From: Candidatus Saccharibacteria bacterium UBA3218
GTDB lineage: Bacteria > Patescibacteriota > Saccharimonadia > Saccharimonadales > Saccharimonadaceae
Direction of reading: 5' to 3'
DNA: 64,000 nt
Assembly: GCA_002363125.1 (NCBI GenBank)
Contig: DEWE01000009.1
Coordinates: 68,489-132,488 of the forward strand
The notes beneath the pieces were generated by a model. The model worked only from the letters and a program-made list of their open reading frames with translations, was not told the origin of the DNA and searched no databases. The stretch's first letter is position 1. The number at the start of each line of letters is the position of its first letter. The position numbers were made by a program, and so were the translations under genes. Below are positions 1 through 64,000 of the stretch, one piece after another.

Positions 1-1180
1 TCTTCTGGAGCGCCAGCTAGTGTGTCCACTCCCACACGGAGAAGCCCAATAGCCGTAGCAAAGGAATGATCTAGATGGTCCTCCTCACCAATGATTAAAT
101 CTGGCAATTCATTAACATCCATCAAATGAATCGTCGGGCGACGCGAAAATGGTAGATTTCGATACCAATCCGAAACCGCAAGGGTTTCTTGGAGCATAGA
201 TAGACTTGCACCGCCGCCACAAAGCAAAACATTGCGCGGGAGGCTACTGAGTGCGTCAAATTCCTCTAGAGCTACCTCTACGCCTGTCAACCAAACACTA
301 AGGTTGCGAGAAATAGCAGATTCAACCTTTGCTTTTATATGGTCGTCTAATTTACCGGTGTCAAAATCTAGTTTGTAACGTTCGGCAGTATCAGTATCTA
401 CGCCGAGTGATTCGGCTATTTGGTGGGTAAAGCTTTTGCCGCCGATTGAAAACATCTTGGTGCCTTCTACGCCACCGTCTTCCACTACGGCAACATCTGT
501 AGTGCCACCACCAATATCCATTACCACGCTAGAGAAGTTTGATTCTAGGTCGTCACCAAGACAAGCCCTGCAAACCGCAAACGGCTCCACCGCTACAGTA
601 AGCAGATCTAGATTTAGCTCTGCACAAACCTTTTCGATGGCGGCAATATGAATAAGTGGGGCAAAAGCCGTATAGAATTGAATTACCACGTCGGACCCTT
701 TAAATCCTACTGGATTAGAAATTCTATAGCCATCGATTGTAAGAGAAACAATGGCCGAATTAATAAGTCTAATCTCTACATTTTTATTGCCAGTCTCTAG
801 AGCGACAGTTTTTTTGGCAACATCACCGGATTTTTCCTGAACTTTTTTGATGATATTATTCATCTCGGATTCGGTAATTGGTTTGTTGGGATTTTTGCGG
901 CTATAACGAACTGTAGTGGTATTTCCTTTGACAAGTTCGCCAGCAACACCTACAACGGTAAGATTGGCGCGCTCGCCGGCTTGTTTTTCTACGTCTACTA
1001 AAGCTTCTTCACAAACCGAAACCACGGCAGGGATATCAGCCACAGCGCCAGCGTACATATTGCCGTCTAATTGTTTGGCCTTGCCGACACCCAAAATTTC
1101 TAGCTTGCCTTTTTTGCCTGGGCGAGCCAAAATCGCTTTGACGAATTCGGTACCAATATCAAGAGCCAGGATAGTACTCA
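1..1180 (-). CDS. ftsA: FtsA-like actin-fold cell-division ATPase (3' end of gene lies beyond window start)
   Basis: Not in ORF track because it is open at the window edge. Manual minus-strand translation from ATG 1180-1178 gives MSTILALDIGTEFVKAILARPG...VVMDIGGGTTDVAVVEDGG...NVLLCGGGASL. These are actin/Hsp70-fold phosphate and adenosine motifs in FtsA order. The start overlaps the rluB stop. Confidence 0.7.
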
Positions 1181-1990
1181 TGGTTTAATTATAACACATT
1201 TACCTGGAGCTAAGCCAGTAAGCTGATATTTACCAAATTGGGTACGATGGAGGGCGGTGACTTTATAGCCAAGTGCAGCGAAAGTACGGCGGATTTGACG
1301 ATTGCGACCTTCAGTAAGCTTAACAATATAGGAATCTTCAGATACCGTCTTTCTCGGGTCGCGTCGCTCACGCCCGTTTGCCTTCGGCAATTCGTTCCGA
1401 GCGCCACGGGGCGAGCGCGCTAAATCTCGCCCTGCCGGGCTCCGAAATCCCCTCGAAAGAGGTATCTTAAGATTTCTTATAACCGTGAACTTACTTGGGC
1501 CATCATCTAACATTACGCCGTAGTCGGAGATCATTTGTTGATGAAGTGGCTCCAAGGGTCTATCAAGTTCCACTTCGTAAATTTTTTCCTTATGAAACCT
1601 TGGGTGGGTCATCTGGAAGGCAAAATTACCATCATTCGTTAATAGAATTAAACCAGAGCTGTCTTTATCTAGGCGGCCGACGGTCTTTAATTTGCGGTAC
1701 TGCCTTGGTAATAATTCGTATAGAGTTGGAGTTTTGCCTTGAGCGCGACGCGAACAAACATAGCCAACTGGCTTATTGAAGGCAATATACAAGAAATCCG
1801 TCTCAAACGGTATTATCTTTCCATTATAACATACTTTATTATTTTTGTCAATTTTTTCCCCTATCTTTGCGGTTTTTCCGTCCACAGAAATACTGCCGAC
1901 AGATATTAAATCGTCGGCTTCACGACGTGAAACGCCTAGGCGCTCAGCGAGAAATTTATTGAGCCGGAGCCCCTGGGATTGGTTGTCCAT
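1178..1990 (-). CDS. rluB: Pseudouridine synthase, RsuA/RluB family, with S4 domain; carries an in-frame palindromic insert
   Basis: 270 aa. S4 motif LRLNKFLAERLGVSRREADDLI. Core motifs FNKPVGYVCS, GRLDKDSSGLILLTNDG, TEGRNRQIRR. An atypical GC-rich segment encodes RGFRSPAGRDLARSPRGARNELPKANGRERRDP. Confidence 0.85.
   Translation of the reverse strand: MDNQSQGLRLNKFLAERLGVSRREADDLISVGSISVDGKTAKIGEKIDKNNKVCYNGKIIPFETDFLYIAFNKPVGYVCSRRAQGKTPTLYELLPRQYRKLKTVGRLDKDSSGLILLTNDGNFAFQMTHPRFHKEKIYEVELDRPLEPLHQQMISDYGVMLDDGPSKFTVIRNLKIPLSRGFRSPAGRDLARSPRGARNELPKANGRERRDPRKTVSEDSYIVKLTEGRNRQIRRTFAALGYKVTALHRTQFGKYQLTGLAPGKCVIIKP
1341..1465. repeat. GC-rich palindromic mini-element, family 1, inside rluB (core antisense to the gene)
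   Basis: Arms gataccgtctttctcggg / cccctcgaaagaggtatc. Core shares gcccgtttgccttcggcaattcg, gagcgccacggg and ccgaaat with the trmD and uvrC copies. Lies on the same (+) strand as those copies although the host gene is on the minus strand. ORF stays open. Confidence 0.8.
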
Positions 1991-2450
1991 TGTCTACCTG
2001 AGCTGGCGCAGTAGCTAGATTATTTGGTGTAGTTTGAGTCTGTGGTTCTGGGGCAGGAGTGGGAGCGGGTGCTGGAGCTGCGCGATCTCCTAATACTTCA
2101 TGGATGGTATTGACAACATCCTCAATGCCAACTTGGGATTTGACTAGATATTTATCGGCGCCAAGTCTCTCGCCGCGTTGACGCTGGTCTTCGCCAGAAA
2201 GCGCCGTCATCATAACGACTTTAATGCTGGAGGTTTCTGGAGTGGAACGCAAGATGTCTAACATATCAAAACCGGATATTTTTGGCATCATAACGTCCGA
2301 TAAAATTAAATCTGGCTTTTCGCGGACCGCTACGGCAAGGGCTTCTTCGCCATCACCAGCCGAAACCACTTCATAGCCTTCGGCGGCAATACGAATTCCA
2401 TAGATTTCACGTAGGTTTGCGTCGTCTTCGACTACCATTACTTTACTCAT
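1956..2450 (-). CDS. Single-domain response regulator (CheY-like receiver) with Pro/Ala/Thr/Gln-rich C-terminal tail
   Basis: 164 aa. MVVEDDANLREIY...LILSDVMMPKISGFD...VVMMTAL...K matches receiver-domain acidic pocket, T and K positions. No DNA-binding output domain. Tail is APAPAPTPAPEPQTQTTPNN. Confidence 0.85.
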   Translation of the reverse strand: MSKVMVVEDDANLREIYGIRIAAEGYEVVSAGDGEEALAVAVREKPDLILSDVMMPKISGFDMLDILRSTPETSSIKVVMMTALSGEDQRQRGERLGADKYLVKSQVGIEDVVNTIHEVLGDRAAPAPAPTPAPEPQTQTTPNNLATAPAQVDNGQPIPGAPAQ

Positions 2451-3865
2451 TGTTGTACTCCGTTTAAGTTGTTATTAATTTTTGGTGATGGTTGAACTAT
2501 CGTGGATGGTGGTACTGGAGGAGAAACTGGTGTAGCTGGCGGGCTGGTGGAGGGCGGCGCAGGTTGAGCAGCGGGCATTTGTGGCAGCGGTTGAACTGGC
2601 TGAGGGGCCACTTGGGCTTGGGCTTGAGCTCTGGCTTGTTCGGCTTGAGCTCTGGCTTGTTCGGCTTGAATCTGTTCTTGCATTTGTTGGTTACGTACAA
2701 CTATCATGCGTTTCTCATATTCATCACTGCTAATCCTAGGTAGGGAAACAAAGAAGGTGGAACCTTCGCCGAAGGCAGATTCTGCCCAGATGCGACCGCC
2801 CATAGCCTCGACGCGTTGTTTGGCAATATAAAGCCCGAGGCCAGTACCACCAATAGTGCGCGTATCGGAATTATCAGCACGATAGAATTTTTGGAAAATA
2901 TGACCAAGATCTTCCGAAGAGATACCAATACCAGTATCAGTAACATTTATAAGTATCTTATCGCCATCACCACGAACATTGACATAAATTGAGCCCCCCT
3001 CTGGGGTGTACTTAATGGCATTACTAATTAAATTATCCATTATCTCACGCATAAAACTTGGGTCGATGAAACCATAAACCAATTGATTCATCTGGCGACT
3101 TTCGCCAAACGAAATCGAATTGTTGGAACCGAAAGTAAGGGAAAGATTCGCCTCTTTGGCACGACCAATATATTCATCGGTAATGGTTTTTACCAAGCCA
3201 ATCATTTCAGCTGGTTCGAAATGTGGCTTTATTTTACCATCATCTAATTTGGTGACATCAAGCAAATCTTGGAATAATTTACCAAGGTGCTTTGAAGCCT
3301 TTTCTGCTGCTGAAAGATAGCCACGAGCGCGTTCATCTATAGTGGCGGTTTGAGGATTGAGTGCTAGAGAAAGGTAGCCATCGATGGTGGCTACTGGTGT
3401 ACGCATCTCATGGGAAGCGGTAGAGATAAATTCGGTCTGTTCGCCTTCTTCGGCAAGTTCTTTTGCTATATTACGAAAAGTGATTATGAAATTTGCGTTA
3501 CCAGCTAAAATAACAGATATACAAATTGGTACACGTTTATTTGATTTACTTGCGATTAAACAACATTGAAAGCCTTCTAACTGTTGCCCAGTTTTTATGG
3601 CTTGAATTAAAGGATTTTCGGCTTCTGACAATTCTCGTCCTTCTTTAGTCTCGATCCTAAGTAAAAGCCCGTAATCCAGGCCAGTGGCATTATTCGCCGA
3701 ATTACATTCTGTCATTATGACGCCAGCTGGATTAATGAATTGGATTATGCCGTTTCTATCTGTAATAATCACGCCGTCATTGATGTTATTAAGCGCCATT
3801 TCGGCCAAACCAGTTTGATTGGCTGTCGGAATTTCGCTAGTTTTATTGCGCTTAAGTATACTCAT
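2447..3865 (-). CDS. Cytoplasmic PAS sensor histidine kinase with Gln/Ala/Pro-rich tail
   Basis: 472 aa. H-box STASHEMRTPVATIDGY, N-box NLISNAIKYTPEGG, G1 DTGIGIS, G2 GGTGLGLYIAK. PAS-like N-terminus. No TM segment visible. 4-bp overlap with the downstream response regulator. Confidence 0.85.
   Translation of the reverse strand: MSILKRNKTSEIPTANQTGLAEMALNNINDGVIITDRNGIIQFINPAGVIMTECNSANNATGLDYGLLLRIETKEGRELSEAENPLIQAIKTGQQLEGFQCCLIASKSNKRVPICISVILAGNANFIITFRNIAKELAEEGEQTEFISTASHEMRTPVATIDGYLSLALNPQTATIDERARGYLSAAEKASKHLGKLFQDLLDVTKLDDGKIKPHFEPAEMIGLVKTITDEYIGRAKEANLSLTFGSNNSISFGESRQMNQLVYGFIDPSFMREIMDNLISNAIKYTPEGGSIYVNVRGDGDKILINVTDTGIGISSEDLGHIFQKFYRADNSDTRTIGGTGLGLYIAKQRVEAMGGRIWAESAFGEGSTFFVSLPRISSDEYEKRMIVVRNQQMQEQIQAEQARAQAEQARAQAQAQVAPQPVQPLPQMPAAQPAPPSTSPPATPVSPPVPPSTIVQPSPKINNNLNGVQQ
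2621..2662. repeat. Perfect 21-bp tandem duplication inside histidine-kinase tail
   Basis: ggcttgagctctggcttgttc occurs twice in a row, with partial copies on both sides. Encodes the AEQARAQ AEQARAQ repeat on the minus strand. Confidence 0.9.
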
Positions 3866-3913
3866 CTGAATTTATTTTAACACAAGCTAAATAAAATGTG
3901 GTATATTTTAATT

Positions 3914-5566
3914 ATGAATAAAGATGTGATTTATATTGAGCCCGAAGATGATATTACAGATATCATTTCTAAGATTGAAGGTTCCAAGGAAAAAATAGTT
4001 GCGCTAGTGCCACCAAAAAAGGCTGGCGTGTTTCGCAGCGTAGTGAATATAAAATTGATTTCTAAGGCCGGTGCTACTTCAGAAAAAACAGTAGTACTAG
4101 TAACTACTGATCCGTCTATTATCAAAATTGCTTCGGCTACAAAAATGCCAGTAACTAAAGATCTACAGACTCCTCCTGCCGTACCAAATGCAGATGTGGA
4201 AGTAGAAGAAGTGTCTAAAGAAGAAGTCGTGGAAGAACCAGAGGATGACGAAGAGGATGAAAAAGAGGAGAAAGAGGAAGAGGAGAAAGAAGAAAAGGAA
4301 ACTCCAAAAGATAAGGAGAAAGAAAAGAAAATTAAGAAAGCAAAAAAGGTTGGCGAAAAAACTGGCAATCTAGTAATAGACTGGGTTAAATCACATAAGA
4401 AATTGACGATATTCGGTGGAGTCGGGGTTTTGTTGCTCATAATCTTTTTGATTTGGGCCTTTGCCATTGCCCCAGCAGCTACAGTGATAGTAGAAATCCA
4501 AACTGAGTCTAAGAATTTTGCCGAAAACGTGAATTTTACAACCAATGCCGCAGATGAGAATATTAAGGACGGGAAGCTTTATCTACAAGAGAAGAAGATA
4601 GAGTCCGTACAAGAGATAAAATTTGACGCTACTGGACAGAAAAATAAAGGCGAAAAAGCCAGTGGCAAATTAGATATCAGTGTGGTTTTTGCAGCATCTG
4701 GAACAATTTCAATTAACGCCGGAACTAAATTTACCATAAATGATTTGACCTACTTAGCAAACGAAAATACTAGTTTACAATGGGATGGTAACGAAGATAA
4801 TTGTGAAAATGATAAGGGTAGGATCGTAGCAGGCAGAATTAGGTGTGAAGTTTCGGGCGTAGTAAGCGTTACGGCGTCGGAGGCTGGTACAAAATACAAT
4901 ATTGCACCATCGAGTTCTGGATGGAACACGATTTCTGGAATCAGTGTAGTATCTACAGAAGCGATGACTGGCGGCACGGATGATATAGTGACCGTAGTAG
5001 AACAATCTGATGTAGAAAAAGCCAAAGATCAACTAAAAACCTCAAACGAGAGCGAAAATAAGAAGAAATTATATGATGGCATAGATGATAATATGCTAAT
5101 TATTGAATCTAGCTTTAAGCAAGAAACTTCTACTGCAGAGGCCACTCCGGCAGCTGGTGAAGAAGTAAAAGAGGGTGTCACTCCAGTGCTTAAAGCCACG
5201 ACTACGGCCACTGTATATGTAGTAGAGAAAACAAAAGTAGAAGAATTTATTGCCGAAAAAGCTAAATTAAATGAAGATCAGAAAATTTATGAAATCAATA
5301 ATCCTTTTATTGAGAATTTCGTAGCCACTGATGGCGGATTTACTGGCAGGTTAAAGACTAGCTATGCTGTGGGCCCGAAGGTAACAGAGAGTGAAATTGT
5401 TGATATCGTAAAAGGTAAAGGTATTGGCGACGTTCAGCATCAATTGAAAGATATTAATGGCATAGTATCTGTGACCATTAATCCGTCCTACCCATGGGTC
5501 AACACGATTCCTAATGACACAAATAAGATCACAATTGAATTAGAAATCAAAAAGAAAGAAAGCTAA
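3914..5566 (+). CDS. Hypothetical single-pass membrane protein with acidic Glu/Lys low-complexity linker
   Basis: ORF 3896-5566. Start preferred at ATG 3914 (MNKDVIYIEPEDD) because TGgTATATT (3899-3907) sits 6 nt upstream. E/K-rich stretch, then TM LTIFGGVGVLLLIIFLIWAFAIA. No family recognised. Confidence 0.6.
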   Translation: MNKDVIYIEPEDDITDIISKIEGSKEKIVALVPPKKAGVFRSVVNIKLISKAGATSEKTVVLVTTDPSIIKIASATKMPVTKDLQTPPAVPNADVEVEEVSKEEVVEEPEDDEEDEKEEKEEEEKEEKETPKDKEKEKKIKKAKKVGEKTGNLVIDWVKSHKKLTIFGGVGVLLLIIFLIWAFAIAPAATVIVEIQTESKNFAENVNFTTNAADENIKDGKLYLQEKKIESVQEIKFDATGQKNKGEKASGKLDISVVFAASGTISINAGTKFTINDLTYLANENTSLQWDGNEDNCENDKGRIVAGRIRCEVSGVVSVTASEAGTKYNIAPSSSGWNTISGISVVSTEAMTGGTDDIVTVVEQSDVEKAKDQLKTSNESENKKKLYDGIDDNMLIIESSFKQETSTAEATPAAGEEVKEGVTPVLKATTTATVYVVEKTKVEEFIAEKAKLNEDQKIYEINNPFIENFVATDGGFTGRLKTSYAVGPKVTESEIVDIVKGKGIGDVQHQLKDINGIVSVTINPSYPWVNTIPNDTNKITIELEIKKKES

Positions 5567-5580
5567 ATTAGAAGTTTAAA

Positions 5581-6999
5581 ATGAAGATTTTATCCTTAGA
5601 TGTAGGTGAAAAGCGCATCGGCGTGGCACGTGCTGATTCTGGAACTAGAATTGCAGTACCAGTTGGTGTCATAGAGGTTGATGGCTCTGAGTGGCAAGAA
5701 ATTACACGCTTAGCAAAGCTTAATAGCACCAATTTCTTTGTTTTGGGTCTTCCTCGAAGCAACGAAGGAAACGAAACTAAACAGTCTGCTTACGTACGGC
5801 AGTTTGCAAAAACTCTCGTAGAAAAAATACCGGAGGCGAAGATTCGTTTTCAGGACGAATCGCTCACGTCAGTGGTTGCAGAGGAAAGATTAAAATCTCG
5901 TAAGAAAAAATATGAGAAAGGCGAAATTGATGCTGAGGCTGCTTCTATTATTTTGCAGGATTTTTTAGAGAGTTTTGGTCAAAGCATTCCAGAACTATCT
6001 TCTGAGGACCGTAAGCTTGGGCGAGCGCCCTTGAGCGTATCTGAAGAAGATGGTTCGGAACGCTTACAAAGTGTTGCTAATCTAGCAAAAAAAGAGGCAG
6101 ATAAAGTTAAATTAAATACTAAAAAGGCGAAACATAAGATGAAGACTGCAACGAAATGGATTTCTGGGGTGGCTGTAATAGTAATAATTGGATTAGCGGC
6201 AACTGGAATAGCATTGTTTATTAGAGACCAAAGATACAAAGAATATGCTGCTTATTTTGCTGAAGTAGAAGCTAACATGAAAGCAGATGTTTTTGATTTT
6301 ACGATTCGCCCTGGTGAAACGATTTTTGACATTAAAAAACACTTGATTGAAGTAGGGTATTCGGAAAATGAAGTAGACACAGCGCTAAATGCCGACTATG
6401 GCTTTGCCTTTTTGCAAAGTAGGCCAGCTGGGGCGAGTTTAGAGGGCTACCTCTATGGCGAAACACATGAATTTTATAGCGATACATCCGCAAAAGACGT
6501 CATAAAAACATATCTTGATGGCATGAAAAAAGTAATAGATGATAATGATTTAGAATCTAGATATGCGGAAAAGGGATTATCTTTGTATGAAGGAATTACT
6601 TTAGCATCAATAGTGCAAAAAGAGGCCCCTTCTCCAGAGATGCCAACCGTGGCACAAGTGTTTTTGACACGTATGGACTACGGAATACCCCTTGGAAGCG
6701 ATGTAACGGTGTCCTACGCGCTTGATACTATTGATCCTGATAGACAGACGTATACGGACAATCAAAGCGCCCTAAAGATCGACTCTTGCTATAATACACG
6801 AATTTATGCTGGTCTCCCCTGTGGACCAATCTCTAACCCAGGGCTATCCGCACTTCTATCCGTAGCAGATCCATCAGATACGGCTTATCTTTATTTCTTG
6901 ACAGGAGACGACGGAATAATGTATTATAGTTATACAGAGGCGGAGCATATTCAGAATATCCGTAGTCATTGCCAAGACCTCTGTGAAATATCATTATGA
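5581..6999 (+). CDS. ruvX/mltG: Fusion protein: RuvX/YqgF resolvase-like nuclease (N-terminal) + MltG/YceG endolytic transglycosylase (C-terminal)
   Basis: 472 aa. N-terminal part has MKILSLDVGEKRIGVARAD...VLGLPRSNEGNET...DESLTSV (YqgF). Then TM WISGVAVIVIIGLAATGIALFI. Then YceG motifs LEGYLYGETHEF, LASIVQKEA, YNTRIYAGLPCGPISNPG. The junction carries the palindromic element 5989-6058. Confidence 0.8.
   Translation: MKILSLDVGEKRIGVARADSGTRIAVPVGVIEVDGSEWQEITRLAKLNSTNFFVLGLPRSNEGNETKQSAYVRQFAKTLVEKIPEAKIRFQDESLTSVVAEERLKSRKKKYEKGEIDAEAASIILQDFLESFGQSIPELSSEDRKLGRAPLSVSEEDGSERLQSVANLAKKEADKVKLNTKKAKHKMKTATKWISGVAVIVIIGLAATGIALFIRDQRYKEYAAYFAEVEANMKADVFDFTIRPGETIFDIKKHLIEVGYSENEVDTALNADYGFAFLQSRPAGASLEGYLYGETHEFYSDTSAKDVIKTYLDGMKKVIDDNDLESRYAEKGLSLYEGITLASIVQKEAPSPEMPTVAQVFLTRMDYGIPLGSDVTVSYALDTIDPDRQTYTDNQSALKIDSCYNTRIYAGLPCGPISNPGLSALLSVADPSDTAYLYFLTGDDGIMYYSYTEAEHIQNIRSHCQDLCEISL
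5989..6058. repeat. GC-rich palindromic mini-element, family 2, at the ruvX-mltG junction
   Basis: Arms ccagaactatcttctgaggac / gtatctgaagaagatggttcgg. Core ggaccgtaagcttgggcgagcgcccttgagcgt is nearly the same as the intergenic copy at 48411-48489. Translated as SSEDRKLGRAPLSVSEEDGSE. Confidence 0.75.
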
Positions 7000-8114
7000 C
7001 GAAAAATAAGAAAAAATTTAATTTCGAACGATATAAAGGTATTATTCCTTACTTTTTGGTTGGAATTTTAACTTTAGTTTTAGTTTTTATAGGTTCCGTA
7101 GATAAACATAGTTCCAGTGCTAATCTAAGCCTAGATACTTTTGTAGCAAATGACTACACTGTATCTGTTGATCAACTTTCTGAGTTATACATGGTGGCAG
7201 ACTTATCGGATGCTTTGGGTCTTGCAAGTGCTCCAGACGTGGCATCTAATTATGTTATTACCAGCACTCTATTTGACTCTGGTCAGACCTCTATTGGCAA
7301 GATAGAAAAACCAAACATTACGGATATCACGGTTTCGCGTGGTGTTGTTGAACACGTAGTAGCTGATGGCGAAAGTATGGACACTATAGCTGCCAAATAT
7401 GGCGTTTCTACAGATGAAATTCGCTGGTCCAATGGCATGAAAGATACAGACGTTTCGCCAGGCGATTTACTCTATATACCGAGCGTATCCGGCATCGTCT
7501 ATACCGTCAAATCTGATGACACCATTGAGAGCATAGCAGAGAAGTATGGGTCTAATGTAGCGGAAATTATAGCCCTAAATGACCTAGAAGTCTCTGGTAT
7601 AGGTGAGGGGATGCGTATAGTTATCAAGAATGGGTCATTGCCGGAGACTGAGCGTCCAGAATATGTACCACCGAGGCGAACCACTACTTATAACTATACA
7701 TACTTGGGTGATTCCTCCTCAAGGCAAAACGTACAAGTCATTGCTACAGGCTTTTATGATTCTGCGTACTCTTATCCAAACCCTAACCCAGGGGTGCCTG
7801 GTTGGTGTACGTGGTATGCATGGTACTGGCGCGCCACGAGCCCTCTATCACTCGGGGAATTGGGGCACGAGGGGCGCAATGCGAATACATGGAATTATAA
7901 TTATTCCTACCGTGGCGTAGGAAATACCCCAGCGGTTGGTGCAGTATTCCAAAGCCCTTATGGCGGTGGTGGTTATGGGCACGTCGGTGTAGTGGTTGGA
8001 ATTAATGACGATGGGTCTATTGTTGTACAAGAAATGAATTATGCTGGCAGATATGTAGTTACACAGGCGACTATCCCAGCTTCTAGTGTAGGTAATTTTA
8101 ATTATATCTATTAA
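6996..8114 (+). CDS. Membrane-anchored peptidoglycan hydrolase with two LysM domains and a C-terminal CHAP domain
   Basis: 372 aa. N-terminal TM. Two LysM-like repeats (HVVADGESMDTIAAKYGVSTDEIRWSN; YTVKSDDTIESIAEKYGSNVAEIIALN). CHAP Cys/His context CTWYAWYWR ... GHVGVVVG. ATGA overlap with the upstream gene. Confidence 0.8.
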   Translation: MTKNKKKFNFERYKGIIPYFLVGILTLVLVFIGSVDKHSSSANLSLDTFVANDYTVSVDQLSELYMVADLSDALGLASAPDVASNYVITSTLFDSGQTSIGKIEKPNITDITVSRGVVEHVVADGESMDTIAAKYGVSTDEIRWSNGMKDTDVSPGDLLYIPSVSGIVYTVKSDDTIESIAEKYGSNVAEIIALNDLEVSGIGEGMRIVIKNGSLPETERPEYVPPRRTTTYNYTYLGDSSSRQNVQVIATGFYDSAYSYPNPNPGVPGWCTWYAWYWRATSPLSLGELGHEGRNANTWNYNYSYRGVGNTPAVGAVFQSPYGGGGYGHVGVVVGINDDGSIVVQEMNYAGRYVVTQATIPASSVGNFNYIY

Positions 8115-9103
8115 TTTAAGCTCCAGTTGTTTGCTCCGAGTGAGCGAATGATAGATTTAACCTCAAGCATAGTGATGGTTTCGTTAAAAATCTCTGGTGG
8201 AAGATGAGTTTTTGTCATGATGTCTTCGCCAGAGCGAATGCCTTCTCCAAGGGCTTGGAGGATTTTGGTCTCCACGTCGTTGTCGCCAAATAATTTGGCT
8301 TGCTTTAAGTTTTTACGTTTTTTAAGGTATTCTTCCGGAAAAAGTAGCTCCAAAACATCTCTGGGCTCCGTATAGGGAATTGCACCTTGTTTGATAAGCT
8401 TGTTGCACCCCTGAGAGTACGGATTCGTGATATTGCCAGGTACAGCAAAAACGTCTTTGCCCTGATTGATGGCGTGGGTAGCCGTGTTGAGGGAACCAGA
8501 TTTCTCGGCCGCCTCTACTATTATAACTATATCTGAGAGTCCAGAGATTAGGCGATTTCGCTCGAGAAAGCTAACTTTGGGTAAAACACTATCCCCCGGA
8601 GCATATTCACTAATTATGGCTCCGTTTTTCTCAATAATCTCTTCAGCAAGGGGCTTATGTGCTCTAGGATAAATTTGATCTATTGGGGTGCCAAGAATTG
8701 CCACGGTCGTACCGCCAGCGTCAAGACAACCCCTATGGGCGATTGAATCAATGCCAAAGGCAAGCCCAGAAACTACTACTGCGCCACGTTTACCTAACTC
8801 ATAGGCCAGTCTATAGGCTATTTCTTCGCCATACTTGGTATTGTGGCGACTGCCGACAATAGCAACAGTTTTTGGGCGTTCTGTCTTAGAGTTTGTTCGG
8901 TTTTTTGCGCTTGATTTTTGTGGATTTTGGTGTTGTTTTAGGTTGTTTTTGTCATTTGTTTTTGACATATTTTCTGGTATTTTTCCATAAAAATACAATG
9001 TTTTAGGCTTAAGCACAATATGCTCTAACACCTCTGTAAAATCGTGCTCTAGAGGTGAAATTTGGTTGATTTTTGTAGAAAAGTGTGAAAAAAGTGTTGA
9101 CAT
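8111..9103 (-). CDS. dprA: DNA-processing protein DprA (Smf)
   Basis: ORF 8111-9163. Start preferred at internal ATG 9103 (MSTLFSHF), preceded by aaggaaaaat. Rossmann-like DprA motifs VVSGLAFGIDSIAHRG, SGSLNTA. 4-bp convergent overlap with the CHAP gene. Confidence 0.85.
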   Translation of the reverse strand: MSTLFSHFSTKINQISPLEHDFTEVLEHIVLKPKTLYFYGKIPENMSKTNDKNNLKQHQNPQKSSAKNRTNSKTERPKTVAIVGSRHNTKYGEEIAYRLAYELGKRGAVVVSGLAFGIDSIAHRGCLDAGGTTVAILGTPIDQIYPRAHKPLAEEIIEKNGAIISEYAPGDSVLPKVSFLERNRLISGLSDIVIIVEAAEKSGSLNTATHAINQGKDVFAVPGNITNPYSQGCNKLIKQGAIPYTEPRDVLELLFPEEYLKKRKNLKQAKLFGDNDVETKILQALGEGIRSGEDIMTKTHLPPEIFNETITMLEVKSIIRSLGANNWSLN

Positions 9104-9219
9104 ATTTTTCCTTGTGTGATATAATGATAGCAGTTGGGTCACAAAAAGTGCCCCACACCGCACCTAAATAAGTTATAATTTCGCTATACTGCTTCCAGTG
9201 TAGCAGAAATTGCGTGCTT

Positions 9220-9239
9220 TTGAAACCCTTTCGGCTTTT
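9220..9239. repeat. Left half of a ~32-bp sequence that occurs uninterrupted at 9946-9977
   Basis: ttgaaaccctttcggctttt matches ttgaaaccttttcggctttt at 9946-9965. Confidence 0.6.
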
Positions 9240-9275
9240 GAATTTCTTCATGGTTCACAAGTTTATAAGTATTAC

Positions 9276-9438
9276 CTCCACTTAGAAAGGACTCATTCGA
9301 AGGCATAGCAATCCCTCTAACCGGCGGGCCCCAATTGTGTGAGGTGGGTTACGCTCCGGGGTTCACCCGGTATAGTAGTGAAGCGTTAGAGGGCCAAAAT
9401 AGCCTCAGGTGATGCCCACCCTTACCTGAGGCTTTTTT
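9276..9438 (+). ncRNA. Candidate structured RNA of unknown class, ending in a strong intrinsic terminator
   Basis: GC-rich island in AT-rich spacer. Closing stem ccctctaac (9313-9321) / gttagaggg (9385-9393). Inner hairpin ccggg-gttca-cccgg. Terminal hairpin gcctcagg...cctgaggc followed by tttttt. 5' end and strand are not certain. Confidence 0.4.
9402..9438 (+). terminator. Rho-independent terminator; usable in both directions
   Basis: gcctcaggtgatgcccacccttacctgaggc followed by tttttt on the + strand. On the minus strand the same hairpin is followed by tatttt, just after the stop of the 9454-9888 ORF. Confidence 0.7.
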
Positions 9439-9453
9439 GATGTGAAAATCTTT

Positions 9454-9888
9454 TTAAAAAATATAAATGAAGCACAAAATCGCCAACGCCAATATTAGCA
9501 TTACGGCGCTTAGCACCTTAGCAACATATACCATGGTTTTGGTCGATGAGTTGGCGATAGATTTGTATTCTTTAGCCTTGCGCCAACTCTTAAGCATCAA
9601 TGAAAAGGAGCCTACGGCTACTGCTGATGGTATGATTAAAAGTATCAATAAATACATAATTTCCCAGCCAGACCAGGCCCCTTCGCACATTTTTTCTATG
9701 CAGTCATTTAGACTTTTATCGTTTAGCAAGAACAATTCTAGCGTCATCAAAAAGATAGAGAAAGATGAGGCAAATATAGAAATAAATGAAGAGATACGGA
9801 TGTTTATGTCTAACTTTTCCTGGATCTCTTTTTTATGCCATGTAGTTCTTGTTTTGCCTGTCTTTTTAGTATTTTTTCTTTCCTTCAT
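9454..9888 (-). CDS. Small hypothetical membrane protein (Lys-rich N-terminus, about 3 TM segments)
   Basis: 144 aa with clear hydrophobic segments and a positive-inside N-terminus. Fully overlapped by a + strand ORF (9467-9949) that looks less protein-like. Strand choice is uncertain. Confidence 0.4.
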   Translation of the reverse strand: MKERKNTKKTGKTRTTWHKKEIQEKLDINIRISSFISIFASSFSIFLMTLELFLLNDKSLNDCIEKMCEGAWSGWEIMYLLILLIIPSAVAVGSFSLMLKSWRKAKEYKSIANSSTKTMVYVAKVLSAVMLILALAILCFIYIF

Positions 9889-9945
9889 AAAATATATTAA
9901 CTTAACTAGTTTTATTATTAGTAGTATAGCAGAAGCTATATATTC

Positions 9946-9977
9946 TTGAAACCTTTTCGGCTTTTTTGACGTGAAAA
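9946..9977. repeat. Uninterrupted copy of the sequence that is split at 9220-9239 / 9430-9448
   Basis: ttgaaaccttttcggcttttttgacgtgaaaa equals the left half at 9220-9239 plus the right half ggcttttttgatgtgaaaa at 9430-9448. Confidence 0.6.
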
Positions 9978-10014
9978 AAATAACCTATTATTATGTTTAT
10001 GGTAAAATGATTAT

Positions 10015-10527
10015 ATGGGTAAGGAAATGCTTGAATACAATCAAAATCTAATGGATCAAGCTAAGCAGATGATTTCTGGCGGAAAATATAAGAAAAAAAC
10101 AACTAATCCTAAACCTAAGAGGAAAACTCCCGCAAAAGTTCAAATAAGGCAGAAATCTAAGCTATCTAAGCGAGCAGATTTTTTAATAACTTTAAGTGTA
10201 ATAATAGTAATGGCACATATTTTCTTGGGGTATTTGACTTATGAAACGGTTAAAACCCCGTCTGCCAATGGCCATGGTGGTTTTGCCGAGTTTCTAGCTT
10301 TTATCGTTGTGCCTATATTATTTTTGGCTTGGATTATAGAATCCTTCACTTTTATTACTTTCCTGTTGCTTTGCCGTAAGCAGGGAAAAAGCCCGAAAAC
10401 AGCTCTAAGGGTTGAGGCAAAAAATGAGAGAAAAGCCGCGGATATAGCCGTACTTATATCTTTTGTGTCGACAGTTGCATTTTGGGTTTTTTGGTGGATA
10501 GCACTAAATATAGCGTCGGCTAAATAG
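10015..10527 (+). CDS. Hypothetical membrane protein (Lys-rich N-terminus, 3-4 TM segments)
   Basis: 170 aa. TGgTAAAAT (10000-10008) lies 6 nt upstream of the ATG. TM segments include FLITLSVIIVMAHIFLGYL, FLAFIVVPILFLAWII, VLISFVSTVAFWVFWWIAL. Confidence 0.5.
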   Translation: MGKEMLEYNQNLMDQAKQMISGGKYKKKTTNPKPKRKTPAKVQIRQKSKLSKRADFLITLSVIIVMAHIFLGYLTYETVKTPSANGHGGFAEFLAFIVVPILFLAWIIESFTFITFLLLCRKQGKSPKTALRVEAKNERKAADIAVLISFVSTVAFWVFWWIALNIASAK

Positions 10528-10560
10528 CTTTGTGCTTGCATGATATGATATTATAGTATT

Positions 10561-12840
10561 ATGTCAAAAAACTTGGTGATAGTAGAGAGCCCGGCAAAAG
10601 CGCATACGATTGAAAAGTATCTTGGGTCAGATTTTAAAGTGCTCGCAAGTGTAGGGCACATTCGCAAGGATACAAAAGTAGATAAAAGTACTTTTGATGT
10701 GACTTACGAGATAGATCCTGGACACAAGTCTATTATTTCTGAGCTTAAAAAAGAGGTAAAATCGGCGAACAAGATTTGGTTAGCAACGGATGAGGACCGT
10801 GAAGGGGAGTCAATTTCTTGGCACTTATGCGAGGTGTTAAATTTACCAAAAAATACTGCAAGAATTACTTTTCATGAGATCACCAAGCCAGCACTAGAAA
10901 ATGCCATCAAAAATCCACGTACAGTAGATATGGATATGGTAGCAAGCCAGCAGGCACGGCAAACTTTGGATATGCTAGTGGGCTATGACTTGTCTGATAT
11001 AGTACGCAAAAAAGTACCTGGGGCAATCTCGGCAGGGCGCGTGCAAAGTCCGGCACTACGCTTGGTAGTGGAACGCGAAAAAGAAATTGAGAAGTTTGAG
11101 AGCAAGTTTAATTTCAAAATTACTGGTGAGTTTTCTAAATCTTCTGACGTTTTTTCTGCTAGTTTTGATGGTAAGGCACCAGAAAATGAAGAAGCTGCCT
11201 GTGAACTTCTGGGAAAATTATCGAAGGCTGAATTTAAAATTGAAGATATAGAAGAGGCTGAGGGAACCAAGACTAATCCTACTCCATTTACGACTGCAGC
11301 CTTGCAAATCGAAGCCAATAGTAAACTTGGATTCTCTTCGCGCACCACTATGAGTGCTGCGCAAGGATTATACCAGGCCGGCCTCATTACTTATCACCGA
11401 ACAGATTCGCTAAATTTATCTAGCCAAGCTATCGGCGCAATTTCTGGATATATTAAAGATAATTTTGGCGAAAAATATCTCAAAGTACGTTCGTTTAAGA
11501 CTAAGGATGCCAGCGCACAAGAAGCCCATGAAGCGATTCGCCCAACCAACATCGCGAATTTAAATGCTGGCAAAAATGATTACGAAAAGAAATTATATAA
11601 ATTAATCTGGGCGCGTACCATGGCTACCCAGATGGCCAATGCGAAAGTCGCAAAGACTACTATCAAAATTAGCAATGATTTTGTTGCCAAGGGCGAGGTA
11701 ATTGTATTTGATGGATTTTTGAAAGTTTATGGCAACGCTAAGGATTCAGAACTACCAAAAGTGAAAAAAGGTGACAAGCTAGATTGCTTGAAGATTGTTG
11801 CTCGGCAAACTTTTGCTAAACCACCAGCAAGATACACCGAAGGTTCGCTTGTAAAAAAGCTCGAGGAGCTGGGGATTGGGCGCCCTTCTACATACGCCTC
11901 TATCATGACCGCTATTCAGGCACGCGGATATGTAGTAAAAGGTGAAAGTGAAGGCGAAGAACGTGAAGTAGTAGAGATCGTAGCTGAAAAAGGCAAAATC
12001 TCTTCAACAAAGATAAAAGAGAAATTTGGCGCGAATAAGGGAAAATTGGTACCTACGCCTATTGGCGAGCTGGTGTCTGGATTTTTGACCGATAATTTCA
12101 AAAATATCGTGGATTATAAATTTACTGCGAATATTGAAAAGGATCTTGATTTAGTAGCGGACGCCAAACTGGAACGCGTAAAAATGCTGAAAGATTTTTA
12201 TGGACCATTCCACGATACGGTGCTTGTCGCAAACGGAGTAGAGCGCTACAATAACGCGCGTTTGCTCGGCCATCACCCAGAAACTGGGCAGCCGATTTAT
12301 GCTAAAGTTGGCAAAAATGGTGGATTTATCCAACTCGGAGACAACGAAAAGGAAGCTGGCGAGAAGCCACGTTTTGCGCCTTTGCCAAAAAGAAAATCCG
12401 TGAAGACTGTGAATTTGGATCAGGCCTTAAAACAATTAGATTTACCGGCTTTGCCACGTGTACTTGGCAAAGCTCCGGACGGGGAAGAATTAATTGCTAA
12501 TAGTGGGCCATTTGGACCATATCTAAAAGGTGGTAAATATAATATTCCGATGAAAGATTTTGATCCTTACACCGTGACGCTTGATGAGGCTCTGCCTTTG
12601 TATCAAGCAAAAGTTGATTCTATTATTGCCGACTGGGGCGAAATCATGATTATAAATGGAGCTTACGGGCCCTATATAAAAGGGCCAGGGCGCCGTAATA
12701 ATGTAAAAGTTCCAAAAGAGATTGATCCAAAAACTATCACCAAAAAGCAAGCAGAAGATATGCTCGCAAACAAGCCAAAAACCGCTAGGCGTGGTACGAG
12801 AGGCGGAGCGAAAAAGAAAACCGCTAAGAAAAAGAAATGA
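10561..12840 (+). CDS. topA: DNA topoisomerase I (type IA), without Cys4 zinc ribbons and with a Lys-rich tail
   Basis: 759 aa. Toprim LVIVESPAKAHTIEKYLG, TDEDREGE. Catalytic region GLITYHRTDS. C-terminus KKKTAKKKK. No CxxC pairs in the C-terminal half. Confidence 0.95.
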   Translation: MSKNLVIVESPAKAHTIEKYLGSDFKVLASVGHIRKDTKVDKSTFDVTYEIDPGHKSIISELKKEVKSANKIWLATDEDREGESISWHLCEVLNLPKNTARITFHEITKPALENAIKNPRTVDMDMVASQQARQTLDMLVGYDLSDIVRKKVPGAISAGRVQSPALRLVVEREKEIEKFESKFNFKITGEFSKSSDVFSASFDGKAPENEEAACELLGKLSKAEFKIEDIEEAEGTKTNPTPFTTAALQIEANSKLGFSSRTTMSAAQGLYQAGLITYHRTDSLNLSSQAIGAISGYIKDNFGEKYLKVRSFKTKDASAQEAHEAIRPTNIANLNAGKNDYEKKLYKLIWARTMATQMANAKVAKTTIKISNDFVAKGEVIVFDGFLKVYGNAKDSELPKVKKGDKLDCLKIVARQTFAKPPARYTEGSLVKKLEELGIGRPSTYASIMTAIQARGYVVKGESEGEEREVVEIVAEKGKISSTKIKEKFGANKGKLVPTPIGELVSGFLTDNFKNIVDYKFTANIEKDLDLVADAKLERVKMLKDFYGPFHDTVLVANGVERYNNARLLGHHPETGQPIYAKVGKNGGFIQLGDNEKEAGEKPRFAPLPKRKSVKTVNLDQALKQLDLPALPRVLGKAPDGEELIANSGPFGPYLKGGKYNIPMKDFDPYTVTLDEALPLYQAKVDSIIADWGEIMIINGAYGPYIKGPGRRNNVKVPKEIDPKTITKKQAEDMLANKPKTARRGTRGGAKKKTAKKKK

Positions 12841-12953
12841 TTTATTGATTAAAAATAAAAATGTTCTTCTAGAGTTTACTTTTTTGATAAACTATGTTAT
12901 AATTAAGGGTGGAGGCTGTCAGCTTTCGTATCTTATTATTGGAGGTTTTAGTT

Positions 12954-13217
12954 ATGTCAAAACAGTGGGATCCTTCTGACCCTAGCACGCATTGGGACAT
13001 TGAACGCCAGCTGCGCGCAATGCTTAATGGCACAAAGGTACGTTACTATAATGGCGTATTCGAAGGAAGCGTTGAAGATGTATATGTTCATTCGGATGGA
13101 ACTGCAGACGTGAACATGTTCGGACGTGACAATAATGATCCTAGTGGACATTATCATTTTCATCTCAGGCTTTACCCTGATGGAACGTTCCATATCGAGA
13201 ATTGCCACAGAAAGTAA
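12954..13217 (+). CDS. Small hypothetical protein (87 aa)
   Basis: ATG 12954 preceded by ggagg at 7-nt spacing. Upstream TTTACT-17-TATAAT. Followed by terminator 13227-13264. No family recognised. Confidence 0.5.
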   Translation: MSKQWDPSDPSTHWDIERQLRAMLNGTKVRYYNGVFEGSVEDVYVHSDGTADVNMFGRDNNDPSGHYHFHLRLYPDGTFHIENCHRK

Positions 13218-13226
13218 CAAAATACC

Positions 13227-13264
13227 AGCCCCCTTTGCCCTCGCTTTAAGCGGGGGCTCTTTTT
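13227..13264 (+). terminator. Rho-independent terminator
   Basis: Stem agccccc / gggggct followed by a T-run. Confidence 0.7.
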
Positions 13265-13336
13265 AGCTTTGATGTATAATTTATTGACAAATACGTAGGT
13301 TGGTTTCGAATTTAAAGATCGGAATCTTTAGTCTTA

Positions 13337-14686
<1,350 letters not shown>

Positions 14687-14721
14687 CTAATTATGTCATA
14701 CTTATGGCAAAAAATCAATGG

Positions 14722-14750
14722 TTGACAGCAAAAAAGTTATGCTTTATTAT
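14722..14750 (+). promoter_or_regulatory. Sigma-70-type promoter (TTGACA-17-TATTAT) driving the 14757-14907 RNA candidate
   Basis: ttgaca at 14722-14727, 17-nt spacer, tattat at 14745-14750. Confidence 0.55.
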
Positions 14751-14756
14751 AAAAAT

Positions 14757-14907
14757 AAGCTGATACGCTTCACAGGGGTTCCACTGATTACTTAGTGGAG
14801 TGTGGAGACTTACATTAAAAACAAAAACAGCGGATTAAAACAAACCAATGTGCCCCAGGGTGGGCGCGCATCAGCGCGGGAGAGACGACTTCAAGTCGTC
14901 TCTTTTT
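14757..14907 (+). ncRNA. Candidate ~150-nt structured sRNA of unknown class, with its own promoter and terminator
   Basis: 5' gctgatacgc pairs with gcgcatcagc (14873-14884). Hairpin ccact-gattactt-agtgg. Stem acatt/aatgt encloses an A-rich loop. Terminator gagagacgact-tca-agtcgtctc plus ttttt. No plausible ORF. The trmD promoter follows immediately. Confidence 0.5.
14879..14907 (+). terminator. Rho-independent terminator of the sRNA candidate
   Basis: ggagagacgacttcaagtcgtctc followed by ttttt. Confidence 0.75.
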
Positions 14908-14952
14908 GTTTCCCCTGGTGAATTAACAGGGGAAATGTGGTATAATAAGAAC

Positions 14953-15729
14953 ATGATTAAATTCACAATTATCACTTTGTTTAAGGAAGCTCTGGAGCCA
15001 TATCTCAAAACCTCCATGATGTGGAAGGCTACAGAAAAAGGTTTAGCGGAGTTTGATTTTGTGGATTTACGTGAATTTGGCTTAGGACCACATAAGTCCG
15101 TAGATGATACGCCGTACGGGGGCGGGGACGGGATGTTGCTCCGATGCGAGCCAGTTTTTGCTGCAATTGAGTCTGTAAAAGCTAAAGATCCAGATGCGAA
15201 AGTTATTTTACCTACCCCTGTAGGTAAAATCTGGAATCAAGAAATGGCTAGAGAGTTTGCGTTTTACTCGGGGCCGCGTCCGTCCGGCCCGTTTGCCTCC
15301 GGCAATTCGCTTCCCAAGGGGCGAGCGCCACGGGTGGACGACGTTATCTCTCGCGCTGCCGCGATCCGAAATAACCCGAGTCAAAATGCAAACTCTCACT
15401 ACATCATCTTGTGTCCTCACTACGAGGGATATGACGAGAGAATTTTGTCGATTGTAGATTATAAAATTTCGCTTGGAAAATATGTTTTAACAGGTGGGGA
15501 ATTACCCGCGCTTATTATTATCGATTCCGTTGTACGGCTAATACCTGGAGTGCTTGGTGGAGAAACTTCTGCCGAGATCGAGAGCTTTTCTGAAGGTGAC
15601 AACCTAGAATATCCTCAATATACCAAACCTTACGATTTTCGTGGGATGACGGTGCCAGATATTCTGCTCTCCGGCAATCACGGTGAAATAGCAAAGTGGC
15701 GCAAGGACCATAGTGGCAAAGCGTTGTGA
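14953..15729 (+). CDS. trmD: tRNA (guanine37-N1)-methyltransferase TrmD with a ~45-residue in-frame palindromic insert
   Basis: ORF 14848-15729. True start taken as ATG 14953 (MIKFTIITLFKEALEPYL). TGgTATAAT ends 6 nt upstream. Motifs DDTPYGGGDGM, CPHYEGYDERI, LTGGELPALIIIDSVVRLIPGVLG. Insert encodes FYSGPRPSGPFASGNSLPKGRAPRVDDVISRAAAIRNNPSQNA. Confidence 0.9.
   Translation: MIKFTIITLFKEALEPYLKTSMMWKATEKGLAEFDFVDLREFGLGPHKSVDDTPYGGGDGMLLRCEPVFAAIESVKAKDPDAKVILPTPVGKIWNQEMAREFAFYSGPRPSGPFASGNSLPKGRAPRVDDVISRAAAIRNNPSQNANSHYIILCPHYEGYDERILSIVDYKISLGKYVLTGGELPALIIIDSVVRLIPGVLGGETSAEIESFSEGDNLEYPQYTKPYDFRGMTVPDILLSGNHGEIAKWRKDHSGKAL
15251..15397. repeat. GC-rich palindromic mini-element, family 1, inside trmD (147 bp = 49 codons between outer arm ends)
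   Basis: Arms gagagtttgcgttttactcggg / cccgagtcaaaatgcaaactctc. The ~113-nt core is near-identical to the uvrC copy. Confidence 0.85.
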
Positions 15730-15761
15730 TATAATAAAAATAGTAATTATAAGGAGGCGAA

Positions 15762-15941
15762 ATGTTCGATAATAACGATGATGCTAATAAGCACGGAATG
15801 ATCGATCATAATGACATTCATAAAAATCTGATGAATCACCCAGATACAAAACACGAAGATATTCATGATCATGACAAAATACATGAAGCGATGCACCTTG
15901 GAAGTGACAATATAAGCAATCCAATGAACCCACATATTTAA
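15762..15941 (+). CDS. His/Asp/Asn-rich 59-aa protein (not in ORF track; below the 60-aa cutoff)
   Basis: aaggagg lies 5 nt upstream of ATG 15762. Manual translation: MFDNNDDANKHGMIDHNDIHKNLMNHPDTKHEDIHDHDKIHEAMHLGSDNISNPMNPHI. Stop TAA at 15939-15941. 11 His in 59 residues. Fills the trmD-recG gap exactly. Confidence 0.45.
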   Translation: MFDNNDDANKHGMIDHNDIHKNLMNHPDTKHEDIHDHDKIHEAMHLGSDNISNPMNPHI

Positions 15942-15943
15942 AT

Positions 15944-17959
15944 ATGAACTTATTCGATTCGGTAGAGACCTTGCAGGGGGTTGGGCCGAAAATGGCTGAA
16001 ATTTTTAAAAAAGCCGGCATCAAAACGGTAAGGGATTTTTTTTATAATCTGCCGAGAGATTATGAAAACTACGAAGCGCCCACTTCTATCTCTGAAATAA
16101 GGCCAGGTAAAGTCGTAATAAAAGGGAAAATTGATAGCATTTCTACGCGCCGGGCCAGAAGGCGAAATTTATCCGTGACCGAGGGTATAATTAGGGATAA
16201 TACAGGATCGGTAAAAGTAGTCTGGTTTAATCAAAATTACCGCGCAAAACAGTTCCAGCCAGAGAAAGAATACTACTTCACTGGCAATTTTGAACTCAGG
16301 AACGGCCGTTATAGCTTAGTTTCGCCATCGGCCGCCGAGGTAGCCGAGATTGACCCATCGGTAGGCCTTAGCCCTGTCTATGTGGCTCACGGAAGCCTAA
16401 AATCGCATGTTTTTAGACGTCTCGTGGCAAATTCGCGTAGTAAATTTAACGAAATCCCCGATCTGCTACCCACAGTGAAGCCAGGTACACGCAAAAATGC
16501 CTTATTTTTGGCACATTTTCCAAATTCTTTGAAATCTGTTAAGGGGGCGCGGGATTATTTGGCTTACGAAGAGTTATTTGAGTTAATTTTGGCGGCAAAA
16601 TTGAATCGCCAAGAGAATGAAAAGTTAAAAGCGGTGCAAATACCGTTTGATGCGGAAAAAATCAAAAAACTTGTCGGGAACTTGCCTTTCCGGCTAACTA
16701 ATGCACAAAGACTGGCTGCCTGGGAAATTTTTAAAAATATGGAGCAGGGCACCCCTATGAATAGGTTGCTCCAGGGAGATGTTGGCTCTGGTAAAACTAT
16801 GGTGGCGGCTCTAGCATCCTACGAGGCAATTTTGAATGGTTTCCAGGTGGCGTTTCTCGCACCAACGGCGATTTTGGCAAATCAACATTATGAAAGTCTA
16901 GTAAAAATTTTGAACAATTTTGGGGTAAAAATCGCTTTACTGACTGGGGCAACCAAGAAAAAAACCGAACTAAAACGAGATATTTCAGATGGGAAAATAG
17001 ATTTAATAATTGGCACACACGCATTGCTTACCGATGATACAGAATTTAAAAATCTGGCCTTAGTAGTAATTGACGAACAGCACCGTTTCGGCGTGGAGCA
17101 AAGGCAAAAGTTGCTTTTAAAGTCGCCAGATGGGCTAGCGCCACACCTTCTCGCGATGACGGCCACTCCTATACCAAGGTCATTACAGCTTACAATTTTC
17201 GGAGATTTAGATGTGTCAATTCTAAACGAGTTACCAAAAGGGCGTCAGCCAATTGCGACTAAGATTTTGTCGGAGATAGAAACCAAAAATTCATTATACC
17301 CAAAAATACGGGAAACGATAAATGCCGGTCAACAGGTGTATTGGGTATGCAAGGCTATAGATGACGATCCGCGCACAGAGACGATGTCGGTAAAATCGCG
17401 TACAGAAAAGCTAAAAGGAGTTTTTCCGAAGGCGAAAATTGAGTTTTTGCACGGAAGAATGAAACCAGCCGAAAAAGACGATATTATGGAGCGTTTTTCT
17501 AGTGGCAAAATTCAGATTTTGGTGTCTACTACGGTAATAGAAGTGGGTGTAGATGTGCCAAATGCAACTTTGATGGCGATCGAGAACGCTGAAAGTTATG
17601 GCCTAGCACAACTTCATCAGTTACGTGGTCGCGTAGGTAGAGGCAAACTAGCATCTTCTTGTTATCTTTTGACGACTGGCGACATGCGACCATCCAAACG
17701 ATTAATGGAGCTAGAAAAATCAACAGATGGGTTCTATTTGGCAGAAGTGGACTTGAAACTTCGTGGTCCGGGTGAAATTTATGGGGCTTTGCAACACGGT
17801 GCACTTGACCTTCGAATAGCATCGCTCTCCGACACAAGGTTAATCCACCGTGCGCAAGTAGACGTAATGAAGTTTTTGCAAAAACCTGAAAATATGTTAA
17901 AATATAAAGAACTAATGGTTGGTATTACTAAATATCAGCAAATCACAACACTAAATTAG
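15944..17959 (+). CDS. recG: ATP-dependent DNA helicase RecG
   Basis: 671 aa. Wedge/OB N-terminus. Walker A GDVGSGKT, DEQH box VIDEQHRFG, QLRGRVGRG. Confidence 0.95.
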   Translation: MNLFDSVETLQGVGPKMAEIFKKAGIKTVRDFFYNLPRDYENYEAPTSISEIRPGKVVIKGKIDSISTRRARRRNLSVTEGIIRDNTGSVKVVWFNQNYRAKQFQPEKEYYFTGNFELRNGRYSLVSPSAAEVAEIDPSVGLSPVYVAHGSLKSHVFRRLVANSRSKFNEIPDLLPTVKPGTRKNALFLAHFPNSLKSVKGARDYLAYEELFELILAAKLNRQENEKLKAVQIPFDAEKIKKLVGNLPFRLTNAQRLAAWEIFKNMEQGTPMNRLLQGDVGSGKTMVAALASYEAILNGFQVAFLAPTAILANQHYESLVKILNNFGVKIALLTGATKKKTELKRDISDGKIDLIIGTHALLTDDTEFKNLALVVIDEQHRFGVEQRQKLLLKSPDGLAPHLLAMTATPIPRSLQLTIFGDLDVSILNELPKGRQPIATKILSEIETKNSLYPKIRETINAGQQVYWVCKAIDDDPRTETMSVKSRTEKLKGVFPKAKIEFLHGRMKPAEKDDIMERFSSGKIQILVSTTVIEVGVDVPNATLMAIENAESYGLAQLHQLRGRVGRGKLASSCYLLTTGDMRPSKRLMELEKSTDGFYLAEVDLKLRGPGEIYGALQHGALDLRIASLSDTRLIHRAQVDVMKFLQKPENMLKYKELMVGITKYQQITTLN

Positions 17960-17960
17960 T

Positions 17961-18494
17961 ATGGAAAACATTAGAATCACATCTGGAGAATTTCGGGGAA
18001 GGAGTATAAAATCGCCTAGTTCTAAGCTGACTCACCCCATGGGTTCTAGGGAAAAGCTAGCGCTTTTTAATATGATTGCTGATTATTTACCTGGAGCCGT
18101 AGTTATGGATGCTTTTGCCGGATCCGGGGCGCTTGGTATCGAGGCCATTTCTAGAGGCGCAAAATCAGTGGTTTTTGTTGAAAAGGCAAATTCGGTAGTC
18201 AAAACCATCAAGGAAAATGTGGAAATTTTAGGGATAAATGATCATGCAGAAATTATCACAGGTGATATTTCCGATCTAAAAATAGAGAGAGAATTTGACA
18301 TCATTATAGCGGATCCGCCATATGATAAGTTTGATTCTTTTAACCTAACAAAATTAGCTGACTGGCTTAAAAAAGATGGGATTTTTGTTTTGTCTCACCC
18401 TGGCGAGGCACCAAAAATAGATGGCTTAGCGCTTCAGAAGACACGTAAATATGCCGGGGCACAGATTAGTGTCTACAAAAATACCCTTGTCTAG
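17961..18494 (+). CDS. rsmD: 16S rRNA (guanine966-N2)-methyltransferase RsmD
   Basis: 177 aa. FAGSGALGIEAISRGA SAM motif and ADPPY. Confidence 0.85.
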   Translation: MENIRITSGEFRGRSIKSPSSKLTHPMGSREKLALFNMIADYLPGAVVMDAFAGSGALGIEAISRGAKSVVFVEKANSVVKTIKENVEILGINDHAEIITGDISDLKIEREFDIIIADPPYDKFDSFNLTKLADWLKKDGIFVLSHPGEAPKIDGLALQKTRKYAGAQISVYKNTLV

Positions 18495-18592
18495 TTGACT
18501 AAAACAGATAAGTATTGCATGATAGCATCTGAGGATCAATTTGCTTCAAAACCTTAGACCTTAGGTTTATTAGACCAAACAGGGAAAAGGCT

Positions 18593-18931
18593 ATGCATCA
18601 GGCAGGAGCCCATACGATAGAGTATCTTGGAGCAACATTCCTCAAAAACGACCCTGATTGGGGCAAAAACATACTCTATTTTGGCCCTATGGGATGCAGA
18701 ACTGGTTTTTACGTAATCATAAAAACCATCTTTGGCGCTGAAGAAATTCGTAAATTAATAGAGGAGATGTGCGAATACATCCTTAATTTTAATGGCGATA
18801 TCCCTAGCGTCACCCCCAAAGAGTGTGGTAATTTCTCGTCACACAACCTTGAACTCGCCAAGTGTTACGTGAACAATTACCTATCCGAGCTTCGGAAAGA
18901 ATTTCACTGTGAATATCCGAAATCGGAATGA
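18593..18931 (+). CDS. LuxS-like protein (S-ribosylhomocysteine lyase family) lacking the N-terminal ~35 residues; possible pseudogene
   Basis: 112 aa. HTIEYL aligns with the LuxS HTLEHL motif, FGPMGCRTGFY with SPMGCRTGFY, and KECGNFSSHNL with QCG..MHSL. In-frame upstream codons still read TLDLRFIRPN (LuxS FDLRF..PN) but are closed by a TGA about 60 nt upstream, with no start codon in between. Confidence 0.6.
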   Translation: MHQAGAHTIEYLGATFLKNDPDWGKNILYFGPMGCRTGFYVIIKTIFGAEEIRKLIEEMCEYILNFNGDIPSVTPKECGNFSSHNLELAKCYVNNYLSELRKEFHCEYPKSE

Positions 18932-18945
18932 GCCCTTTTACCACC

Positions 18946-18973
18946 AGCCGGCACTAGTTGCCGGCTATTTTTT
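18946..18973 (+). terminator. Rho-independent terminator after the luxS-like gene
   Basis: agccggcactagttgccggct followed by atttttt. Confidence 0.75.
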
Positions 18974-18985
18974 AGCATAATAATT

Positions 18986-19014
18986 TTGACTTTTTTAATA
19001 AAGTGTGGTATAAT
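18986..19014 (+). promoter_or_regulatory. Promoter TTGACT-17-TATAAT with TG extension
   Basis: ttgact at 18986-18991, 17-nt spacer, tgg-tataat with tataat at 19009-19014. Followed by RBS aaggag and ATG 19036. Confidence 0.6.
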
Positions 19015-19035
19015 AGAAAGATAAGGAGTTTTATT

Positions 19036-19464
19036 ATGCATTATCAAGATGAGGCTGATAAAAAGGAACGACGTAAAATCATAGCTGCGGCTACCGTTGC
19101 AGTAGTTTTGATCTTGATTTTGGTTGTAGCTATTATTGTGGTTGCAACAAAAAAATCTAGTCGCATAAGCCAAAGTAATGAAACAAACACTCAGTTCGAA
19201 TTGGTAGAGGATACCAAGGAGAACACCAACGAAGAAAGTAAAGACAAGAAGGTAGAGGAGGATACCACTGATACCATTTCCGTAGAAGAGAAAAATACTA
19301 AGGTAGAAACCAGTACAACAACCGCGGAAGTTATTCCAGTAGAACAAAATTCAGTCAATGAACTACCGGCAACTGGAGCGGAAGAAATTTTACCAATCGC
19401 GATGCTTCTTGGTATGTTGACGGTTTACTTATCTTCCGCCGTTCTAGCGAAAAGAGAAGCTTAG
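19036..19464 (+). CDS. Small LPXTG-motif cell-wall-anchored surface protein
   Basis: Start at ATG 19036 (RBS aaggag). N-terminal signal-anchor IIAAATVAVVLILILVVAIIVVA. C-terminal sorting signal LPATG + hydrophobic ILPIAMLLGMLTVYLSSAVLA + KREA. Confidence 0.65.
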   Translation: MHYQDEADKKERRKIIAAATVAVVLILILVVAIIVVATKKSSRISQSNETNTQFELVEDTKENTNEESKDKKVEEDTTDTISVEEKNTKVETSTTTAEVIPVEQNSVNELPATGAEEILPIAMLLGMLTVYLSSAVLAKREA

Positions 19465-19471
19465 ATTATCT

Positions 19472-19501
19472 AAAAAGGCGGGGCTAAAACCTCGCTTTTT
19501 T
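19472..19501 (+). terminator. Rho-independent terminator
   Basis: aaaaaggcgggg-ctaaaa-cctcgcttttt. Confidence 0.65.
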
Positions 19502-19511
19502 GTGCAGTGCA

Positions 19512-19520
19512 TGATATAAT
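19512..19520 (+). promoter_or_regulatory. Extended -10 (TGaTATAAT) 8 nt upstream of the mature tRNA-Leu 5' end
   Basis: catgatataat, then gagtctac, then GCCCGGA. Confidence 0.5.
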
Positions 19521-19528
19521 GAGTCTAC

Positions 19529-19613
19529 GCCCGGATGGTGGAATTGGTAGACACGTATGCCTTAGGAGCATATGCCTTTCGGTGTGCAGGTTCAAATCCT
19601 GTTCCGGGCACCA
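19529..19613 (+). tRNA. tRNA-Leu (anticodon UAG), long variable arm, CCA encoded
   Basis: Manual fold. Acceptor GCCCGGA/TCCGGGC. D-arm GTGGAATTGGTAGACAC. Anticodon stem TATGC/GCATA with loop CT-TAG-GA. Variable arm. T-arm CAGGTTCAAATCCTG. ACCA tail. Confidence 0.9.
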
Positions 19614-19667
19614 AATTTTAAAATCACACTTTGTGTGACTTTTTTATGTGCTATAATCATAAGCAGA

Positions 19668-21260
19668 ATGGGTAAAATTACCAAATATTTGAATCAGTTG
19701 ATTATTGGTAATGTTTTTGATTCGCCCGAAATTCTGGAAGCTTATTCCGTTGATCGTTCCGTGCTCAAGATTAAACCAAAATTTGTAGCCTTCCCAGAAT
19801 CTACAGAAGATATTCGTAAATTGATGCGGTTTTTTAATCAGATTGCCGCCAAAGAAATACCGGTATCAGTGACAGCGAGAGGTTCTGGGCTAGATGAAGG
19901 TGGCGCAGATTTATCTTCGGCTGGACTCGTGATTTCGACAGAAAAATTAAACCGCATGCTGGAAATCGACCCGCGCGAGAGATTAGTGCGAGTACAGGCT
20001 GGGATCACTTTAAGGGAGTTAAACACAGCCTTATCTGTGTCTGGTTTAACTATCCCGATCGAGGGGCACGATGGCGACACGATTGGTGGATTGATTTCAA
20101 ATGCGCCAATTGATAATAATGCCAACAAATACGGTGGGATTAGCAATTTCGTAGAACGTATAGAGGTGATATTGGCCAACGGTGAATGTTTGCAGACTAG
20201 TCGGTTGAAGAAGTACAACGTAGCAAAAAAGGCTGCCGAAAAATCCATGGAAGGCGACGTTTACCGTAAGATTTCGAAATTACTTAAAACTAAAGCTGAA
20301 TTTATTGACGTACTCACAAAGAATCCATCTATGGATCGTAGTGGTTATCCAACAATTACAAAAGTTCAACGTAAAGATACCCTGGATTTAATGCCATTAT
20401 TCTTCGGCGCCCAAGGAACGCTAGGCGTTATATCTGAAGTAATTTTAAGGGCAATACCAATCGCAAAAAATCCAATGCGCGTAGTAGCTACGTTTAAAGA
20501 ATTGGATCCGGCTCTAGAGTTTGCCTATGCTATTAAGCTATTAAAACCACGGACGATAAATCTATATGATTTAAAAATCATTCAGGAAGCACGAGAATCT
20601 GGTAAAAATCTTGATGGTGTAATTCGTAAATTAGAGGACGGATTTGTAATTTTTGCGAATTTTGATGAAAAAATTAATTTATGTTTAAAGAAATTAACTG
20701 CAATGCAAAATGATTTCCCGCGTACCGCTAAATTTATTTTTGAAAAACCAGAAAATCGCGTCACCCTAAATGAATTCGAAAATTCTTTGTCTGTATATCT
20801 GAATACCGCAAAAGACGGTGAACGCGTGCCGGTTTTGACGGATTTCTATCTACCGTCGCACAATATTAATAGTTTCTTGAAAGATTTGAAAGTTTTAGAA
20901 GAAAAGTTGGGTTTGGATCTGGCACTTTATGGATCTTATGCTACGTCTATTTATAATCTAAGGCCAAAGTTTAATTTGGAAGACAAAGATTTTAATAAAA
21001 AAGTAGCGACATTTTTGCGAGCCGGAGCCTATGTAATAAATAGACAAGATGGCAAGTTGGCAGGCGGTACGCCAGAAGGTAGATTAAAGGCAGTGGTCAC
21101 AAATACCGAAATGAAAGATGCTGAGCGGGATCTATACGAAAAAATCAAAGAAATCTTTGATCAAAACAATATCCTAAATCCAGACGTAAAACTAGGCGCC
21201 AGTTCTAAATTCACTTTGACTCATTTTCGCGATACAAATCTCCCTAAAATCATGATATAA
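19668..21260 (+). CDS. FAD-linked oxidase/dehydrogenase (GlcD / D-lactate dehydrogenase-like)
   Basis: ORF 19572-21260 overlaps the tRNA, so the start is taken at ATG 19668 (MGKITKYL), downstream of TGcTATAAT at 19649-19657. FAD-binding PCMH region FPESTEDIRKLMRFF...VTARGSGLDEGG...RVQAGITLRELN. Confidence 0.8.
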   Translation: MGKITKYLNQLIIGNVFDSPEILEAYSVDRSVLKIKPKFVAFPESTEDIRKLMRFFNQIAAKEIPVSVTARGSGLDEGGADLSSAGLVISTEKLNRMLEIDPRERLVRVQAGITLRELNTALSVSGLTIPIEGHDGDTIGGLISNAPIDNNANKYGGISNFVERIEVILANGECLQTSRLKKYNVAKKAAEKSMEGDVYRKISKLLKTKAEFIDVLTKNPSMDRSGYPTITKVQRKDTLDLMPLFFGAQGTLGVISEVILRAIPIAKNPMRVVATFKELDPALEFAYAIKLLKPRTINLYDLKIIQEARESGKNLDGVIRKLEDGFVIFANFDEKINLCLKKLTAMQNDFPRTAKFIFEKPENRVTLNEFENSLSVYLNTAKDGERVPVLTDFYLPSHNINSFLKDLKVLEEKLGLDLALYGSYATSIYNLRPKFNLEDKDFNKKVATFLRAGAYVINRQDGKLAGGTPEGRLKAVVTNTEMKDAERDLYEKIKEIFDQNNILNPDVKLGASSKFTLTHFRDTNLPKIMI

Positions 21261-21261
21261 T
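21253..21261 (+). promoter_or_regulatory. Extended -10 (TGaTATAAT) for tig
   Basis: catgatataat overlaps the stop of the upstream gene. RBS aggag lies before ATG 21284. Confidence 0.5.
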
Positions 21262-21283
21262 ATAGAAAATTATAGGAGTTATT

Positions 21284-22561
21284 ATGAAGACTACAGTTAA
21301 GAAACTGTCTGATTCGCGCATAGAAATAAAAGTTGCGCTGGATGCCAAGGATTTGAAACCAATCAAGGAAAAGGCACTGGAAAAATTAGCAAAGGAAATT
21401 CATGTAGAAGGTTTTCGTAAGGGCAAAGTACCAGTAGACGTAGCAAAAAAATTTATTCCGGAAAATGATCTAAATGCAGAAACCGTAGATGCCGCAGTAC
21501 GTGCCACCGTAATAGAAGCTTTTGCAAAAAACAAAAAATCGCCATTAATGCTTCCAAATGTAAACGTAACTAAATATGTGCCAGATGAAATTGTAGAATA
21601 TACTGCTACTGCAGATATTATTCCAGAAGTCAAATTAGGTGATTATAAAAAACTAGGCGTAAAAAAAGAAGAAGTCAAAGTTTCTGAAAAAGAAATCAAA
21701 GAAATTTTAGATAATATTGCAACTTCTTTTGCCGATAAAAAGACTGTGAAGCGCGCTGCCGAAAATGGCGACGAAGTGATTATTGATTTTGTAGGCAAAA
21801 AGAATGGCGAAGCCTTTAAAGGTGGTTCGGCGAAAGATTATCATTTGACGCTTGGTTCTAAGACTTTTATTCCTGGATTTGAGGATGGCATCGTTAGTCA
21901 TGAACCTGGTGACAAGTTTGATCTCAAACTTACTTTTCCAAAAGATTACGGAGTAAAAGATCTCGCTGGCGCAAAAACTGTATTTGAAGTCTTGGTAAAA
22001 CAAGTAAATGAAATTAAAAAACCAGAAATTGATGATAAATTAGCAGAAAAATGCGGCCCATTCAAAAATTTGAACGAACTAAAGGCTGATATTAAAAAGA
22101 ATTTAGCGGCACAAAATTCACATAAATTGGAAGAAAAGTTCAAAGATGATTTAGTGAATGCACTCGTCAAAAAATCTACTGTACCGGCACCAGAAATTTT
22201 AATCGACGACCAAATGCGCATGATTAAAGATGATATGTCTAGAAATGCTGCTACGCAGGGAATGAGTTTTGAAGATTTTCTCAAACGTAATAACGAAACA
22301 ATGGAAAATTGGGAAAAAGAAGCGCGTAAGATTGCTGAGGTACGCGTAAAAGCATCTTTAGCTCTACAAACTTTAGCAGTTGAGCAAAAAATTACCGTAT
22401 CCGATGATTTGGTAAACGCAAAAATTGCCGAACTAAAAGATGTTTATAAAAAGTCGCCGGAAGCTTTGAAAAGCCTCAAAGATCCAAATGTAAAAATGGA
22501 CATCAAAAATCGCATGATTATTGAAAAAACTTTGGATTTCTTGGTAAAAGCTAATAGCTAG
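21284..22561 (+). CDS. tig: Trigger factor
   Basis: 425 aa. Ribosome-binding motif GFRKGKVP. FKBP-type PPIase middle domain (VIIDFVGKKNGEAFKGG). C-terminal chaperone arms. Confidence 0.9.
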   Translation: MKTTVKKLSDSRIEIKVALDAKDLKPIKEKALEKLAKEIHVEGFRKGKVPVDVAKKFIPENDLNAETVDAAVRATVIEAFAKNKKSPLMLPNVNVTKYVPDEIVEYTATADIIPEVKLGDYKKLGVKKEEVKVSEKEIKEILDNIATSFADKKTVKRAAENGDEVIIDFVGKKNGEAFKGGSAKDYHLTLGSKTFIPGFEDGIVSHEPGDKFDLKLTFPKDYGVKDLAGAKTVFEVLVKQVNEIKKPEIDDKLAEKCGPFKNLNELKADIKKNLAAQNSHKLEEKFKDDLVNALVKKSTVPAPEILIDDQMRMIKDDMSRNAATQGMSFEDFLKRNNETMENWEKEARKIAEVRVKASLALQTLAVEQKITVSDDLVNAKIAELKDVYKKSPEALKSLKDPNVKMDIKNRMIIEKTLDFLVKANS

Positions 22562-22590
22562 ATAAAATACTAGTAAAAATCTGTTTTTTG

Positions 22591-22599
22591 TGATATAAT
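22591..22599 (+). promoter_or_regulatory. Extended -10 (TGaTATAAT) for the rpsL-rpsG operon, ~85-nt leader
   Basis: ttgtgatataatggg. Confidence 0.5.
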
Positions 22600-22688
22600 G
22601 GGTTAAAGAGTTTCATCTCGTTTACTATTGCTGTACGGTAAATGAGGCAAAATATTAACTATAATCTATAAATAATAGGGAAATTTTA

Positions 22689-23102
22689 ATGCCAACTATT
22701 AATCAGTTGATTAGAAAGCCTCGTAAAAAGGCTGCCAAAAAATCAAAATCCCCAGCACTTGGTTCTATTGTGAACACATTAAAAACTAAGCGCTACGAGA
22801 AGGCTGCGCCTTTGAAACGTGGGGTGTGCATCAAGGTAACAACTAAGACACCAAAGAAACCAAACTCCGCTATGCGTAAGGTTGCTCGTGTACGTCTTAC
22901 TAACGGCCAAGAAGTTTGGGCCTACATTGGTGGCGAAGGTCACAACTTGCAAGAGCACGCTGTAGTATTAGTGCGCGGTGGTCGTGTGCCAGATCTTCCT
23001 GGTGTACGTTATCACGTAGTACGCGGCACTTTGGATCTTCAAGGTGTACAAGGTCGTAAACAAGGTCGCTCCAAATATGGTGCGAAGAAGGAGGGCAATT
23101 AA
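22689..23102 (+). CDS. rpsL: 30S ribosomal protein S12
   Basis: [14 protein letters not shown]...[19 protein letters not shown]... Confidence 0.97.
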
Positions 23103-23104
23103 TT

Positions 23105-23581
23105 ATGCCACGCAAAACCACTAAATCATTAGTACGCAAGGTTAGCCCTGATCGTAAATATCAATCTATGTTAGTACAAAGACTTATTAATAAGTCTATG
23201 CTTGATGGTAAAAAGCAGGTCGCTGAACGTGCTGTTTATTCTGCAATCGAAGGCGCTGCAAAAAAATTGAAGTCCGAAAATCCAGTGGAAGTTTTGGAAA
23301 AGGCTATCGCCAACGTATCACCAGATTTTGAAGTGAAGTCTCGTCGCGTTGGTGGCGCTAACTATCAAATTCCATTCCCAATCTCTGGTCATCGTCAACT
23401 TCACTTTGCATTTTCATGGTTAGTACAATCTGCTCGTGCACGCGGTGGTATGCCATATGCAAAACGCCTAGAAGCAGAAATTGTCGATGCCTATAACGAA
23501 ACCGGTGCTGCCTTCAAGAAGAAGGAAGATTGCCACCGTATGGCAGAAGCAAACCGCGCATTTGCGCATTTTGCAAGATAA
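23105..23581 (+). CDS. rpsG: 30S ribosomal protein S7
   Basis: 158 aa. VKSRRVGGANYQIP, MAEANRAFAHFA. Confidence 0.97.
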   Translation: MPRKTTKSLVRKVSPDRKYQSMLVQRLINKSMLDGKKQVAERAVYSAIEGAAKKLKSENPVEVLEKAIANVSPDFEVKSRRVGGANYQIPFPISGHRQLHFAFSWLVQSARARGGMPYAKRLEAEIVDAYNETGAAFKKKEDCHRMAEANRAFAHFAR

Positions 23582-23586
23582 CATTA

Positions 23587-23710
23587 GAGACAACAAAAAA
23601 TACCTTTGTGGGACCGGAGTCGCTCGCTCCCGTCGTTACGGGGCTCGCGCTCCTCGCGTTCTCGGTCGTAACCTCCGAAGCGTCCCAAAAGGTATTTTTT
23701 TGTTGTTTTC
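23587..23710. repeat. GC-rich palindromic mini-element, family 3, intergenic (3' of rpsG); terminator-like
   Basis: ~25-bp arms acaacaaaaaatacctttgtgggac / gtcccaaaaggtatttttttgttgt around core ggagtcgctcgctcccgtcgttacggggctcgcgctcctcgcgttctcggtcgtaacc. The right arm ends in a T-run. Confidence 0.85.
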
Positions 23711-23720
23711 AGTCTTATCA

Positions 23721-23729
23721 TGATATAAT
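23721..23729 (+). promoter_or_regulatory. Extended -10 (TGaTATAAT) for the gap operon
   Basis: catgatataat. RBS aggagg lies before ATG 23756. Confidence 0.5.
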
Positions 23730-23755
23730 AGACATAAGTATATTAGGAGGCAAAA

Positions 23756-24760
23756 ATGGTAAAAGTCGCAATTAACGGCTTTGGGCGAATTGGCCGTAAT
23801 GCATTAAAGATATTACTAGATCGGCGCGACGTGCAAGTCGTAGCGATAAACGATATAACGGACGCCAAGACTTTAGCGCATCTTTTAAAGCACGATTCTT
23901 CGTATGGTACATACGATAAGAACGTAAAAGCTGGTGAAAATTCGATCATTATAAATTCTCGCGAAATACCAGTATTCGCCGAAAAAGATCCGGCAAATTT
24001 GCCATGGAAAAAACTGGGGGTTGATGTAGTTATAGAATCTACTGGGTTCTTCACGAAGCCAGAAGATGCTCGCGCGCATATTAAGGCTGGTGCGAAGAAA
24101 GTTGTGATTTCTGCTCCGGCTAAAGGTGATGGCGCAAAAACTATAGTACTGGGTGTGAATGAAGAAATAGTTGATGATAAAGACGAAATCCTATCCAACG
24201 CTTCTTGTACGACTAACTGTATCGCTCCAGTAATGAAGGTTCTCGAAGATGAATTTGGTATAGAAAAGGCCATGATGACTACGGTGCACTCCTATACTGG
24301 TTCGCAGAGACTTCTAGATGCACCAGCAAAGGATTTACGCGAAGCGAGATCTGCTGCTGAAAATATTGTACCTACTACTACTGGTGCGTCAAAAGCAGCT
24401 GCAAAAACTATCCCATCACTCACTGGTAAATTTAATGGCTTGTCCGTGCGCGTTCCTACTCCAGTAGTATCACTTTCCGACATCACCGCCATTTTAAAAC
24501 GCGATACCTCAAAAGAAGAATTAATTAAAGTTTTTAAAAAAGCCGCAAAAGAGCCTTACTATGAGGGAATTATTGGCGTAACGGAAGAAGAGTTGGTATC
24601 ATCAGATTTCATCGGCGACCCACATTCCTGTATAGTGGATCTACCATTAATCGACGTGGTTGGTGGCAATATGATAAAAGTCGTAGCTTGGTATGACAAT
24701 GAGTGGGGCTATTCCAACCGTTTAGTAGAACTCGCTGTAGATTTTGGGAAGGGTGAATAA
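23756..24760 (+). CDS. gap: Glyceraldehyde-3-phosphate dehydrogenase, type I
   Basis: INGFGRIGR, SNASCTTNC, WYDNEWGYS. Confidence 0.95.
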   Translation: MVKVAINGFGRIGRNALKILLDRRDVQVVAINDITDAKTLAHLLKHDSSYGTYDKNVKAGENSIIINSREIPVFAEKDPANLPWKKLGVDVVIESTGFFTKPEDARAHIKAGAKKVVISAPAKGDGAKTIVLGVNEEIVDDKDEILSNASCTTNCIAPVMKVLEDEFGIEKAMMTTVHSYTGSQRLLDAPAKDLREARSAAENIVPTTTGASKAAAKTIPSLTGKFNGLSVRVPTPVVSLSDITAILKRDTSKEELIKVFKKAAKEPYYEGIIGVTEEELVSSDFIGDPHSCIVDLPLIDVVGGNMIKVVAWYDNEWGYSNRLVELAVDFGKGE

Positions 24761-25209
24761 TGAAAATTTTTGTAGGCTCAGATTATCGTGGATTCGAATT
24801 AAAACAAGAGTTGTTAAAATTTCTTGCGGATAAAGATTTTGAAGTAACAGATGAGGGAGCCTATGAATATAACGAAGGGGATGATTTTAATGATCCGGCC
24901 ATAGCTGTTGCCGAAGCAGTAAGAAATAATCCTAAATCGTATGGTATTCTGATTTGTGACTCTGCACATGGTGTAACAATGCAAGCCAATCGTTTCAAAA
25001 GGATCCGCGCGGCACATTGTAGCAATACGGAATCAGCCAAATTGGCTCGCGAACACGATGATGCTAATGTGCTATGTCTATCAGCACATTTTATGGATGA
25101 AAATAAAATGCAAGAAGTCGTCGAGATTTTTCTAAATACAAATTTTGTAAATTTAGAGCGCCGAGTAAGGCGAATTAATCGTTTGGACGAAATGGAGGAT
25201 TATGATTAG
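24760..25209 (+). CDS. rpiB: Ribose-5-phosphate isomerase B (RpiB/LacAB family)
   Basis: 149 aa. MKIFVGSDYRGFELK, ILICDSAHGVTMQANR. Start overlaps the gap stop (TAATG). Confidence 0.9.
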   Translation: MKIFVGSDYRGFELKQELLKFLADKDFEVTDEGAYEYNEGDDFNDPAIAVAEAVRNNPKSYGILICDSAHGVTMQANRFKRIRAAHCSNTESAKLAREHDDANVLCLSAHFMDENKMQEVVEIFLNTNFVNLERRVRRINRLDEMEDYD

Positions 25210-25858
25210 AACCGTATCAATAGTACCGACAATTCTGTCGGACAACAAACAGGAATATCGTGAGCAGGTGGAGAAGATCAATGTTTTTACACGCCGCGTG
25301 CAAATAGATGTTACTGATGGAGAGTTTGCGCCAGCAACCACGCTAGATGTCACAAACGTCTGGTGGCCAAAAAACTGGGAAGCAGATTTGCATTTGATGG
25401 TGGCTAGGCCGTCAGAATGTATAGATACAATTTTGAAGCTTAATCCGTCATTATGTATTCTTCATGCAGAAGCAAGCGAAGATTTGATACCGACCTTTAA
25501 CACGCTGAAAGAAGCTGGGATTAAAATCGGCGTCGCATTATTACCATCTACTTACCCTGGAGACGTAAAACAATATATAGACATAGTAGATCATGTGCTG
25601 ATTTTTGCCAGCCAACTTGGTGTACAGGGCGCACAACCAGATCTATTGCAAATGGAAAAAATTTCCATAGTTCGCAATATGAAACCGGAAGTAGAGATTG
25701 GTTGGGATGGCGGTGCTAATATCTCCAATATCCGAGCTTTAGCACACGCAGACCTCGATGTAATAAATGTAGGTTCAGCAATAGCCCTTGCGCCGGATCC
25801 AGCGGAAATGTTCCAAGAGCTCGTAGCGGAGATTGATAAAAATGGAGTAGTATTATAA
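25202..25858 (+). CDS. rpe: Ribulose-phosphate 3-epimerase-like (ribulose-phosphate-binding barrel)
   Basis: 218 aa. IVPTILS...QIDVTDGEFAP...DLHLMV...ILHAEA...GWDGGAN follows the Rpe metal/substrate motif order but is divergent. Confidence 0.6.
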   Translation: MIRTVSIVPTILSDNKQEYREQVEKINVFTRRVQIDVTDGEFAPATTLDVTNVWWPKNWEADLHLMVARPSECIDTILKLNPSLCILHAEASEDLIPTFNTLKEAGIKIGVALLPSTYPGDVKQYIDIVDHVLIFASQLGVQGAQPDLLQMEKISIVRNMKPEVEIGWDGGANISNIRALAHADLDVINVGSAIALAPDPAEMFQELVAEIDKNGVVL

Positions 25859-26820
25859 TGGCAAGGATCGTCTCTCTAGGTTCGGCTCTACAGGACATCT
25901 ATCTAATAGATCATGATGATTTAGTGACTACAAAAATTGGTGAAAATGCGATCTTTGGTAAAGTTTTGGTAGGAACAAAAGTAGATATAGATAAGATATC
26001 TTATGAGGTTGGTGGTGGTGGTGTAAATTCAGCTATAACTTTTGCTAGACATAATCATGAAGCTATTTTGATGGGGAATATTTCTAATGATCCCGCTGGT
26101 AATGCTATTGTGAAAACTTTAGACAGAGAAGGTATTGATACTAGCTACATTAATTTTCTAGAAAAGAAAACTACCGGAACATCCATTATATTACTAGACA
26201 CAAAAAGTGGTGAACGCACAATCCTTACGTGCCGTGGCGCAAGTGAGCAATTTGGGAATTTTTCAGAAAGCGATTTGGATCTGGCACAACCAGACTGGCT
26301 ATATGTAACCACACTGCGTGGCGATTTAGACACCCTAAGAAGGTTTTTTACAAAAGCTCGTGAGATTGGCGCAAAAGTAATGTTCAATCCTGGAGTAAAG
26401 GAGCTCGAAAACCCTAAAGAACTCGCCAAATTATTAAAGTATGTTGATATTTTGAATGTTAATAAATCCGAGGCCGCGAAGTTAGTACCAGGAAATACTT
26501 TGGTAGAGCTACTCTACAGGTTGAATAATTATATAGAAACTGTGATTATTACGGACGGAGCTATGGGTGGCATCGCATCTAATGGTGCGGAAACTTATCG
26601 TTTCGGAATATACGAGGACCTCAAAGTAAAGGATGCTACTGGTGCAGGAGATGCATTTGGAGCTGGTTTTTTGGCGCATATAACAGCAGGAAAATCATTC
26701 AGGAATTCGTTGATTTTTGCTTCGGCCAATTCTACGTCTGTAGTATCAAAACTAGGTGCAAATAAAGGAATATTAACTGGCACAGAACCACTGCATCCGA
26801 TGCCAATTCAAAAATTATAA
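25858..26820 (+). CDS. PfkB-family carbohydrate/nucleoside kinase (ribokinase-like)
   Basis: 320 aa. GGGGVNSA. C-terminal signature DATGAGDAFGAGF. TAATG overlap with rpe. Confidence 0.8.
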   Translation: MARIVSLGSALQDIYLIDHDDLVTTKIGENAIFGKVLVGTKVDIDKISYEVGGGGVNSAITFARHNHEAILMGNISNDPAGNAIVKTLDREGIDTSYINFLEKKTTGTSIILLDTKSGERTILTCRGASEQFGNFSESDLDLAQPDWLYVTTLRGDLDTLRRFFTKAREIGAKVMFNPGVKELENPKELAKLLKYVDILNVNKSEAAKLVPGNTLVELLYRLNNYIETVIITDGAMGGIASNGAETYRFGIYEDLKVKDATGAGDAFGAGFLAHITAGKSFRNSLIFASANSTSVVSKLGANKGILTGTEPLHPMPIQKL

Positions 26821-26832
26821 AAGGAAAATAAT

Positions 26833-27543
26833 ATGTTAAAAACCGAAGAAGAATTACTAAAAAAATTATCAATAGCAGATTTAGAGCGTGCTAACGCCTA
26901 CGCAAAAGATTTAGGACGCGGCCTACAAATAGTTAGGTCGTTTCCGCAAGGCGTAACAATATTTGGTTCGGCGAGATTACCGCAAGATCATAAATATTGT
27001 AAAATGGCTTACGATTTAGGACGTCTACTCGCAGAGAATGGTCACGCTGTTATTACCGGTGGTGGTCCCGGTATTATGGAAGCGGCATCGCATGGGGCAT
27101 ATGAAATTGGTGGTAGAACCATTGGGCTCAATATTACTCTCTCGCACGAACAATTCCCAAATCCATACCTCACGGAATGTTTGACTTTTGAATATTTCTT
27201 TGCCCGCAAGGTATCCCTAGCAATGGCAGCAAAGGTTTTTGTATTTTTCCCAGGCGGTTTCGGTACTATGGATGAAATTTCCGAAATTTTATGTTTAATG
27301 CAGGAAAAAAAGATGCCGAAAATGCCGGTTTTTCTAGTTGGTAAGGCTTTTTGGAAAAATTTTGATAAAAGTATCAAAAAAATGCTGGAATTAAAATTAA
27401 TAGCAGCCGACGATGTAAAAATTTTTAAAATCACAGATGATATAAAAGAAGTAGTAAAAGCTGCTAATAGAATTGGTCATCCAAAAATCTCCGAAAACTT
27501 TTATGACGGTTTTCGTGAGGCCTCAGCTATTAAAATGGGTTAG
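26833..27543 (+). CDS. LOG-family protein (TIGR00730; nucleotide 5'-monophosphate phosphoribohydrolase-like)
   Basis: 236 aa. GGGPGIMEA and PGGFGTMDE motifs. Confidence 0.85.
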
Positions 27544-28849
27544 CGAGACCCAGTCTAGAATTTGATTCTGCGATACGAATAAGTTCGTTGTATTTTGCAA
27601 TGCGTTCAGAGCGAGAAAGGGAACCGGTCTTAATTTGCTTAGTGCCGAGCCCAACAGCAAGATGAGCAATCGAAACGTCTTCGGTTTCACCAGAGCGATG
27701 CGACATAATGGTATTATAACCGGATCTTTTAGCCAAAAGAACCGCGTCGATAGTTTCCGATAATGTGCCAATTTGATTCGGCTTGATAAGTATTGCATTA
27801 GCAGCTTGCTCATTGATACCGCGCTCTAATAATTTTACATTGGTGACGAATAAATCGTCGCCAACCAACTGAACGCGATCTCCTAAACGCTTGGTCATAA
27901 TTTGCCAATTTTTCCAGTCATTTTCTGCAAGGCCATCCTCGATAGAAACCACTGGATAGTTATCAATAATCCATGTATACCAATTAATTAAGTCTTCAGC
28001 GGTTTTCCAATCACCATTGGTTTTTAATATATATCGCCCGCCGGCAAATGGGCCATCTTTAACATCATCTGACGTATCATAAAATTCACTAGCTGCGATA
28101 TCCATAGCAATAGCAATGTCTTTACCAAAACGATACCCGGCTTTTTCCACTGCATATTTGATGCATTCAAGTGGTTCATTATTGCCGTCGCGAACTTTTG
28201 GCGCGTAACCACCTTCATCACCAACCGTTGTAGGATAGTTGCGTTCTTCTAAGACCTTTTTAAGCGCGTGAAAAACTTCCGCACCTATTTGTACGGCTTC
28301 GGCGATATTGCCGGCGCCAATCGGCATGATCATGTACTCTTGAAAATCTGTTGCCCAGGATGCGTGTTCACCACCATTCATGACATTCATCATCGGCATC
28401 GGAATAGACATTTCATCAATAGTACCAGCAAGCTCGGCTATATATCTATAAAATGGTTGCTTGGTTGCTTTGGCGTTTGCTTTGGCCGTAGCCAAGGAAA
28501 CGGCCAGAATAGCGTTGGCACCGAGACTAGATTTATTTTCTGTACCGTCTAATTCTAACATTAGTTGGTCTACTGCGCGCAAATCAGAAATATTACCAAC
28601 TAAGACATCTTTGATTTTAGAATTTACATTCCAGACTGCCTTTAGAACACTTTTTCCGCCATACCTACTTTTATCGCCATCTCTAAGCTCTAAAGCTTCT
28701 AGGGTACCAGTGGAAGCCCCCGATGGGACTATGGTTCTGCCAGAAGCGCCATTTTCCAAAAAAACCTCCGCTTCTACCGTAGGGTTACCTCTAGAATCTA
28801 AAACTTGTCTTGCTTTGATATCTTTAATTATGAAGTTATCCATAAGCAT
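27530..28849 (-). CDS. eno: Enolase
   Basis: 439 aa. [32 protein letters not shown]. 14-bp convergent overlap with the LOG gene. Confidence 0.97.
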
Positions 28850-28917
28850 ATTATAACAAAGTTTATGTTTTTATGATAAAATAAGCATAAGAGTTATTAA
28901 ATTTGAAAGGATTTTTT

Positions 28918-30327
28918 ATGGATAAAAACTCTGGGGAAACGCCAAATCCCCTCAATCCAGCGTCAGTAGCCATGCCTACTGGAACACCCAATCAGGCGAC
29001 CAATGGCATATCGGCTCAGCCAACGCAAAGCGCCCCAGTAAACGCAGCGAAACCAATCGCTTCAGATCCGACTAATAGACCAATGGAGCAAGTTGTGCCA
29101 GTTGAAAAACCAGCAAAAAAGAAAAAAACTGGTCTTATCATCACTATCATCATGATACTAGTAGCTTTGGTGGCTGGTGGTATTGCAATAGCCATGATGT
29201 TGCTCAATAAAACCGACCCAGTGACCGCGGCTATGAATAAAATTATGAGTGGCAACGCTCCGGAAAATGTAGTGATAGACGGCACAATCAATATTGCCAC
29301 AAATTACGAATATTCCCCAATTTCTAGTTTGAAAATTGACTTAAAATCAAGTGCCAACCCAGGCTCACTTGTAAACGAGTCAAAAGCAATACTGACTGCT
29401 GACATAAAAAGTATTGGCGAATTGTCAGTAGAATTTGATGAAGTTTATGCTGGGGACGGAGATTTATATTTTAAGATTGATGGTGTAAAAGATGCATTGC
29501 AACAATCTGGCTTACTCTATATGTTGAATCTTTCTAGTCAGCTATCCCAGTCATCCACTGTAGTAGATTGCGGTGAGGATGAATACTGCCAAACCGACGA
29601 ATTGCAAAGTTTAACACTAGGCAATAATCTTAATACTAATTATCCAGTCCTAGAAGATAATATGTTGATTCTAGATAACGGTGGGCAAAATATGCTGATA
29701 GAGAATAATCTATCTTATCTTGGATCTTTAATAAATAATATAGAAGTGATAGATGGCGAGTGGATAAGAATTTCTATCAGCGAACTAAAAGTAAATCCTT
29801 ATATGACTGTCGCTGGTAGCGATATAAGCTGCATAACAAACTTAGTGAGCAAGACTGACACTGGCAGCAATAGCGCAGCAGATCTTTATAAGAAAAATCC
29901 TTTCATTACATCTACAGACAAAAATATAACCTTAGCCAGCAAGAAAAATACTGTATATAAAGTTAGTATTGATAGCAAAAATCTTGCAAACTTTATAAAT
30001 TCCATTCAAAATTCAAACATTTCTGGGGATGTTTATTCTTGCTTGAATTTGGATAATACCTTAAAAGTTGATACTAACGATCTTGAAGAAAAATTTAGCG
30101 TCATGCCAGACATCTATACCGAGATAGATAAAGATAATAATTTCACAAGACTCTATCTGGAATCTAACCTTGAAGATGAGTTAAGTATAACAATTGATCT
30201 TAATTTCTCTTATCCTGCCAACATTGATGTTGCGGAACCAGATGAATACGTAGATTTCTCTAGTGTGTTCTCAGAGATTTTGTCGAGTATGTTCATCTTG
30301 CCAGTTGACAATTACACCGAACTGTGA
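28918..30327 (+). CDS. Hypothetical membrane-anchored extracytoplasmic protein
   Basis: ORF from TTG 28903; ATG 28918 preferred (aaagga RBS). Pro/Ala/Thr-rich N-terminus. TM LIITIIMILVALVAGGIAIAMMLL. No family recognised. Confidence 0.55.
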   Translation: MDKNSGETPNPLNPASVAMPTGTPNQATNGISAQPTQSAPVNAAKPIASDPTNRPMEQVVPVEKPAKKKKTGLIITIIMILVALVAGGIAIAMMLLNKTDPVTAAMNKIMSGNAPENVVIDGTINIATNYEYSPISSLKIDLKSSANPGSLVNESKAILTADIKSIGELSVEFDEVYAGDGDLYFKIDGVKDALQQSGLLYMLNLSSQLSQSSTVVDCGEDEYCQTDELQSLTLGNNLNTNYPVLEDNMLILDNGGQNMLIENNLSYLGSLINNIEVIDGEWIRISISELKVNPYMTVAGSDISCITNLVSKTDTGSNSAADLYKKNPFITSTDKNITLASKKNTVYKVSIDSKNLANFINSIQNSNISGDVYSCLNLDNTLKVDTNDLEEKFSVMPDIYTEIDKDNNFTRLYLESNLEDELSITIDLNFSYPANIDVAEPDEYVDFSSVFSEILSSMFILPVDNYTEL

Positions 30328-30333
30328 TATAAT
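30305..30333 (+). promoter_or_regulatory. Consensus promoter TTGACA-17-TGaTATAAT, 6 nt upstream of the uvrC ATG (leaderless)
   Basis: ttgaca at 30305-30310, 17-nt spacer, tataat at 30328-33, ATG at 30340. Embedded in the 3' end of the upstream gene. Confidence 0.65.
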
Positions 30334-30339
30334 TAAAAG

Positions 30340-31719
30340 ATGGATGAGGCTTTAAAACAAAAACTTGATAAACTCCCGGTGGCTCCGGGGGTTTATTTTC
30401 ATAAAAATGCGACTGGGGAAATAATTTACGTTGGTAAGGCCGCGGTACTCAAAAATCGTGTGAGGCAATATTTCCAAAAATCGCAAAAGGATATAAAGAC
30501 TGAGGCTTTGGTGAAAGAAATTGCCGACACTGACTGGATAGTAGTAGACACAGAAATGGATGCTTTGTTTTTGGAGTCCGAAATGATCAAACGGTATATG
30601 CCAAAGTGGAATATTTTGCTCCGTGACGACAAGACAGTTTCATACGTCAGGATAAATATGAATGATGAAGTGCCATATGTATCTTTTACGAGAAACCCGG
30701 TAGATGACAAGGCTACCTACATTGGTCCATTTTATGGAAAAACTGCAGTAGAAAAGGCGGTGAGGATCCTAAGAAGAATTTTTCCTTACTACGACAAGCC
30801 ATATACTGGCAAAAAAACTTTAAACACAGACCTAGGACTGACACCTGGAATAGAAGTAGGAAAGAGTACCCCAAAAGATTATAAAAGAAATTTGCGTAAA
30901 TTGATTAGCTATCTCGGAGGAAATCGCGAGAAATTACTTAAAGAATTAGAAAAAAGTATGCATGACTCAGCATCGCGCGGTGATTATGAACTGGCAGCTG
31001 AGGCTCGCAACCAACTTTTTGGCCTGAAAGAATTAAAAAAGAAGATTGTCTTTTCCAATAAAGAATTCATGGATATTTCTTCTGATCAGGCGCTGAAACA
31101 ATTACAGAATTTGCTAAATCTCGAGAAGCCACCACGCAGAATAGAAGGGTATGATATTTCACATCAATCTGGCACTAACACCGTTGGGAGTATGGTGGTA
31201 TTCGTTAATGGGGCCTCCGCCAGAAACGAATACCGTAAATTCAAAATCCGTACTAGTACAAACGACGATTTGAAAAGTATGCAAGAAATAATCTCGCGTC
31301 GTCTAAAACATAAAGAGTGGGAATATCCAGATTTGATAATTCTAGATGGCGGAACTACACAAGTCAACGCAATTTTGCCACTCCTTGAGCCATACGGCAT
31401 ACCGGTGATTGGTCGTGATAAATCTGGTGATCATTCACATAACGCAAGGGTTGAGTTGGTATTTCAAGACTATCGAGTTCTCGGGCCGCGTCCGTCCGGC
31501 CCGTTTGCCTCCGGCAATTCGCGTCCCAAGGGGCGAGCGCCACGGGCGGACGGCGCTATCTCTCGCGCTGCCGCGCTCCGAAATACCCGAGAACTTCGAT
31601 GTCTTGAATTACCATCTAGCTCTCATATTGCGAGATTAATCGCAAGGATAGACGAAGAAAGTCATCGTTTTGCAGTTACGTATCACACTTTACTCAAGCG
31701 TAGAAATATGCTAAAGTAG
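30340..31719 (+). CDS. uvrC: Excinuclease ABC subunit C lacking the C-terminal (HhH)2 domain; in-frame palindromic insert
   Basis: 459 aa. GIY-YIG GVYFHKNATGEIIYVGKA. UVR GDYELAAEARNQLFGL. Endonuclease domain RIEGYDISH...LIILDGG...IDEESHRFAVTYH. Ends about 10 residues later. Insert encodes LGPRPSGPFASGNSRPKGRAPRADGAISRAAALRNTRE. Confidence 0.85.
   Translation: MDEALKQKLDKLPVAPGVYFHKNATGEIIYVGKAAVLKNRVRQYFQKSQKDIKTEALVKEIADTDWIVVDTEMDALFLESEMIKRYMPKWNILLRDDKTVSYVRINMNDEVPYVSFTRNPVDDKATYIGPFYGKTAVEKAVRILRRIFPYYDKPYTGKKTLNTDLGLTPGIEVGKSTPKDYKRNLRKLISYLGGNREKLLKELEKSMHDSASRGDYELAAEARNQLFGLKELKKKIVFSNKEFMDISSDQALKQLQNLLNLEKPPRRIEGYDISHQSGTNTVGSMVVFVNGASARNEYRKFKIRTSTNDDLKSMQEIISRRLKHKEWEYPDLIILDGGTTQVNAILPLLEPYGIPVIGRDKSGDHSHNARVELVFQDYRVLGPRPSGPFASGNSRPKGRAPRADGAISRAAALRNTRELRCLELPSSSHIARLIARIDEESHRFAVTYHTLLKRRNMLK
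31463..31608. repeat. GC-rich palindromic mini-element, family 1, inside uvrC
   Basis: Arms ttcaagactatcgagttctcggg / cccgagaacttcgatgtcttgaa. Core differs from the trmD copy by about 5 substitutions and 2 single-base indels, counted by eye. Confidence 0.85.
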
Positions 31720-31735
31720 ATGCAGGAGTTATTTT

Positions 31736-31963
31736 ATGCAATTAGGAAGTTTCTTAGAAATTGTTACATTCGTTTCAGCAGTCCTTACGATCCTTTTGAT
31801 TTTACTACAACAACGTGGTGCATCTCTTGGGGCTGGTTTCGGTAGCTCTGGTGAGCTTTATACTACCAGAAGGGGCCTAGAAAAATCATTATTTATTACC
31901 ACTATAGTTTTTGCAGTGATATTTGTATTATCTATTTTGGGGCTATTATTAATTCCGGCATAA
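31736..31963 (+). CDS. secG: Preprotein translocase subunit SecG
   Basis: 75 aa. LLILLQQRGASLGAGFGSSGELYTTRRG and two TM segments. Confidence 0.8.
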   Translation: MQLGSFLEIVTFVSAVLTILLILLQQRGASLGAGFGSSGELYTTRRGLEKSLFITTIVFAVIFVLSILGLLLIPA

Positions 31964-31964
31964 T

Positions 31965-33701
31965 ATGAAAAAATCTCTTAAAAAGCGTGGGCAAAAGTTC
32001 TTAGTAAAATTTTCGCGTGCTACTGACAGGGCTAGCGAAGAAAGCAAAGAGCATATTAAAGAAAATTTTATTGGGCGATTGTCACATGTTAGAAATATTC
32101 GCCTGCTAGTTTTGGAATGGGGTCTTTTGGTGTTTGCTTTGATTATGCTAGCCGTCACCCAAGCGTTATGGTTTGGAGATTCCTACACTGAAGATAGCTT
32201 TGGCTCTGGTGGAACATATATGGAGGCCACGGTCGGCGACGTTAATTCTCTGAACCCGCTTTTTGCTACCACAAATAGCGAGAAGGTACTCAGCCGTTTG
32301 ATGTTTGCAACAATTTCAACGGTAGATTTCTCTGGGCATCCTGGTCTTGGTCTGGCCGAGTCAATCGTGCCAAGTGAAAATGGGAAAGTTTGGACTATGA
32401 AGCTTAGAGAGAACTTAAAATGGTCGGACGGCGAGCCGATTACGAACGCAGATGTTATATTTACTATCGAGTTAATTAAAAACTCCGCCGTAAATTCTGT
32501 CTACAATTCAAATTTAGCCAATGTAAAAGTATCCGAAACCGAAAACGGAGAAATTGTTTTTACTTTGTCTTCTGCCTATGCTGATTTTATTTCCGCGCTC
32601 AATATTCCTATACTACCAAAACACAAATTAGAGAATGTCGATCCAAAAACTTTAATAGAAGATAATTTTTCTAACGCGCCGGTAACTTCTGGTGCTTTTA
32701 CTTTTAACGCCATGCAAACTACATCCACTACAACTGAGAAAGTTTATTATCTCTCGGCAAACCAATATTATTACAAGGGAATCAGTCTTCTTAATAGCTT
32801 TGCCGTACATACTTATAAAGATAAAGATGCTGTGATTAGTGCTCTAAATACTGGTTCAATAACAGCTACAGCAGAACTAACTGGCGCCGACAAAGATAAA
32901 GTTTTATCCAAACAGTTTATTGAAAAAGATTCTAGTATAAATTCCGGGTGCTATATTTTCTTTAACACCACAAACGAAAGTATAAAAAATGTGGAAATGC
33001 GCTCGGCGATCCGTCGGGGAATAAATCTTGAAAAACTTCGCGCAGTGGCACCAAATACTATACCACTAAATTATCCATTACTGGAATCTCAAATTACTCT
33101 GTCGAGTTATCCTGAAATACCGAGTGAAAATTACGACGAAGCAAAAGCAAAAATAGCTGAACTAAAAGGTGATACAAATCCAAAATTAGAGATCGCGACG
33201 ATAAATTATGGGTTTCTACCTGATGTAGCCACGGAACTGACAAACGAATTGCAGGATTTAGGCTTTGAGACAAATTTATCTATCTATGAAGAAAATCAAG
33301 ATTTTATTAATAATGTAATTTCAAAAAGAGCCTACGATATTTTGGTTTATGAAATAGAGCTCGGAGCGGACCCAGATCTTTTGCCATATTATCATTCGTC
33401 CCAAGCTTCCAGTACTGGCCTGAATTTATCTAATTATCGTAATAGCTTGATGGATGATTTGTTGCTTGGGGCGCGAGACACCTTGGACGAAACTCTCAGA
33501 GCAAAAAAATATGAAAGTTTCTTGAAATATTGGGTAAGTAACGTTCCGGCGATTGGGTTATACCAGCCAAATCTAACATATTTTTACAATCGCAATGTCA
33601 AGACCTTTGGTAACAACGTAAAATTGGTTACTGCTTTGGATCGTTTTACCGACATCACCGATTGGGCGGTAGTAAAAACTATAAAAAATAAAACCCCATA
33701 A
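31965..33701 (+). CDS. Membrane-anchored ABC-type solute-binding protein, family 5 (peptide/Opp-Dpp-like)
   Basis: 578 aa. N-terminal TM. SBP_bac_5-like LNPLFATTNSEKVLSRLMF and WSDGEPITNADVIFT. No permease or ATPase genes adjacent. Confidence 0.75.
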   Translation: MKKSLKKRGQKFLVKFSRATDRASEESKEHIKENFIGRLSHVRNIRLLVLEWGLLVFALIMLAVTQALWFGDSYTEDSFGSGGTYMEATVGDVNSLNPLFATTNSEKVLSRLMFATISTVDFSGHPGLGLAESIVPSENGKVWTMKLRENLKWSDGEPITNADVIFTIELIKNSAVNSVYNSNLANVKVSETENGEIVFTLSSAYADFISALNIPILPKHKLENVDPKTLIEDNFSNAPVTSGAFTFNAMQTTSTTTEKVYYLSANQYYYKGISLLNSFAVHTYKDKDAVISALNTGSITATAELTGADKDKVLSKQFIEKDSSINSGCYIFFNTTNESIKNVEMRSAIRRGINLEKLRAVAPNTIPLNYPLLESQITLSSYPEIPSENYDEAKAKIAELKGDTNPKLEIATINYGFLPDVATELTNELQDLGFETNLSIYEENQDFINNVISKRAYDILVYEIELGADPDLLPYYHSSQASSTGLNLSNYRNSLMDDLLLGARDTLDETLRAKKYESFLKYWVSNVPAIGLYQPNLTYFYNRNVKTFGNNVKLVTALDRFTDITDWAVVKTIKNKTP

Positions 33702-33720
33702 AAATTCATCTATTTTTAAT

Positions 33721-34251
33721 ATGAAAAGTATTTATGTTCTGCGGCACGGACAAACGAACTGGAATCTTGAATGTCGCCGACGGGGACGAATGGATATTGA
33801 ATTGAATGAAACCGGTATTGAGCAGGCTGGTATTATGAAAGAGAAATTAGCCGATATCTCTTTTGATATTTGCTACTCTTCGCCACTCAAGAGAGCTGCA
33901 GAAACTGCAGAAATCATCTGCGACGATAAAATTCCTATTATCTATGATGGATTACTAGTGGAGAGATGCTTTGGTAAAACTGAGGGTACAGTACAAGATA
34001 ATTTGCCTCATGTGGGTGAGTTTGTCTTTGGTAAAAAATACGACGACAATATTGAACCATGGGAAGATGTGTTAGCGCGTGCAAAGAAATTCCTAGAAAA
34101 GATAAAAAATGTTGATGCCAAGAATATATTAGTAGTAAGTCATGGTGTATTCTTAAAAGCGCTTCATTTTGTAATTATTGGATATGATGAAAATACAGAT
34201 TTTCTAAGCTGGCATTTGGAGAATTGTGAGATTAAGAAATATACTATATAA
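33721..34251 (+). CDS. Histidine phosphatase family protein (phosphoglycerate mutase-like)
   Basis: 176 aa. YVLRHGQTNWN catalytic RHG motif; VVSHG. Confidence 0.8.
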   Translation: MKSIYVLRHGQTNWNLECRRRGRMDIELNETGIEQAGIMKEKLADISFDICYSSPLKRAAETAEIICDDKIPIIYDGLLVERCFGKTEGTVQDNLPHVGEFVFGKKYDDNIEPWEDVLARAKKFLEKIKNVDAKNILVVSHGVFLKALHFVIIGYDENTDFLSWHLENCEIKKYTI

Positions 34252-34255
34252 AAAT

Positions 34256-34279
34256 AATGCCCTTTGGGCATTCTTTTTT
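34256..34279 (+). terminator. Rho-independent terminator
   Basis: aatgccc-tttg-ggcatt followed by ctttttt. Confidence 0.7.
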
Positions 34280-34284
34280 ATCAG

Positions 34285-34375
34285 TGGTGCGCGCGACTGG
34301 ACTCGAACCAGCACAGCCGTAAATGTGGCCACTACCACCTCAAGGTAGCGTGTCTACCAATTCCACCACGCGCGC
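34285..34375 (-). tRNA. tRNA-Leu (anticodon GAG), long variable arm, CCA encoded
   Basis: Reverse complement is GCGCGCG-TG-GTGGAATTGGTAGACAC-G-CTACC-TT GAG GT-GGTAG-variable arm-CTGGTTCGAGTCCAG-TCGCGCGC-ACCA. Confidence 0.9.
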
Positions 34376-34475
34376 AAAATTGATATATTTTTATTATAAC
34401 ATATTTTCACATTTTAAGATATTTTTTATTAATCTACTTAGGCTTATGGTATAATAAATAGGAATAAGGAGGTAA

Positions 34476-35513
34476 ATGAAAAAGAGGTTTTTAATTTTCG
34501 TAGTTCTATTGATGGCTATGGCTACTTTGGCGGTAAGTCTTGTTTTTACAAACCCGACAAAGGCAGAAGAACAAGCTGAATCTAACGAGTCTACAGTCGT
34601 TGGCACTAGGATCAGCATCACCCCAACAATGGATTTTTTCAAGCAACTCGATGCCAATTCGGTTTACGAAAGCGTCCTAAGTGTTACAAACGACGGCAGT
34701 GAACCTATAAACTTTGAAGTTTATGCGGCGCCTTATTCTTATATATATTCCGAAGAAAATAACAGCTATTCTCTCGGTTTTAGTAAAGAAAATAATTATA
34801 CTCAAATTACTCACTGGATCAGCATCAAAGATAAAAATGGTAATTATGTAGAGAGACCAACTTTTACTGCTAATCCTGGAGAGACCATAGATGTATCTTA
34901 TAAGGTAAGCACGCCAGATAGTATACCGAGTGGTGGACAATATGCAGTACTTTTTGCCCATACCATATCCAATACTGGTGGCATAAGGGCTGAGGCTAGC
35001 CCTGGCATGGTAATATATGGTAGATCTAATGGCGAAACTATTATTTCATCAGAGATATCAGATATGAAAATCTCTCAAACGATAGAAAAAGAAGCTTCCG
35101 TAGAAGAGAACGGCAAAACTCTAAGAAAAAAGACCGTATTTAACCATATTAATGCCTCTGCAAAAGTTAAAAACACCGGAAATCTAGATTTTAACGCGGT
35201 CGGGACGCTAAAGGTTGAGGGAATATTTGGCGGAGAATATTATACAACTCCAGAAAATAAATCAAGAATATCAGTGATACCAGAGGCGGAGTTGATCTTG
35301 TCAGACGAATGGGAGGAGACACCAGCATTTGGTTTTTATAAAGCCACTTGGACGGTAGAAACAATAGATAATACAGAGACTATTGAGATGGTCGTGTGCT
35401 TAATACCGCCTTCGGTGATTATTATTAGCATAATCTTGTTGACAATATTAGTGGCTAGCATTATAATATTAGCGAGGAAACGTAAAGAACGGCGCTCTAG
35501 GTTCTCTGTCTAG
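34476..35513 (+). CDS. Secreted cell-surface protein with signal peptide and C-terminal TM anchor (DUF916/DUF3324-like architecture, tentative)
   Basis: 345 aa. TGgTATAAT plus aaggagg upstream. Signal peptide FLIFVVLLMAMATLAVSLVFT. C-terminal TM VIIISIILLTILVASIIILA followed by RKRKERR. Confidence 0.55.
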   Translation: MKKRFLIFVVLLMAMATLAVSLVFTNPTKAEEQAESNESTVVGTRISITPTMDFFKQLDANSVYESVLSVTNDGSEPINFEVYAAPYSYIYSEENNSYSLGFSKENNYTQITHWISIKDKNGNYVERPTFTANPGETIDVSYKVSTPDSIPSGGQYAVLFAHTISNTGGIRAEASPGMVIYGRSNGETIISSEISDMKISQTIEKEASVEENGKTLRKKTVFNHINASAKVKNTGNLDFNAVGTLKVEGIFGGEYYTTPENKSRISVIPEAELILSDEWEETPAFGFYKATWTVETIDNTETIEMVVCLIPPSVIIISIILLTILVASIIILARKRKERRSRFSV

Positions 35514-35541
35514 AGTAGTTTAAAAATAAAAAAGAAAAATT

Positions 35542-36492
35542 ATGAAAGAAACAAAAAGGACAAAAAAACGAATTTTAGGATTACTAGGTTTGGTTCTAGT
35601 GATCGTAGCAACTATCTTTGCAGCATTTTTACCAGAGCCTGAAGCCTCGGCGATAGATGGTGCTTATTCATCGATGGATACCATTTTGGTGCGAGTAGTG
35701 GGCGATGTGCCGAATGTGCAATTCACTAGTCCTGAAAATGATTCAATCTTTATAACTCCAAATCAGACGTTAAGTCTCAATTATGAAAACGTGAGCACCG
35801 CAACAGTGCAAGTAACATATAAAGACAAGAGTGATATGACCTATAGCTGTATGATTGATATGGCTTATGTTGATTATAAACCTGGTAGTTTAAGTTACGA
35901 TTTGAATCTTTTTGAACCAGACTTAGGACAATCTTGTGAAGGTGGCCCATATATTAATGGTGGGTATGGTGAATACTTAGTAGATGTGTCTGGCGAAGGC
36001 TACGGTGTAGATAATGTTGCTCAAGATCTCGTGAAATTCTACTTTTATCCAGTTTATGGAGAAGCAGAAGAAGACGAGTCTGACGGATTAATATATCTAG
36101 ATCTCCATTATGACACCCAAAGCGATAATATAGCCAACATAAAAATCAATATCTACGACGAAGACGGTAACTTAGTTAGCGAGATGTCACAAATTGGTGT
36201 TACGCCACCAAATACCAGAGCAGAACTACCGTTTTCCGAAAAAGGTATGCCGACGGGGAATTATAAGATCGAAATTATAGCCTATGGTGAAGATGGTGAA
36301 GCTCTTTACAAACCTTATTATACAAACGTATATTATGAAGCGATTCCAGCTCCGGATACTGGTGCGTTCTTTAGAAATTTAGGCATTTCTAAAGCTGATT
36401 ATATAATCACTGCGTTAGCAATATTCTTGATAGTTGCCGTGCTCGGTATTGTATTTGTGGCCAAAGGCAGGAAAGAAAACTCAAAGAAATAA
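35542..36492 (+). CDS. Hypothetical cell-surface protein with N-terminal signal-anchor and C-terminal (A)PDTG + TM + basic tail
   Basis: 316 aa. ILGLLGLVLVIVATIFAAF. C-terminus IPAPDTGAFFRNLGISKADYIITALAIFLIVAVLGIVFVAKGRKENSKK. Confidence 0.5.
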   Translation: MKETKRTKKRILGLLGLVLVIVATIFAAFLPEPEASAIDGAYSSMDTILVRVVGDVPNVQFTSPENDSIFITPNQTLSLNYENVSTATVQVTYKDKSDMTYSCMIDMAYVDYKPGSLSYDLNLFEPDLGQSCEGGPYINGGYGEYLVDVSGEGYGVDNVAQDLVKFYFYPVYGEAEEDESDGLIYLDLHYDTQSDNIANIKINIYDEDGNLVSEMSQIGVTPPNTRAELPFSEKGMPTGNYKIEIIAYGEDGEALYKPYYTNVYYEAIPAPDTGAFFRNLGISKADYIITALAIFLIVAVLGIVFVAKGRKENSKK

Positions 36493-36503
36493 TTGTTGGA
36501 TAT

Positions 36504-36542
36504 AAAAATGGGCGCTCAATACTGCGAGGGCGCCCATTTTTT
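36504..36542. terminator. Bidirectional rho-independent terminator between convergent genes
   Basis: aaaaatgggcgc...gcgcccatttttt, with an A-run on one side and a T-run on the other. Confidence 0.75.
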
Positions 36543-36551
36543 GTTGGTAAA

Positions 36552-36884
36552 TTATTTGTCTTCTGACTTTGATTTTTTCTCGGCTTCTTTAGCAGCTTTT
36601 TTGGCTTTGTTTTCTAAGGCCTCTTTCATCTTGGCGGCCTTGGCAGCGCGAGCCTTAAAGCGATCCACACGACCTTCGGTATCAATAATCTTTTCTTCGC
36701 CAGTGAAGAATGGATGAGAAGCTGAAGATATCTGGACTTTTACTAATGGGTATTCTTTACCATCTTCCCATTTGATGGTTTCTTCGCTCTTCGCTGTAGA
36801 TTTGGTGAGGAACGAAAAATTCGCGGCTTCGTCCATAAAGACGACATCACGATAATCTTTAGGGTGTAATTCTGTTTTACTCAT
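36552..36884 (-). CDS. rpmE: 50S ribosomal protein L31, type B (no CxxC), with Lys/Ala-rich C-terminal extension
   Basis: 110 aa. [13 protein letters not shown]...[24 protein letters not shown]. Confidence 0.9.
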
Positions 36885-36921
36885 AATTATTTGTCATTAT
36901 ATCAGATTTTTGAAAAACTGT

Positions 36922-36949
36922 AAAGAAAAAGGGAGGCATTAAGCCTCCC
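36922..36949 (-). terminator. Rho-independent terminator after the 36955-37287 ORF
   Basis: Minus strand reads gggaggcttaatgcctccc followed by tttttcttt. Confidence 0.7.
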
Positions 36950-36954
36950 GCGAG

Positions 36955-37287
36955 TTAGCCACCCTGAGGGCCCTCTCGCATTTCCATGCGGAGATCCTCT
37001 ATCAGCTCGTCGCTAGGGTTAGAATGTTTTCTGCCCTTTTTCTCTGGGCGAGTAGTGGGAAGCCATGGCGACTCCCTTTCGGGCTGAGGAACTATAGGAT
37101 ATGGCCCTATGGGGTAAAGAGACAATAACTCTAATGCAATATTAGAAAATTCGCCGTCAGTGATTATTTTGCCCTCTTCTGCTAACTTCTGAAGAACATA
37201 GATATTGAGATTTCCGTTAGGTAATCTGACACATATATCCTTTAAGTTCCCCTCATTATCTTTAATATGTACAAAGCGTTCTATCAT
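36955..37287 (-). CDS. Small hypothetical protein (110 aa) with own consensus promoter
   Basis: ORF 36955-37368. Start at ATG 37287 (MIERFVHIKDNEG), 6 nt after ggaggt. The C-terminal half looks more GC-rich than surrounding genes. No family recognised. Confidence 0.45.
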   Translation of the reverse strand: MIERFVHIKDNEGNLKDICVRLPNGNLNIYVLQKLAEEGKIITDGEFSNIALELLSLYPIGPYPIVPQPERESPWLPTTRPEKKGRKHSNPSDELIEDLRMEMREGPQGG

Positions 37288-37339
37288 ACGAACACCTCCA
37301 GAAAAATAGTATCTAGAAGTAAACTCTAGACCTGATCTA

Positions 37340-37368
37340 ATTATAGCACAAACATAATAAAAAGTCAA
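37340..37368 (-). promoter_or_regulatory. Consensus promoter TTGACT-17-TATAAT (minus strand)
   Basis: Minus strand reads ttgactttttattatgtttgtgctataat. Confidence 0.6.
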
Positions 37369-37390
37369 CCCCCCGCAGCGGGTGCGGGGG
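37369..37390 (-). terminator. GC-rich hairpin after the ClpP-like gene
   Basis: Minus strand reads cccccgcacccgctgcgggggg then ttgacttttt. The T-tract is interrupted. Confidence 0.45.
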
Positions 37391-37404
37391 TTTCGGGGTA
37401 AAGA

Positions 37405-38070
37405 TTAGAGAATCTGATCGATATCGGTGACGATCTTGTCTATAAAACCATGAGCCAAAGCATCTTCCGGGAGCATATAATACTCCACACGATTTAAAAT
37501 ATCGTATTCTGTATCTTTCATCCTGCTATGCTTTAAGACATGTGCCTTGACGACATTCTGTTCGTATTTTTCCTGGAATTTAGCCTGATCTTGTACTTTA
37601 CTGGTTGAACCGAATATGAAATCGGATCCGTCGTGCATCAGGAATACCATGTTGGGCATAGAAAAACGCTTGTGGCCGGTAATTCCGATCATGAAAGCCA
37701 TGGAACTCCACTGGCCGACGTTGTAAGTATAGACTGGTGTTTCACTAAGTTTAATTGCCGAAACCAGCGCAAAACCTTCATATACACTGCCGCCGGGCGA
37801 GTTAATGTAGATTTTGATCGGCTTTCTCTTAGGAATCGGAATGTCTTTATCCTCGCGGTTGTATCTCATAATGAGTCTTACAACCCTGGCCACCGTGATC
37901 TTCTCATCAATATACTTGTCCTCGAAGTCTATGTCGTTAATTTCTCCTTGAAGATAAATTCTGCGTTCATCGAGTTCGAGCAAATCATCCATCGCATAAG
38001 GTGAACAAGTAACCTGTGTTTTTATCTTCTCATCATTGAGACCATGATAGCATACAATATCTCTTTTCAT
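37405..38070 (-). CDS. Divergent ClpP-family (S14) serine peptidase paralogue
   Basis: ORF 37405-38112. Start at ATG 38070 (MKRDIV) after ggaggg. YINSPGGSVYEG, GQWSSMAF (Ser), LMHDGS (His), GFIDKIV. Has a ~45-aa N-terminal extension. The residue aligned by eye to the ClpP catalytic Asp appears to be Glu. No clpX or clpA adjacent. Confidence 0.75.
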   Translation of the reverse strand: MKRDIVCYHGLNDEKIKTQVTCSPYAMDDLLELDERRIYLQGEINDIDFEDKYIDEKITVARVVRLIMRYNREDKDIPIPKRKPIKIYINSPGGSVYEGFALVSAIKLSETPVYTYNVGQWSSMAFMIGITGHKRFSMPNMVFLMHDGSDFIFGSTSKVQDQAKFQEKYEQNVVKAHVLKHSRMKDTEYDILNRVEYYMLPEDALAHGFIDKIVTDIDQIL

Positions 38071-38123
38071 CTTAAACCCTCCTTTAAAGGTGCAAAATAG
38101 GGTGCCCAGCACCCTTCGAGGTG

Positions 38124-38152
38124 ATTATACTACACTATCTTGATTTATTCAA
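38124..38152 (-). promoter_or_regulatory. Consensus promoter TTGAAT-17-TATAAT (minus strand) for the ClpP-like gene
   Basis: Minus strand reads ttgaataaatcaagatagtgtagtataat. The leader contains hairpin agggtgc-tgg-gcaccct followed by attttg. Confidence 0.6.
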
Positions 38153-38168
38153 TCAAATGTGCTAAAAT
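38140..38168 (+). promoter_or_regulatory. Promoter TTGATT-17-TAAAAT (TGc extended) for rpsB-tsf; overlaps the divergent ClpP-like promoter
   Basis: ttgatttattcaatcaaatgtgctaaaat. Confidence 0.55.
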
Positions 38169-38195
38169 TACCCTATATTAAATTTAATGAAACAG

Positions 38196-38238
38196 CTATG
38201 GGAGGTTTCCTGGGGTGGTTTACCCTGAAAACCCGTAG
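38196..38238 (+). promoter_or_regulatory. Structured rpsB 5' leader (candidate S2 autoregulatory element)
   Basis: Closing stem ctatggg / cccgtag around hairpins gga-ggtt-tcc and gggt-ggtt-taccc. Lies about 20 nt upstream of the rpsB ATG. Confidence 0.3.
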
Positions 38239-38258
38239 TCAAAGGAAAGGAAATCATA

Positions 38259-38945
38259 ATGGCAGTAAATGTCGATATGAAGGCTTTGCTTGAATCTGGT
38301 GCTCATTTTGGGCACAAGACGAGCCGTTGGCACCCAAAAATGGCGCCATACATCCATTCTAAGCGCCAAAATGCGCATATTATCAACCTAGAAAAGACCG
38401 TAGATGGTCTTGAGGTGGCTTTACCAAAAATCACCGAAATCGTGAAAGGTGGCAAGAAAGTACTCTTTGTGGGCACAAAAAAACAGATGAAAGATGCTGT
38501 AAAAGAGGCGGCTGAATCTGTAGAGATGCCCTATGTAACCGTACGTTGGGTTGGTGGTACTCTTACTAATGTAGAAACCGTAAACCGCCAAATCAAAAAA
38601 TTAAAAGATTTGGAACGTCGTATGGCTTCTGGCGAGCTTGAAAATCGCTATTCTAAGCTAGAGGTTCAAAGATTTCAAGAGGAAATCGATCTTTTGAATG
38701 AGCGCTATGGTGGTATCAAAGACATGACCGAGCAACCAGCTGCGGTGATCGTGATTGATGCAATTGAAGATAAGAATGCGATAAAAGAAGCAAATGTATT
38801 GCATATTCCAGTATTTGCGATTACTGATACAAATGTCGATCCTTCAAATATCGACTATGTAATCCCAGCAAACGACGATGCAATTAAGGCTACAAAATTG
38901 ATTCTCGATTACTTCGTAGAAGCAATTAAAGAAGGTAAAAAATAA
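38259..38945 (+). CDS. rpsB: 30S ribosomal protein S2
   Basis: 228 aa. LLESGAHFGHKTSRWHPKM. Confidence 0.97.
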   Translation: MAVNVDMKALLESGAHFGHKTSRWHPKMAPYIHSKRQNAHIINLEKTVDGLEVALPKITEIVKGGKKVLFVGTKKQMKDAVKEAAESVEMPYVTVRWVGGTLTNVETVNRQIKKLKDLERRMASGELENRYSKLEVQRFQEEIDLLNERYGGIKDMTEQPAAVIVIDAIEDKNAIKEANVLHIPVFAITDTNVDPSNIDYVIPANDDAIKATKLILDYFVEAIKEGKK

Positions 38946-38957
38946 TTAGGAGGCATT

Positions 38958-39548
38958 ATGGCAGAAATTTCCATAGAACAAATCAAAAAATTAAAAGAGC
39001 TTTCTGGCGCCGGGCTTACCGATGCCAAAAAAGCTTTAGTAGAAGCTGACGGCGATTTTGACAAAGCTCTTGAGGCAATGCGTAAAAAAGGTTTGACTAA
39101 GGCTGAGAAGCGCGGTGATCGCGAAACTCGTGAAGGTTTAGTAGACGCCTATATCCACGATGGTCGTCTTGGTGCAATCGTAGAAGTAAACTGTGAAACC
39201 TCTTTCGTGGCTAAGACTGATGAGTTTAAAACTTTGGCCCATCAAATCGCAATGCAAGTAGCATCAATGGCTCCACTTTATGTATCTGAGGAAGACATTC
39301 CAGAAGACGTGCGTAAGGCTAAGATTAAGGAACTTGAAGAAAACTTTAAGGGTCCAGAAAATATGAAGGACAAAATCCTTGAAGGCCAAGTAAAGAAGGC
39401 TTTTGCCGATAAAGTTCTTATGAACCAACCATATATCTTGGATGATTCTAAAACTGTAGAACAATTTATCAAAGAGGCCATTGCTAAGACTGGCGAGAAT
39501 ATCACTGTTCGCCAATTTAAGCGCATTGAGCTTGGAGTGACTGAGTAA
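38958..39548 (+). CDS. tsf: Elongation factor Ts (short form)
   Basis: 196 aa. IKKLKELSGAGLTDAKKAL, VEVNCETSFVAKTDEF. Confidence 0.95.
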   Translation: MAEISIEQIKKLKELSGAGLTDAKKALVEADGDFDKALEAMRKKGLTKAEKRGDRETREGLVDAYIHDGRLGAIVEVNCETSFVAKTDEFKTLAHQIAMQVASMAPLYVSEEDIPEDVRKAKIKELEENFKGPENMKDKILEGQVKKAFADKVLMNQPYILDDSKTVEQFIKEAIAKTGENITVRQFKRIELGVTE

Positions 39549-39565
39549 GTTACCGCTCGATAATA

Positions 39566-39594
39566 AAATAGCTCCCATCACTGGGAGCTATTTT
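39566..39594. terminator. Bidirectional terminator between tsf and the convergent protease gene
   Basis: aaaatagctccca-tcac-tgggagctatttt. Confidence 0.75.
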
Positions 39595-39607
39595 GATATA
39601 GAGGTTA

Positions 39608-41710
39608 TTACTTATGGTCGAAACGAATATGTTTTCTGTTTCTATGGGTAAGGTAACCAGCAATAGAGACTATTGCGATAGTTGGAAGCAGATAGGTAAC
39701 CAAGGCTGAATTACTATCTTGTTCCTTAGTATTGCCACCGGTATTTGCCTTCTTTGGAGTACTATCAGCTGAAGTATCTGGAACTGGAATGTCTTCTCCT
39801 TCAGACACAGTGAATTCTATATCGACTGGATCATAACCGTCGTAGGTTAATTTTATAGTGTGCGTTCCTTCTTCTAAAGTATCTAGATAATCACCGTAAA
39901 CTGTAAGAATAGTACTACCGGATTCGGTTTTGTAGTTTTTGTCGGAAAGACTTTTGCCATCCATAGTAACACCAGTTAGTGAAGCTAGAGGATAGTCTAT
40001 TTTAACTACAAAGTCTTCGCCACTACCGATTACATAGTCTTTGCCGGACACCCAAGTGACTTCACCAGTTGGATCGCCAGATGGTTCTGGGTCTGGGGTT
40101 GGTGTTGGTTCGTCTCCATCATCGATAGTGAAAGCGTTCAATATATTGATCCCCCTCTCAGTTTCTTCAATATCTTCTCCGTTAACTTTTTTAAGTTTAA
40201 TAGCAAAATCTCCGGATATTTTAATTGGTGTATCGAATTCATATTTAGTCATGCCCATATACGCAGTGAAATCACCAACTTTTGTAAATCCATCCTCATT
40301 GCCAGTATTACTGACATATACGTCATATTCTTCATCATTATAGAAGTTTTGGTTAAATGTTATTTTTTCTAGTTTTTCATTACCATTAGATGAGAATTCA
40401 AAGATATACGAATTGTCATTTGAAATAATGCTGCTACTTTTATAATCATTCAAACTATATATATGATCGTAGTCGTTTATGGACTCAAATGATTTGAAGT
40501 ACATAGTATCAAGAGCAGAATCATAGCTCATATAAAATCTCCATGGATATTGTATTTGAGTTCCATCTTCTTCAAATGTAAAATATTTATCACCCCAGGA
40601 ATTTTGTAAAATAAATGCACCAGTCTTGATTATATCGTTGTCATTATACTGCCATGAGTCATCCCAACCAACAATAGTCATCGCGTGGCCACCACTACAA
40701 GGAGTTGTGTACTGCGTAGAGCGGTCTATAACTGTGAAATTCGCAAAATGATTATCGTTATCAACACTAAAATCCATACAATTATCCTCATCCCAAAAGG
40801 TAGCTACTTCCACTGCGCCATATTCCCTCACGGCTTTCTTGATGGCATTGACGGCAGCGGTTTTATCGTTGCTGGAACCATAAATAGGCGAATTTATTCT
40901 ACCAACATCTGTAACAATATAATTAACATCGTTAAGATTATTAATCTCGCTATAATTTTGTTTTACGGTATATGCCCTAGATCCATCATTCATAACAGTA
41001 AGCAAATCTTCGTAATCATCTAAATTCCATATATCTTCATATATGTTTATGCCACTGATTCTACTATCATTGTTTTTAATCGTATTGGCGAACTTTGATT
41101 CTGAAACAAGTGCGTATGGATTAGACATTGTAAGTAATACCGTAAAGAGATTACCGCCATCACCAAAAGCGCGTTCGTAACCACCGACAGATAACCATCT
41201 ATCGTAAAAAGCATTTCGCTGCGATAATGTGTCGTTGTCTCCACGGTATGCATCTTTTGCGCTAACAAACTGATAATCTATATGTTTTGGCGAAATACTT
41301 GTCGCCGTATTATTTTTTTCGAGAGAATATTCAAGTGCGGTCGACCCTGCATAGAGCCAACAAAGCCCCTCCGTATTCTGGTTTTTTGTCCTAGTATAAG
41401 TATGATACTGATCATGCGAATTATAATATGACGGCAAAACCTCTGAGTCAGCATATACTTTCCTATACATTGATTCTTCAGCACTAAACTGTTCTAGCTT
41501 AGCATCTAATTCGGGGGAAGATATTACACCAGAAACAAAATCCAGTTTTTTATCGGATGCACTCACCTTGTCAAAATTATTTTGGACCCCGTATCCTATA
41601 ATTCCAATAGAACAGCCGGCGATAACCACAGCAAGAGAACGCAGGCCTATCTTTTTTATTTTTAGTCCTTTAGCTCTATTAGTGCCACTGGAGAGGACTT
41701 TTATTTTCAT
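39608..41710 (-). CDS. Cell-surface papain-like (C1 family) cysteine peptidase with C-terminal Ig-like repeats and membrane/wall anchor
   Basis: 700 aa. N-terminal signal-anchor. Catalytic Cys context QNTEGLCWLYAGSTALE, His GGHAMTIVGWDD, Asn-Ser-Trp ILQNSWG. Pro/Thr linker PTPTPDPEPSGDP. C-terminal KKANTGG + TM + HRNRKH. Confidence 0.75.
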   Translation of the reverse strand: MKIKVLSSGTNRAKGLKIKKIGLRSLAVVIAGCSIGIIGYGVQNNFDKVSASDKKLDFVSGVISSPELDAKLEQFSAEESMYRKVYADSEVLPSYYNSHDQYHTYTRTKNQNTEGLCWLYAGSTALEYSLEKNNTATSISPKHIDYQFVSAKDAYRGDNDTLSQRNAFYDRWLSVGGYERAFGDGGNLFTVLLTMSNPYALVSESKFANTIKNNDSRISGINIYEDIWNLDDYEDLLTVMNDGSRAYTVKQNYSEINNLNDVNYIVTDVGRINSPIYGSSNDKTAAVNAIKKAVREYGAVEVATFWDEDNCMDFSVDNDNHFANFTVIDRSTQYTTPCSGGHAMTIVGWDDSWQYNDNDIIKTGAFILQNSWGDKYFTFEEDGTQIQYPWRFYMSYDSALDTMYFKSFESINDYDHIYSLNDYKSSSIISNDNSYIFEFSSNGNEKLEKITFNQNFYNDEEYDVYVSNTGNEDGFTKVGDFTAYMGMTKYEFDTPIKISGDFAIKLKKVNGEDIEETERGINILNAFTIDDGDEPTPTPDPEPSGDPTGEVTWVSGKDYVIGSGEDFVVKIDYPLASLTGVTMDGKSLSDKNYKTESGSTILTVYGDYLDTLEEGTHTIKLTYDGYDPVDIEFTVSEGEDIPVPDTSADSTPKKANTGGNTKEQDSNSALVTYLLPTIAIVSIAGYLTHRNRKHIRFDHK

Positions 41711-41839
41711 TTTTGTGTTCCTTTTTTATTTTTGTATAACCTTTATGTTTATGATTGTGTCGCATTTTTGTATAAATGTCAAGTGCTTTTTTAGAATTCT
41801 CCATGTGCTATAATTAGGATATAATTTTAAGGAGTTATT

Positions 41840-42385
41840 ATGTTTGATATAGCAGAAGATCGTAAAAAAATGGAAGGAGTGATCGAACGTTTTAAAGATG
41901 AAATGAAAAAGGTGCGTACTGGGCGCGCACATCCAGACATGCTTTCTGGCATAAAGGTAGAGGCTTACGGCCAATATATGCCACTCAACCAAGTCGCCAA
42001 CATTACTGCGTCAGATGCGACTTTGCTCGTGATTACGCCATTTGATCCATCCAATATTCAGGCTATTGCGACAGCAATTCGCGCCGACCAATCCTTAGGA
42101 CTAAATCCAGCAGACGATGGTCGCGTGATTCGCGTACCAATTCCAGCACTTACAGAAGAGCGTCGCAAAGAAATCGTCAAAAATACCTCCGCCAAGGTAG
42201 AAGAAGCTAAAGTAGCAATCCGCAATGTGCGCGAAGACGCCAGAAAAGCTGTGAAAAATGCGGCCGAAATGAGTGAAGATGTGAAAAAGCGGGCCGAAAA
42301 AGAGATTGACGACCTAACCAAAGAGTTTAATGACAAGGTCGAAGCTGAATTTAAAACTAAATCTGAAGAAATAATGAAGATATAA
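41840..42385 (+). CDS. frr: Ribosome recycling factor
   Basis: 181 aa. TGRAHPDMLSGIKVEAYG, LTEERRKEIVK. TGtgcTATAAT upstream, then aaggag. Confidence 0.95.
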   Translation: MFDIAEDRKKMEGVIERFKDEMKKVRTGRAHPDMLSGIKVEAYGQYMPLNQVANITASDATLLVITPFDPSNIQAIATAIRADQSLGLNPADDGRVIRVPIPALTEERRKEIVKNTSAKVEEAKVAIRNVREDARKAVKNAAEMSEDVKKRAEKEIDDLTKEFNDKVEAEFKTKSEEIMKI

Positions 42386-42417
42386 TTCTATTATATCATA
42401 TATAAAGGAATTTGTCA

Positions 42418-43089
42418 ATGAGTTTACAACATCTAGGTATCATTGCAGACGGTAATCGTCGCTGGGCAAAACAAAATGGTCTGCCAAAAATTGAAGGGCA
42501 TCGCCAAGGATTGAAGGCGATTGAACAGCTTGTAGCCGCTGCCGCTAAATTAGAAATACCATATATTACTTTTTATGTTTTTAGCACAGAAAACTGGGGA
42601 AGAGAAAAAGACGAAGTAGACAACATAATGAAGTTGGCCGAGACTAAGATTATGAAAATGGCTGAAAGGATGGCCGAAAATAATATACGGCTTTTGATTC
42701 TTGGCGCCCGCGGGAAGGTAAACCCTACTCTTACATCTTTAGCCGAAAAGGCCGAGAAAATTACAGCTGAATGCACTGGTACTACGGCCTGTTTTTGTTT
42801 TAACTATGGTGGCGAGCAAGAAATAGCTGACGCAGCAAATATCGCTATCAAGGTAGATGGCGAGATTACGCCAAAAACCATCCGCGAGCATCTATACCAC
42901 CCAGAAGTACCAGATTTAGATATGGTAGTACGAACTTCTGGAGAAGAGAGACTTTCTGGTTTTATGCTTTGGCGAGCGGCTTATGCAGAGTTAATGTTTA
43001 TTAAAAAGTATTTCCCAGAAATGGAAGCTGGTGATATAAAAGATATTCTAGAAGAATACGAAAAACGCAACCGTCGTTTTGGTAAATAA
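42418..43089 (+). CDS. uppS: Undecaprenyl-diphosphate synthase
   Basis: ATG 42418 preferred over TTG 42412. IIADGNRRWA, FSTENWGR, RTSGEERLSGFMLW. Confidence 0.95.
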   Translation: MSLQHLGIIADGNRRWAKQNGLPKIEGHRQGLKAIEQLVAAAAKLEIPYITFYVFSTENWGREKDEVDNIMKLAETKIMKMAERMAENNIRLLILGARGKVNPTLTSLAEKAEKITAECTGTTACFCFNYGGEQEIADAANIAIKVDGEITPKTIREHLYHPEVPDLDMVVRTSGEERLSGFMLWRAAYAELMFIKKYFPEMEAGDIKDILEEYEKRNRRFGK

Positions 43090-43098
43090 TGATATAAT
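43090..43098 (+). promoter_or_regulatory. Extended -10 (TGaTATAAT) 6 nt upstream of the rseP ATG (leaderless)
   Basis: aatgatataat aaggtt ATG. Confidence 0.5.
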
Positions 43099-43104
43099 AA
43101 GGTT

Positions 43105-44373
43105 ATGGATATTTTTGTAGGTGTGGTGGTCGGTTTGATCGTGCTGATGTTTTTGGTAACAGTACACGAATTTGGACATTTTGTTGCAGCAAGAAAAAAT
43201 GGCGTAAATGTACTAGAGTTTGGGATTGGATTTCCGCCGAGAATTATGGCATGGATGAAAGACCCAAAGACCGGAAAATGGCGCAGATTACCACGCACGG
43301 AATGGGAAAAAGAAAAGGTAACCAAGGTTGTTTATTCGGACGACTCGCATAAATATTTCGCGCAAAAGGGTATGGTGTTTAGTTTGAACTGGCTACCGAT
43401 TGGTGGTTTTTGCCAGATGGATGGAGAATCGGCAGCCGACACTCGCAAAGGTACTTTTGGTGATGCGAGTTTTTGGTCTAAGACCAAGATTTTGTTTGCT
43501 GGCGTAACAATGAACTGGTTAGTCGCGATTGTAATTTTCACTGTTTTGGCCTGGACAGGGATGCCGGAGTTTCTTGAGGGTCAATTTACCGTGCCGGCAG
43601 ACACGCGCCTCGAGGCTACACCAGTGGAGATTACGTCAGTGGCAGAAGATTCGCCAGCATCTCGTGCTGGCATTGAAGCTGGCGATAAAATTATCGCAGT
43701 AGATGGAAACGAGTTTTTGCATGCTAGCGAGATCACTGATTATAATGAACTTCATGCTGGTGAGACTGTGGAATATAAGATTTATCGTCAAGGAGAAGAA
43801 GGTTGCAACTGTGATGCCAATCTGGATCTTGAGGTGACACTAAATTCAGTGGATGCAGAATATCTACTCGGCGTAACGATGGAGACAACCCAATCACTTT
43901 CGTATTCTACTTGGTCTGCACCAATTGTGGGGGTAGGGCTTACAGCGCAACTTACCGGAGAGACTTTCAAAGGGGTAGGGATTATGCTTTGGAATTTAAT
44001 TTCTGGCGTAGGATCGCAATTTAGCCCAGATGCGGACGTTCGCGAAAACGGCCAAGAAGCAATATCTTCTGTGGGGGATTCTGTGTCTGGCCCAGTAGGT
44101 ATAATTGGGGTATTATTCCCAGCCTTTACCTCGGCCGGACCAACCAACCTTGCGTTCTTGGCAGCTTTAATATCGGTATCACTAGCTTGTATGAATGTTC
44201 TACCAATCCCAGCCTTAGATGGTGGTAGATGGCTGCTCATCGCAATCTACAAACTACGAAAGAAAAAATTAACTAAAGAGACCGAAGAAAAAATTGTCTC
44301 CCGAGCGTTTATGATACTATTAGCATTAATCTTTATCGTAACAATCTTAGATATAGTAAGGATAATAAAATAA
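43105..44373 (+). CDS. rseP: Site-2 (M50) zinc metalloprotease RseP-like with PDZ domain
   Basis: 422 aa. HEFGHFVAAR, PDZ region, NVLPIPALDGG. Confidence 0.85.
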   Translation: MDIFVGVVVGLIVLMFLVTVHEFGHFVAARKNGVNVLEFGIGFPPRIMAWMKDPKTGKWRRLPRTEWEKEKVTKVVYSDDSHKYFAQKGMVFSLNWLPIGGFCQMDGESAADTRKGTFGDASFWSKTKILFAGVTMNWLVAIVIFTVLAWTGMPEFLEGQFTVPADTRLEATPVEITSVAEDSPASRAGIEAGDKIIAVDGNEFLHASEITDYNELHAGETVEYKIYRQGEEGCNCDANLDLEVTLNSVDAEYLLGVTMETTQSLSYSTWSAPIVGVGLTAQLTGETFKGVGIMLWNLISGVGSQFSPDADVRENGQEAISSVGDSVSGPVGIIGVLFPAFTSAGPTNLAFLAALISVSLACMNVLPIPALDGGRWLLIAIYKLRKKKLTKETEEKIVSRAFMILLALIFIVTILDIVRIIK

Positions 44374-45146
44374 TGGTGGGCAAAAAGGCAAAAAAAAATA
44401 CGAAAAGCAAAAAAGTAAACTGGAAATCGATTCTTAATATATTCTTAATATTAGTTTTTACATTTGCCGTTGTAGTGGTAGCGCAACTATTTGTGGGCTA
44501 CCTAATGTTATGGATACTTGGGCGTGAAATTTTCGTAGAGCCGGTGCCCACTGCAATATATTCTGCTTTGTCTTATATATTGGCATTAATATTTATATTA
44601 TTCGCTGTACCGAAAATTATCACTAGAAAAAAACTGATGGGCAGAGATGAGCTAGGCCTGCGTGGTTGGCCAACTTGGACCGATATCGGGCTCGCACCAG
44701 TAGGTTATATAGTATCAATTTTGGCAGCCGCTGGACTTACGGCACTCTTTAATTTATTCCCGTGGTTTGACGCCGAACAGGCACAAGAAATAGGATTTAA
44801 TACTTACATAGTTGGTTTTGATAGAATAGTAGCATTTTTGATATTAGTTGTAGTGGCGCCGATTGCAGAAGAAATTATTTTCCGTGGGTGGCTATATGGA
44901 AAATTGAGGACCATGTTGTCTGAAAAGGTATCCGAAAAGGCTTCTATTATTATTTCCACGCTATTGGTATCATTAATCTTTGGCTTGGTTCACATGCAAT
45001 GGAATGTGGGAGTAACTGTGTTTGCGATGTCTGTGGTACTTTGTGTGATGCGCGAAATCACTGGTACGATATATTCTGGAATATTGATGCATATGATTAG
45101 GAATGGTTTGGCTTTCTATCTGATCTATGTTCTAGGCGTAGCCTAA
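44373..45146 (+). CDS. CPBP-family intramembrane glutamic endopeptidase (CAAX protease-like)
   Basis: 257 aa, polytopic. APIAEEIIFRGWLY and FGLVHMQWN motifs. ATG overlaps the rseP stop. Confidence 0.75.
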   Translation: MVGKKAKKNTKSKKVNWKSILNIFLILVFTFAVVVVAQLFVGYLMLWILGREIFVEPVPTAIYSALSYILALIFILFAVPKIITRKKLMGRDELGLRGWPTWTDIGLAPVGYIVSILAAAGLTALFNLFPWFDAEQAQEIGFNTYIVGFDRIVAFLILVVVAPIAEEIIFRGWLYGKLRTMLSEKVSEKASIIISTLLVSLIFGLVHMQWNVGVTVFAMSVVLCVMREITGTIYSGILMHMIRNGLAFYLIYVLGVA

Positions 45147-45148
45147 TA

Positions 45149-45157
45149 TGCTATAAT
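45149..45157 (+). promoter_or_regulatory. Extended -10 (TGcTATAAT) 7 nt upstream of the proS ATG (leaderless)
   Basis: atgctataat agggggt ATG. Confidence 0.5.
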
Positions 45158-45164
45158 AGGGGGT

Positions 45165-46385
45165 ATGAGATTTTCGAAAACTTTTATCAAAACTTTGCGT
45201 GAAGCACCAAAAGACGAGACGGCCAAAAATGGCGCCCTGCTTACACGCGCAGGATATATTCATAAGGAAATGGCTGGGGTATATGATTATCTACCACTGG
45301 GTCTTCGTGTAATCGAGAATATCAAGCGCGTCATTCGTGAAGAATTAAACAAACTTGATTGTGAAGAGATTCAGATGTCTGCCTTACAAAACCCAGAACC
45401 ATGGGAAAAAACTGGTAGGTTTTCTGATCAAGAAGTAGATATCTGGTTTAAAACTGAACTAGTTTCTGGTGGCAAATTAGGTCTTGCTCCTACACATGAA
45501 GAGCCAATCACGAATATGTTAAAATCTTATATTTCCAGTTATAAAGATTTACCTTTGTATGTATATCAATTTCAGACTAAATTTAGAAATGAACTCCGAG
45601 CAAAATCTGGCATCTTGCGCGGGCGCGAGTTTTTGATGAAGGATCTTTATAGTTTTCATACGACCGAAGAAGACTTAGATGAATTTTATGCAAAAGTAGA
45701 ACAAGCATATAATAATATCTTTACTAGACTAGGTATTGGCGAAGATACCCATGAGACCTTTGCAAGCGGTGGAATTTTTTCAAAATATTCACATGAGTTC
45801 CAAACTTTTTTGCCAGTAGGTGAAGATACTGTATATTATAATAGTGATAAATCCGTCGTCTTAAATGAGGAAGTGCTTAATGATGAAGTCTTGGCTGATC
45901 TTAGCGTCAAACGCGAAGAATTATCCGAAACGACTGCAGCTGAAGTAGCTAATATATTTAAATTGAAATTTAAATATTCAGAACCTCTAGGCTTACAATT
46001 CGGTAATGAAGATAATGAGCTAAAAAATGTTTATATGGGTTGCTATGGAATTGGTGTATCGCGCGTAATGGGTGTAATCGCAGAGAAATTTGCTGACGAA
46101 AAAGGTTTAGTATGGCCAGAAGAGGTTGCACCATATAAATATTATTTGGTCGGTATTGGCGAGAATGGTATGATGGAGGCCGAAAATTTCTACAAAGAAC
46201 ATGAGGACATAACATTATTTGATGATCGCGATGCGCGACCAGGTGAAAAATTTGCTGACGCTGACTTGATTGGCTTACCTTATCGCATAGTAATTTCCGA
46301 CAAGACTTTGGCTGAGGGCGCCGTAGAACTCACTGATCGTAAAACTGGCGAAAGCAAATTGGTAAAACTTAGCGAAATACAATAA
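45165..46385 (+). CDS. proS: Prolyl-tRNA synthetase, bacterial-type N-terminus but lacking the INS editing domain
   Basis: 406 aa. MRFSKTFIKTLREAPKDE...LLTRAGYIHKEMAGVYDYLPLG. Class II motifs FRNELRAKSGILRGREF and GCYGIGVSR. Anticodon-binding C-terminus. Confidence 0.85.
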   Translation: MRFSKTFIKTLREAPKDETAKNGALLTRAGYIHKEMAGVYDYLPLGLRVIENIKRVIREELNKLDCEEIQMSALQNPEPWEKTGRFSDQEVDIWFKTELVSGGKLGLAPTHEEPITNMLKSYISSYKDLPLYVYQFQTKFRNELRAKSGILRGREFLMKDLYSFHTTEEDLDEFYAKVEQAYNNIFTRLGIGEDTHETFASGGIFSKYSHEFQTFLPVGEDTVYYNSDKSVVLNEEVLNDEVLADLSVKREELSETTAAEVANIFKLKFKYSEPLGLQFGNEDNELKNVYMGCYGIGVSRVMGVIAEKFADEKGLVWPEEVAPYKYYLVGIGENGMMEAENFYKEHEDITLFDDRDARPGEKFADADLIGLPYRIVISDKTLAEGAVELTDRKTGESKLVKLSEIQ

Positions 46386-46392
46386 TTTAATC

Positions 46393-46421
46393 TTGACTTA
46401 AGCTATGTTTTTGTGTAGACT
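46393..46421 (+). promoter_or_regulatory. Promoter TTGACT-17-TAGACT for greA
   Basis: ttgacttaagctatgtttttgtgtagact. Confidence 0.45.
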
Positions 46422-46452
46422 TGAGGAAGATTTAATTAGTGGGGAATAAATT

Positions 46453-46899
46453 ATGATAAAAAAGAGTGTAAGTTTAACTTCAGAAGGTAAAAAAGAATTA
46501 GAAAAAGAATTGGCTGAGCTAATCGCTAATCGCCCAGCAATTACGGAGCGCATTGCGACGGCTAGAGCTTTTGGTGATTTATCTGAGAACGAAGAATATA
46601 GTTCTGCGCGAAATGAACAAAAGGTGGCAGAAGGTAGGATTCTAGAAATTCAAGAAATACTAAAAAGCGCAAAAATTATTCATGGTGGCAAAAAAGATAA
46701 AATTAATTTAGGCGCAACCGTTGCTATAGATATGGGCGGGCGAAAATTGGAATATACTTTAGTTGGACCAACCGAGGCAAATCCACTTGAGGGAAAGATT
46801 TCTAATGAATCGCCAATCGGAAAAGCAATGATGGGCAAAAAGGCTGGCGAAAGTTTTGAATTTAACGGTAAAAAAGTAAAGATACTAGATATAAAATAA
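46453..46899 (+). CDS. greA: Transcription elongation factor GreA
   Basis: 148 aa. AFGDLSENEEYSSARNEQ. C-terminal ISNESPIGKAMMGKKAGE. Confidence 0.95.
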   Translation: MIKKSVSLTSEGKKELEKELAELIANRPAITERIATARAFGDLSENEEYSSARNEQKVAEGRILEIQEILKSAKIIHGGKKDKINLGATVAIDMGGRKLEYTLVGPTEANPLEGKISNESPIGKAMMGKKAGESFEFNGKKVKILDIK

Positions 46900-46943
46900 A
46901 TCAGTAGTACCTCTCTTTATGAAGGTGCTTTTTGATGATTTTA

Positions 46944-46952
46944 TGATATAAT
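46944..46952 (+). promoter_or_regulatory. Extended -10 (TGaTATAAT) 6 nt upstream of the lysS ATG (leaderless)
   Basis: tatgatataat aatttt ATG. Confidence 0.5.
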
Positions 46953-46958
46953 AATTTT

Positions 46959-48407
46959 ATGTTACTTGAAGATTATAGAAACGAAAGATTAAAAAAATTA
47001 GATGAGTTAAAAGCGCGTGGGATCAATCCTTACCCAGCCAAGAGCTTCCGCAATACGAAAATCTCTGAAATTATTAATCATTTTGATGAAAAAGATGGCC
47101 AAGAGGTGACTTTGGCTGGCAGAATTGTCGCAATTCGTTCCTTTGGCAAGCTTGTTTTTATTAAAATCCGTGATTACTTCGGCGAGATTCAGATTTTTAT
47201 GAAGGCCGAAGGCGAAACACCAGAAGGCTTGCTTGGAGCAAAAGACGTAAAACTACTTGATTTAGGTGATTTCATTGAAGTAACTGGTAAAATCGGCAAA
47301 TCGCAGACTGGTGAAATTTCGATATTCTCTAACTTTGTAAAGTTACTAACAAAATCGCTCAGGCCTTTACCAGAAAAGTTCACCAATAAGGAGGAGCGCT
47401 ATCGTAGGCGTTATGTAGACATGAACGTGAACCCAGAAGTACGCGAAAGATTAGTGCGTCGTAGTAAATTCTGGCAAGCCACACGTGATTTTATGAATAA
47501 ACATGGTTTTATCGAAATAAATATCCCAGTTCTCGAGCACACTACTGGTGGTGCAGATGCTACGCCTTTTACCACTCACATGAATGCTCTAAATGAAGAT
47601 TTTTATCTACGCATTTCGCATGAGTTGCCACTAAAAAGACTCCTTGGTGGTGGTTTTGAAAAAGTTTACGATATTGGTCCAAGGTTTAGAAATGAGGGCG
47701 TGGACGACGAACATTTACCAGAGCATATCGCATTCGAATCCTATGCTGCATATGAAAACTACGAAGATGGCATGAAGCTTTACGAAGAAATGATAAAATA
47801 TGTCGCGATGGAGACTTGGGGCACGTTAAAGTTTCATGTGGGCGGTTTCGATATTGATTTAGACTGCGAATGGCCAAGAATAAAATACGCGGATCTTTTG
47901 AAAGAAAAATTCGACGTAGACGTATTTAACCCGGATCGTGAACAGTTAATAAGAATCTTGAAAGAGAATGGAGTAGAAACGAATTTTGACGTGAGCGAAG
48001 CTCGCTTGATTGATCATGTCTGGAAATTAATTCGCAAAACTTCGGCTGGACCATATTGGTTGATCGAAGAGCCACTAAGTTTGTCGCCACTGGCAAAGAA
48101 ATCTGCCGAGAATCCTCTAGTAACTGAACGCTTCCACCCGATCATTGCCGGAACCGAAATGGGGAATGGCTTCTCGGAGTTAAACGATCCGTTGGACCAG
48201 CTAGAAAGATTTAGAGAGCAGCAAGCGGCACGCGACGCTGGAGACGAAGAAGCACAGATGTTAGATATGGATTTTGTGGAAATGCTAGAATACGGTATGC
48301 CACCAGCTTGTGGTTGGGGTAACTCTGAACGCAATTTCTGGCTACTTGAGGGAGTACCAGGACGCGAAGCGGTACCATTTCCAACGATGAAGTCTAAGGA
48401 AGAATAA
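46959..48407 (+). CDS. lysS: Lysyl-tRNA synthetase, class II
   Basis: 482 aa. OB anticodon-binding domain. YRRRYVDM, FRNEGVDDEHLPE, GWGNSERNF-type motif 3 region. Confidence 0.95.
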   Translation: MLLEDYRNERLKKLDELKARGINPYPAKSFRNTKISEIINHFDEKDGQEVTLAGRIVAIRSFGKLVFIKIRDYFGEIQIFMKAEGETPEGLLGAKDVKLLDLGDFIEVTGKIGKSQTGEISIFSNFVKLLTKSLRPLPEKFTNKEERYRRRYVDMNVNPEVRERLVRRSKFWQATRDFMNKHGFIEINIPVLEHTTGGADATPFTTHMNALNEDFYLRISHELPLKRLLGGGFEKVYDIGPRFRNEGVDDEHLPEHIAFESYAAYENYEDGMKLYEEMIKYVAMETWGTLKFHVGGFDIDLDCEWPRIKYADLLKEKFDVDVFNPDREQLIRILKENGVETNFDVSEARLIDHVWKLIRKTSAGPYWLIEEPLSLSPLAKKSAENPLVTERFHPIIAGTEMGNGFSELNDPLDQLERFREQQAARDAGDEEAQMLDMDFVEMLEYGMPPACGWGNSERNFWLLEGVPGREAVPFPTMKSKEE

Positions 48408-48410
48408 AGA

Positions 48411-48489
48411 GTTTTGAACGATTTACTTTTAGGACCGTAAGCTTGGCCGAACGGCCTTGAGTGTGTCCTAAAAGTAAATCGTTTAAAAC
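48411..48489. repeat. GC-rich palindromic mini-element, family 2, intergenic; bidirectional terminator-like hairpin
   Basis: 25-bp arms gttttgaacgatttacttttaggac / gtcctaaaagtaaatcgtttaaaac. Core cgtaagcttggccgaacggccttgagtgt. The right arm contains the stop codon of the convergent DUF167 gene. Confidence 0.85.
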
Positions 48490-48701
48490 TCTATAATTTT
48501 GCTATGTGACTTCGCGCCACGAATGATACTGATTGTGGTCTTTGGGACTTTGAAATGTTTTGCGAGAATCTTGATTAGAGCATCGTTGGCTTCGCCGTCA
48601 TGTGGTTTAGCGCGAAGATAAACTGTGAGCTCATTTAGTGCAGTTTCAATGATTTTCTCTTGCGACGATCCAGGTTTTACAGTAATAGTATAGCGATTCA
48701 T
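48483..48701 (-). CDS. DUF167 (YggU) family protein
   Basis: 72 aa. VYLRAKPHDGEANDALIKILAKHFKVPKTTISIIRGAKSHSK. Confidence 0.75.
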   Translation of the reverse strand: MNRYTITVKPGSSQEKIIETALNELTVYLRAKPHDGEANDALIKILAKHFKVPKTTISIIRGAKSHSKIIEF

Positions 48702-48726
48702 GCGCCTATTATAACATTTTATAAGC

Positions 48727-48736
48727 GTGATATAAT
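48727..48736 (+). promoter_or_regulatory. Extended -10 (gTGaTATAAT) 8 nt upstream of the uvrB ATG (leaderless)
   Basis: gcgtgatataat ttagatat ATG. Confidence 0.5.
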
Positions 48737-48744
48737 TTAGATAT

Positions 48745-50817
48745 ATGCCTAAGTTTAATTTAGTGTCAAAATTTCAACCTACGGGCGACCAGCCGATGGC
48801 GATTAAACAGCTAACGGATGGTATTTTGGCGGGAGTGAAAGAGCAGACTTTACTCGGCGTAACTGGTTCTGGTAAAACTTTCACAATGGCAAATATTATC
48901 CAGAATATCCAAAAGCCAACGTTGATTTTGGCACACAACAAAACTTTGGCGGCTCAACTTTATTCTGAGTTCCGCGAGTTTTTTCCAAATAATGAAGTAC
49001 ACTATTTTGTATCATATTTCGATTATTACCAGCCAGAAGCTTATATTGCATCTACCGATACATATATTGAGAAAGACTCGGCGATAAATGATGAGATTGA
49101 TAGGCTTAGACACGCCGCAACCGAAGCTTTACTTACGCGTAGCGACGTAATTATTGTGGCATCCGTCTCTTGTATTTATGGTATTGGCTCGCCAGAGCAT
49201 TACACCGAAATGTCATTGCCACTATGGAAGAAATCCGATAAGGAATGGGTGGCAAATGATTCTCCGTCGGGAACGCTCCGGGGCGCTAGCCAGAGTCTTA
49301 CTCCCTCCGGAGAACATTTTGCCACCCTTTCGCAATTAGACTTTATTCGTCGTTTGGTGTCAATGCAATATCATAGAAACGATCTCGCGTTTGAGCGAGG
49401 TAATTTCCGCGTGATGGGCGATACTATAGATTTATATCCTGCAAACGGAGAATATGCTTATAGATTTGAGTTTGGCTTCGATAATTTGGAAGAAGTAAAA
49501 ATTGTAGATCCTTTAACCTTTGATATACGAGAAAGACCAGACCATGTGCATATTTTCCCAAATACACACTATGCTACACCGATGGACCAACTAGAAAAAG
49601 CTTTAGTGACTATCCGTGCGGAGTTTGATGAACGAATGAAATATTTCGAAAAGAACCAAAAATATCTAGAGGCGCAGAGATTATCCCAACGCACAAAATA
49701 TGATCTTGAGATGTTAAAAGAAACTGGTTTTGTAAAGGGAATTGAAAATTATTCTCGGCATCTAGACGGCAGGAAGCCTGGAGAGCCACCTTCTACACTA
49801 CTCGATTTCTTCCCGAAAGACTTTTTATTAATCGTAGACGAGAGCCATATGACTTTGCCGCAGGTGCGTGGTATGTATAACGGAGATCATGCTCGCAAAA
49901 AAACTTTAGTGGAATATGGTTTTCGTTTGCCAAGTGCAATGGATAACCGTCCGCTGACTTATGGTGAATTCCAACACCATATCAACCAAGCTATTTATGT
50001 TTCCGCCACGCCAGGAGAATATGAACTCGAAAATTCTCCTAAACCGGCCGAGCAAGTAATTCGCCCTACTGGACTTTTGGATCCAGAAATAGAAGTCCGT
50101 GGTAGCGAAGGGCAAATTGACGATTTAATGGAAGAAATTGATAAACGTATTGCCAAAGGGCAACGCACACTTATTACTACACTAACTAAACGAATGGCAG
50201 AAGATTTAACCGATCATTTAAAGGAGCGTGGCGTAAAGACCGCCTACATACATTCCGATGTAGACACGTTAGAGCGAAGCGACATACTAAGAGATTTACG
50301 TTCTGGAGTTTATGATGTTTTGGTCGGCATTAATCTTTTGCGAGAAGGGTTGGATCTACCAGAAGTGTCACTCGTGGCAATCCTTGATGCCGATAAAGAA
50401 GGGTTTCTCCGTTCCGAGTCAGCATTAATACAAACCATTGGTCGCGCAGCAAGGCACGAAGAGGGCAAAGTGATAATGTATGCGAATTTTATTACTGAGA
50501 GCATGGAAAAGGCTATATCGGAGACAAATCGTCGCCGTGAAATCCAGAAAGAGTACAATATAGAACACAATATTACGCCAAAATCCATTAAAAAAGAAGT
50601 GAACGTGGGGCTCCGTGCGATTATTCCAGAAAAAGAGAAGGAAAATAAATTAGATATCAAGCGTATACCAAAAGATGAGCTACCAGCACTAGTAAAACAA
50701 CTTTCTTCCGAAATGCAACTTGCAGCGGCCAATCTAGAGTTTGAACGCGCCGCTATGCTACGAGATGAGATAGAAAGAATTAAAGATTTTATAGATGGCA
50801 ATAAGATGAAAAAATAA
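48745..50817 (+). CDS. uvrB: Excinuclease ABC subunit B with a 27-codon in-frame palindromic insert
   Basis: 690 aa. [25 protein letters not shown] domain [16 protein letters not shown]. Insert [22 protein letters not shown] lies where E. coli UvrB is contiguous (LHLTVGMIIDQRAILRRL). Confidence 0.97.
49247..49327. repeat. GC-rich palindromic mini-element (short variant, 81 bp) inside uvrB
   Basis: Arms gggtggcaaatgattctccg / cggagaacattttgccaccc. Core tcgggaacgctccggggcgctagccagagtcttactccct. Confidence 0.75.
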
Positions 50818-50829
50818 CCATATCTATTA

Positions 50830-50838
50830 TGGTATAAT
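50830..50838 (+). promoter_or_regulatory. Extended -10 (TGgTATAAT) 7 nt upstream of the phosphoketolase ATG (leaderless)
   Basis: tatggtataat atattat ATG. Confidence 0.5.
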
Positions 50839-50845
50839 ATATTAT

Positions 50846-51781
50846 ATGAGTGGGCGAATTGACGTTAAAACGATCGAGAAAATCAAGCGGAGAATCAGAT
50901 TTTGTGATTATCTATCAGTAGCACAGCTATATCTTAAGAGTAATTTTTTACTAGAACACCCGTTAAATGCTGACGACATAAAGCCTAGACTACTAGGACA
51001 CTGGGGAACTTGTCATGGCATCAATGTAGCATATGCAAATTTCAAAAGTTATTTTAAGGATGATCCTAATTTTAGTTTTGTTTTGGGGCCAGGCCATGGC
51101 TTTCCGGCGCTACAGGCGAATTTATTGGTTGATGGCGAACTAGCAAAAGTAGATCCTATGGCCACAGTAGACAGAAGCGGAATTGCCTATATTTGCAAAC
51201 ATTTTTCTTGGCCAGATGGATTTCCGAGTCATGCTAGTCCATATACCCCGGGTATTATTACTGAGGGTGGAGAACTAGGTTACGCGCTAGCTAATGCTTA
51301 TGGGTTAAATCTTGGTCATCCAGAAAAAACTACAGCAGTACTAATAGGCGATGGGGAACTAGAAACCGCTACAGCAATAGATTCACTTAACTTGCGCAAT
51401 TTATTGTCTGGATCAAAAAACGGTAAAATTCTGCCAATTCTTCATCTTAATGGCTACAAAATCTCTGCACCGTCTATTTATGCAAGAAAATCCGAGCGAG
51501 AACTAAACGAAATGATCCGTGGTTTTGGATTTAATCCCGTAATGATAGATGGTGAAGATACTGAATCGTTCCAGATAAAATTATCAGAAAATATAGAAGA
51601 TCCATTTTACATTTTAAAGACCGAAAAGGGGTTTGGTGGCCCAAATAGACACCATGAGGCTCATCAGATACCGATTAAGGATCCAAAAAACAAAGCCGAA
51701 GAACTCAGTGCCCTAGAAGATTGGCTAAAATCTTATAACGTTACTGACCTTGTAAAAAATCTGGAGGATATAAAACTATGA
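50846..51781 (+). CDS. xfp: Phosphoketolase, N-terminal (TPP pyrophosphate-binding) part
   Basis: 311 aa. LLGHWGTCHGIN, GPGHGFPA, EGGELGYALANAYG, GDGELETA, LHLNGYKISAPS, AHQIPI. Confidence 0.85.
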   Translation: MSGRIDVKTIEKIKRRIRFCDYLSVAQLYLKSNFLLEHPLNADDIKPRLLGHWGTCHGINVAYANFKSYFKDDPNFSFVLGPGHGFPALQANLLVDGELAKVDPMATVDRSGIAYICKHFSWPDGFPSHASPYTPGIITEGGELGYALANAYGLNLGHPEKTTAVLIGDGELETATAIDSLNLRNLLSGSKNGKILPILHLNGYKISAPSIYARKSERELNEMIRGFGFNPVMIDGEDTESFQIKLSENIEDPFYILKTEKGFGGPNRHHEAHQIPIKDPKNKAEELSALEDWLKSYNVTDLVKNLEDIKL

Positions 51782-52917
51782 GCTTATATTCGCCGGCAAA
51801 AAAAATCGGCCAATTGTTAACCGAAGAATTCAAAAAAAATCCGCATTTTTATTTCTTCTCGCCAGACGAAACAACTTCTAATAAATTTGATGAAATTTTT
51901 GAGACGGAAAAACGCGCTTGGGGGTTAACGCAAAAAACCTGGGATTTACCAGAAAGCGAAAACGGCAGGATAATAGAGATGCTTTCTGAAAACGTGCTCT
52001 TTAGCGTAATGACTGGACACTTAATGAATGGTGAGCCGGCAATGATGGGAAGCTATGAAGCATTTTTCCCGATCATAACGGCGCAACTTTTGCAACAAAT
52101 CAAATTCATAAAGCAATCCAAGGAGGTGGATTGGCGCGCGCCAATGCCAGCAGTAAATTTACTTTCTACCTCTACTTGTTGGAGACAAGATCACAATGGT
52201 TACACACACCAATCACCAGCTCTTATATCTACTCTACTAAGCTCACCAAGCAATTTGGCAAATTGCATCTTTCCGATCGACGATATCGCAGCCGAAGTAG
52301 CTTATAATTTTATGATTAATTCCAAAGATGTTGTAAATCTGACAACATTCAATAAAATTGAAGAACCTAGATATTTAAATTCTAAAAAGGCCCTGGAAGA
52401 ATTTGAAAATGGAGCAATGATTTATGATCCTATCTCGGACTTAGAGCCAGACATCGTATTTGCAGCGGCTGGTGATATTGTGGCAAAAGAGACAATGGAG
52501 GCTATGAAAATCTTGAAAGAAGATTTACCGGAAGTCAGGATTCGTTTTATATATATTAATTCTTTATCTTATCGCGCAATTGGCACAACTGAAAATAAAT
52601 TATCTATGAAGGAATTCATGGATTTATTTACGGCCGATAAGCCAATTATCGCAAATTTCCATGGCTACCCAGAAACTCTGGAGAATATTTTGGAAAATTA
52701 TACTGCAAGGGGAAGACTCAGAGTACACGGTTTCAACGAAGAAGGTTCCACTACTACTCCATTCGAAATGCTTCGAAGGAACGCCGCATCGCGTTACGAC
52801 ATCGCAACTGATATCGCAAAACTTTATGAAAGAGACGATTTAGTAATTAAATATCAAGAAATTTTAGCAAAGAATCACGCACATGCCATAGAGTATGGCG
52901 AAGATATGATAAAATAA
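51778..52917 (+). CDS. xfp: Phosphoketolase, middle and C-terminal part
   Basis: 379 aa. FFSPDETTSNKF, SYEAFFPIITAQ, TSTCWRQDHNGYTHQSP, VHGFNEEGSTTTPFEM. ATGA overlap with the N-terminal ORF. Confidence 0.85.
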   Translation: MSLYSPAKKIGQLLTEEFKKNPHFYFFSPDETTSNKFDEIFETEKRAWGLTQKTWDLPESENGRIIEMLSENVLFSVMTGHLMNGEPAMMGSYEAFFPIITAQLLQQIKFIKQSKEVDWRAPMPAVNLLSTSTCWRQDHNGYTHQSPALISTLLSSPSNLANCIFPIDDIAAEVAYNFMINSKDVVNLTTFNKIEEPRYLNSKKALEEFENGAMIYDPISDLEPDIVFAAAGDIVAKETMEAMKILKEDLPEVRIRFIYINSLSYRAIGTTENKLSMKEFMDLFTADKPIIANFHGYPETLENILENYTARGRLRVHGFNEEGSTTTPFEMLRRNAASRYDIATDIAKLYERDDLVIKYQEILAKNHAHAIEYGEDMIK

Positions 52918-52924
52918 AACCATT

Positions 52925-53611
52925 ATGGAATTATTTATTTTAATTATTACTTTGGCTATTTTTGCCGAAACAAGTTTTCTGGTTCTTAAAAAACAGAAAA
53001 ATCATCGATCTGGGAAACGAAAAATATTTGTAGATACTTCCGCTCTGATCGACGGACGAATTTTAAATATTGCAAGAACTGGTTTTATAAATGATGATTT
53101 AGTCATTTTAAAAAATGTACTGTTAGAATTGCAGCTTCTAGCAGATGGGAAGGATGCCGAAAAAAGAAGTCGCGCGCGCGCCGGACTAGAAACCGTTGCG
53201 GAGCTTGAACGCGTAATCGAAACAGATGTCGAGATTATGGACGACGCTGAATATTACGGCGCAAAGGTAGATGAAGAATTATTGAAGCTCGCAAAAGAGA
53301 ACAAGGGCGCAATTCTGACTCTAGATTATAACTTAATCAAAGTTGCTGAAGCAGAAAAAATTGCAACACTAAATATTAATGATTTAGCTTTGGCCGTACG
53401 TAGTGAATTTTTGCCAGGTGAAAAAATAAAGCTGAAAATCTTAGAAAAGGGTTCAAATCGTGGGCAAGGAGTCGGGCATCTAAATGATGGCACCATGATA
53501 GTCGTAGACAACGCGGCTAGCAAAATAGGAAAAGAAGTTCTGGTAGAATTTGTAAAATTTCACGAAACCTCGGCAGGAAAGATGATTTTTGCAAAAATTG
53601 CGAAAAGCTAG
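52925..53611 (+). CDS. PIN + TRAM domain protein (YacL-like), membrane-anchored
   Basis: 228 aa. N-terminal TM. PIN motif IFVDTSALIDGRI...LLELQLLADG. C-terminal TRAM KLKILEKGSNRGQGVGHLNDGTMIVV. Confidence 0.8.
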   Translation: MELFILIITLAIFAETSFLVLKKQKNHRSGKRKIFVDTSALIDGRILNIARTGFINDDLVILKNVLLELQLLADGKDAEKRSRARAGLETVAELERVIETDVEIMDDAEYYGAKVDEELLKLAKENKGAILTLDYNLIKVAEAEKIATLNINDLALAVRSEFLPGEKIKLKILEKGSNRGQGVGHLNDGTMIVVDNAASKIGKEVLVEFVKFHETSAGKMIFAKIAKS

Positions 53612-53648
53612 ACCCATATTTATATTTTTAGAATTTATTATTTATAAC

Positions 53649-56330
53649 CTAATTGCTACTCACTGGCATCTCACTAGTAGCAGTGTAGCCAGCTGAGTCC
53701 GTAACGGTAAACCTAATTGATGTATCTGAATCTTTAATAGTGTAACCACTGATTATACCATCTGAGCCTAGCGATATACCGCCTTGTTCAACACCATTTA
53801 CATAAAGCGTGAAATTAGAAATATCGTATGTTCCGCGTTTGATTATAACTATTATGTTGCCGTCGCTAACAGATAAAGATATTTCTGGTGGTATATAATC
53901 ACATGTATCGCTTACCTCTCGGTTGTATGGCTCTGGTACGTCATAGACTTCATTACCAGTCATAGGATCCATAACTTTAGTAACTTCTATTTCTATCTTA
54001 TAACTTTCTGGCGTACAACTAGATGCCAACAGATGGTTGTAGCGGTTAAATACCAAAGTCTCTTTTGCTATACCAGAATTCTTTGAATTGTACCAACTTG
54101 GCCAGATATCAGTTTTGCCATTGACGGTAAGAGTTTGGATGCCAGCTGGCTTAGCTGGTTGATCGCCAGAGCTCCAACGACCATCTGGACCATAAACATC
54201 TTTATGCACCCCCTCCATATAGTTATTTACAACTCTACGAACTATGCTGTTATCTGAATTCCTAAGGCCTGAGCCATCGTGATTACCGTTCCACACAACA
54301 GTAGAGATAGCAGATGAAAAGCTGATCATTAATGAATCTTTAGTTTCACTAGAGTTTGAAGTTGTAGTGGTACCAGTCTTAGAAGCCGTATCTACACCAG
54401 GAACCACGAAGCCGTATGCATAAGATTGCGAACCCCAAACTAGAGAGGCACGAGCAACTGGGTCGTGTAAAATATCCCATATCATATACGCAACTTGGTC
54501 ATCAACTACACGCTTACCTTCTTTATCCTTCCAGCTTTCCAATAATTCTCCAGAGCTGTTTCTGAGTTCCAATACATATGTAATATCCTTGAAGGTTCCA
54601 CCACGGGCAATTGAAGCGTAAGCATTAGCATGTTCCACTAAGCGCACATTACAGCCAGAACCGATAGCGATCGAAAGACCATAGTTATCTTTACCTTCGC
54701 AATACGAAACGTCACCTAGGGCATGTGCTACTTCAAGAGAATTGTCTATGCCATTAATATATAGCGCTTTAACCGCAGGAATATTGAGGGAGTTAGAGAG
54801 TGCCTGACGAATGGTGACGTCACCATAAAATCTGCCCGTATAATTTCGCAAACGACAAGATCCACCGTTCCCAGCACAATAGATCTTATCGATATTTTCA
54901 TCTTTTAGAATTGAACCTGGACCATAATTTACACCTTCACGTTGCATTAAAAGTGGGGTGTAGTCTAGGATCGGCTTTATTGTAGAGCCCGGCTCTAGGT
55001 AAGAGTTAGCCGCATTATAGGATCCGTATTCGGCGTTGGTAAAGTCTACCGATCCGACCATAGCTATAACTTGGGAAGTCTCAACATCCAACGAAGCTAA
55101 TGCTATATTGTCGGAGTTGTTTATGTAGCGCATATCAGCACCAGTCGCAACGGCTTCTTCGGCGATTCTTTGTGCTCGGAGGTCTAGAGTAGTTTTGATA
55201 GTCCAACCACCAGTACGCATAGTTTGCATGCCATACTTTTCTTCAAGTAATGATTTAACTTCCAACACAAAATGCGGAGCCAATATTCCTTCGTATTGAC
55301 TAGCTTCTGGCCGTATAGTATCTAAGATTGCCACCTGCTTAGCCTCTTCAGCTTCGTCTTTAGTAATGTAACCCATCTCGGCCATTACATCTAAGGTATA
55401 GTGTTGTCGCCAGAGTAATTGTTCATTTCCGTATTCATTATAGGGATTAAATACGCCAGGGTTGTTTGGTATAGACGCAAGTAGCGCGGATTCTGCCAAT
55501 GTAAGATCCTTAGCGGATTTACCAAAATAGGTTTTAGCAGCAGACTCTACGCCATTACGACGACCGCCATACGGCGATTGATTTAGATACATAGTTAAAA
55601 TCTGATCCTTAGAATACATGCGTTCTAGTTCTATGGCAAGGATCAATTCTTTTATTTTACGAGTAAGGCCACCACGATCAGCACTCTGAGCCTCATCAGC
55701 AAAGTAAACTTGTTTGATTAATTGCTGAGTGAGAGTAGATCCACCTTGAACTCCTTTACCGCTTAAGGTAGAGAAAGTAGCGCGTACTAAAGCTCCGAAA
55801 TCTACACCCATATGGTTGTAGAAATTCCTATCTTCAATAGCCACTGTGGCTTGATACATATATGGAGAAATCTCATCAGCATCAACCACTAAACGATAGT
55901 TCTCATTGCCAGTGTCGCGCCAAAGAACTTCGCCATTGCGATCTAGATAAGTATTTACCGTTTCAGAAATCGAGATTTCGTCAAGACGAATCTCATCGAG
56001 ATCTTTCTTATAATAAAGGAATAAACCACCAATAAAGATAATAAAAATCAAAATCATGGCCGCAATGGTTTTTAATATGGTTTTTTGCCCACGCTTAGAG
56101 AACCACCATTTAAAAACACGCTTTGGATGAAGTCTTACAAAGAAACGCTTAACTGGATTTTTTGGCAATTTAGCCAATTCTTCAGCACGCCGACGCATTT
56201 CTGCTTCTTTTTTAGCTTTGTGCTTGTAGCTCAAACTAGAATAAAGATTCATTTTCTTTTTCGCAGTTTTTTTAGATTTTTTTGCCTTTTTTTGAGATGG
56301 CAAAATCACCTCGGATTCTTTATTATTCAT
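53649..56330 (-). CDS. Class A penicillin-binding protein (GT51 glycosyltransferase + transpeptidase) with long C-terminal extension
   Basis: 893 aa. GT51 EDRNFYNHMGVD and GGSTLTQQLIK. Transpeptidase motifs STIKP, SNS, KTGTT. Confidence 0.9.
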   Translation of the reverse strand: MNNKESEVILPSQKKAKKSKKTAKKKMNLYSSLSYKHKAKKEAEMRRRAEELAKLPKNPVKRFFVRLHPKRVFKWWFSKRGQKTILKTIAAMILIFIIFIGGLFLYYKKDLDEIRLDEISISETVNTYLDRNGEVLWRDTGNENYRLVVDADEISPYMYQATVAIEDRNFYNHMGVDFGALVRATFSTLSGKGVQGGSTLTQQLIKQVYFADEAQSADRGGLTRKIKELILAIELERMYSKDQILTMYLNQSPYGGRRNGVESAAKTYFGKSAKDLTLAESALLASIPNNPGVFNPYNEYGNEQLLWRQHYTLDVMAEMGYITKDEAEEAKQVAILDTIRPEASQYEGILAPHFVLEVKSLLEEKYGMQTMRTGGWTIKTTLDLRAQRIAEEAVATGADMRYINNSDNIALASLDVETSQVIAMVGSVDFTNAEYGSYNAANSYLEPGSTIKPILDYTPLLMQREGVNYGPGSILKDENIDKIYCAGNGGSCRLRNYTGRFYGDVTIRQALSNSLNIPAVKALYINGIDNSLEVAHALGDVSYCEGKDNYGLSIAIGSGCNVRLVEHANAYASIARGGTFKDITYVLELRNSSGELLESWKDKEGKRVVDDQVAYMIWDILHDPVARASLVWGSQSYAYGFVVPGVDTASKTGTTTTSNSSETKDSLMISFSSAISTVVWNGNHDGSGLRNSDNSIVRRVVNNYMEGVHKDVYGPDGRWSSGDQPAKPAGIQTLTVNGKTDIWPSWYNSKNSGIAKETLVFNRYNHLLASSCTPESYKIEIEVTKVMDPMTGNEVYDVPEPYNREVSDTCDYIPPEISLSVSDGNIIVIIKRGTYDISNFTLYVNGVEQGGISLGSDGIISGYTIKDSDTSIRFTVTDSAGYTATSEMPVSSN

Positions 56331-56406
56331 ATGTATATTATAGCACTAAAACTTTAACTTAATAAAAAATCGATGTCATCAAATCTATATGCTACAATAA
56401 TTATAT

Positions 56407-58047
56407 ATGCGACATTTTAAATTTAAATCTGTTGTAAAACTAGCAAATATGAAATTGTCAATAAAGTCTGCAGCGATTGTGCTCGCATCATCGACTTTGG
56501 TTTCTGCTTTGCTTGGTCTCTTCCGCGACCGTTTACTAAATTCGTATTATTTGGGGACTTATCCCACTGGTATCGATGCCTATACTGCGGCATTCACTAT
56601 ACCAGATTTTATGTTCTTCATCTTAACGTCTGGCGCACTTTCTGTTTCGTTTATTCCAGTTTTTAATCAGCGTCTTGCGGCGGGGAATAAAAAATCTGCA
56701 TGGGAATTATCTTCCAGTTTGATCAACTTATTGGCTATATTAACTTTTGTCACTAGCCTTCTAATAATGATTTTTGCGGACCCATTAATTAGATATATCG
56801 TAAGCCCAGGTCTAGACGAATCCGGCATGATTCTAGCCATTAATATGACCCGCGTAATTGCAATAAACCCATTCTTGTTTTCAATTGCCACCGTGATCAC
56901 TTCTATACAGCAGGCAGTTGGAAGGTTTGTATTTTATGCATTTGCACCGGCCATATATAATATAGGCATCATTATTGGTATAACTTGTTTTACTGGCGGA
57001 ATTAATATATTCGGAGTGCAGATATTTGAAGGTGGTATCATGGGCGTAGCTCTTGGCGTGATCCTTGGAGCAATCATGCAGTTGATCGTAGCCCTCATTG
57101 GATTATTTGGTCTAGGTATGGATTATAATTTCAAGATTAATTGGAAAAACCAAGGTTTTAGATCGATCCTTCGTTTGTTACCGGCAAGATCTATGGATCA
57201 GGGAATTGATTATGTAAATGGAATTGTGAATACTAATCTATCTTCTAGGATGGGCGCCGGGGCAGTACGTTCTTTTAATCAAGCCTCTTCACTTCATCAA
57301 ATGCCAGTGAATTTAATCGGCGTAGCCATATCTACGGCATTTTTTCCGAAATTAACGGAAGAATTAGGGAATGGCGATAAGGGGGAATTTAATAGCACTT
57401 TTAGGCAAGCCCTGCGTACTATAATTTGGATTGCTCTACCAGTATCTATAATCGCATTTTTTGGGAGGGGCTATGTAACCAGTTTTATTTCTAATATTGG
57501 CAATAATGATAGTAATGGTACGATCGCATCAGTTCTAGGTACTTTGTGTATTGCAATCTTTGCACGTTCGGTATTTCATATTGCTTCGCGTGGATTCTAT
57601 GCTTATCAGGATACAAAAACGCCATTCATAATCTCGATTTTTGCAATTGGTTTAACCATAGGACTATCAGTATGGTTTTATCTAATTGGCTGGGGCGTAG
57701 ATGGACTAGGCTTAGCTCAATCTATAGGGGCTATCGTAGAGATTATTATATTATTATATATACTGCAACATAGATCAAAACGAGAATTATTAGACAAGGC
57801 ATTTTGGCGAGCAATCCTTAGAATGATATTTGCTACGGCAATTACCGCATGTGTAGCATTTTCAATGACAAAATTTATACCACTGATGGCTACGGATAGC
57901 TCACTAGTAATCACTATACCTAAATTTCTACTAATTTCTGGTATTTCCTTTGCAGCATATCTAGTTGCAAGCTACTTTTTAGATTTAAAAGAGGCAAAAC
58001 CAATTTTCCGTTATATCAAGAAAGCCCTGTTTAGAAACGTAAAATAA
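56407..58047 (+). CDS. murJ: Lipid II flippase MurJ (MviN)
   Basis: 546 aa, polytopic. SRLLGLFRDR-type motif LLGLFRDRLL. TGcTACAAT lies 8 nt upstream of ATG 56407. Internal ATG 56449 is an alternative start. Confidence 0.85.
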   Translation: MRHFKFKSVVKLANMKLSIKSAAIVLASSTLVSALLGLFRDRLLNSYYLGTYPTGIDAYTAAFTIPDFMFFILTSGALSVSFIPVFNQRLAAGNKKSAWELSSSLINLLAILTFVTSLLIMIFADPLIRYIVSPGLDESGMILAINMTRVIAINPFLFSIATVITSIQQAVGRFVFYAFAPAIYNIGIIIGITCFTGGINIFGVQIFEGGIMGVALGVILGAIMQLIVALIGLFGLGMDYNFKINWKNQGFRSILRLLPARSMDQGIDYVNGIVNTNLSSRMGAGAVRSFNQASSLHQMPVNLIGVAISTAFFPKLTEELGNGDKGEFNSTFRQALRTIIWIALPVSIIAFFGRGYVTSFISNIGNNDSNGTIASVLGTLCIAIFARSVFHIASRGFYAYQDTKTPFIISIFAIGLTIGLSVWFYLIGWGVDGLGLAQSIGAIVEIIILLYILQHRSKRELLDKAFWRAILRMIFATAITACVAFSMTKFIPLMATDSSLVITIPKFLLISGISFAAYLVASYFLDLKEAKPIFRYIKKALFRNVK

Positions 58048-58056
58048 TGTTATAAT
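58048..58056 (+). promoter_or_regulatory. Extended -10 (TGtTATAAT) 6 nt upstream of the gatC ATG (leaderless)
   Basis: aatgttataat ttagcc ATG. Confidence 0.5.
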
Positions 58057-58062
58057 TTAGCC

Positions 58063-58350
58063 ATGGATATTAAACGCGAGGATATTTTGCATCTAGCCAA
58101 TTTGTCTGATTTTTCATTATCTGATGCAGAGATCGAATCTCTAGGTGAAGATTTACAGGGGATTATTAGATATATCTCGCAACTTGAGGAGCTAGACACG
58201 GATGGTATTGAGCCGACTTATCAAGTATTCGAAATGGAAAATGTATGGCGTGAAGATGAGATAAAACCACAAGATGCTTCGCGCGAGCAACTACTGGCTC
58301 TTACAAAAGAAGAAAAAGATAATCAAATAAAGGTTCCGAAGGTATTGTAA
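58063..58350 (+). CDS. gatC: Glu/Asp-tRNA amidotransferase subunit C
   Basis: 95 aa. LANLSDFSLSDAEIESL...LDTDGIEPT. Confidence 0.9.
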   Translation: MDIKREDILHLANLSDFSLSDAEIESLGEDLQGIIRYISQLEELDTDGIEPTYQVFEMENVWREDEIKPQDASREQLLALTKEEKDNQIKVPKVL

Positions 58351-59816
58351 TGAAGGTAGCAAATCAAAAAGTAACCGCTGAAAGATTAGTAAGAGATGCT
58401 TTAGAGAAAGCAAAGCATTTTGCTGATTATAATATTTTTACTTTCTTGAATGAAGAAGGGGCAATCAAAAAGGCAAAGGAAATCGATGCAAAAATAGCCC
58501 GTGGAGAAAAAGTAGGTAGACTTGCTGGTGTGCCTTATGCTTTGAAAGATAATTTCTTAAGTCCAGAGGGTCAAACCACTGCTTCGGCGCATATACTAGA
58601 AGGATTTGTATCGCCTATAACCTCTACGGCAGTAGAAAAATTAGAAGCGGAGGGCGCCATTATGATCGGGCGCACCAATATGGACGCGTTTGCTCATGGG
58701 TCTTCTACTGAAAATTCCTATTTTGGTCCTACACTTAATGCATGTGATAAGAACTGCGTAGCTGGTGGCTCTTCTGGTGGGTCTGCTGTAGCCGTAGCGC
58801 TCGACATAGTGGAATTTGCGACTGGCACAGACACAGGTGGCTCAATACGACAACCAGCATCATTTAACGGTGTATATGGATTAAAGCCAACTTATGGCAC
58901 GATATCGCGCTATGGCGTAGTGGCGATGGCGTCTTCTACAGATTGTATTGGATTTTTCACCAAAACCCCAGATGATATGGATTTACTCATGGATATTGCT
59001 AGCGGACAAGATCCGAAAGATCTAACTACGTTACCAGATTACTATGGTCTAGCCAATGTGAGCAATTCTTCATTCGAGACCGTGTCTCGCGAGCCTTACG
59101 AGGCGAGCGAAGAGAGCGAACCCCGCGACGGCGGGCGTGAGCGAACGTGGTCGAGAATGGAGAATTGTCGCATTGGCATCATTAAAGATTTTGACAACGA
59201 GTCAGTTCGTCCCGAAATCAGACAGGCTCTGAAGAATAAAATTGAATCATTAAAATCTAAGGGGCATGAGATTGTAGAGTTGGAAATGCCAACCCTTAAA
59301 TATGCTTTGGCTGCATATTACATAATCGTGCCAGCGGAAATTGCCAGCAATTTATCACGTTATGACGGCATAAGATACGGTTTTAGATCTGAAAAAGCGG
59401 AAGATTTGAACGCGCTTTATAAAAATACTAGAAGCGAAGGTTTTATGCCAGAAAATAAACGCAGAATTATGATTGGCAATTTTGTGCTATCTAGCGGATT
59501 TTATGATGCGTACTTCTTGAAAGCAGCAAAAGCGCGTACGCTCATTGTAAAAGAGTACGAAAAAGCTTTTGAAAAATGTGATTTTATTTTGACACCCGTG
59601 TCGCCAAACCCAGCTTTTAAGTTAGGCGAGAAGGTCAATGACCCAGTAGCTATGTATCTAGAAGATATGATGTCTGTTTCGTTGAATTTGGCCGGTTTGC
59701 CTGGCCTTGCGATACCAACTGGAAAAACTGAAAGTGGACTGGCATTAGGATTGCAACTAGTGGGCCCTAGACGTAGCGATAAAAGTTTAATTGAATTTTC
59801 AAAGGAGTTAATCTAA
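58350..59816 (+). CDS. gatA: Glu/Asp-tRNA amidotransferase subunit A with a 35-codon in-frame palindromic insert
   Basis: 488 aa. Amidase signature GGSSGGSAVAVA and GTDTGGSIRQPA. Insert encodes SSFETVSREPYEASEESEPRDGGRERTWSRME. Confidence 0.95.
   Translation: MKVANQKVTAERLVRDALEKAKHFADYNIFTFLNEEGAIKKAKEIDAKIARGEKVGRLAGVPYALKDNFLSPEGQTTASAHILEGFVSPITSTAVEKLEAEGAIMIGRTNMDAFAHGSSTENSYFGPTLNACDKNCVAGGSSGGSAVAVALDIVEFATGTDTGGSIRQPASFNGVYGLKPTYGTISRYGVVAMASSTDCIGFFTKTPDDMDLLMDIASGQDPKDLTTLPDYYGLANVSNSSFETVSREPYEASEESEPRDGGRERTWSRMENCRIGIIKDFDNESVRPEIRQALKNKIESLKSKGHEIVELEMPTLKYALAAYYIIVPAEIASNLSRYDGIRYGFRSEKAEDLNALYKNTRSEGFMPENKRRIMIGNFVLSSGFYDAYFLKAAKARTLIVKEYEKAFEKCDFILTPVSPNPAFKLGEKVNDPVAMYLEDMMSVSLNLAGLPGLAIPTGKTESGLALGLQLVGPRRSDKSLIEFSKELI
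59063..59167. repeat. GC-rich palindromic mini-element, family 3 (reverse orientation on + strand), inside gatA (105 bp)
   Basis: Arms caattcttcattcgagaccgtg / acgtggtcgagaatggagaattg. Core gtctcgcgagccttacgaggcgagcgaagagagcgaaccccgcgacggcg is almost identical to the gatB copy. Confidence 0.85.
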
Positions 59817-60235
59817 TGGATGGCGGAGTGGTAACATTTATTATAGCGATTTTGATAGTCGCGGTTTTGGTGTTTGTGGCGATTTTGTTAACTGGCAAAC
59901 GCACTCATCACTTCAATATAGAGGCCTATCAAACACGTTTCCTCGCTATTGAAAATAAATTAAACAAAGAAAATCCTGCCACTTTTGTAACAACAATTTT
60001 AGAAGCGGATAAGCTGCTAGATAAAGCTATGGTGGAAATGGGGTTGTCTGGAAAAACGATGGGGGAAAGATTGAAACACGCCAATGGGAAATTTGAAGAT
60101 ATTAATGCGGTTTGGCGAGCACATAAATTGCGCAACGCTATTGCCCATGAATCAGATTTAGAAATTGGTTACAAACAAGCATTAAATGCCTTGGCTATTT
60201 ATAAAAAGGCATTGAAAGATTTGGGGGCAATTTAA
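59816..60235 (+). CDS. Small TM-anchored protein with HEPN-like Rx4H motif (DUF4145-like), embedded in the gatCAB operon
   Basis: 139 aa. TM VVTFIIAILIVAVLVFVAILL. All-helical remainder containing AHKLRNAIAHES. Start overlaps the gatA stop (TAATG) and stop overlaps the gatB start (TAATG). Confidence 0.5.
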   Translation: MDGGVVTFIIAILIVAVLVFVAILLTGKRTHHFNIEAYQTRFLAIENKLNKENPATFVTTILEADKLLDKAMVEMGLSGKTMGERLKHANGKFEDINAVWRAHKLRNAIAHESDLEIGYKQALNALAIYKKALKDLGAI

Positions 60236-61752
60236 TGAAATACATTCCAACGATCGGTGTTGAATGTCATGTGCAACTTTGCACCAAGACTAAGCTTTTT
60301 TCTGAAGTAGATAATGATGCACGCGGGAAAGAACCAAACTCCTGCGTATCGCCAGTGGACTACGCGCTTCCTGGTATGTTGCCGAGGTTAAACGGTGAAG
60401 CAATAAGGTTTGCGATTCTGGCTGGCAAAGCCATGAATTGTAAAATTAATAATTATTCCAGATTTGATCGCAAGCATTATTTCTATCCGGATTCACCAAA
60501 AGGCTATCAAATCACACAATTCTATCACCCGATCATTGGCGAAGGTTATGTAGATTTACCGTCCGGCGAGAGAGTCCGGATTGAACACGCGCATCTAGAG
60601 GGTGATGCTGGAAAGTTGACCCATTTCGATAAATATTCACTTGTAGATTTGAACCGCGTAGACACGCCACTCATTGAGATTGTTTCTATGCCAGATATAC
60701 ATTCTGCTAAAGATGCTCATGATTATTGTAAAGAACTCTGGCGGCTAATGTGTTTTACTGGTGTCACTAATGGCGATCTATATAATGGCAATATGAGATT
60801 CGATGTCAACACGTCTATTGCTCCTGAGGGATCTAATGAACTTGGGACTAGAACTGAGGTAAAAAATCTGAACTCATTCCGCTCTGTCGAGCGTGCTATA
60901 GAATATGAAATCGCAAGACAAACGAAAGTTCTAAAATCTGGAGAAAAAGTCATACAAGAGACTCGTGGCTGGAATGATGCGACTGGTAAAACCACTGGTC
61001 AGCGGAGCAAGGAGGAGGCCAAAGATTATCGTTACATGCCAGAGCCAGACCTTCCACCGATTAATCTAACTCAAGAATTTATTGATACTGAAGCCGCAAA
61101 ACTTCCAATGATGCCTAGTGAGTACAAGGCAAAATTCGCTGGCATTATTGCTGACGATACTCTGGAAGTATTACTCGATTACCCAGAATTGATGAAAAAA
61201 CTAGGTGAGATAAGTGCTGGAGACGATTCTTCTGAGACCGTGTCCCGCGAGCCTTACGAGGCGAGCGAAGAGAGCGAACCCCGCGACGGCGAGCGCGAGC
61301 AAACGTTGTCGAAGAAGAACGTCTCAGCACTTAAACTGCTGTCTAATTTGTTTGCATCAGTACTTCTTGCAGAAGAGAAATCTGCAGAATACTTAAATGA
61401 TTTGCCGACCGCAATGGAACTTTCTGAACTCGCTGAAATGAATGAAAAGAAAGAGTTAAGCTCCACTGCGACCAAAGAAGTATTTCTCCGACTCTTTGAT
61501 CCGCAAATGAAGGGAAGAGGAACTAAAAATATCGCCAAAGAATTAGGGCTAATTCAAGAAAATGATTTGGATGCTCTGGAGGCCATCGTTGATACAGTTC
61601 TCGCAAAACCAGAAACCCAAAAAGCCCAAGACGATTTTAGAAACGGGGAAGAAAAAGTTATAGGTTTCCTCGTTGGACAAGTCATGAAAGAATCTCATGG
61701 TAAGGCCAATCCGTCTGCCGTACAAGAAATTTTGCGAAAAAAATTGAAATAA
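60235..61752 (+). CDS. gatB: Glu/Asp-tRNA amidotransferase subunit B with in-frame palindromic insert before the YqeY-like tail
   Basis: 505 aa. IGVECHVQL, RFDRKHYFYPD, YRYMPEPDLPP. Insert encodes SSETVSREPYEASEESEPRDGEREQTLSKKN. Confidence 0.95.
   Translation: MKYIPTIGVECHVQLCTKTKLFSEVDNDARGKEPNSCVSPVDYALPGMLPRLNGEAIRFAILAGKAMNCKINNYSRFDRKHYFYPDSPKGYQITQFYHPIIGEGYVDLPSGERVRIEHAHLEGDAGKLTHFDKYSLVDLNRVDTPLIEIVSMPDIHSAKDAHDYCKELWRLMCFTGVTNGDLYNGNMRFDVNTSIAPEGSNELGTRTEVKNLNSFRSVERAIEYEIARQTKVLKSGEKVIQETRGWNDATGKTTGQRSKEEAKDYRYMPEPDLPPINLTQEFIDTEAAKLPMMPSEYKAKFAGIIADDTLEVLLDYPELMKKLGEISAGDDSSETVSREPYEASEESEPRDGEREQTLSKKNVSALKLLSNLFASVLLAEEKSAEYLNDLPTAMELSELAEMNEKKELSSTATKEVFLRLFDPQMKGRGTKNIAKELGLIQENDLDALEAIVDTVLAKPETQKAQDDFRNGEEKVIGFLVGQVMKESHGKANPSAVQEILRKKLK
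61216..61328. repeat. GC-rich palindromic mini-element, family 3 (reverse orientation on + strand), inside gatB
   Basis: Arms gctggagacgattcttctgagaccgtg / aacgttgtcgaagaagaacgtctcagc. The core is shared with gatA. The outer arm sequence is copy-specific. Confidence 0.85.
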
Positions 61753-62101
61753 GTTATTGACAACTATATTGCGAATAATGTATTATGTCTCTACGGGCGA
61801 TTTTATCGCCCTGTGTTGTTTAAAAAAGTAGCTGTTTTTCATATACTCCAAATTTCACCCCATTTTGAATTCTCCTATATTAAAAATATTTTAGTATTTG
61901 GGAGATGATAGCATTTGAAAAACAATTATAGAAAATTTTTATCGGCTTTAAGTTCCAGAGTTGAACTGTATTTCATTTTTGGAATGATAGCTCTTTATAA
62001 GATTGAGCTTTTGCAATACTCTTACAAGTATGATTCTCATCCCAAAAGAAATATCAATAAAATGGAAGCTGCAAAATTTCACTATCGCAAAACTGTACCC
62101 A

Positions 62102-62127
62102 CTTAACTGGCCTAAAGGCCAGTTAAG
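62102..62127. other. Perfect 11-bp-stem hairpin in the gatB-fusA spacer
   Basis: cttaactggcc-taaa-ggccagttaag. No strong T-run on either side. Confidence 0.5.
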
Positions 62128-62238
62128 ATCTTTAAAAGTAAAACATTTTTGGGTTTTTCCTTACAAAATTTCTTTCAAAACAGTTATTTTTAGACAACAC
62201 GTCCGCACATTAACCCATTGGTTAACACTAGATTTTAG

Positions 62239-62284
62239 TCGCAAATCTAGCTATTCCGAGTCGCCAATCGGAAAAGCAAGATAG
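62239..62284 (+). pseudogene. greA-derived fragment
   Basis: gagtcgccaatcggaaaagcaag versus greA gaatcgccaatcggaaaagcaat (about 46805-46827). 19-nt exact core tcgccaatcggaaaagcaa. Reads KSSYSESPIGKAR versus GreA KISNESPIGKAM, then stops. Confidence 0.5.
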
Positions 62285-62373
62285 ATAATACTAATTCTGT
62301 TCATTCTGCATTTCTCAATCATATAAAATGCTAGTTGTTAACCCGCAAAAGTAGAGCTCTAAGCTCAACTTTG

Positions 62374-62420
62374 CCCCAGCGTTGGGTCAGAACGCTGGGG
62401 ATTTTTCTTGGTTTTTTTAT
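62374..62420 (+). terminator. Strong rho-independent terminator with no annotated gene upstream
   Basis: ccccagcgtt-gggtcag-aacgctgggg followed by atttttcttggttttttt. Confidence 0.75.
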
Positions 62421-62435
62421 TTTTTGAATAATATA

Positions 62436-62444
62436 TGGTATAAT
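62436..62444 (+). promoter_or_regulatory. Extended -10 (TGgTATAAT) for fusA, ~65-nt leader with hairpin
   Basis: atatggtataat. Leader hairpin cttattttt...aaaataag. RBS aaggag lies before ATG 62513. Confidence 0.5.
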
Positions 62445-62512
62445 TTGTAAAAATATGTCTTATTTTTGAGTGTGAAAATAAGCGAATAAAATAATAATTT
62501 TAAAAGGAGCAT

Positions 62513-64000
62513 ATGGCTACTGAAGTTAAAGATTTAAATAAGTTGCGAAATATTGGGATTATTGCTCATATTGACGCTGGTAAAACTACTACCTCAGAAG
62601 CGATTCTTTATCGTACTGGGTTAAAACATAAAATTGATCTAGTGAAAGGTGGCACTGGTGGTGCTGATACCGACTGGATGGAACAGGAAAAGGAACGTGG
62701 TATCACAATTACTTCTGCTGCTGTAACCGTGTATTGGAAAAATCATCAAATCAATATTATTGACACACCGGGTCACATTGACTTTACTGCTGAGGTGGAG
62801 CGTTCACTTCGCGTACTGGATGGTGCCGTAGTGGTATTTGATGGTAAAATGGGCGTAGAAGCTCAGTCTGAGACTGTTTGGCGCCAAGCTACCAAATATG
62901 GCATCCCTCGTATTTGTTTCGTAAATAAAATCAACCAAATTGGTGGCGACTTTTATAAGTCACTAGATTCCATACACAAGCGTCTTTCGAAAAACGCAGT
63001 GGCTATTCATCTTCCAATTGGTTTTGAGAAGGATATCTGTGGTGTAGTAGATCTTATTGACATGAAAGCTTACACCTACAAAGACTATGCAGACCACGAA
63101 CTTACAGTTGGTGAAATCCCAGCCGATATGCTAGAAAAGGCTAAAAATGCTCGTTCTATACTCGTAGAAGAAGCTGTGCAAGCCGATGAAGCTTTGATGG
63201 AAAAGTACTTCAACCAAGGTGAAGACGCAATTAGTGAAATAGAACTTAAAGCTGCTCTACGCAAGCGTGTGCTTGATGGTGACTTCTTCCTAGTTACTGG
63301 TGGCGATGGCCGTGGTGTAATCGTAGAAAAAGTCCTTGACCTTATGACTGATTATTTGCCTTCACCACTTGATCGTGATCAGGGTCAAACTGTGGGTACT
63401 AACCCAAAGACTGGTGACCAAATCGTACGTAAGGCAGATAGCTCCGAGCCTCTTACTGCATTAGCATTCAAGATTGCAACAGACCCATTTGTTGGTAAAT
63501 TAATCTTCATCCGTGTTTATGCTGGTAAACTCAAGTCTGGTGATACAGTCTACAATGCATCAACTGGCGACAAAGAGCGTATTGGTCGCTTGGTGCGTAT
63601 GCACGCGAATGATCGTAAGGATATTTCTGAGATCGGCGCTGGTGATATTGCCGCTGTAGTAGGTTTGAAGAATTGTACAACTGGTACAACTATCTGTGAT
63701 CCTGCTCATCCAATCTTGCTAGAGTCTATCGAATTCCCAGATCCACCGGTATCGATCGCCGTAGAGCCAAAAACTAAGGCCGATCAAGAAAAAATGGGCA
63801 TTGGACTTTCGAAGATGGCAGAAGAAGATCCAACTTTCCGCGTACACACCGATGAAGAAACTGGTCAAACTATTATCTCTGGTATGGGTGAGTTGCATCT
63901 AGAAATCATCATTGATCGTTTGAAGCGTGAGCACGGCGTAGAGGCCAACACTGGCGCACCACAAGTTGCCTATCGTGAAACGATTCGTGGTACAGCCGAG
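62513..64000 (+). CDS. fusA: Elongation factor G (5' 496 codons; continues beyond window end)
   Basis: Not in ORF track because it is open at the window edge. Manual translation: MATEVKDLNKLRNIGIIAHIDAGKTTTSEAILY...DTPGHIDFTAEVERSLRVLDGAVVVFD... Confidence 0.97.
   Translation, partial: MATEVKDLNKLRNIGIIAHIDAGKTTTSEAILYRTGLKHKIDLVKGGTGGADTDWMEQEKERGITITSAAVTVYWKNHQINIIDTPGHIDFTAEVERSLRVLDGAVVVFDGKMGVEAQSETVWRQATKYGIPRICFVNKINQIGGDFYKSLDSIHKRLSKNAVAIHLPIGFEKDICGVVDLIDMKAYTYKDYADHELTVGEIPADMLEKAKNARSILVEEAVQADEALMEKYFNQGEDAISEIELKAALRKRVLDGDFFLVTGGDGRGVIVEKVLDLMTDYLPSPLDRDQGQTVGTNPKTGDQIVRKADSSEPLTALAFKIATDPFVGKLIFIRVYAGKLKSGDTVYNASTGDKERIGRLVRMHANDRKDISEIGAGDIAAVVGLKNCTTGTTICDPAHPILLESIEFPDPPVSIAVEPKTKADQEKMGIGLSKMAEEDPTFRVHTDEETGQTIISGMGELHLEIIIDRLKREHGVEANTGAPQVAYRETIRGTAE

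Follow-up and report, generated by a model that had tools for sequence, protein, structure and literature searches.

The hairpin flagged between rpsG and gap in a Saccharibacteria contig is one copy of an abundant superfamily of small, GC-rich, hairpin-forming, non-autonomous insertions. The comparisons made with the 64-kb stretch analyzed here (the window) and with related DNA support outer arms that are locus-specific and not terminal repeats borne by the element. With a probability of roughly 0.5, we favor the reading that DNA template switching builds this locus-specific outer stem, keeps it paired and flips it, and that the element does not carry it; the evidence for it is comparative and comes from metagenome assemblies.

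GC-rich hairpin insertions of Candidatus Nanosyncoccus

The host of the superfamily is Candidatus Nanosyncoccus (Saccharibacteria) of the ruminant gut or rumen, and the family was surveyed in ~2 Mb of related Candidatus Nanosyncoccus DNA, which holds at least 89 copies with the 18-nt motif CCCGTCGTYACGGGGCTC. Elements measure 65 to 150 nt, with cores of ~40 to 115 nt that form GC-rich islands within a 40% GC genome, and no copy has an ORF of its own. Conservation covers the core together with its short terminal inverted repeat, which approximates (T/A)TTC-TCGG...CCGA-GAA(A/T); the family termini (e.g. CTCGGGG/CCCCGAG, GGGAC/GTCCC and TTC-TCGG/CCGA-GAA) are conserved over only ~7 to 11 nt. Apart from the TTC/GAA junction, no fixed tetranucleotide flanks the motif-bearing copies. 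Rfam searches (the whole window at gathering thresholds, the flagged and trmD copies to E = 10) returned no family, and phage and plasmid collections revealed no similarity to the elements; a lone match to a viral contig of 66% GC was taken as chance. We found no account of such elements in Saccharibacteria or Patescibacteria in the literature. The superfamily is undescribed and works like the Rickettsia palindromic elements (RPEs).

Nine copies lie in the window, ~1 insertion per 7 kb: the flagged one and eight others of the same anatomy, each with different arms (Table 1). Three of these (rluB-like, ruvX-mltG and gatA) extend the list given in the first-pass annotation, whose six quoted arm pairs are all found verbatim in the window. 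Fold z-scores of the window copies range from -2.6 to -10.6, the latter for the lysS-3′ copy, in which the inserted block is 79 nt, starts within the last lysS codons and restores the stop codon. The rluB-like copy is read in reverse, because the element is in the + orientation like other FamA copies and the ORF lies on the minus strand. The ruvX-mltG copy is missing from the ortholog in L003, which has a 31-aa gap there, and the trmD insert sits where the solved TrmD structure 3ky7 has a loop of 3 residues. The gatA copy is orthologous to that of L083, since the two have the same arms; the gatB arms are homologous in L026 and L083, the L026 core being flipped.

Table 1. Copies of the superfamily in the window, with their parts (positions in the window).
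Copy	Positions	Family and context	Arms and parts
rluB-like pseudouridine synthase	1335-1472	FamA, inside ORF 1178-1990 (minus strand)	1335-1353, 1455-1472
ruvX-mltG (YceG) fusion	5992-6056	short FamB, in frame in ORF 5581-6999	5992-6005, 6040-6056
trmD	15251-15397	FamA-long, in frame in ORF 14848-15729	15251-15265, 15383-15397
rpsG-gap (flagged)	23590-23706	FamB, intergenic: rpsG stop (23579-23581) on one side, gap promoter and RBS on the other	left arm 23590-23607 ACAACAAAAAATACCTTT; FamB core ~23608-23687; right arm 23688-23706 AAAGGTATTTTTTTGTTGT; conserved termini GGGAC and GTCCC
uvrC	31463-31608	FamA-long, in frame in ORF 30340-31719	31463-31479, 31592-31608
lysS-3′	48397-48503	short FamB, directly 3′ of lysS	perfect 28-bp stem 48408-48492; full inverted repeat 39 nt
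uvrB	49247-49327	FamD, in frame in ORF 48745-50817	left arm 49247-49261 over host-conserved residues (G/E)W
gatA	59060-59169	FamC, in frame in ORF 58350-59816	
gatB	61216-61328	FamC, in frame in ORF 60235-61752	right arm like host loop, left arm an inverted copy of the right

Most copies are in frame in loops of housekeeping proteins, and a minority lie just downstream of genes. Stop-free frames of at least 450 nt contain 70 of the 76 non-redundant copies (92%), compared with 81% of control windows. The lengths of filled sites are multiples of three in 50+ of 50+ cases, including every filled gatA, uvrB and gatB site, and these sites contain no stops; judged from their frames, in-gene copies are predicted to be translated as part of the host protein. 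Sites are filled in both orientations and in several reading frames. Ribosomal bypassing, intron-like removal, inteins and uptake sequences were rejected on the basis of frame conservation, size and orientation independence.

Locus-specific arms and their host side

Long stems occur in ~90% of the 89 motif-bearing copies. The stem score of these copies has a median of 35; when the left and right flanks of different copies are paired, the median falls to 14 and the 99th percentile is 23. An arm score of at least 20 is reached by 51 GC islands, compared with 6 in a displaced-flank control. Repeats of 18 to 27 bp had been described around every copy at first; inverted arms do bracket every window copy, but over a slightly wider range, ~14 to 39 nt. 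The accompanying claim that the outer arms are unique to each copy holds, as swapped-flank stems vanish and only orthologs match. Among 3003 copy pairs, arm resemblance is confined to orthologous loci with one exception, and a search with 103 arms gave matches at orthologous loci only. In copies collected from the related DNA, along the lines that the first-pass annotation had proposed, the arms follow the orthologous locus and not the core sub-family, and its suggestion of many sub-families each with their own arms is refuted. The trmD and uvrC cores, for instance, are ~94% identical and their arms are unrelated. No donor loci for the window arms were found in the sampled DNA. The copy at a FemAB site, L092, has arms that match the host-coded arm of L182 in QueA at 21/24 positions; their origin would seem to lie in another gene, which indicates that arms can move between loci.

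Chance complementarity or assembly artefact is scarcely credible as the source of these stems, which neither the displaced-flank nor the swapped-flank null reproduces. Some metagenome contigs (L100/L183, L141) do look chimeric at the repeat, but the same architecture recurs in independent assemblies from many studies, and the fold z-scores quoted above also count against an artefact.

True empty sites were compared at gatB, trmD and lysS-3′, and none contains a hairpin; at gatB there are 51 uniform empties of 36 nt. The trmD empties (L001, L087 and L210) retain REF(A) and lack the right arm, in keeping with the earlier reading of the trmD left arm, REFA, as host sequence. The lysS-3′ empties of three species retain AAAACTC, which is the outer right arm of the window copy. 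The inner 16 nt of both lysS-3′ arms are missing from all three, so part of these arms arrives with the insert. In QueA, the host sequence GDVLEIM is the left arm of L182. One arm is host sequence, on one side or the other, at trmD, uvrB, uvrC, gatB and QueA, and in the outer layer only at lysS-3′. The comparison with empty sites that had been called for thus finds one host arm at several loci, with the inner 16 nt of lysS-3′, missing on both sides, as the part that does not conform. Overlap with conserved host codons is confined to the arm of one side. Outer arm ends run over host codons, as in L015 (GGGCAACTA, where the host has GGCGAAATT), and the left outer arm at lysS-3′ repeats the right flank of the host in inverted orientation, the polarity in both cases being taken from comparison only.

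The net insertion would amount to about the core plus one arm, not two. In the window, 105 nt was observed, where core plus one arm predicts 101 and core plus two arms 123; the corresponding values are 99 nt in L083 (99 and 131), 105 nt in L015 (105 and 140) and 147 nt in L032 (141 and 170). These sums are rough, and at several gatB sites the length lies between the values expected for one arm and for two. Remnants with one arm (L003 at trmD; L006, L007 and L016 at gatA; L039 at uvrB) can be read as pre-insertion or post-deletion forms. We rejected them as decisive pre-insertion states: deletion is as likely or likelier, because the arms, palindromic within themselves, double as direct repeats and because the one-arm short forms are scattered on the GatA tree.

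Outside the hairpins, direct repeats do not exceed the lengths seen in the swapped-flank null, and direct target duplications beyond chance were accordingly not detected. The mobilizing enzyme envisaged in the first-pass annotation was not encountered either: Pfam found no transposase or recombinase in 28 window ORFs, and tblastn with an IS200-like TnpA query gave no match in 2.1 Mb.

The flagged copy is placed 9 nt past the rpsG stop, ahead of the gap promoter, and has a T-rich right arm. Its arm pairing runs on inward into the family-conserved termini, and its ssDNA fold has an energy of -33.8 kcal/mol (z = -6.4), with equally good folds in 0/200 shuffles. A simple terminator scan left the flagged copy uncalled because its loop is too long; canonical short terminators occur elsewhere in the window. 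The same outer arms are kept at rpsG-gap in the relatives L003, L209, L211 and L214. In L003 the core is the reverse complement of the window core inside the retained outer arms, and a 2-nt bulge beside the core travels with it; L210 has a core from a different family. Across at least five species with the same outer arms, the cores of this spacer are FamB (+), FamB (-), a FamB variant and FamA-short-like. Spacers recovered via GAPDH relatives are all filled, and in one other genome (P0258; GCA_016648615.1) the spacer is short, at 71 nt.

These arms may be a terminator hairpin that was already in place before insertion. Extended to all copies, this reading holds that cores insert at the tips of pre-existing hairpins (terminators or older palindromes), that the arms are the resident hairpin, and that cores of any family and orientation come and go; at rpsG-gap the resident would be AACAAAAAATACC...GGTATTTTTTGTT without a core. 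We regard the extended reading as unlikely, although several observations suit it. The rpsG-gap arms are constant in at least five species while core family and orientation vary, and the three core families within them, which count against template switching, also fit a recurrently targeted hairpin. The same protein loop sites host many unrelated core families; the insertion point inside the loop differs by family, which counts against this reading. Nested insertions occur in the loop of a core's own central hairpin (FamA-long compared with FamA-short; L038), and core-less palindromes are found in L212 (GAACTTTTCTTAAAAGAAAAGTTC) and, over 6 bp, at the empty uvrC site of L086. Cores also look much younger than the arms or the host gene: between species their identity is 86 to 99%, where synonymous sites are saturated, against 74 to 77%. 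Resident hairpins are nevertheless difficult to reconcile with the hairpin-free empties at gatB (51), lysS-3′ (three) and trmD, with conserved host codons under one arm only, and with a core flip between L038 and L053 in which core divergence is the same as genome divergence.

Arm co-evolution, core inversion and a proposed role for template switching

Across seven gatA copies that are orthologous, pairing holds in 92% of cells, and both sides have changed in 15 of 25 pairs; this covariation was reached by 0/500 shuffles, and slid controls are 23 to 39% paired. The cores of L038 and L053 (92.8% ANI) are ~93% identical once flipped, and their arms are ~60% identical and still self-complementary, with at least eight compensated arm differences within ~7% genome divergence. 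Since the core has diverged as much as the genomes, this flip fits inversion in place and not re-insertion. In at least five species pairs (window/L003, L038/L053, L015/L019, window/L026 and L116/L166), the same arms enclose cores in opposite orientations. What had been presented as an insertion signature is probably not the trace of a one-off event: arms go on co-evolving and cores flip between them.

Mismatches in the arms, read on the sense strand, comprise 44 G·T and 45 A·C, and this equality argues that pairing is kept in DNA and not in RNA. It makes very improbable the proposal that the stems are kept for an RNA-level role, whether as a structured RNA or RNase III site, or through intron-like excision or ribosomal bypassing. 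In keeping with such a role, the hairpins have very high stability and the flagged and lysS copies stand at terminator-type positions; against it, more than 50 filled sites are all in frame and stop-free, the same site works in both orientations and several frames, and Rfam gave no match even at E = 10.

A further possibility is that the arms are part of the mobile unit and that only pairing is selected, as a hairpin for mobility or stability, so that arms randomize fast by compensatory change while the core is conserved. The strong covariation of the outer arms would be expected on these terms, as would the inner lysS-3′ arms missing from empties on both sides and the common arms of L092 and L182 at different genes. 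Within the cores, moreover, stems differ from copy to copy and are perfectly compensated around conserved loops, a sign of structural selection in the superfamily that could extend to the outer arms. We nevertheless consider arms of this kind quite unlikely. One arm is host-coded and present in empties at trmD, uvrB, uvrC, QueA and gatB, the net insertion is near core plus one arm, ~94% identical cores have arms without residual similarity, and all 103 arms match orthologous loci alone. The eight or more compensated differences between L038 and L053 would also have arisen too fast for mutation and selection.

Template switching would act on these sites as follows. The short terminal repeat would seed a hairpin, and polymerase template switching between the arms (by fold-back or as in a quasi-palindrome) would lengthen the inverted repeat outward, one flank being copied inverted onto the opposite side. 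The same process would pass changes from arm to arm, so that sequence drifts and complementarity is kept, and would now and then invert the core between the arms. Selection would retain only in-frame, stop-free products in tolerant protein loops, and some inner arm layers would accompany the insert in a new copy, giving layered arms. Switching between inverted-repeat arms is known to cause arm homogenization and spacer inversion (PMC8604942), switching at inverted repeats causes arm expansion (PMC13100816), and E. coli provides documented cases of quasi-palindrome template switching (PMC7202029). Of the three behaviors of template switching at inverted repeats, namely homogenization, expansion and spacer inversion (PMC8604942, PMC13100816, PMC7202029, PMC3820800), the elements show homogenization and spacer inversion, and the comparisons suggest expansion as well. 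The known cases involve short native inverted repeats with small spacers, whereas here the spacer is a mobile GC-rich core of 40 to 115 nt that would seed the repeat, and the arms reach 20 to 39 nt in essential genes, at hundreds of loci in many species.

Fold-back or template-switch repair is the best supported of the three candidates originally put forward, with the inner arm layers that arrive with the insert left unaccounted for; simple copying of the adjacent flank would not explain the inner 16 nt at lysS-3′. Template switching also leaves the spread of the cores and their cross-species identity unaccounted for. Here we tentatively entertain the possibility that the cores are transposase-free, self-propagating palindromic DNA: their own terminal repeat would fold back and prime the polymerase template switching that copies them to new sites, and they would gain a layer of host-flank stem at each stop and could carry layers onward; alternatively or additionally, cores might be held near-invariant by a DNA-level function or by cross-species gene conversion via natural transformation. 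If cores do propagate in this way, the arms would be a layered record of copy history, a reading suggested by the FemAB-gene copy with its QueA-derived arms.

Relation to known elements

RPEs share with these elements a small, palindromic, non-autonomous build, insertion in frame in unrelated housekeeping genes, translation as an extra peptide, and the presence of several families within a reduced-genome, host-associated bacterium (PMC10969869). The likeness drawn here is one of mode of working. The phylum is a different one, Saccharibacteria, the cores stand out as GC-rich islands against a genome of 40% GC, the intragenic share of sampled copies is ~92% compared with roughly half of RPEs, the outer stems are specific to the locus and derive partly from the host, and both core orientations occur at one site. 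We know of no description, for RPEs, of an intragenic share of ~92%, of locus-specific and partly host-derived stems, or of both orientations per site.

Organellar GC-rich hairpins (yeast mitochondrial GC clusters, sponge and placozoan small inverted repeats, Allomyces double-hairpin elements) similarly spread in an AT-rich compact genome, coding and rRNA genes included, recur at the same positions and have no known transposase (PMC7813641 and references therein). They differ from the present elements, which have a bacterial host and larger, conserved multi-hairpin cores, and no long locus-specific outer stems have been described for the organellar hairpins. Classical MITEs (Correia, ERIC, RUP, SPRITE) are likewise small and multicopy, with terminal inverted repeats and occasionally a terminator-like position (PMC10969869). 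The present elements, in contrast, are without direct target duplication, the sampled DNA yielded neither a parent IS nor a transposase, and the conserved terminal repeat spans ~7 to 11 nt, the remaining stem being locus-specific. REP/BIME-RAYT and IS200/IS605-derived elements are also hairpin-based, handled as ssDNA, free of target duplications, and precise in insertion and excision. Those elements lie outside genes, their hairpins are conserved, their target is a specific one of 4-5 nt, and they depend on a Y1 HUH transposase, whereas the copies described here are mostly intragenic and have no fixed flanking tetranucleotide beyond the TTC/GAA junction, and no Y1 transposase was found in the limited sample.

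An ultra-small, reduced-genome symbiont (CPR/Saccharibacteria) tolerates GC-rich palindromic insertions at the density noted above, mostly inside essential proteins (TrmD, UvrB, UvrC, GatA, GatB, QueA, TatD), the same surface loops being remodeled repeatedly. How cores move without a visible transposase, and how they stay 86 to 99% identical despite saturated synonymous sites, are questions that the superfamily raises. The sites offer a natural experiment on template switching, with probable arm growth, homogenization and spacer inversion at hundreds of sites in many species; records of these processes have so far come mainly from short native repeats of yeast and E. coli. In practice, the repeats give rise to contig chimeras and inflate protein-length variation in the annotation of Saccharibacteria MAGs.

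Copies of the element and their arms

The element flagged in the rpsG-gap spacer lies between the rpsG stop codon and the promoter and ribosome-binding site of gap, and its core has a GC content of 65%, against 40% for the window. The pairing of its arms continues inward to GGGAC/GTCCC, and folded as single-stranded DNA the copy reaches -33.8 kcal/mol (z = -6.4). It is one of nine copies in the window, assigned to four core families: FamA (rluB-like gene, trmD and uvrC), FamB (the flagged copy, lysS-3' and ruvX-mltG), FamC (gatA and gatB) and FamD (uvrB). All nine possess a long outer stem (fold z -2.6 to -10.6), and these stems are unlike one another even where the cores are ~94% identical. 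The six arm pairs quoted in the first-pass annotation were all found verbatim in the window, and the inverted-arm architecture with copy-specific arms is itself a solid observation.

Across 89 motif-bearing copies, the median stem score was 35 over ~26 aligned positions; swapped flanks, pairing the left of one copy with the right of another, gave a median of 14 and a 99th percentile of 23. Arm resemblance among 3003 copy pairs was confined, with one exception, to orthologues whose outer flanks also match, and the arms of 103 elements matched orthologous loci only (2 Mb searched). The earlier suggestion of sub-families each with its own arms is therefore refuted. At two unrelated genes, FemAB-like (L092) and QueA (L182), arms around different core sub-families are identical at 21 of 24 positions, which suggests that arms can apparently be carried from a donor locus to other loci.

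Seven of the nine window copies are intragenic, all in frame and stop-free. The rluB-like gene is on the minus strand and its copy is oriented + like the other FamA copies, so that the element is translated in reverse there. Stop-free frames of at least 450 nt contain 70 of 76 non-redundant copies (random windows, 81%), and filled-site lengths are all multiples of 3 (gatA, 24; uvrB, 9; gatB, 19). In TrmD, a 45-residue insert takes the place of a 3-residue loop in a solved homologue. The same loops of TrmD, GatA, GatB, UvrB, UvrC and the TatD-like protein hold different core families depending on the species, in either orientation and in several reading frames.

Short GC-rich terminator hairpins of the canonical type occur in the window, and the UBA3218 genome thus need not rely on the long element hairpins for termination. 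In L212 the rpsG-gap spacer is 274 nt long; besides a canonical terminator it contains a perfect palindrome without a core, GAACTTTTCTTAAAAGAAAAGTTC, and a FamA-short element whose arms are quite different. FamA-long and FamA-short are told apart by a 33-nt mini-insert with CGCGTCCCAAGGGGCG that lies within the loop of the central core hairpin (CCCGT^CG..ACGGG); the same mini-insert also distinguishes L038 from L053, a difference of recent origin.

Positions of the features discussed (window coordinates unless a sampled locus is named)
Feature	Position	Remark
Flagged region	23587-23710	
Flagged copy, left arm	23590-23607	ACAACAAAAAATACCTTT
Flagged copy, right arm	23688-23706	AAAGGTATTTTTTTGTTGT
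rpsG ORF	23105-23581	
gap ORF	23756-24760	
Canonical terminators	36928-36950; 37368-37395	
rpsG-gap spacer	L212 9727-10000	
33-nt mini-insert	15290-15330; 31500-31540; L038 10745-10780	
Palindrome at gatA site	L078 ~3340-3400	AAATATCAAATAAATTTGATATTT
Conserved hairpin	9313-9393; L003 6039-6121	CCCTCTAAC...GTTAGAGGG
GC-rich stretch before trmD	14819-14911	
Phosphoketolase ORFs	50846-51781; 51778-52917	XFP_N; XFP + XFP_C
Serine recombinase	L210, L211, L213 19788-21005	Resolvase + Zn_ribbon_recom

Empty sites and the partly host-derived arms

At gatB, the empty sites of 51 species share a loop of uniform length (36 nt) that contains no palindrome. Empty trmD sites read AGAGAGTTT-AAAAAAGACGCT-CATTAC (L001) and GAGTTTGCC-AAGGATGCT-CAC (L210); the left arm (REFA), which the first-pass annotation aligned with conserved host sequence, is indeed of the host, and the right arm is missing there. 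The left arm covers a host-conserved W in uvrB and encodes the conserved host motif GDVLEIM in QueA (L182), and comparison of the empty and filled uvrC peptides ('VTPK-LEYLELP' vs 'VIPEYSK[core]LEYLELP') identifies the right arm as the host one. At gatB the net insertion is close in length to a core with a single arm rather than with both, and the outer ends of the arms fall on conserved host codons.

Net insertion at gatB compared with expected lengths (nt)
Copy	Observed	Core + 1 arm	Core + 2 arms
Window	105	101	123
L011	63	60	92
L083	99	99	131
L015	105	105	140
L018	105	102	135
L032	147	141	170

The lysS-3' site is empty in three species and carries a 79-nt insertion in the window. Host sequence makes up its right outer arm, AAAACTCTATAAT, of which the left outer arm, AATAAAGAGTTTT, is an inverted copy that restores the stop codon; the innermost 16 nt of each arm are new, so the arms are layered. 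Comparison of flanks with empty sites thus bears out one host-coded arm at several loci and fails to do so for the inner arms of lysS-3', new on both sides. That the arms are borne by the element, to be weighed beside these insertion lengths and inner layers, we regard as quite improbable.

Direct target duplications, a defining mark of MITEs, were sought and none beyond chance were found, and no parent transposase turned up in the sampled DNA. Pfam on 28 window ORFs and tblastn of IS200-like TnpA against 2.1 Mb revealed no mobilising enzyme. Single-arm short forms occur at trmD (L003), gatA (L006, L007 and L016) and uvrB (L039); the arms are internally palindromic and hence double as direct repeats, and these forms, ambiguous in themselves, are probably deletion remnants. 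For the gatA loop (L006-L085), filled, empty and one-arm states are interspersed on a GatA NJ tree (single gene, low resolution), which implies that gain and loss took place many times independently in Nanosyncoccus species, or that there was lateral exchange among them. In L078, a core at the gatA site encloses a 24-nt AT-rich perfect palindrome with a direct repeat of 9-10 nt, CCTCGC(C)TCG, on either side; it resembles a small element of another kind that does have a true target duplication.

Arm co-evolution, core flips and a proposed mechanism

In seven orthologous gatA copies, the arm helix of 25 pairs has 92% of cells paired (slid controls, 23-39%), and both sides have changed in 15 of the 25 pairs, a number reached by 0 of 500 shuffles. 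Between L038 and L053 (ANI 92.8%), the cores are ~93% identical after reverse-complementing one, whereas the arms are only ~60% identical and nonetheless complementary within each species. Stem mismatches on the sense strand comprise 44 G·T and 45 A·C, so there is no preferential tolerance of RNA wobble, and by this balance the arms pair at the level of DNA. Five cases were found in which homologous arms enclose cores of opposite orientation: window/L003 (flagged site), L038/L053 (gatA), L015/L019 and window/L026 (gatB), and L116/L166 (TatD-like site). In the window/L003 case a 2-nt bulge beside the core travels with it, which places the switch points inside the arms.

Template switching between inverted repeats homogenises arms and inverts the spacer (PMC8604942), expands arms (PMC13100816; PMC3820800) and occurs in bacteria (PMC7202029). 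As arm homogenisation and spacer inversion are seen in the elements, and probably arm expansion too, we infer a sequence in which the core's short conserved terminal repeat would seed a hairpin; fold-back or template switching would lengthen the repeat into the flanks, copying one flank in inverted form; the same processes, ongoing, would keep the arms matched and flip the core; and selection would afterwards filter for frame and tolerance. With one arm host-derived, arms co-evolving and cores flipped, such an origin, already among those raised in the first-pass annotation, is the best supported explanation of the arms, at a probability of roughly 0.5. The longest, most perfect stems are in intergenic copies (lysS-3' and L060, both 28/28), which fits a mutational process curbed by protein constraints. 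The template-switch sequence does not explain the conservation of the cores, the inner arm layers at lysS-3', or the near-identity of the L092 arms to the arm that the host encodes in QueA.

The three core families found within the same outer arms at the rpsG-gap site across relatives, and the nested insertions located in core hairpin loops, speak for a degree of targeting of hairpin tips; we consider it unlikely that such targeting instead accounts for the arms. Core identity among orthologous copies is 86-99% (gatA DNA, 74-77%; third positions, 42-50%), which implies constraint at the nucleotide level, renewed invasion or conversion across species; in the hairpins inside the core, the stems vary with compensation around loops that are conserved, which points to structural constraint. 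In function the elements resemble the palindromic elements of Rickettsia (PMC10969869) and the GC-rich hairpin elements of organelles (PMC7813641), but locus-specific, partly host-derived, co-evolving stems and frequent core flips do not figure in those descriptions.

Distribution and other features

Relatives found via TrmD, UvrC and GAPDH were Candidatus Saccharibacteria, and a GatA genome scan yielded 80 species of Ca. Nanosyncoccus and allies (~21 kb each), chiefly from ruminant guts. A metagenome scan with an 18-nt core motif, CCCGTCGTYACGGGGCTC, gave 123 matches, 79 of them in contigs of <50% GC and spread over many different genes. Phage, plasmid and viral collections held nothing comparable, Rfam (whole window; E-value mode for the flagged and trmD copies) contained no matching family, and a literature search found no description of the elements in Saccharibacteria. 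The evidence is comparative throughout and was drawn from metagenome assemblies, some of them chimeric at the repeat; on the L100/L183 and L141 contigs, left and right flanks from different loci meet at a core, through either assembly chimerism or real recombination between copies.

A conserved GC-rich hairpin that lies between two minus-strand ORFs has no relation to the element families and may be a small RNA; scanned against Rfam in E-value mode, it gave no match. The GC-rich stretch immediately upstream of the true trmD start, for which Rfam returned nothing convincing, is called as an N-terminal extension (MCPRVGAHQR...) by gene callers here and in several relatives. The phosphoketolase gene occupies two overlapping ORFs and may represent a frameshift, a pseudogene or a genuine split. 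In some relatives, a large serine recombinase missing at the equivalent window position adjoins an SBP_bac_5 gene and is probably an integrative element.
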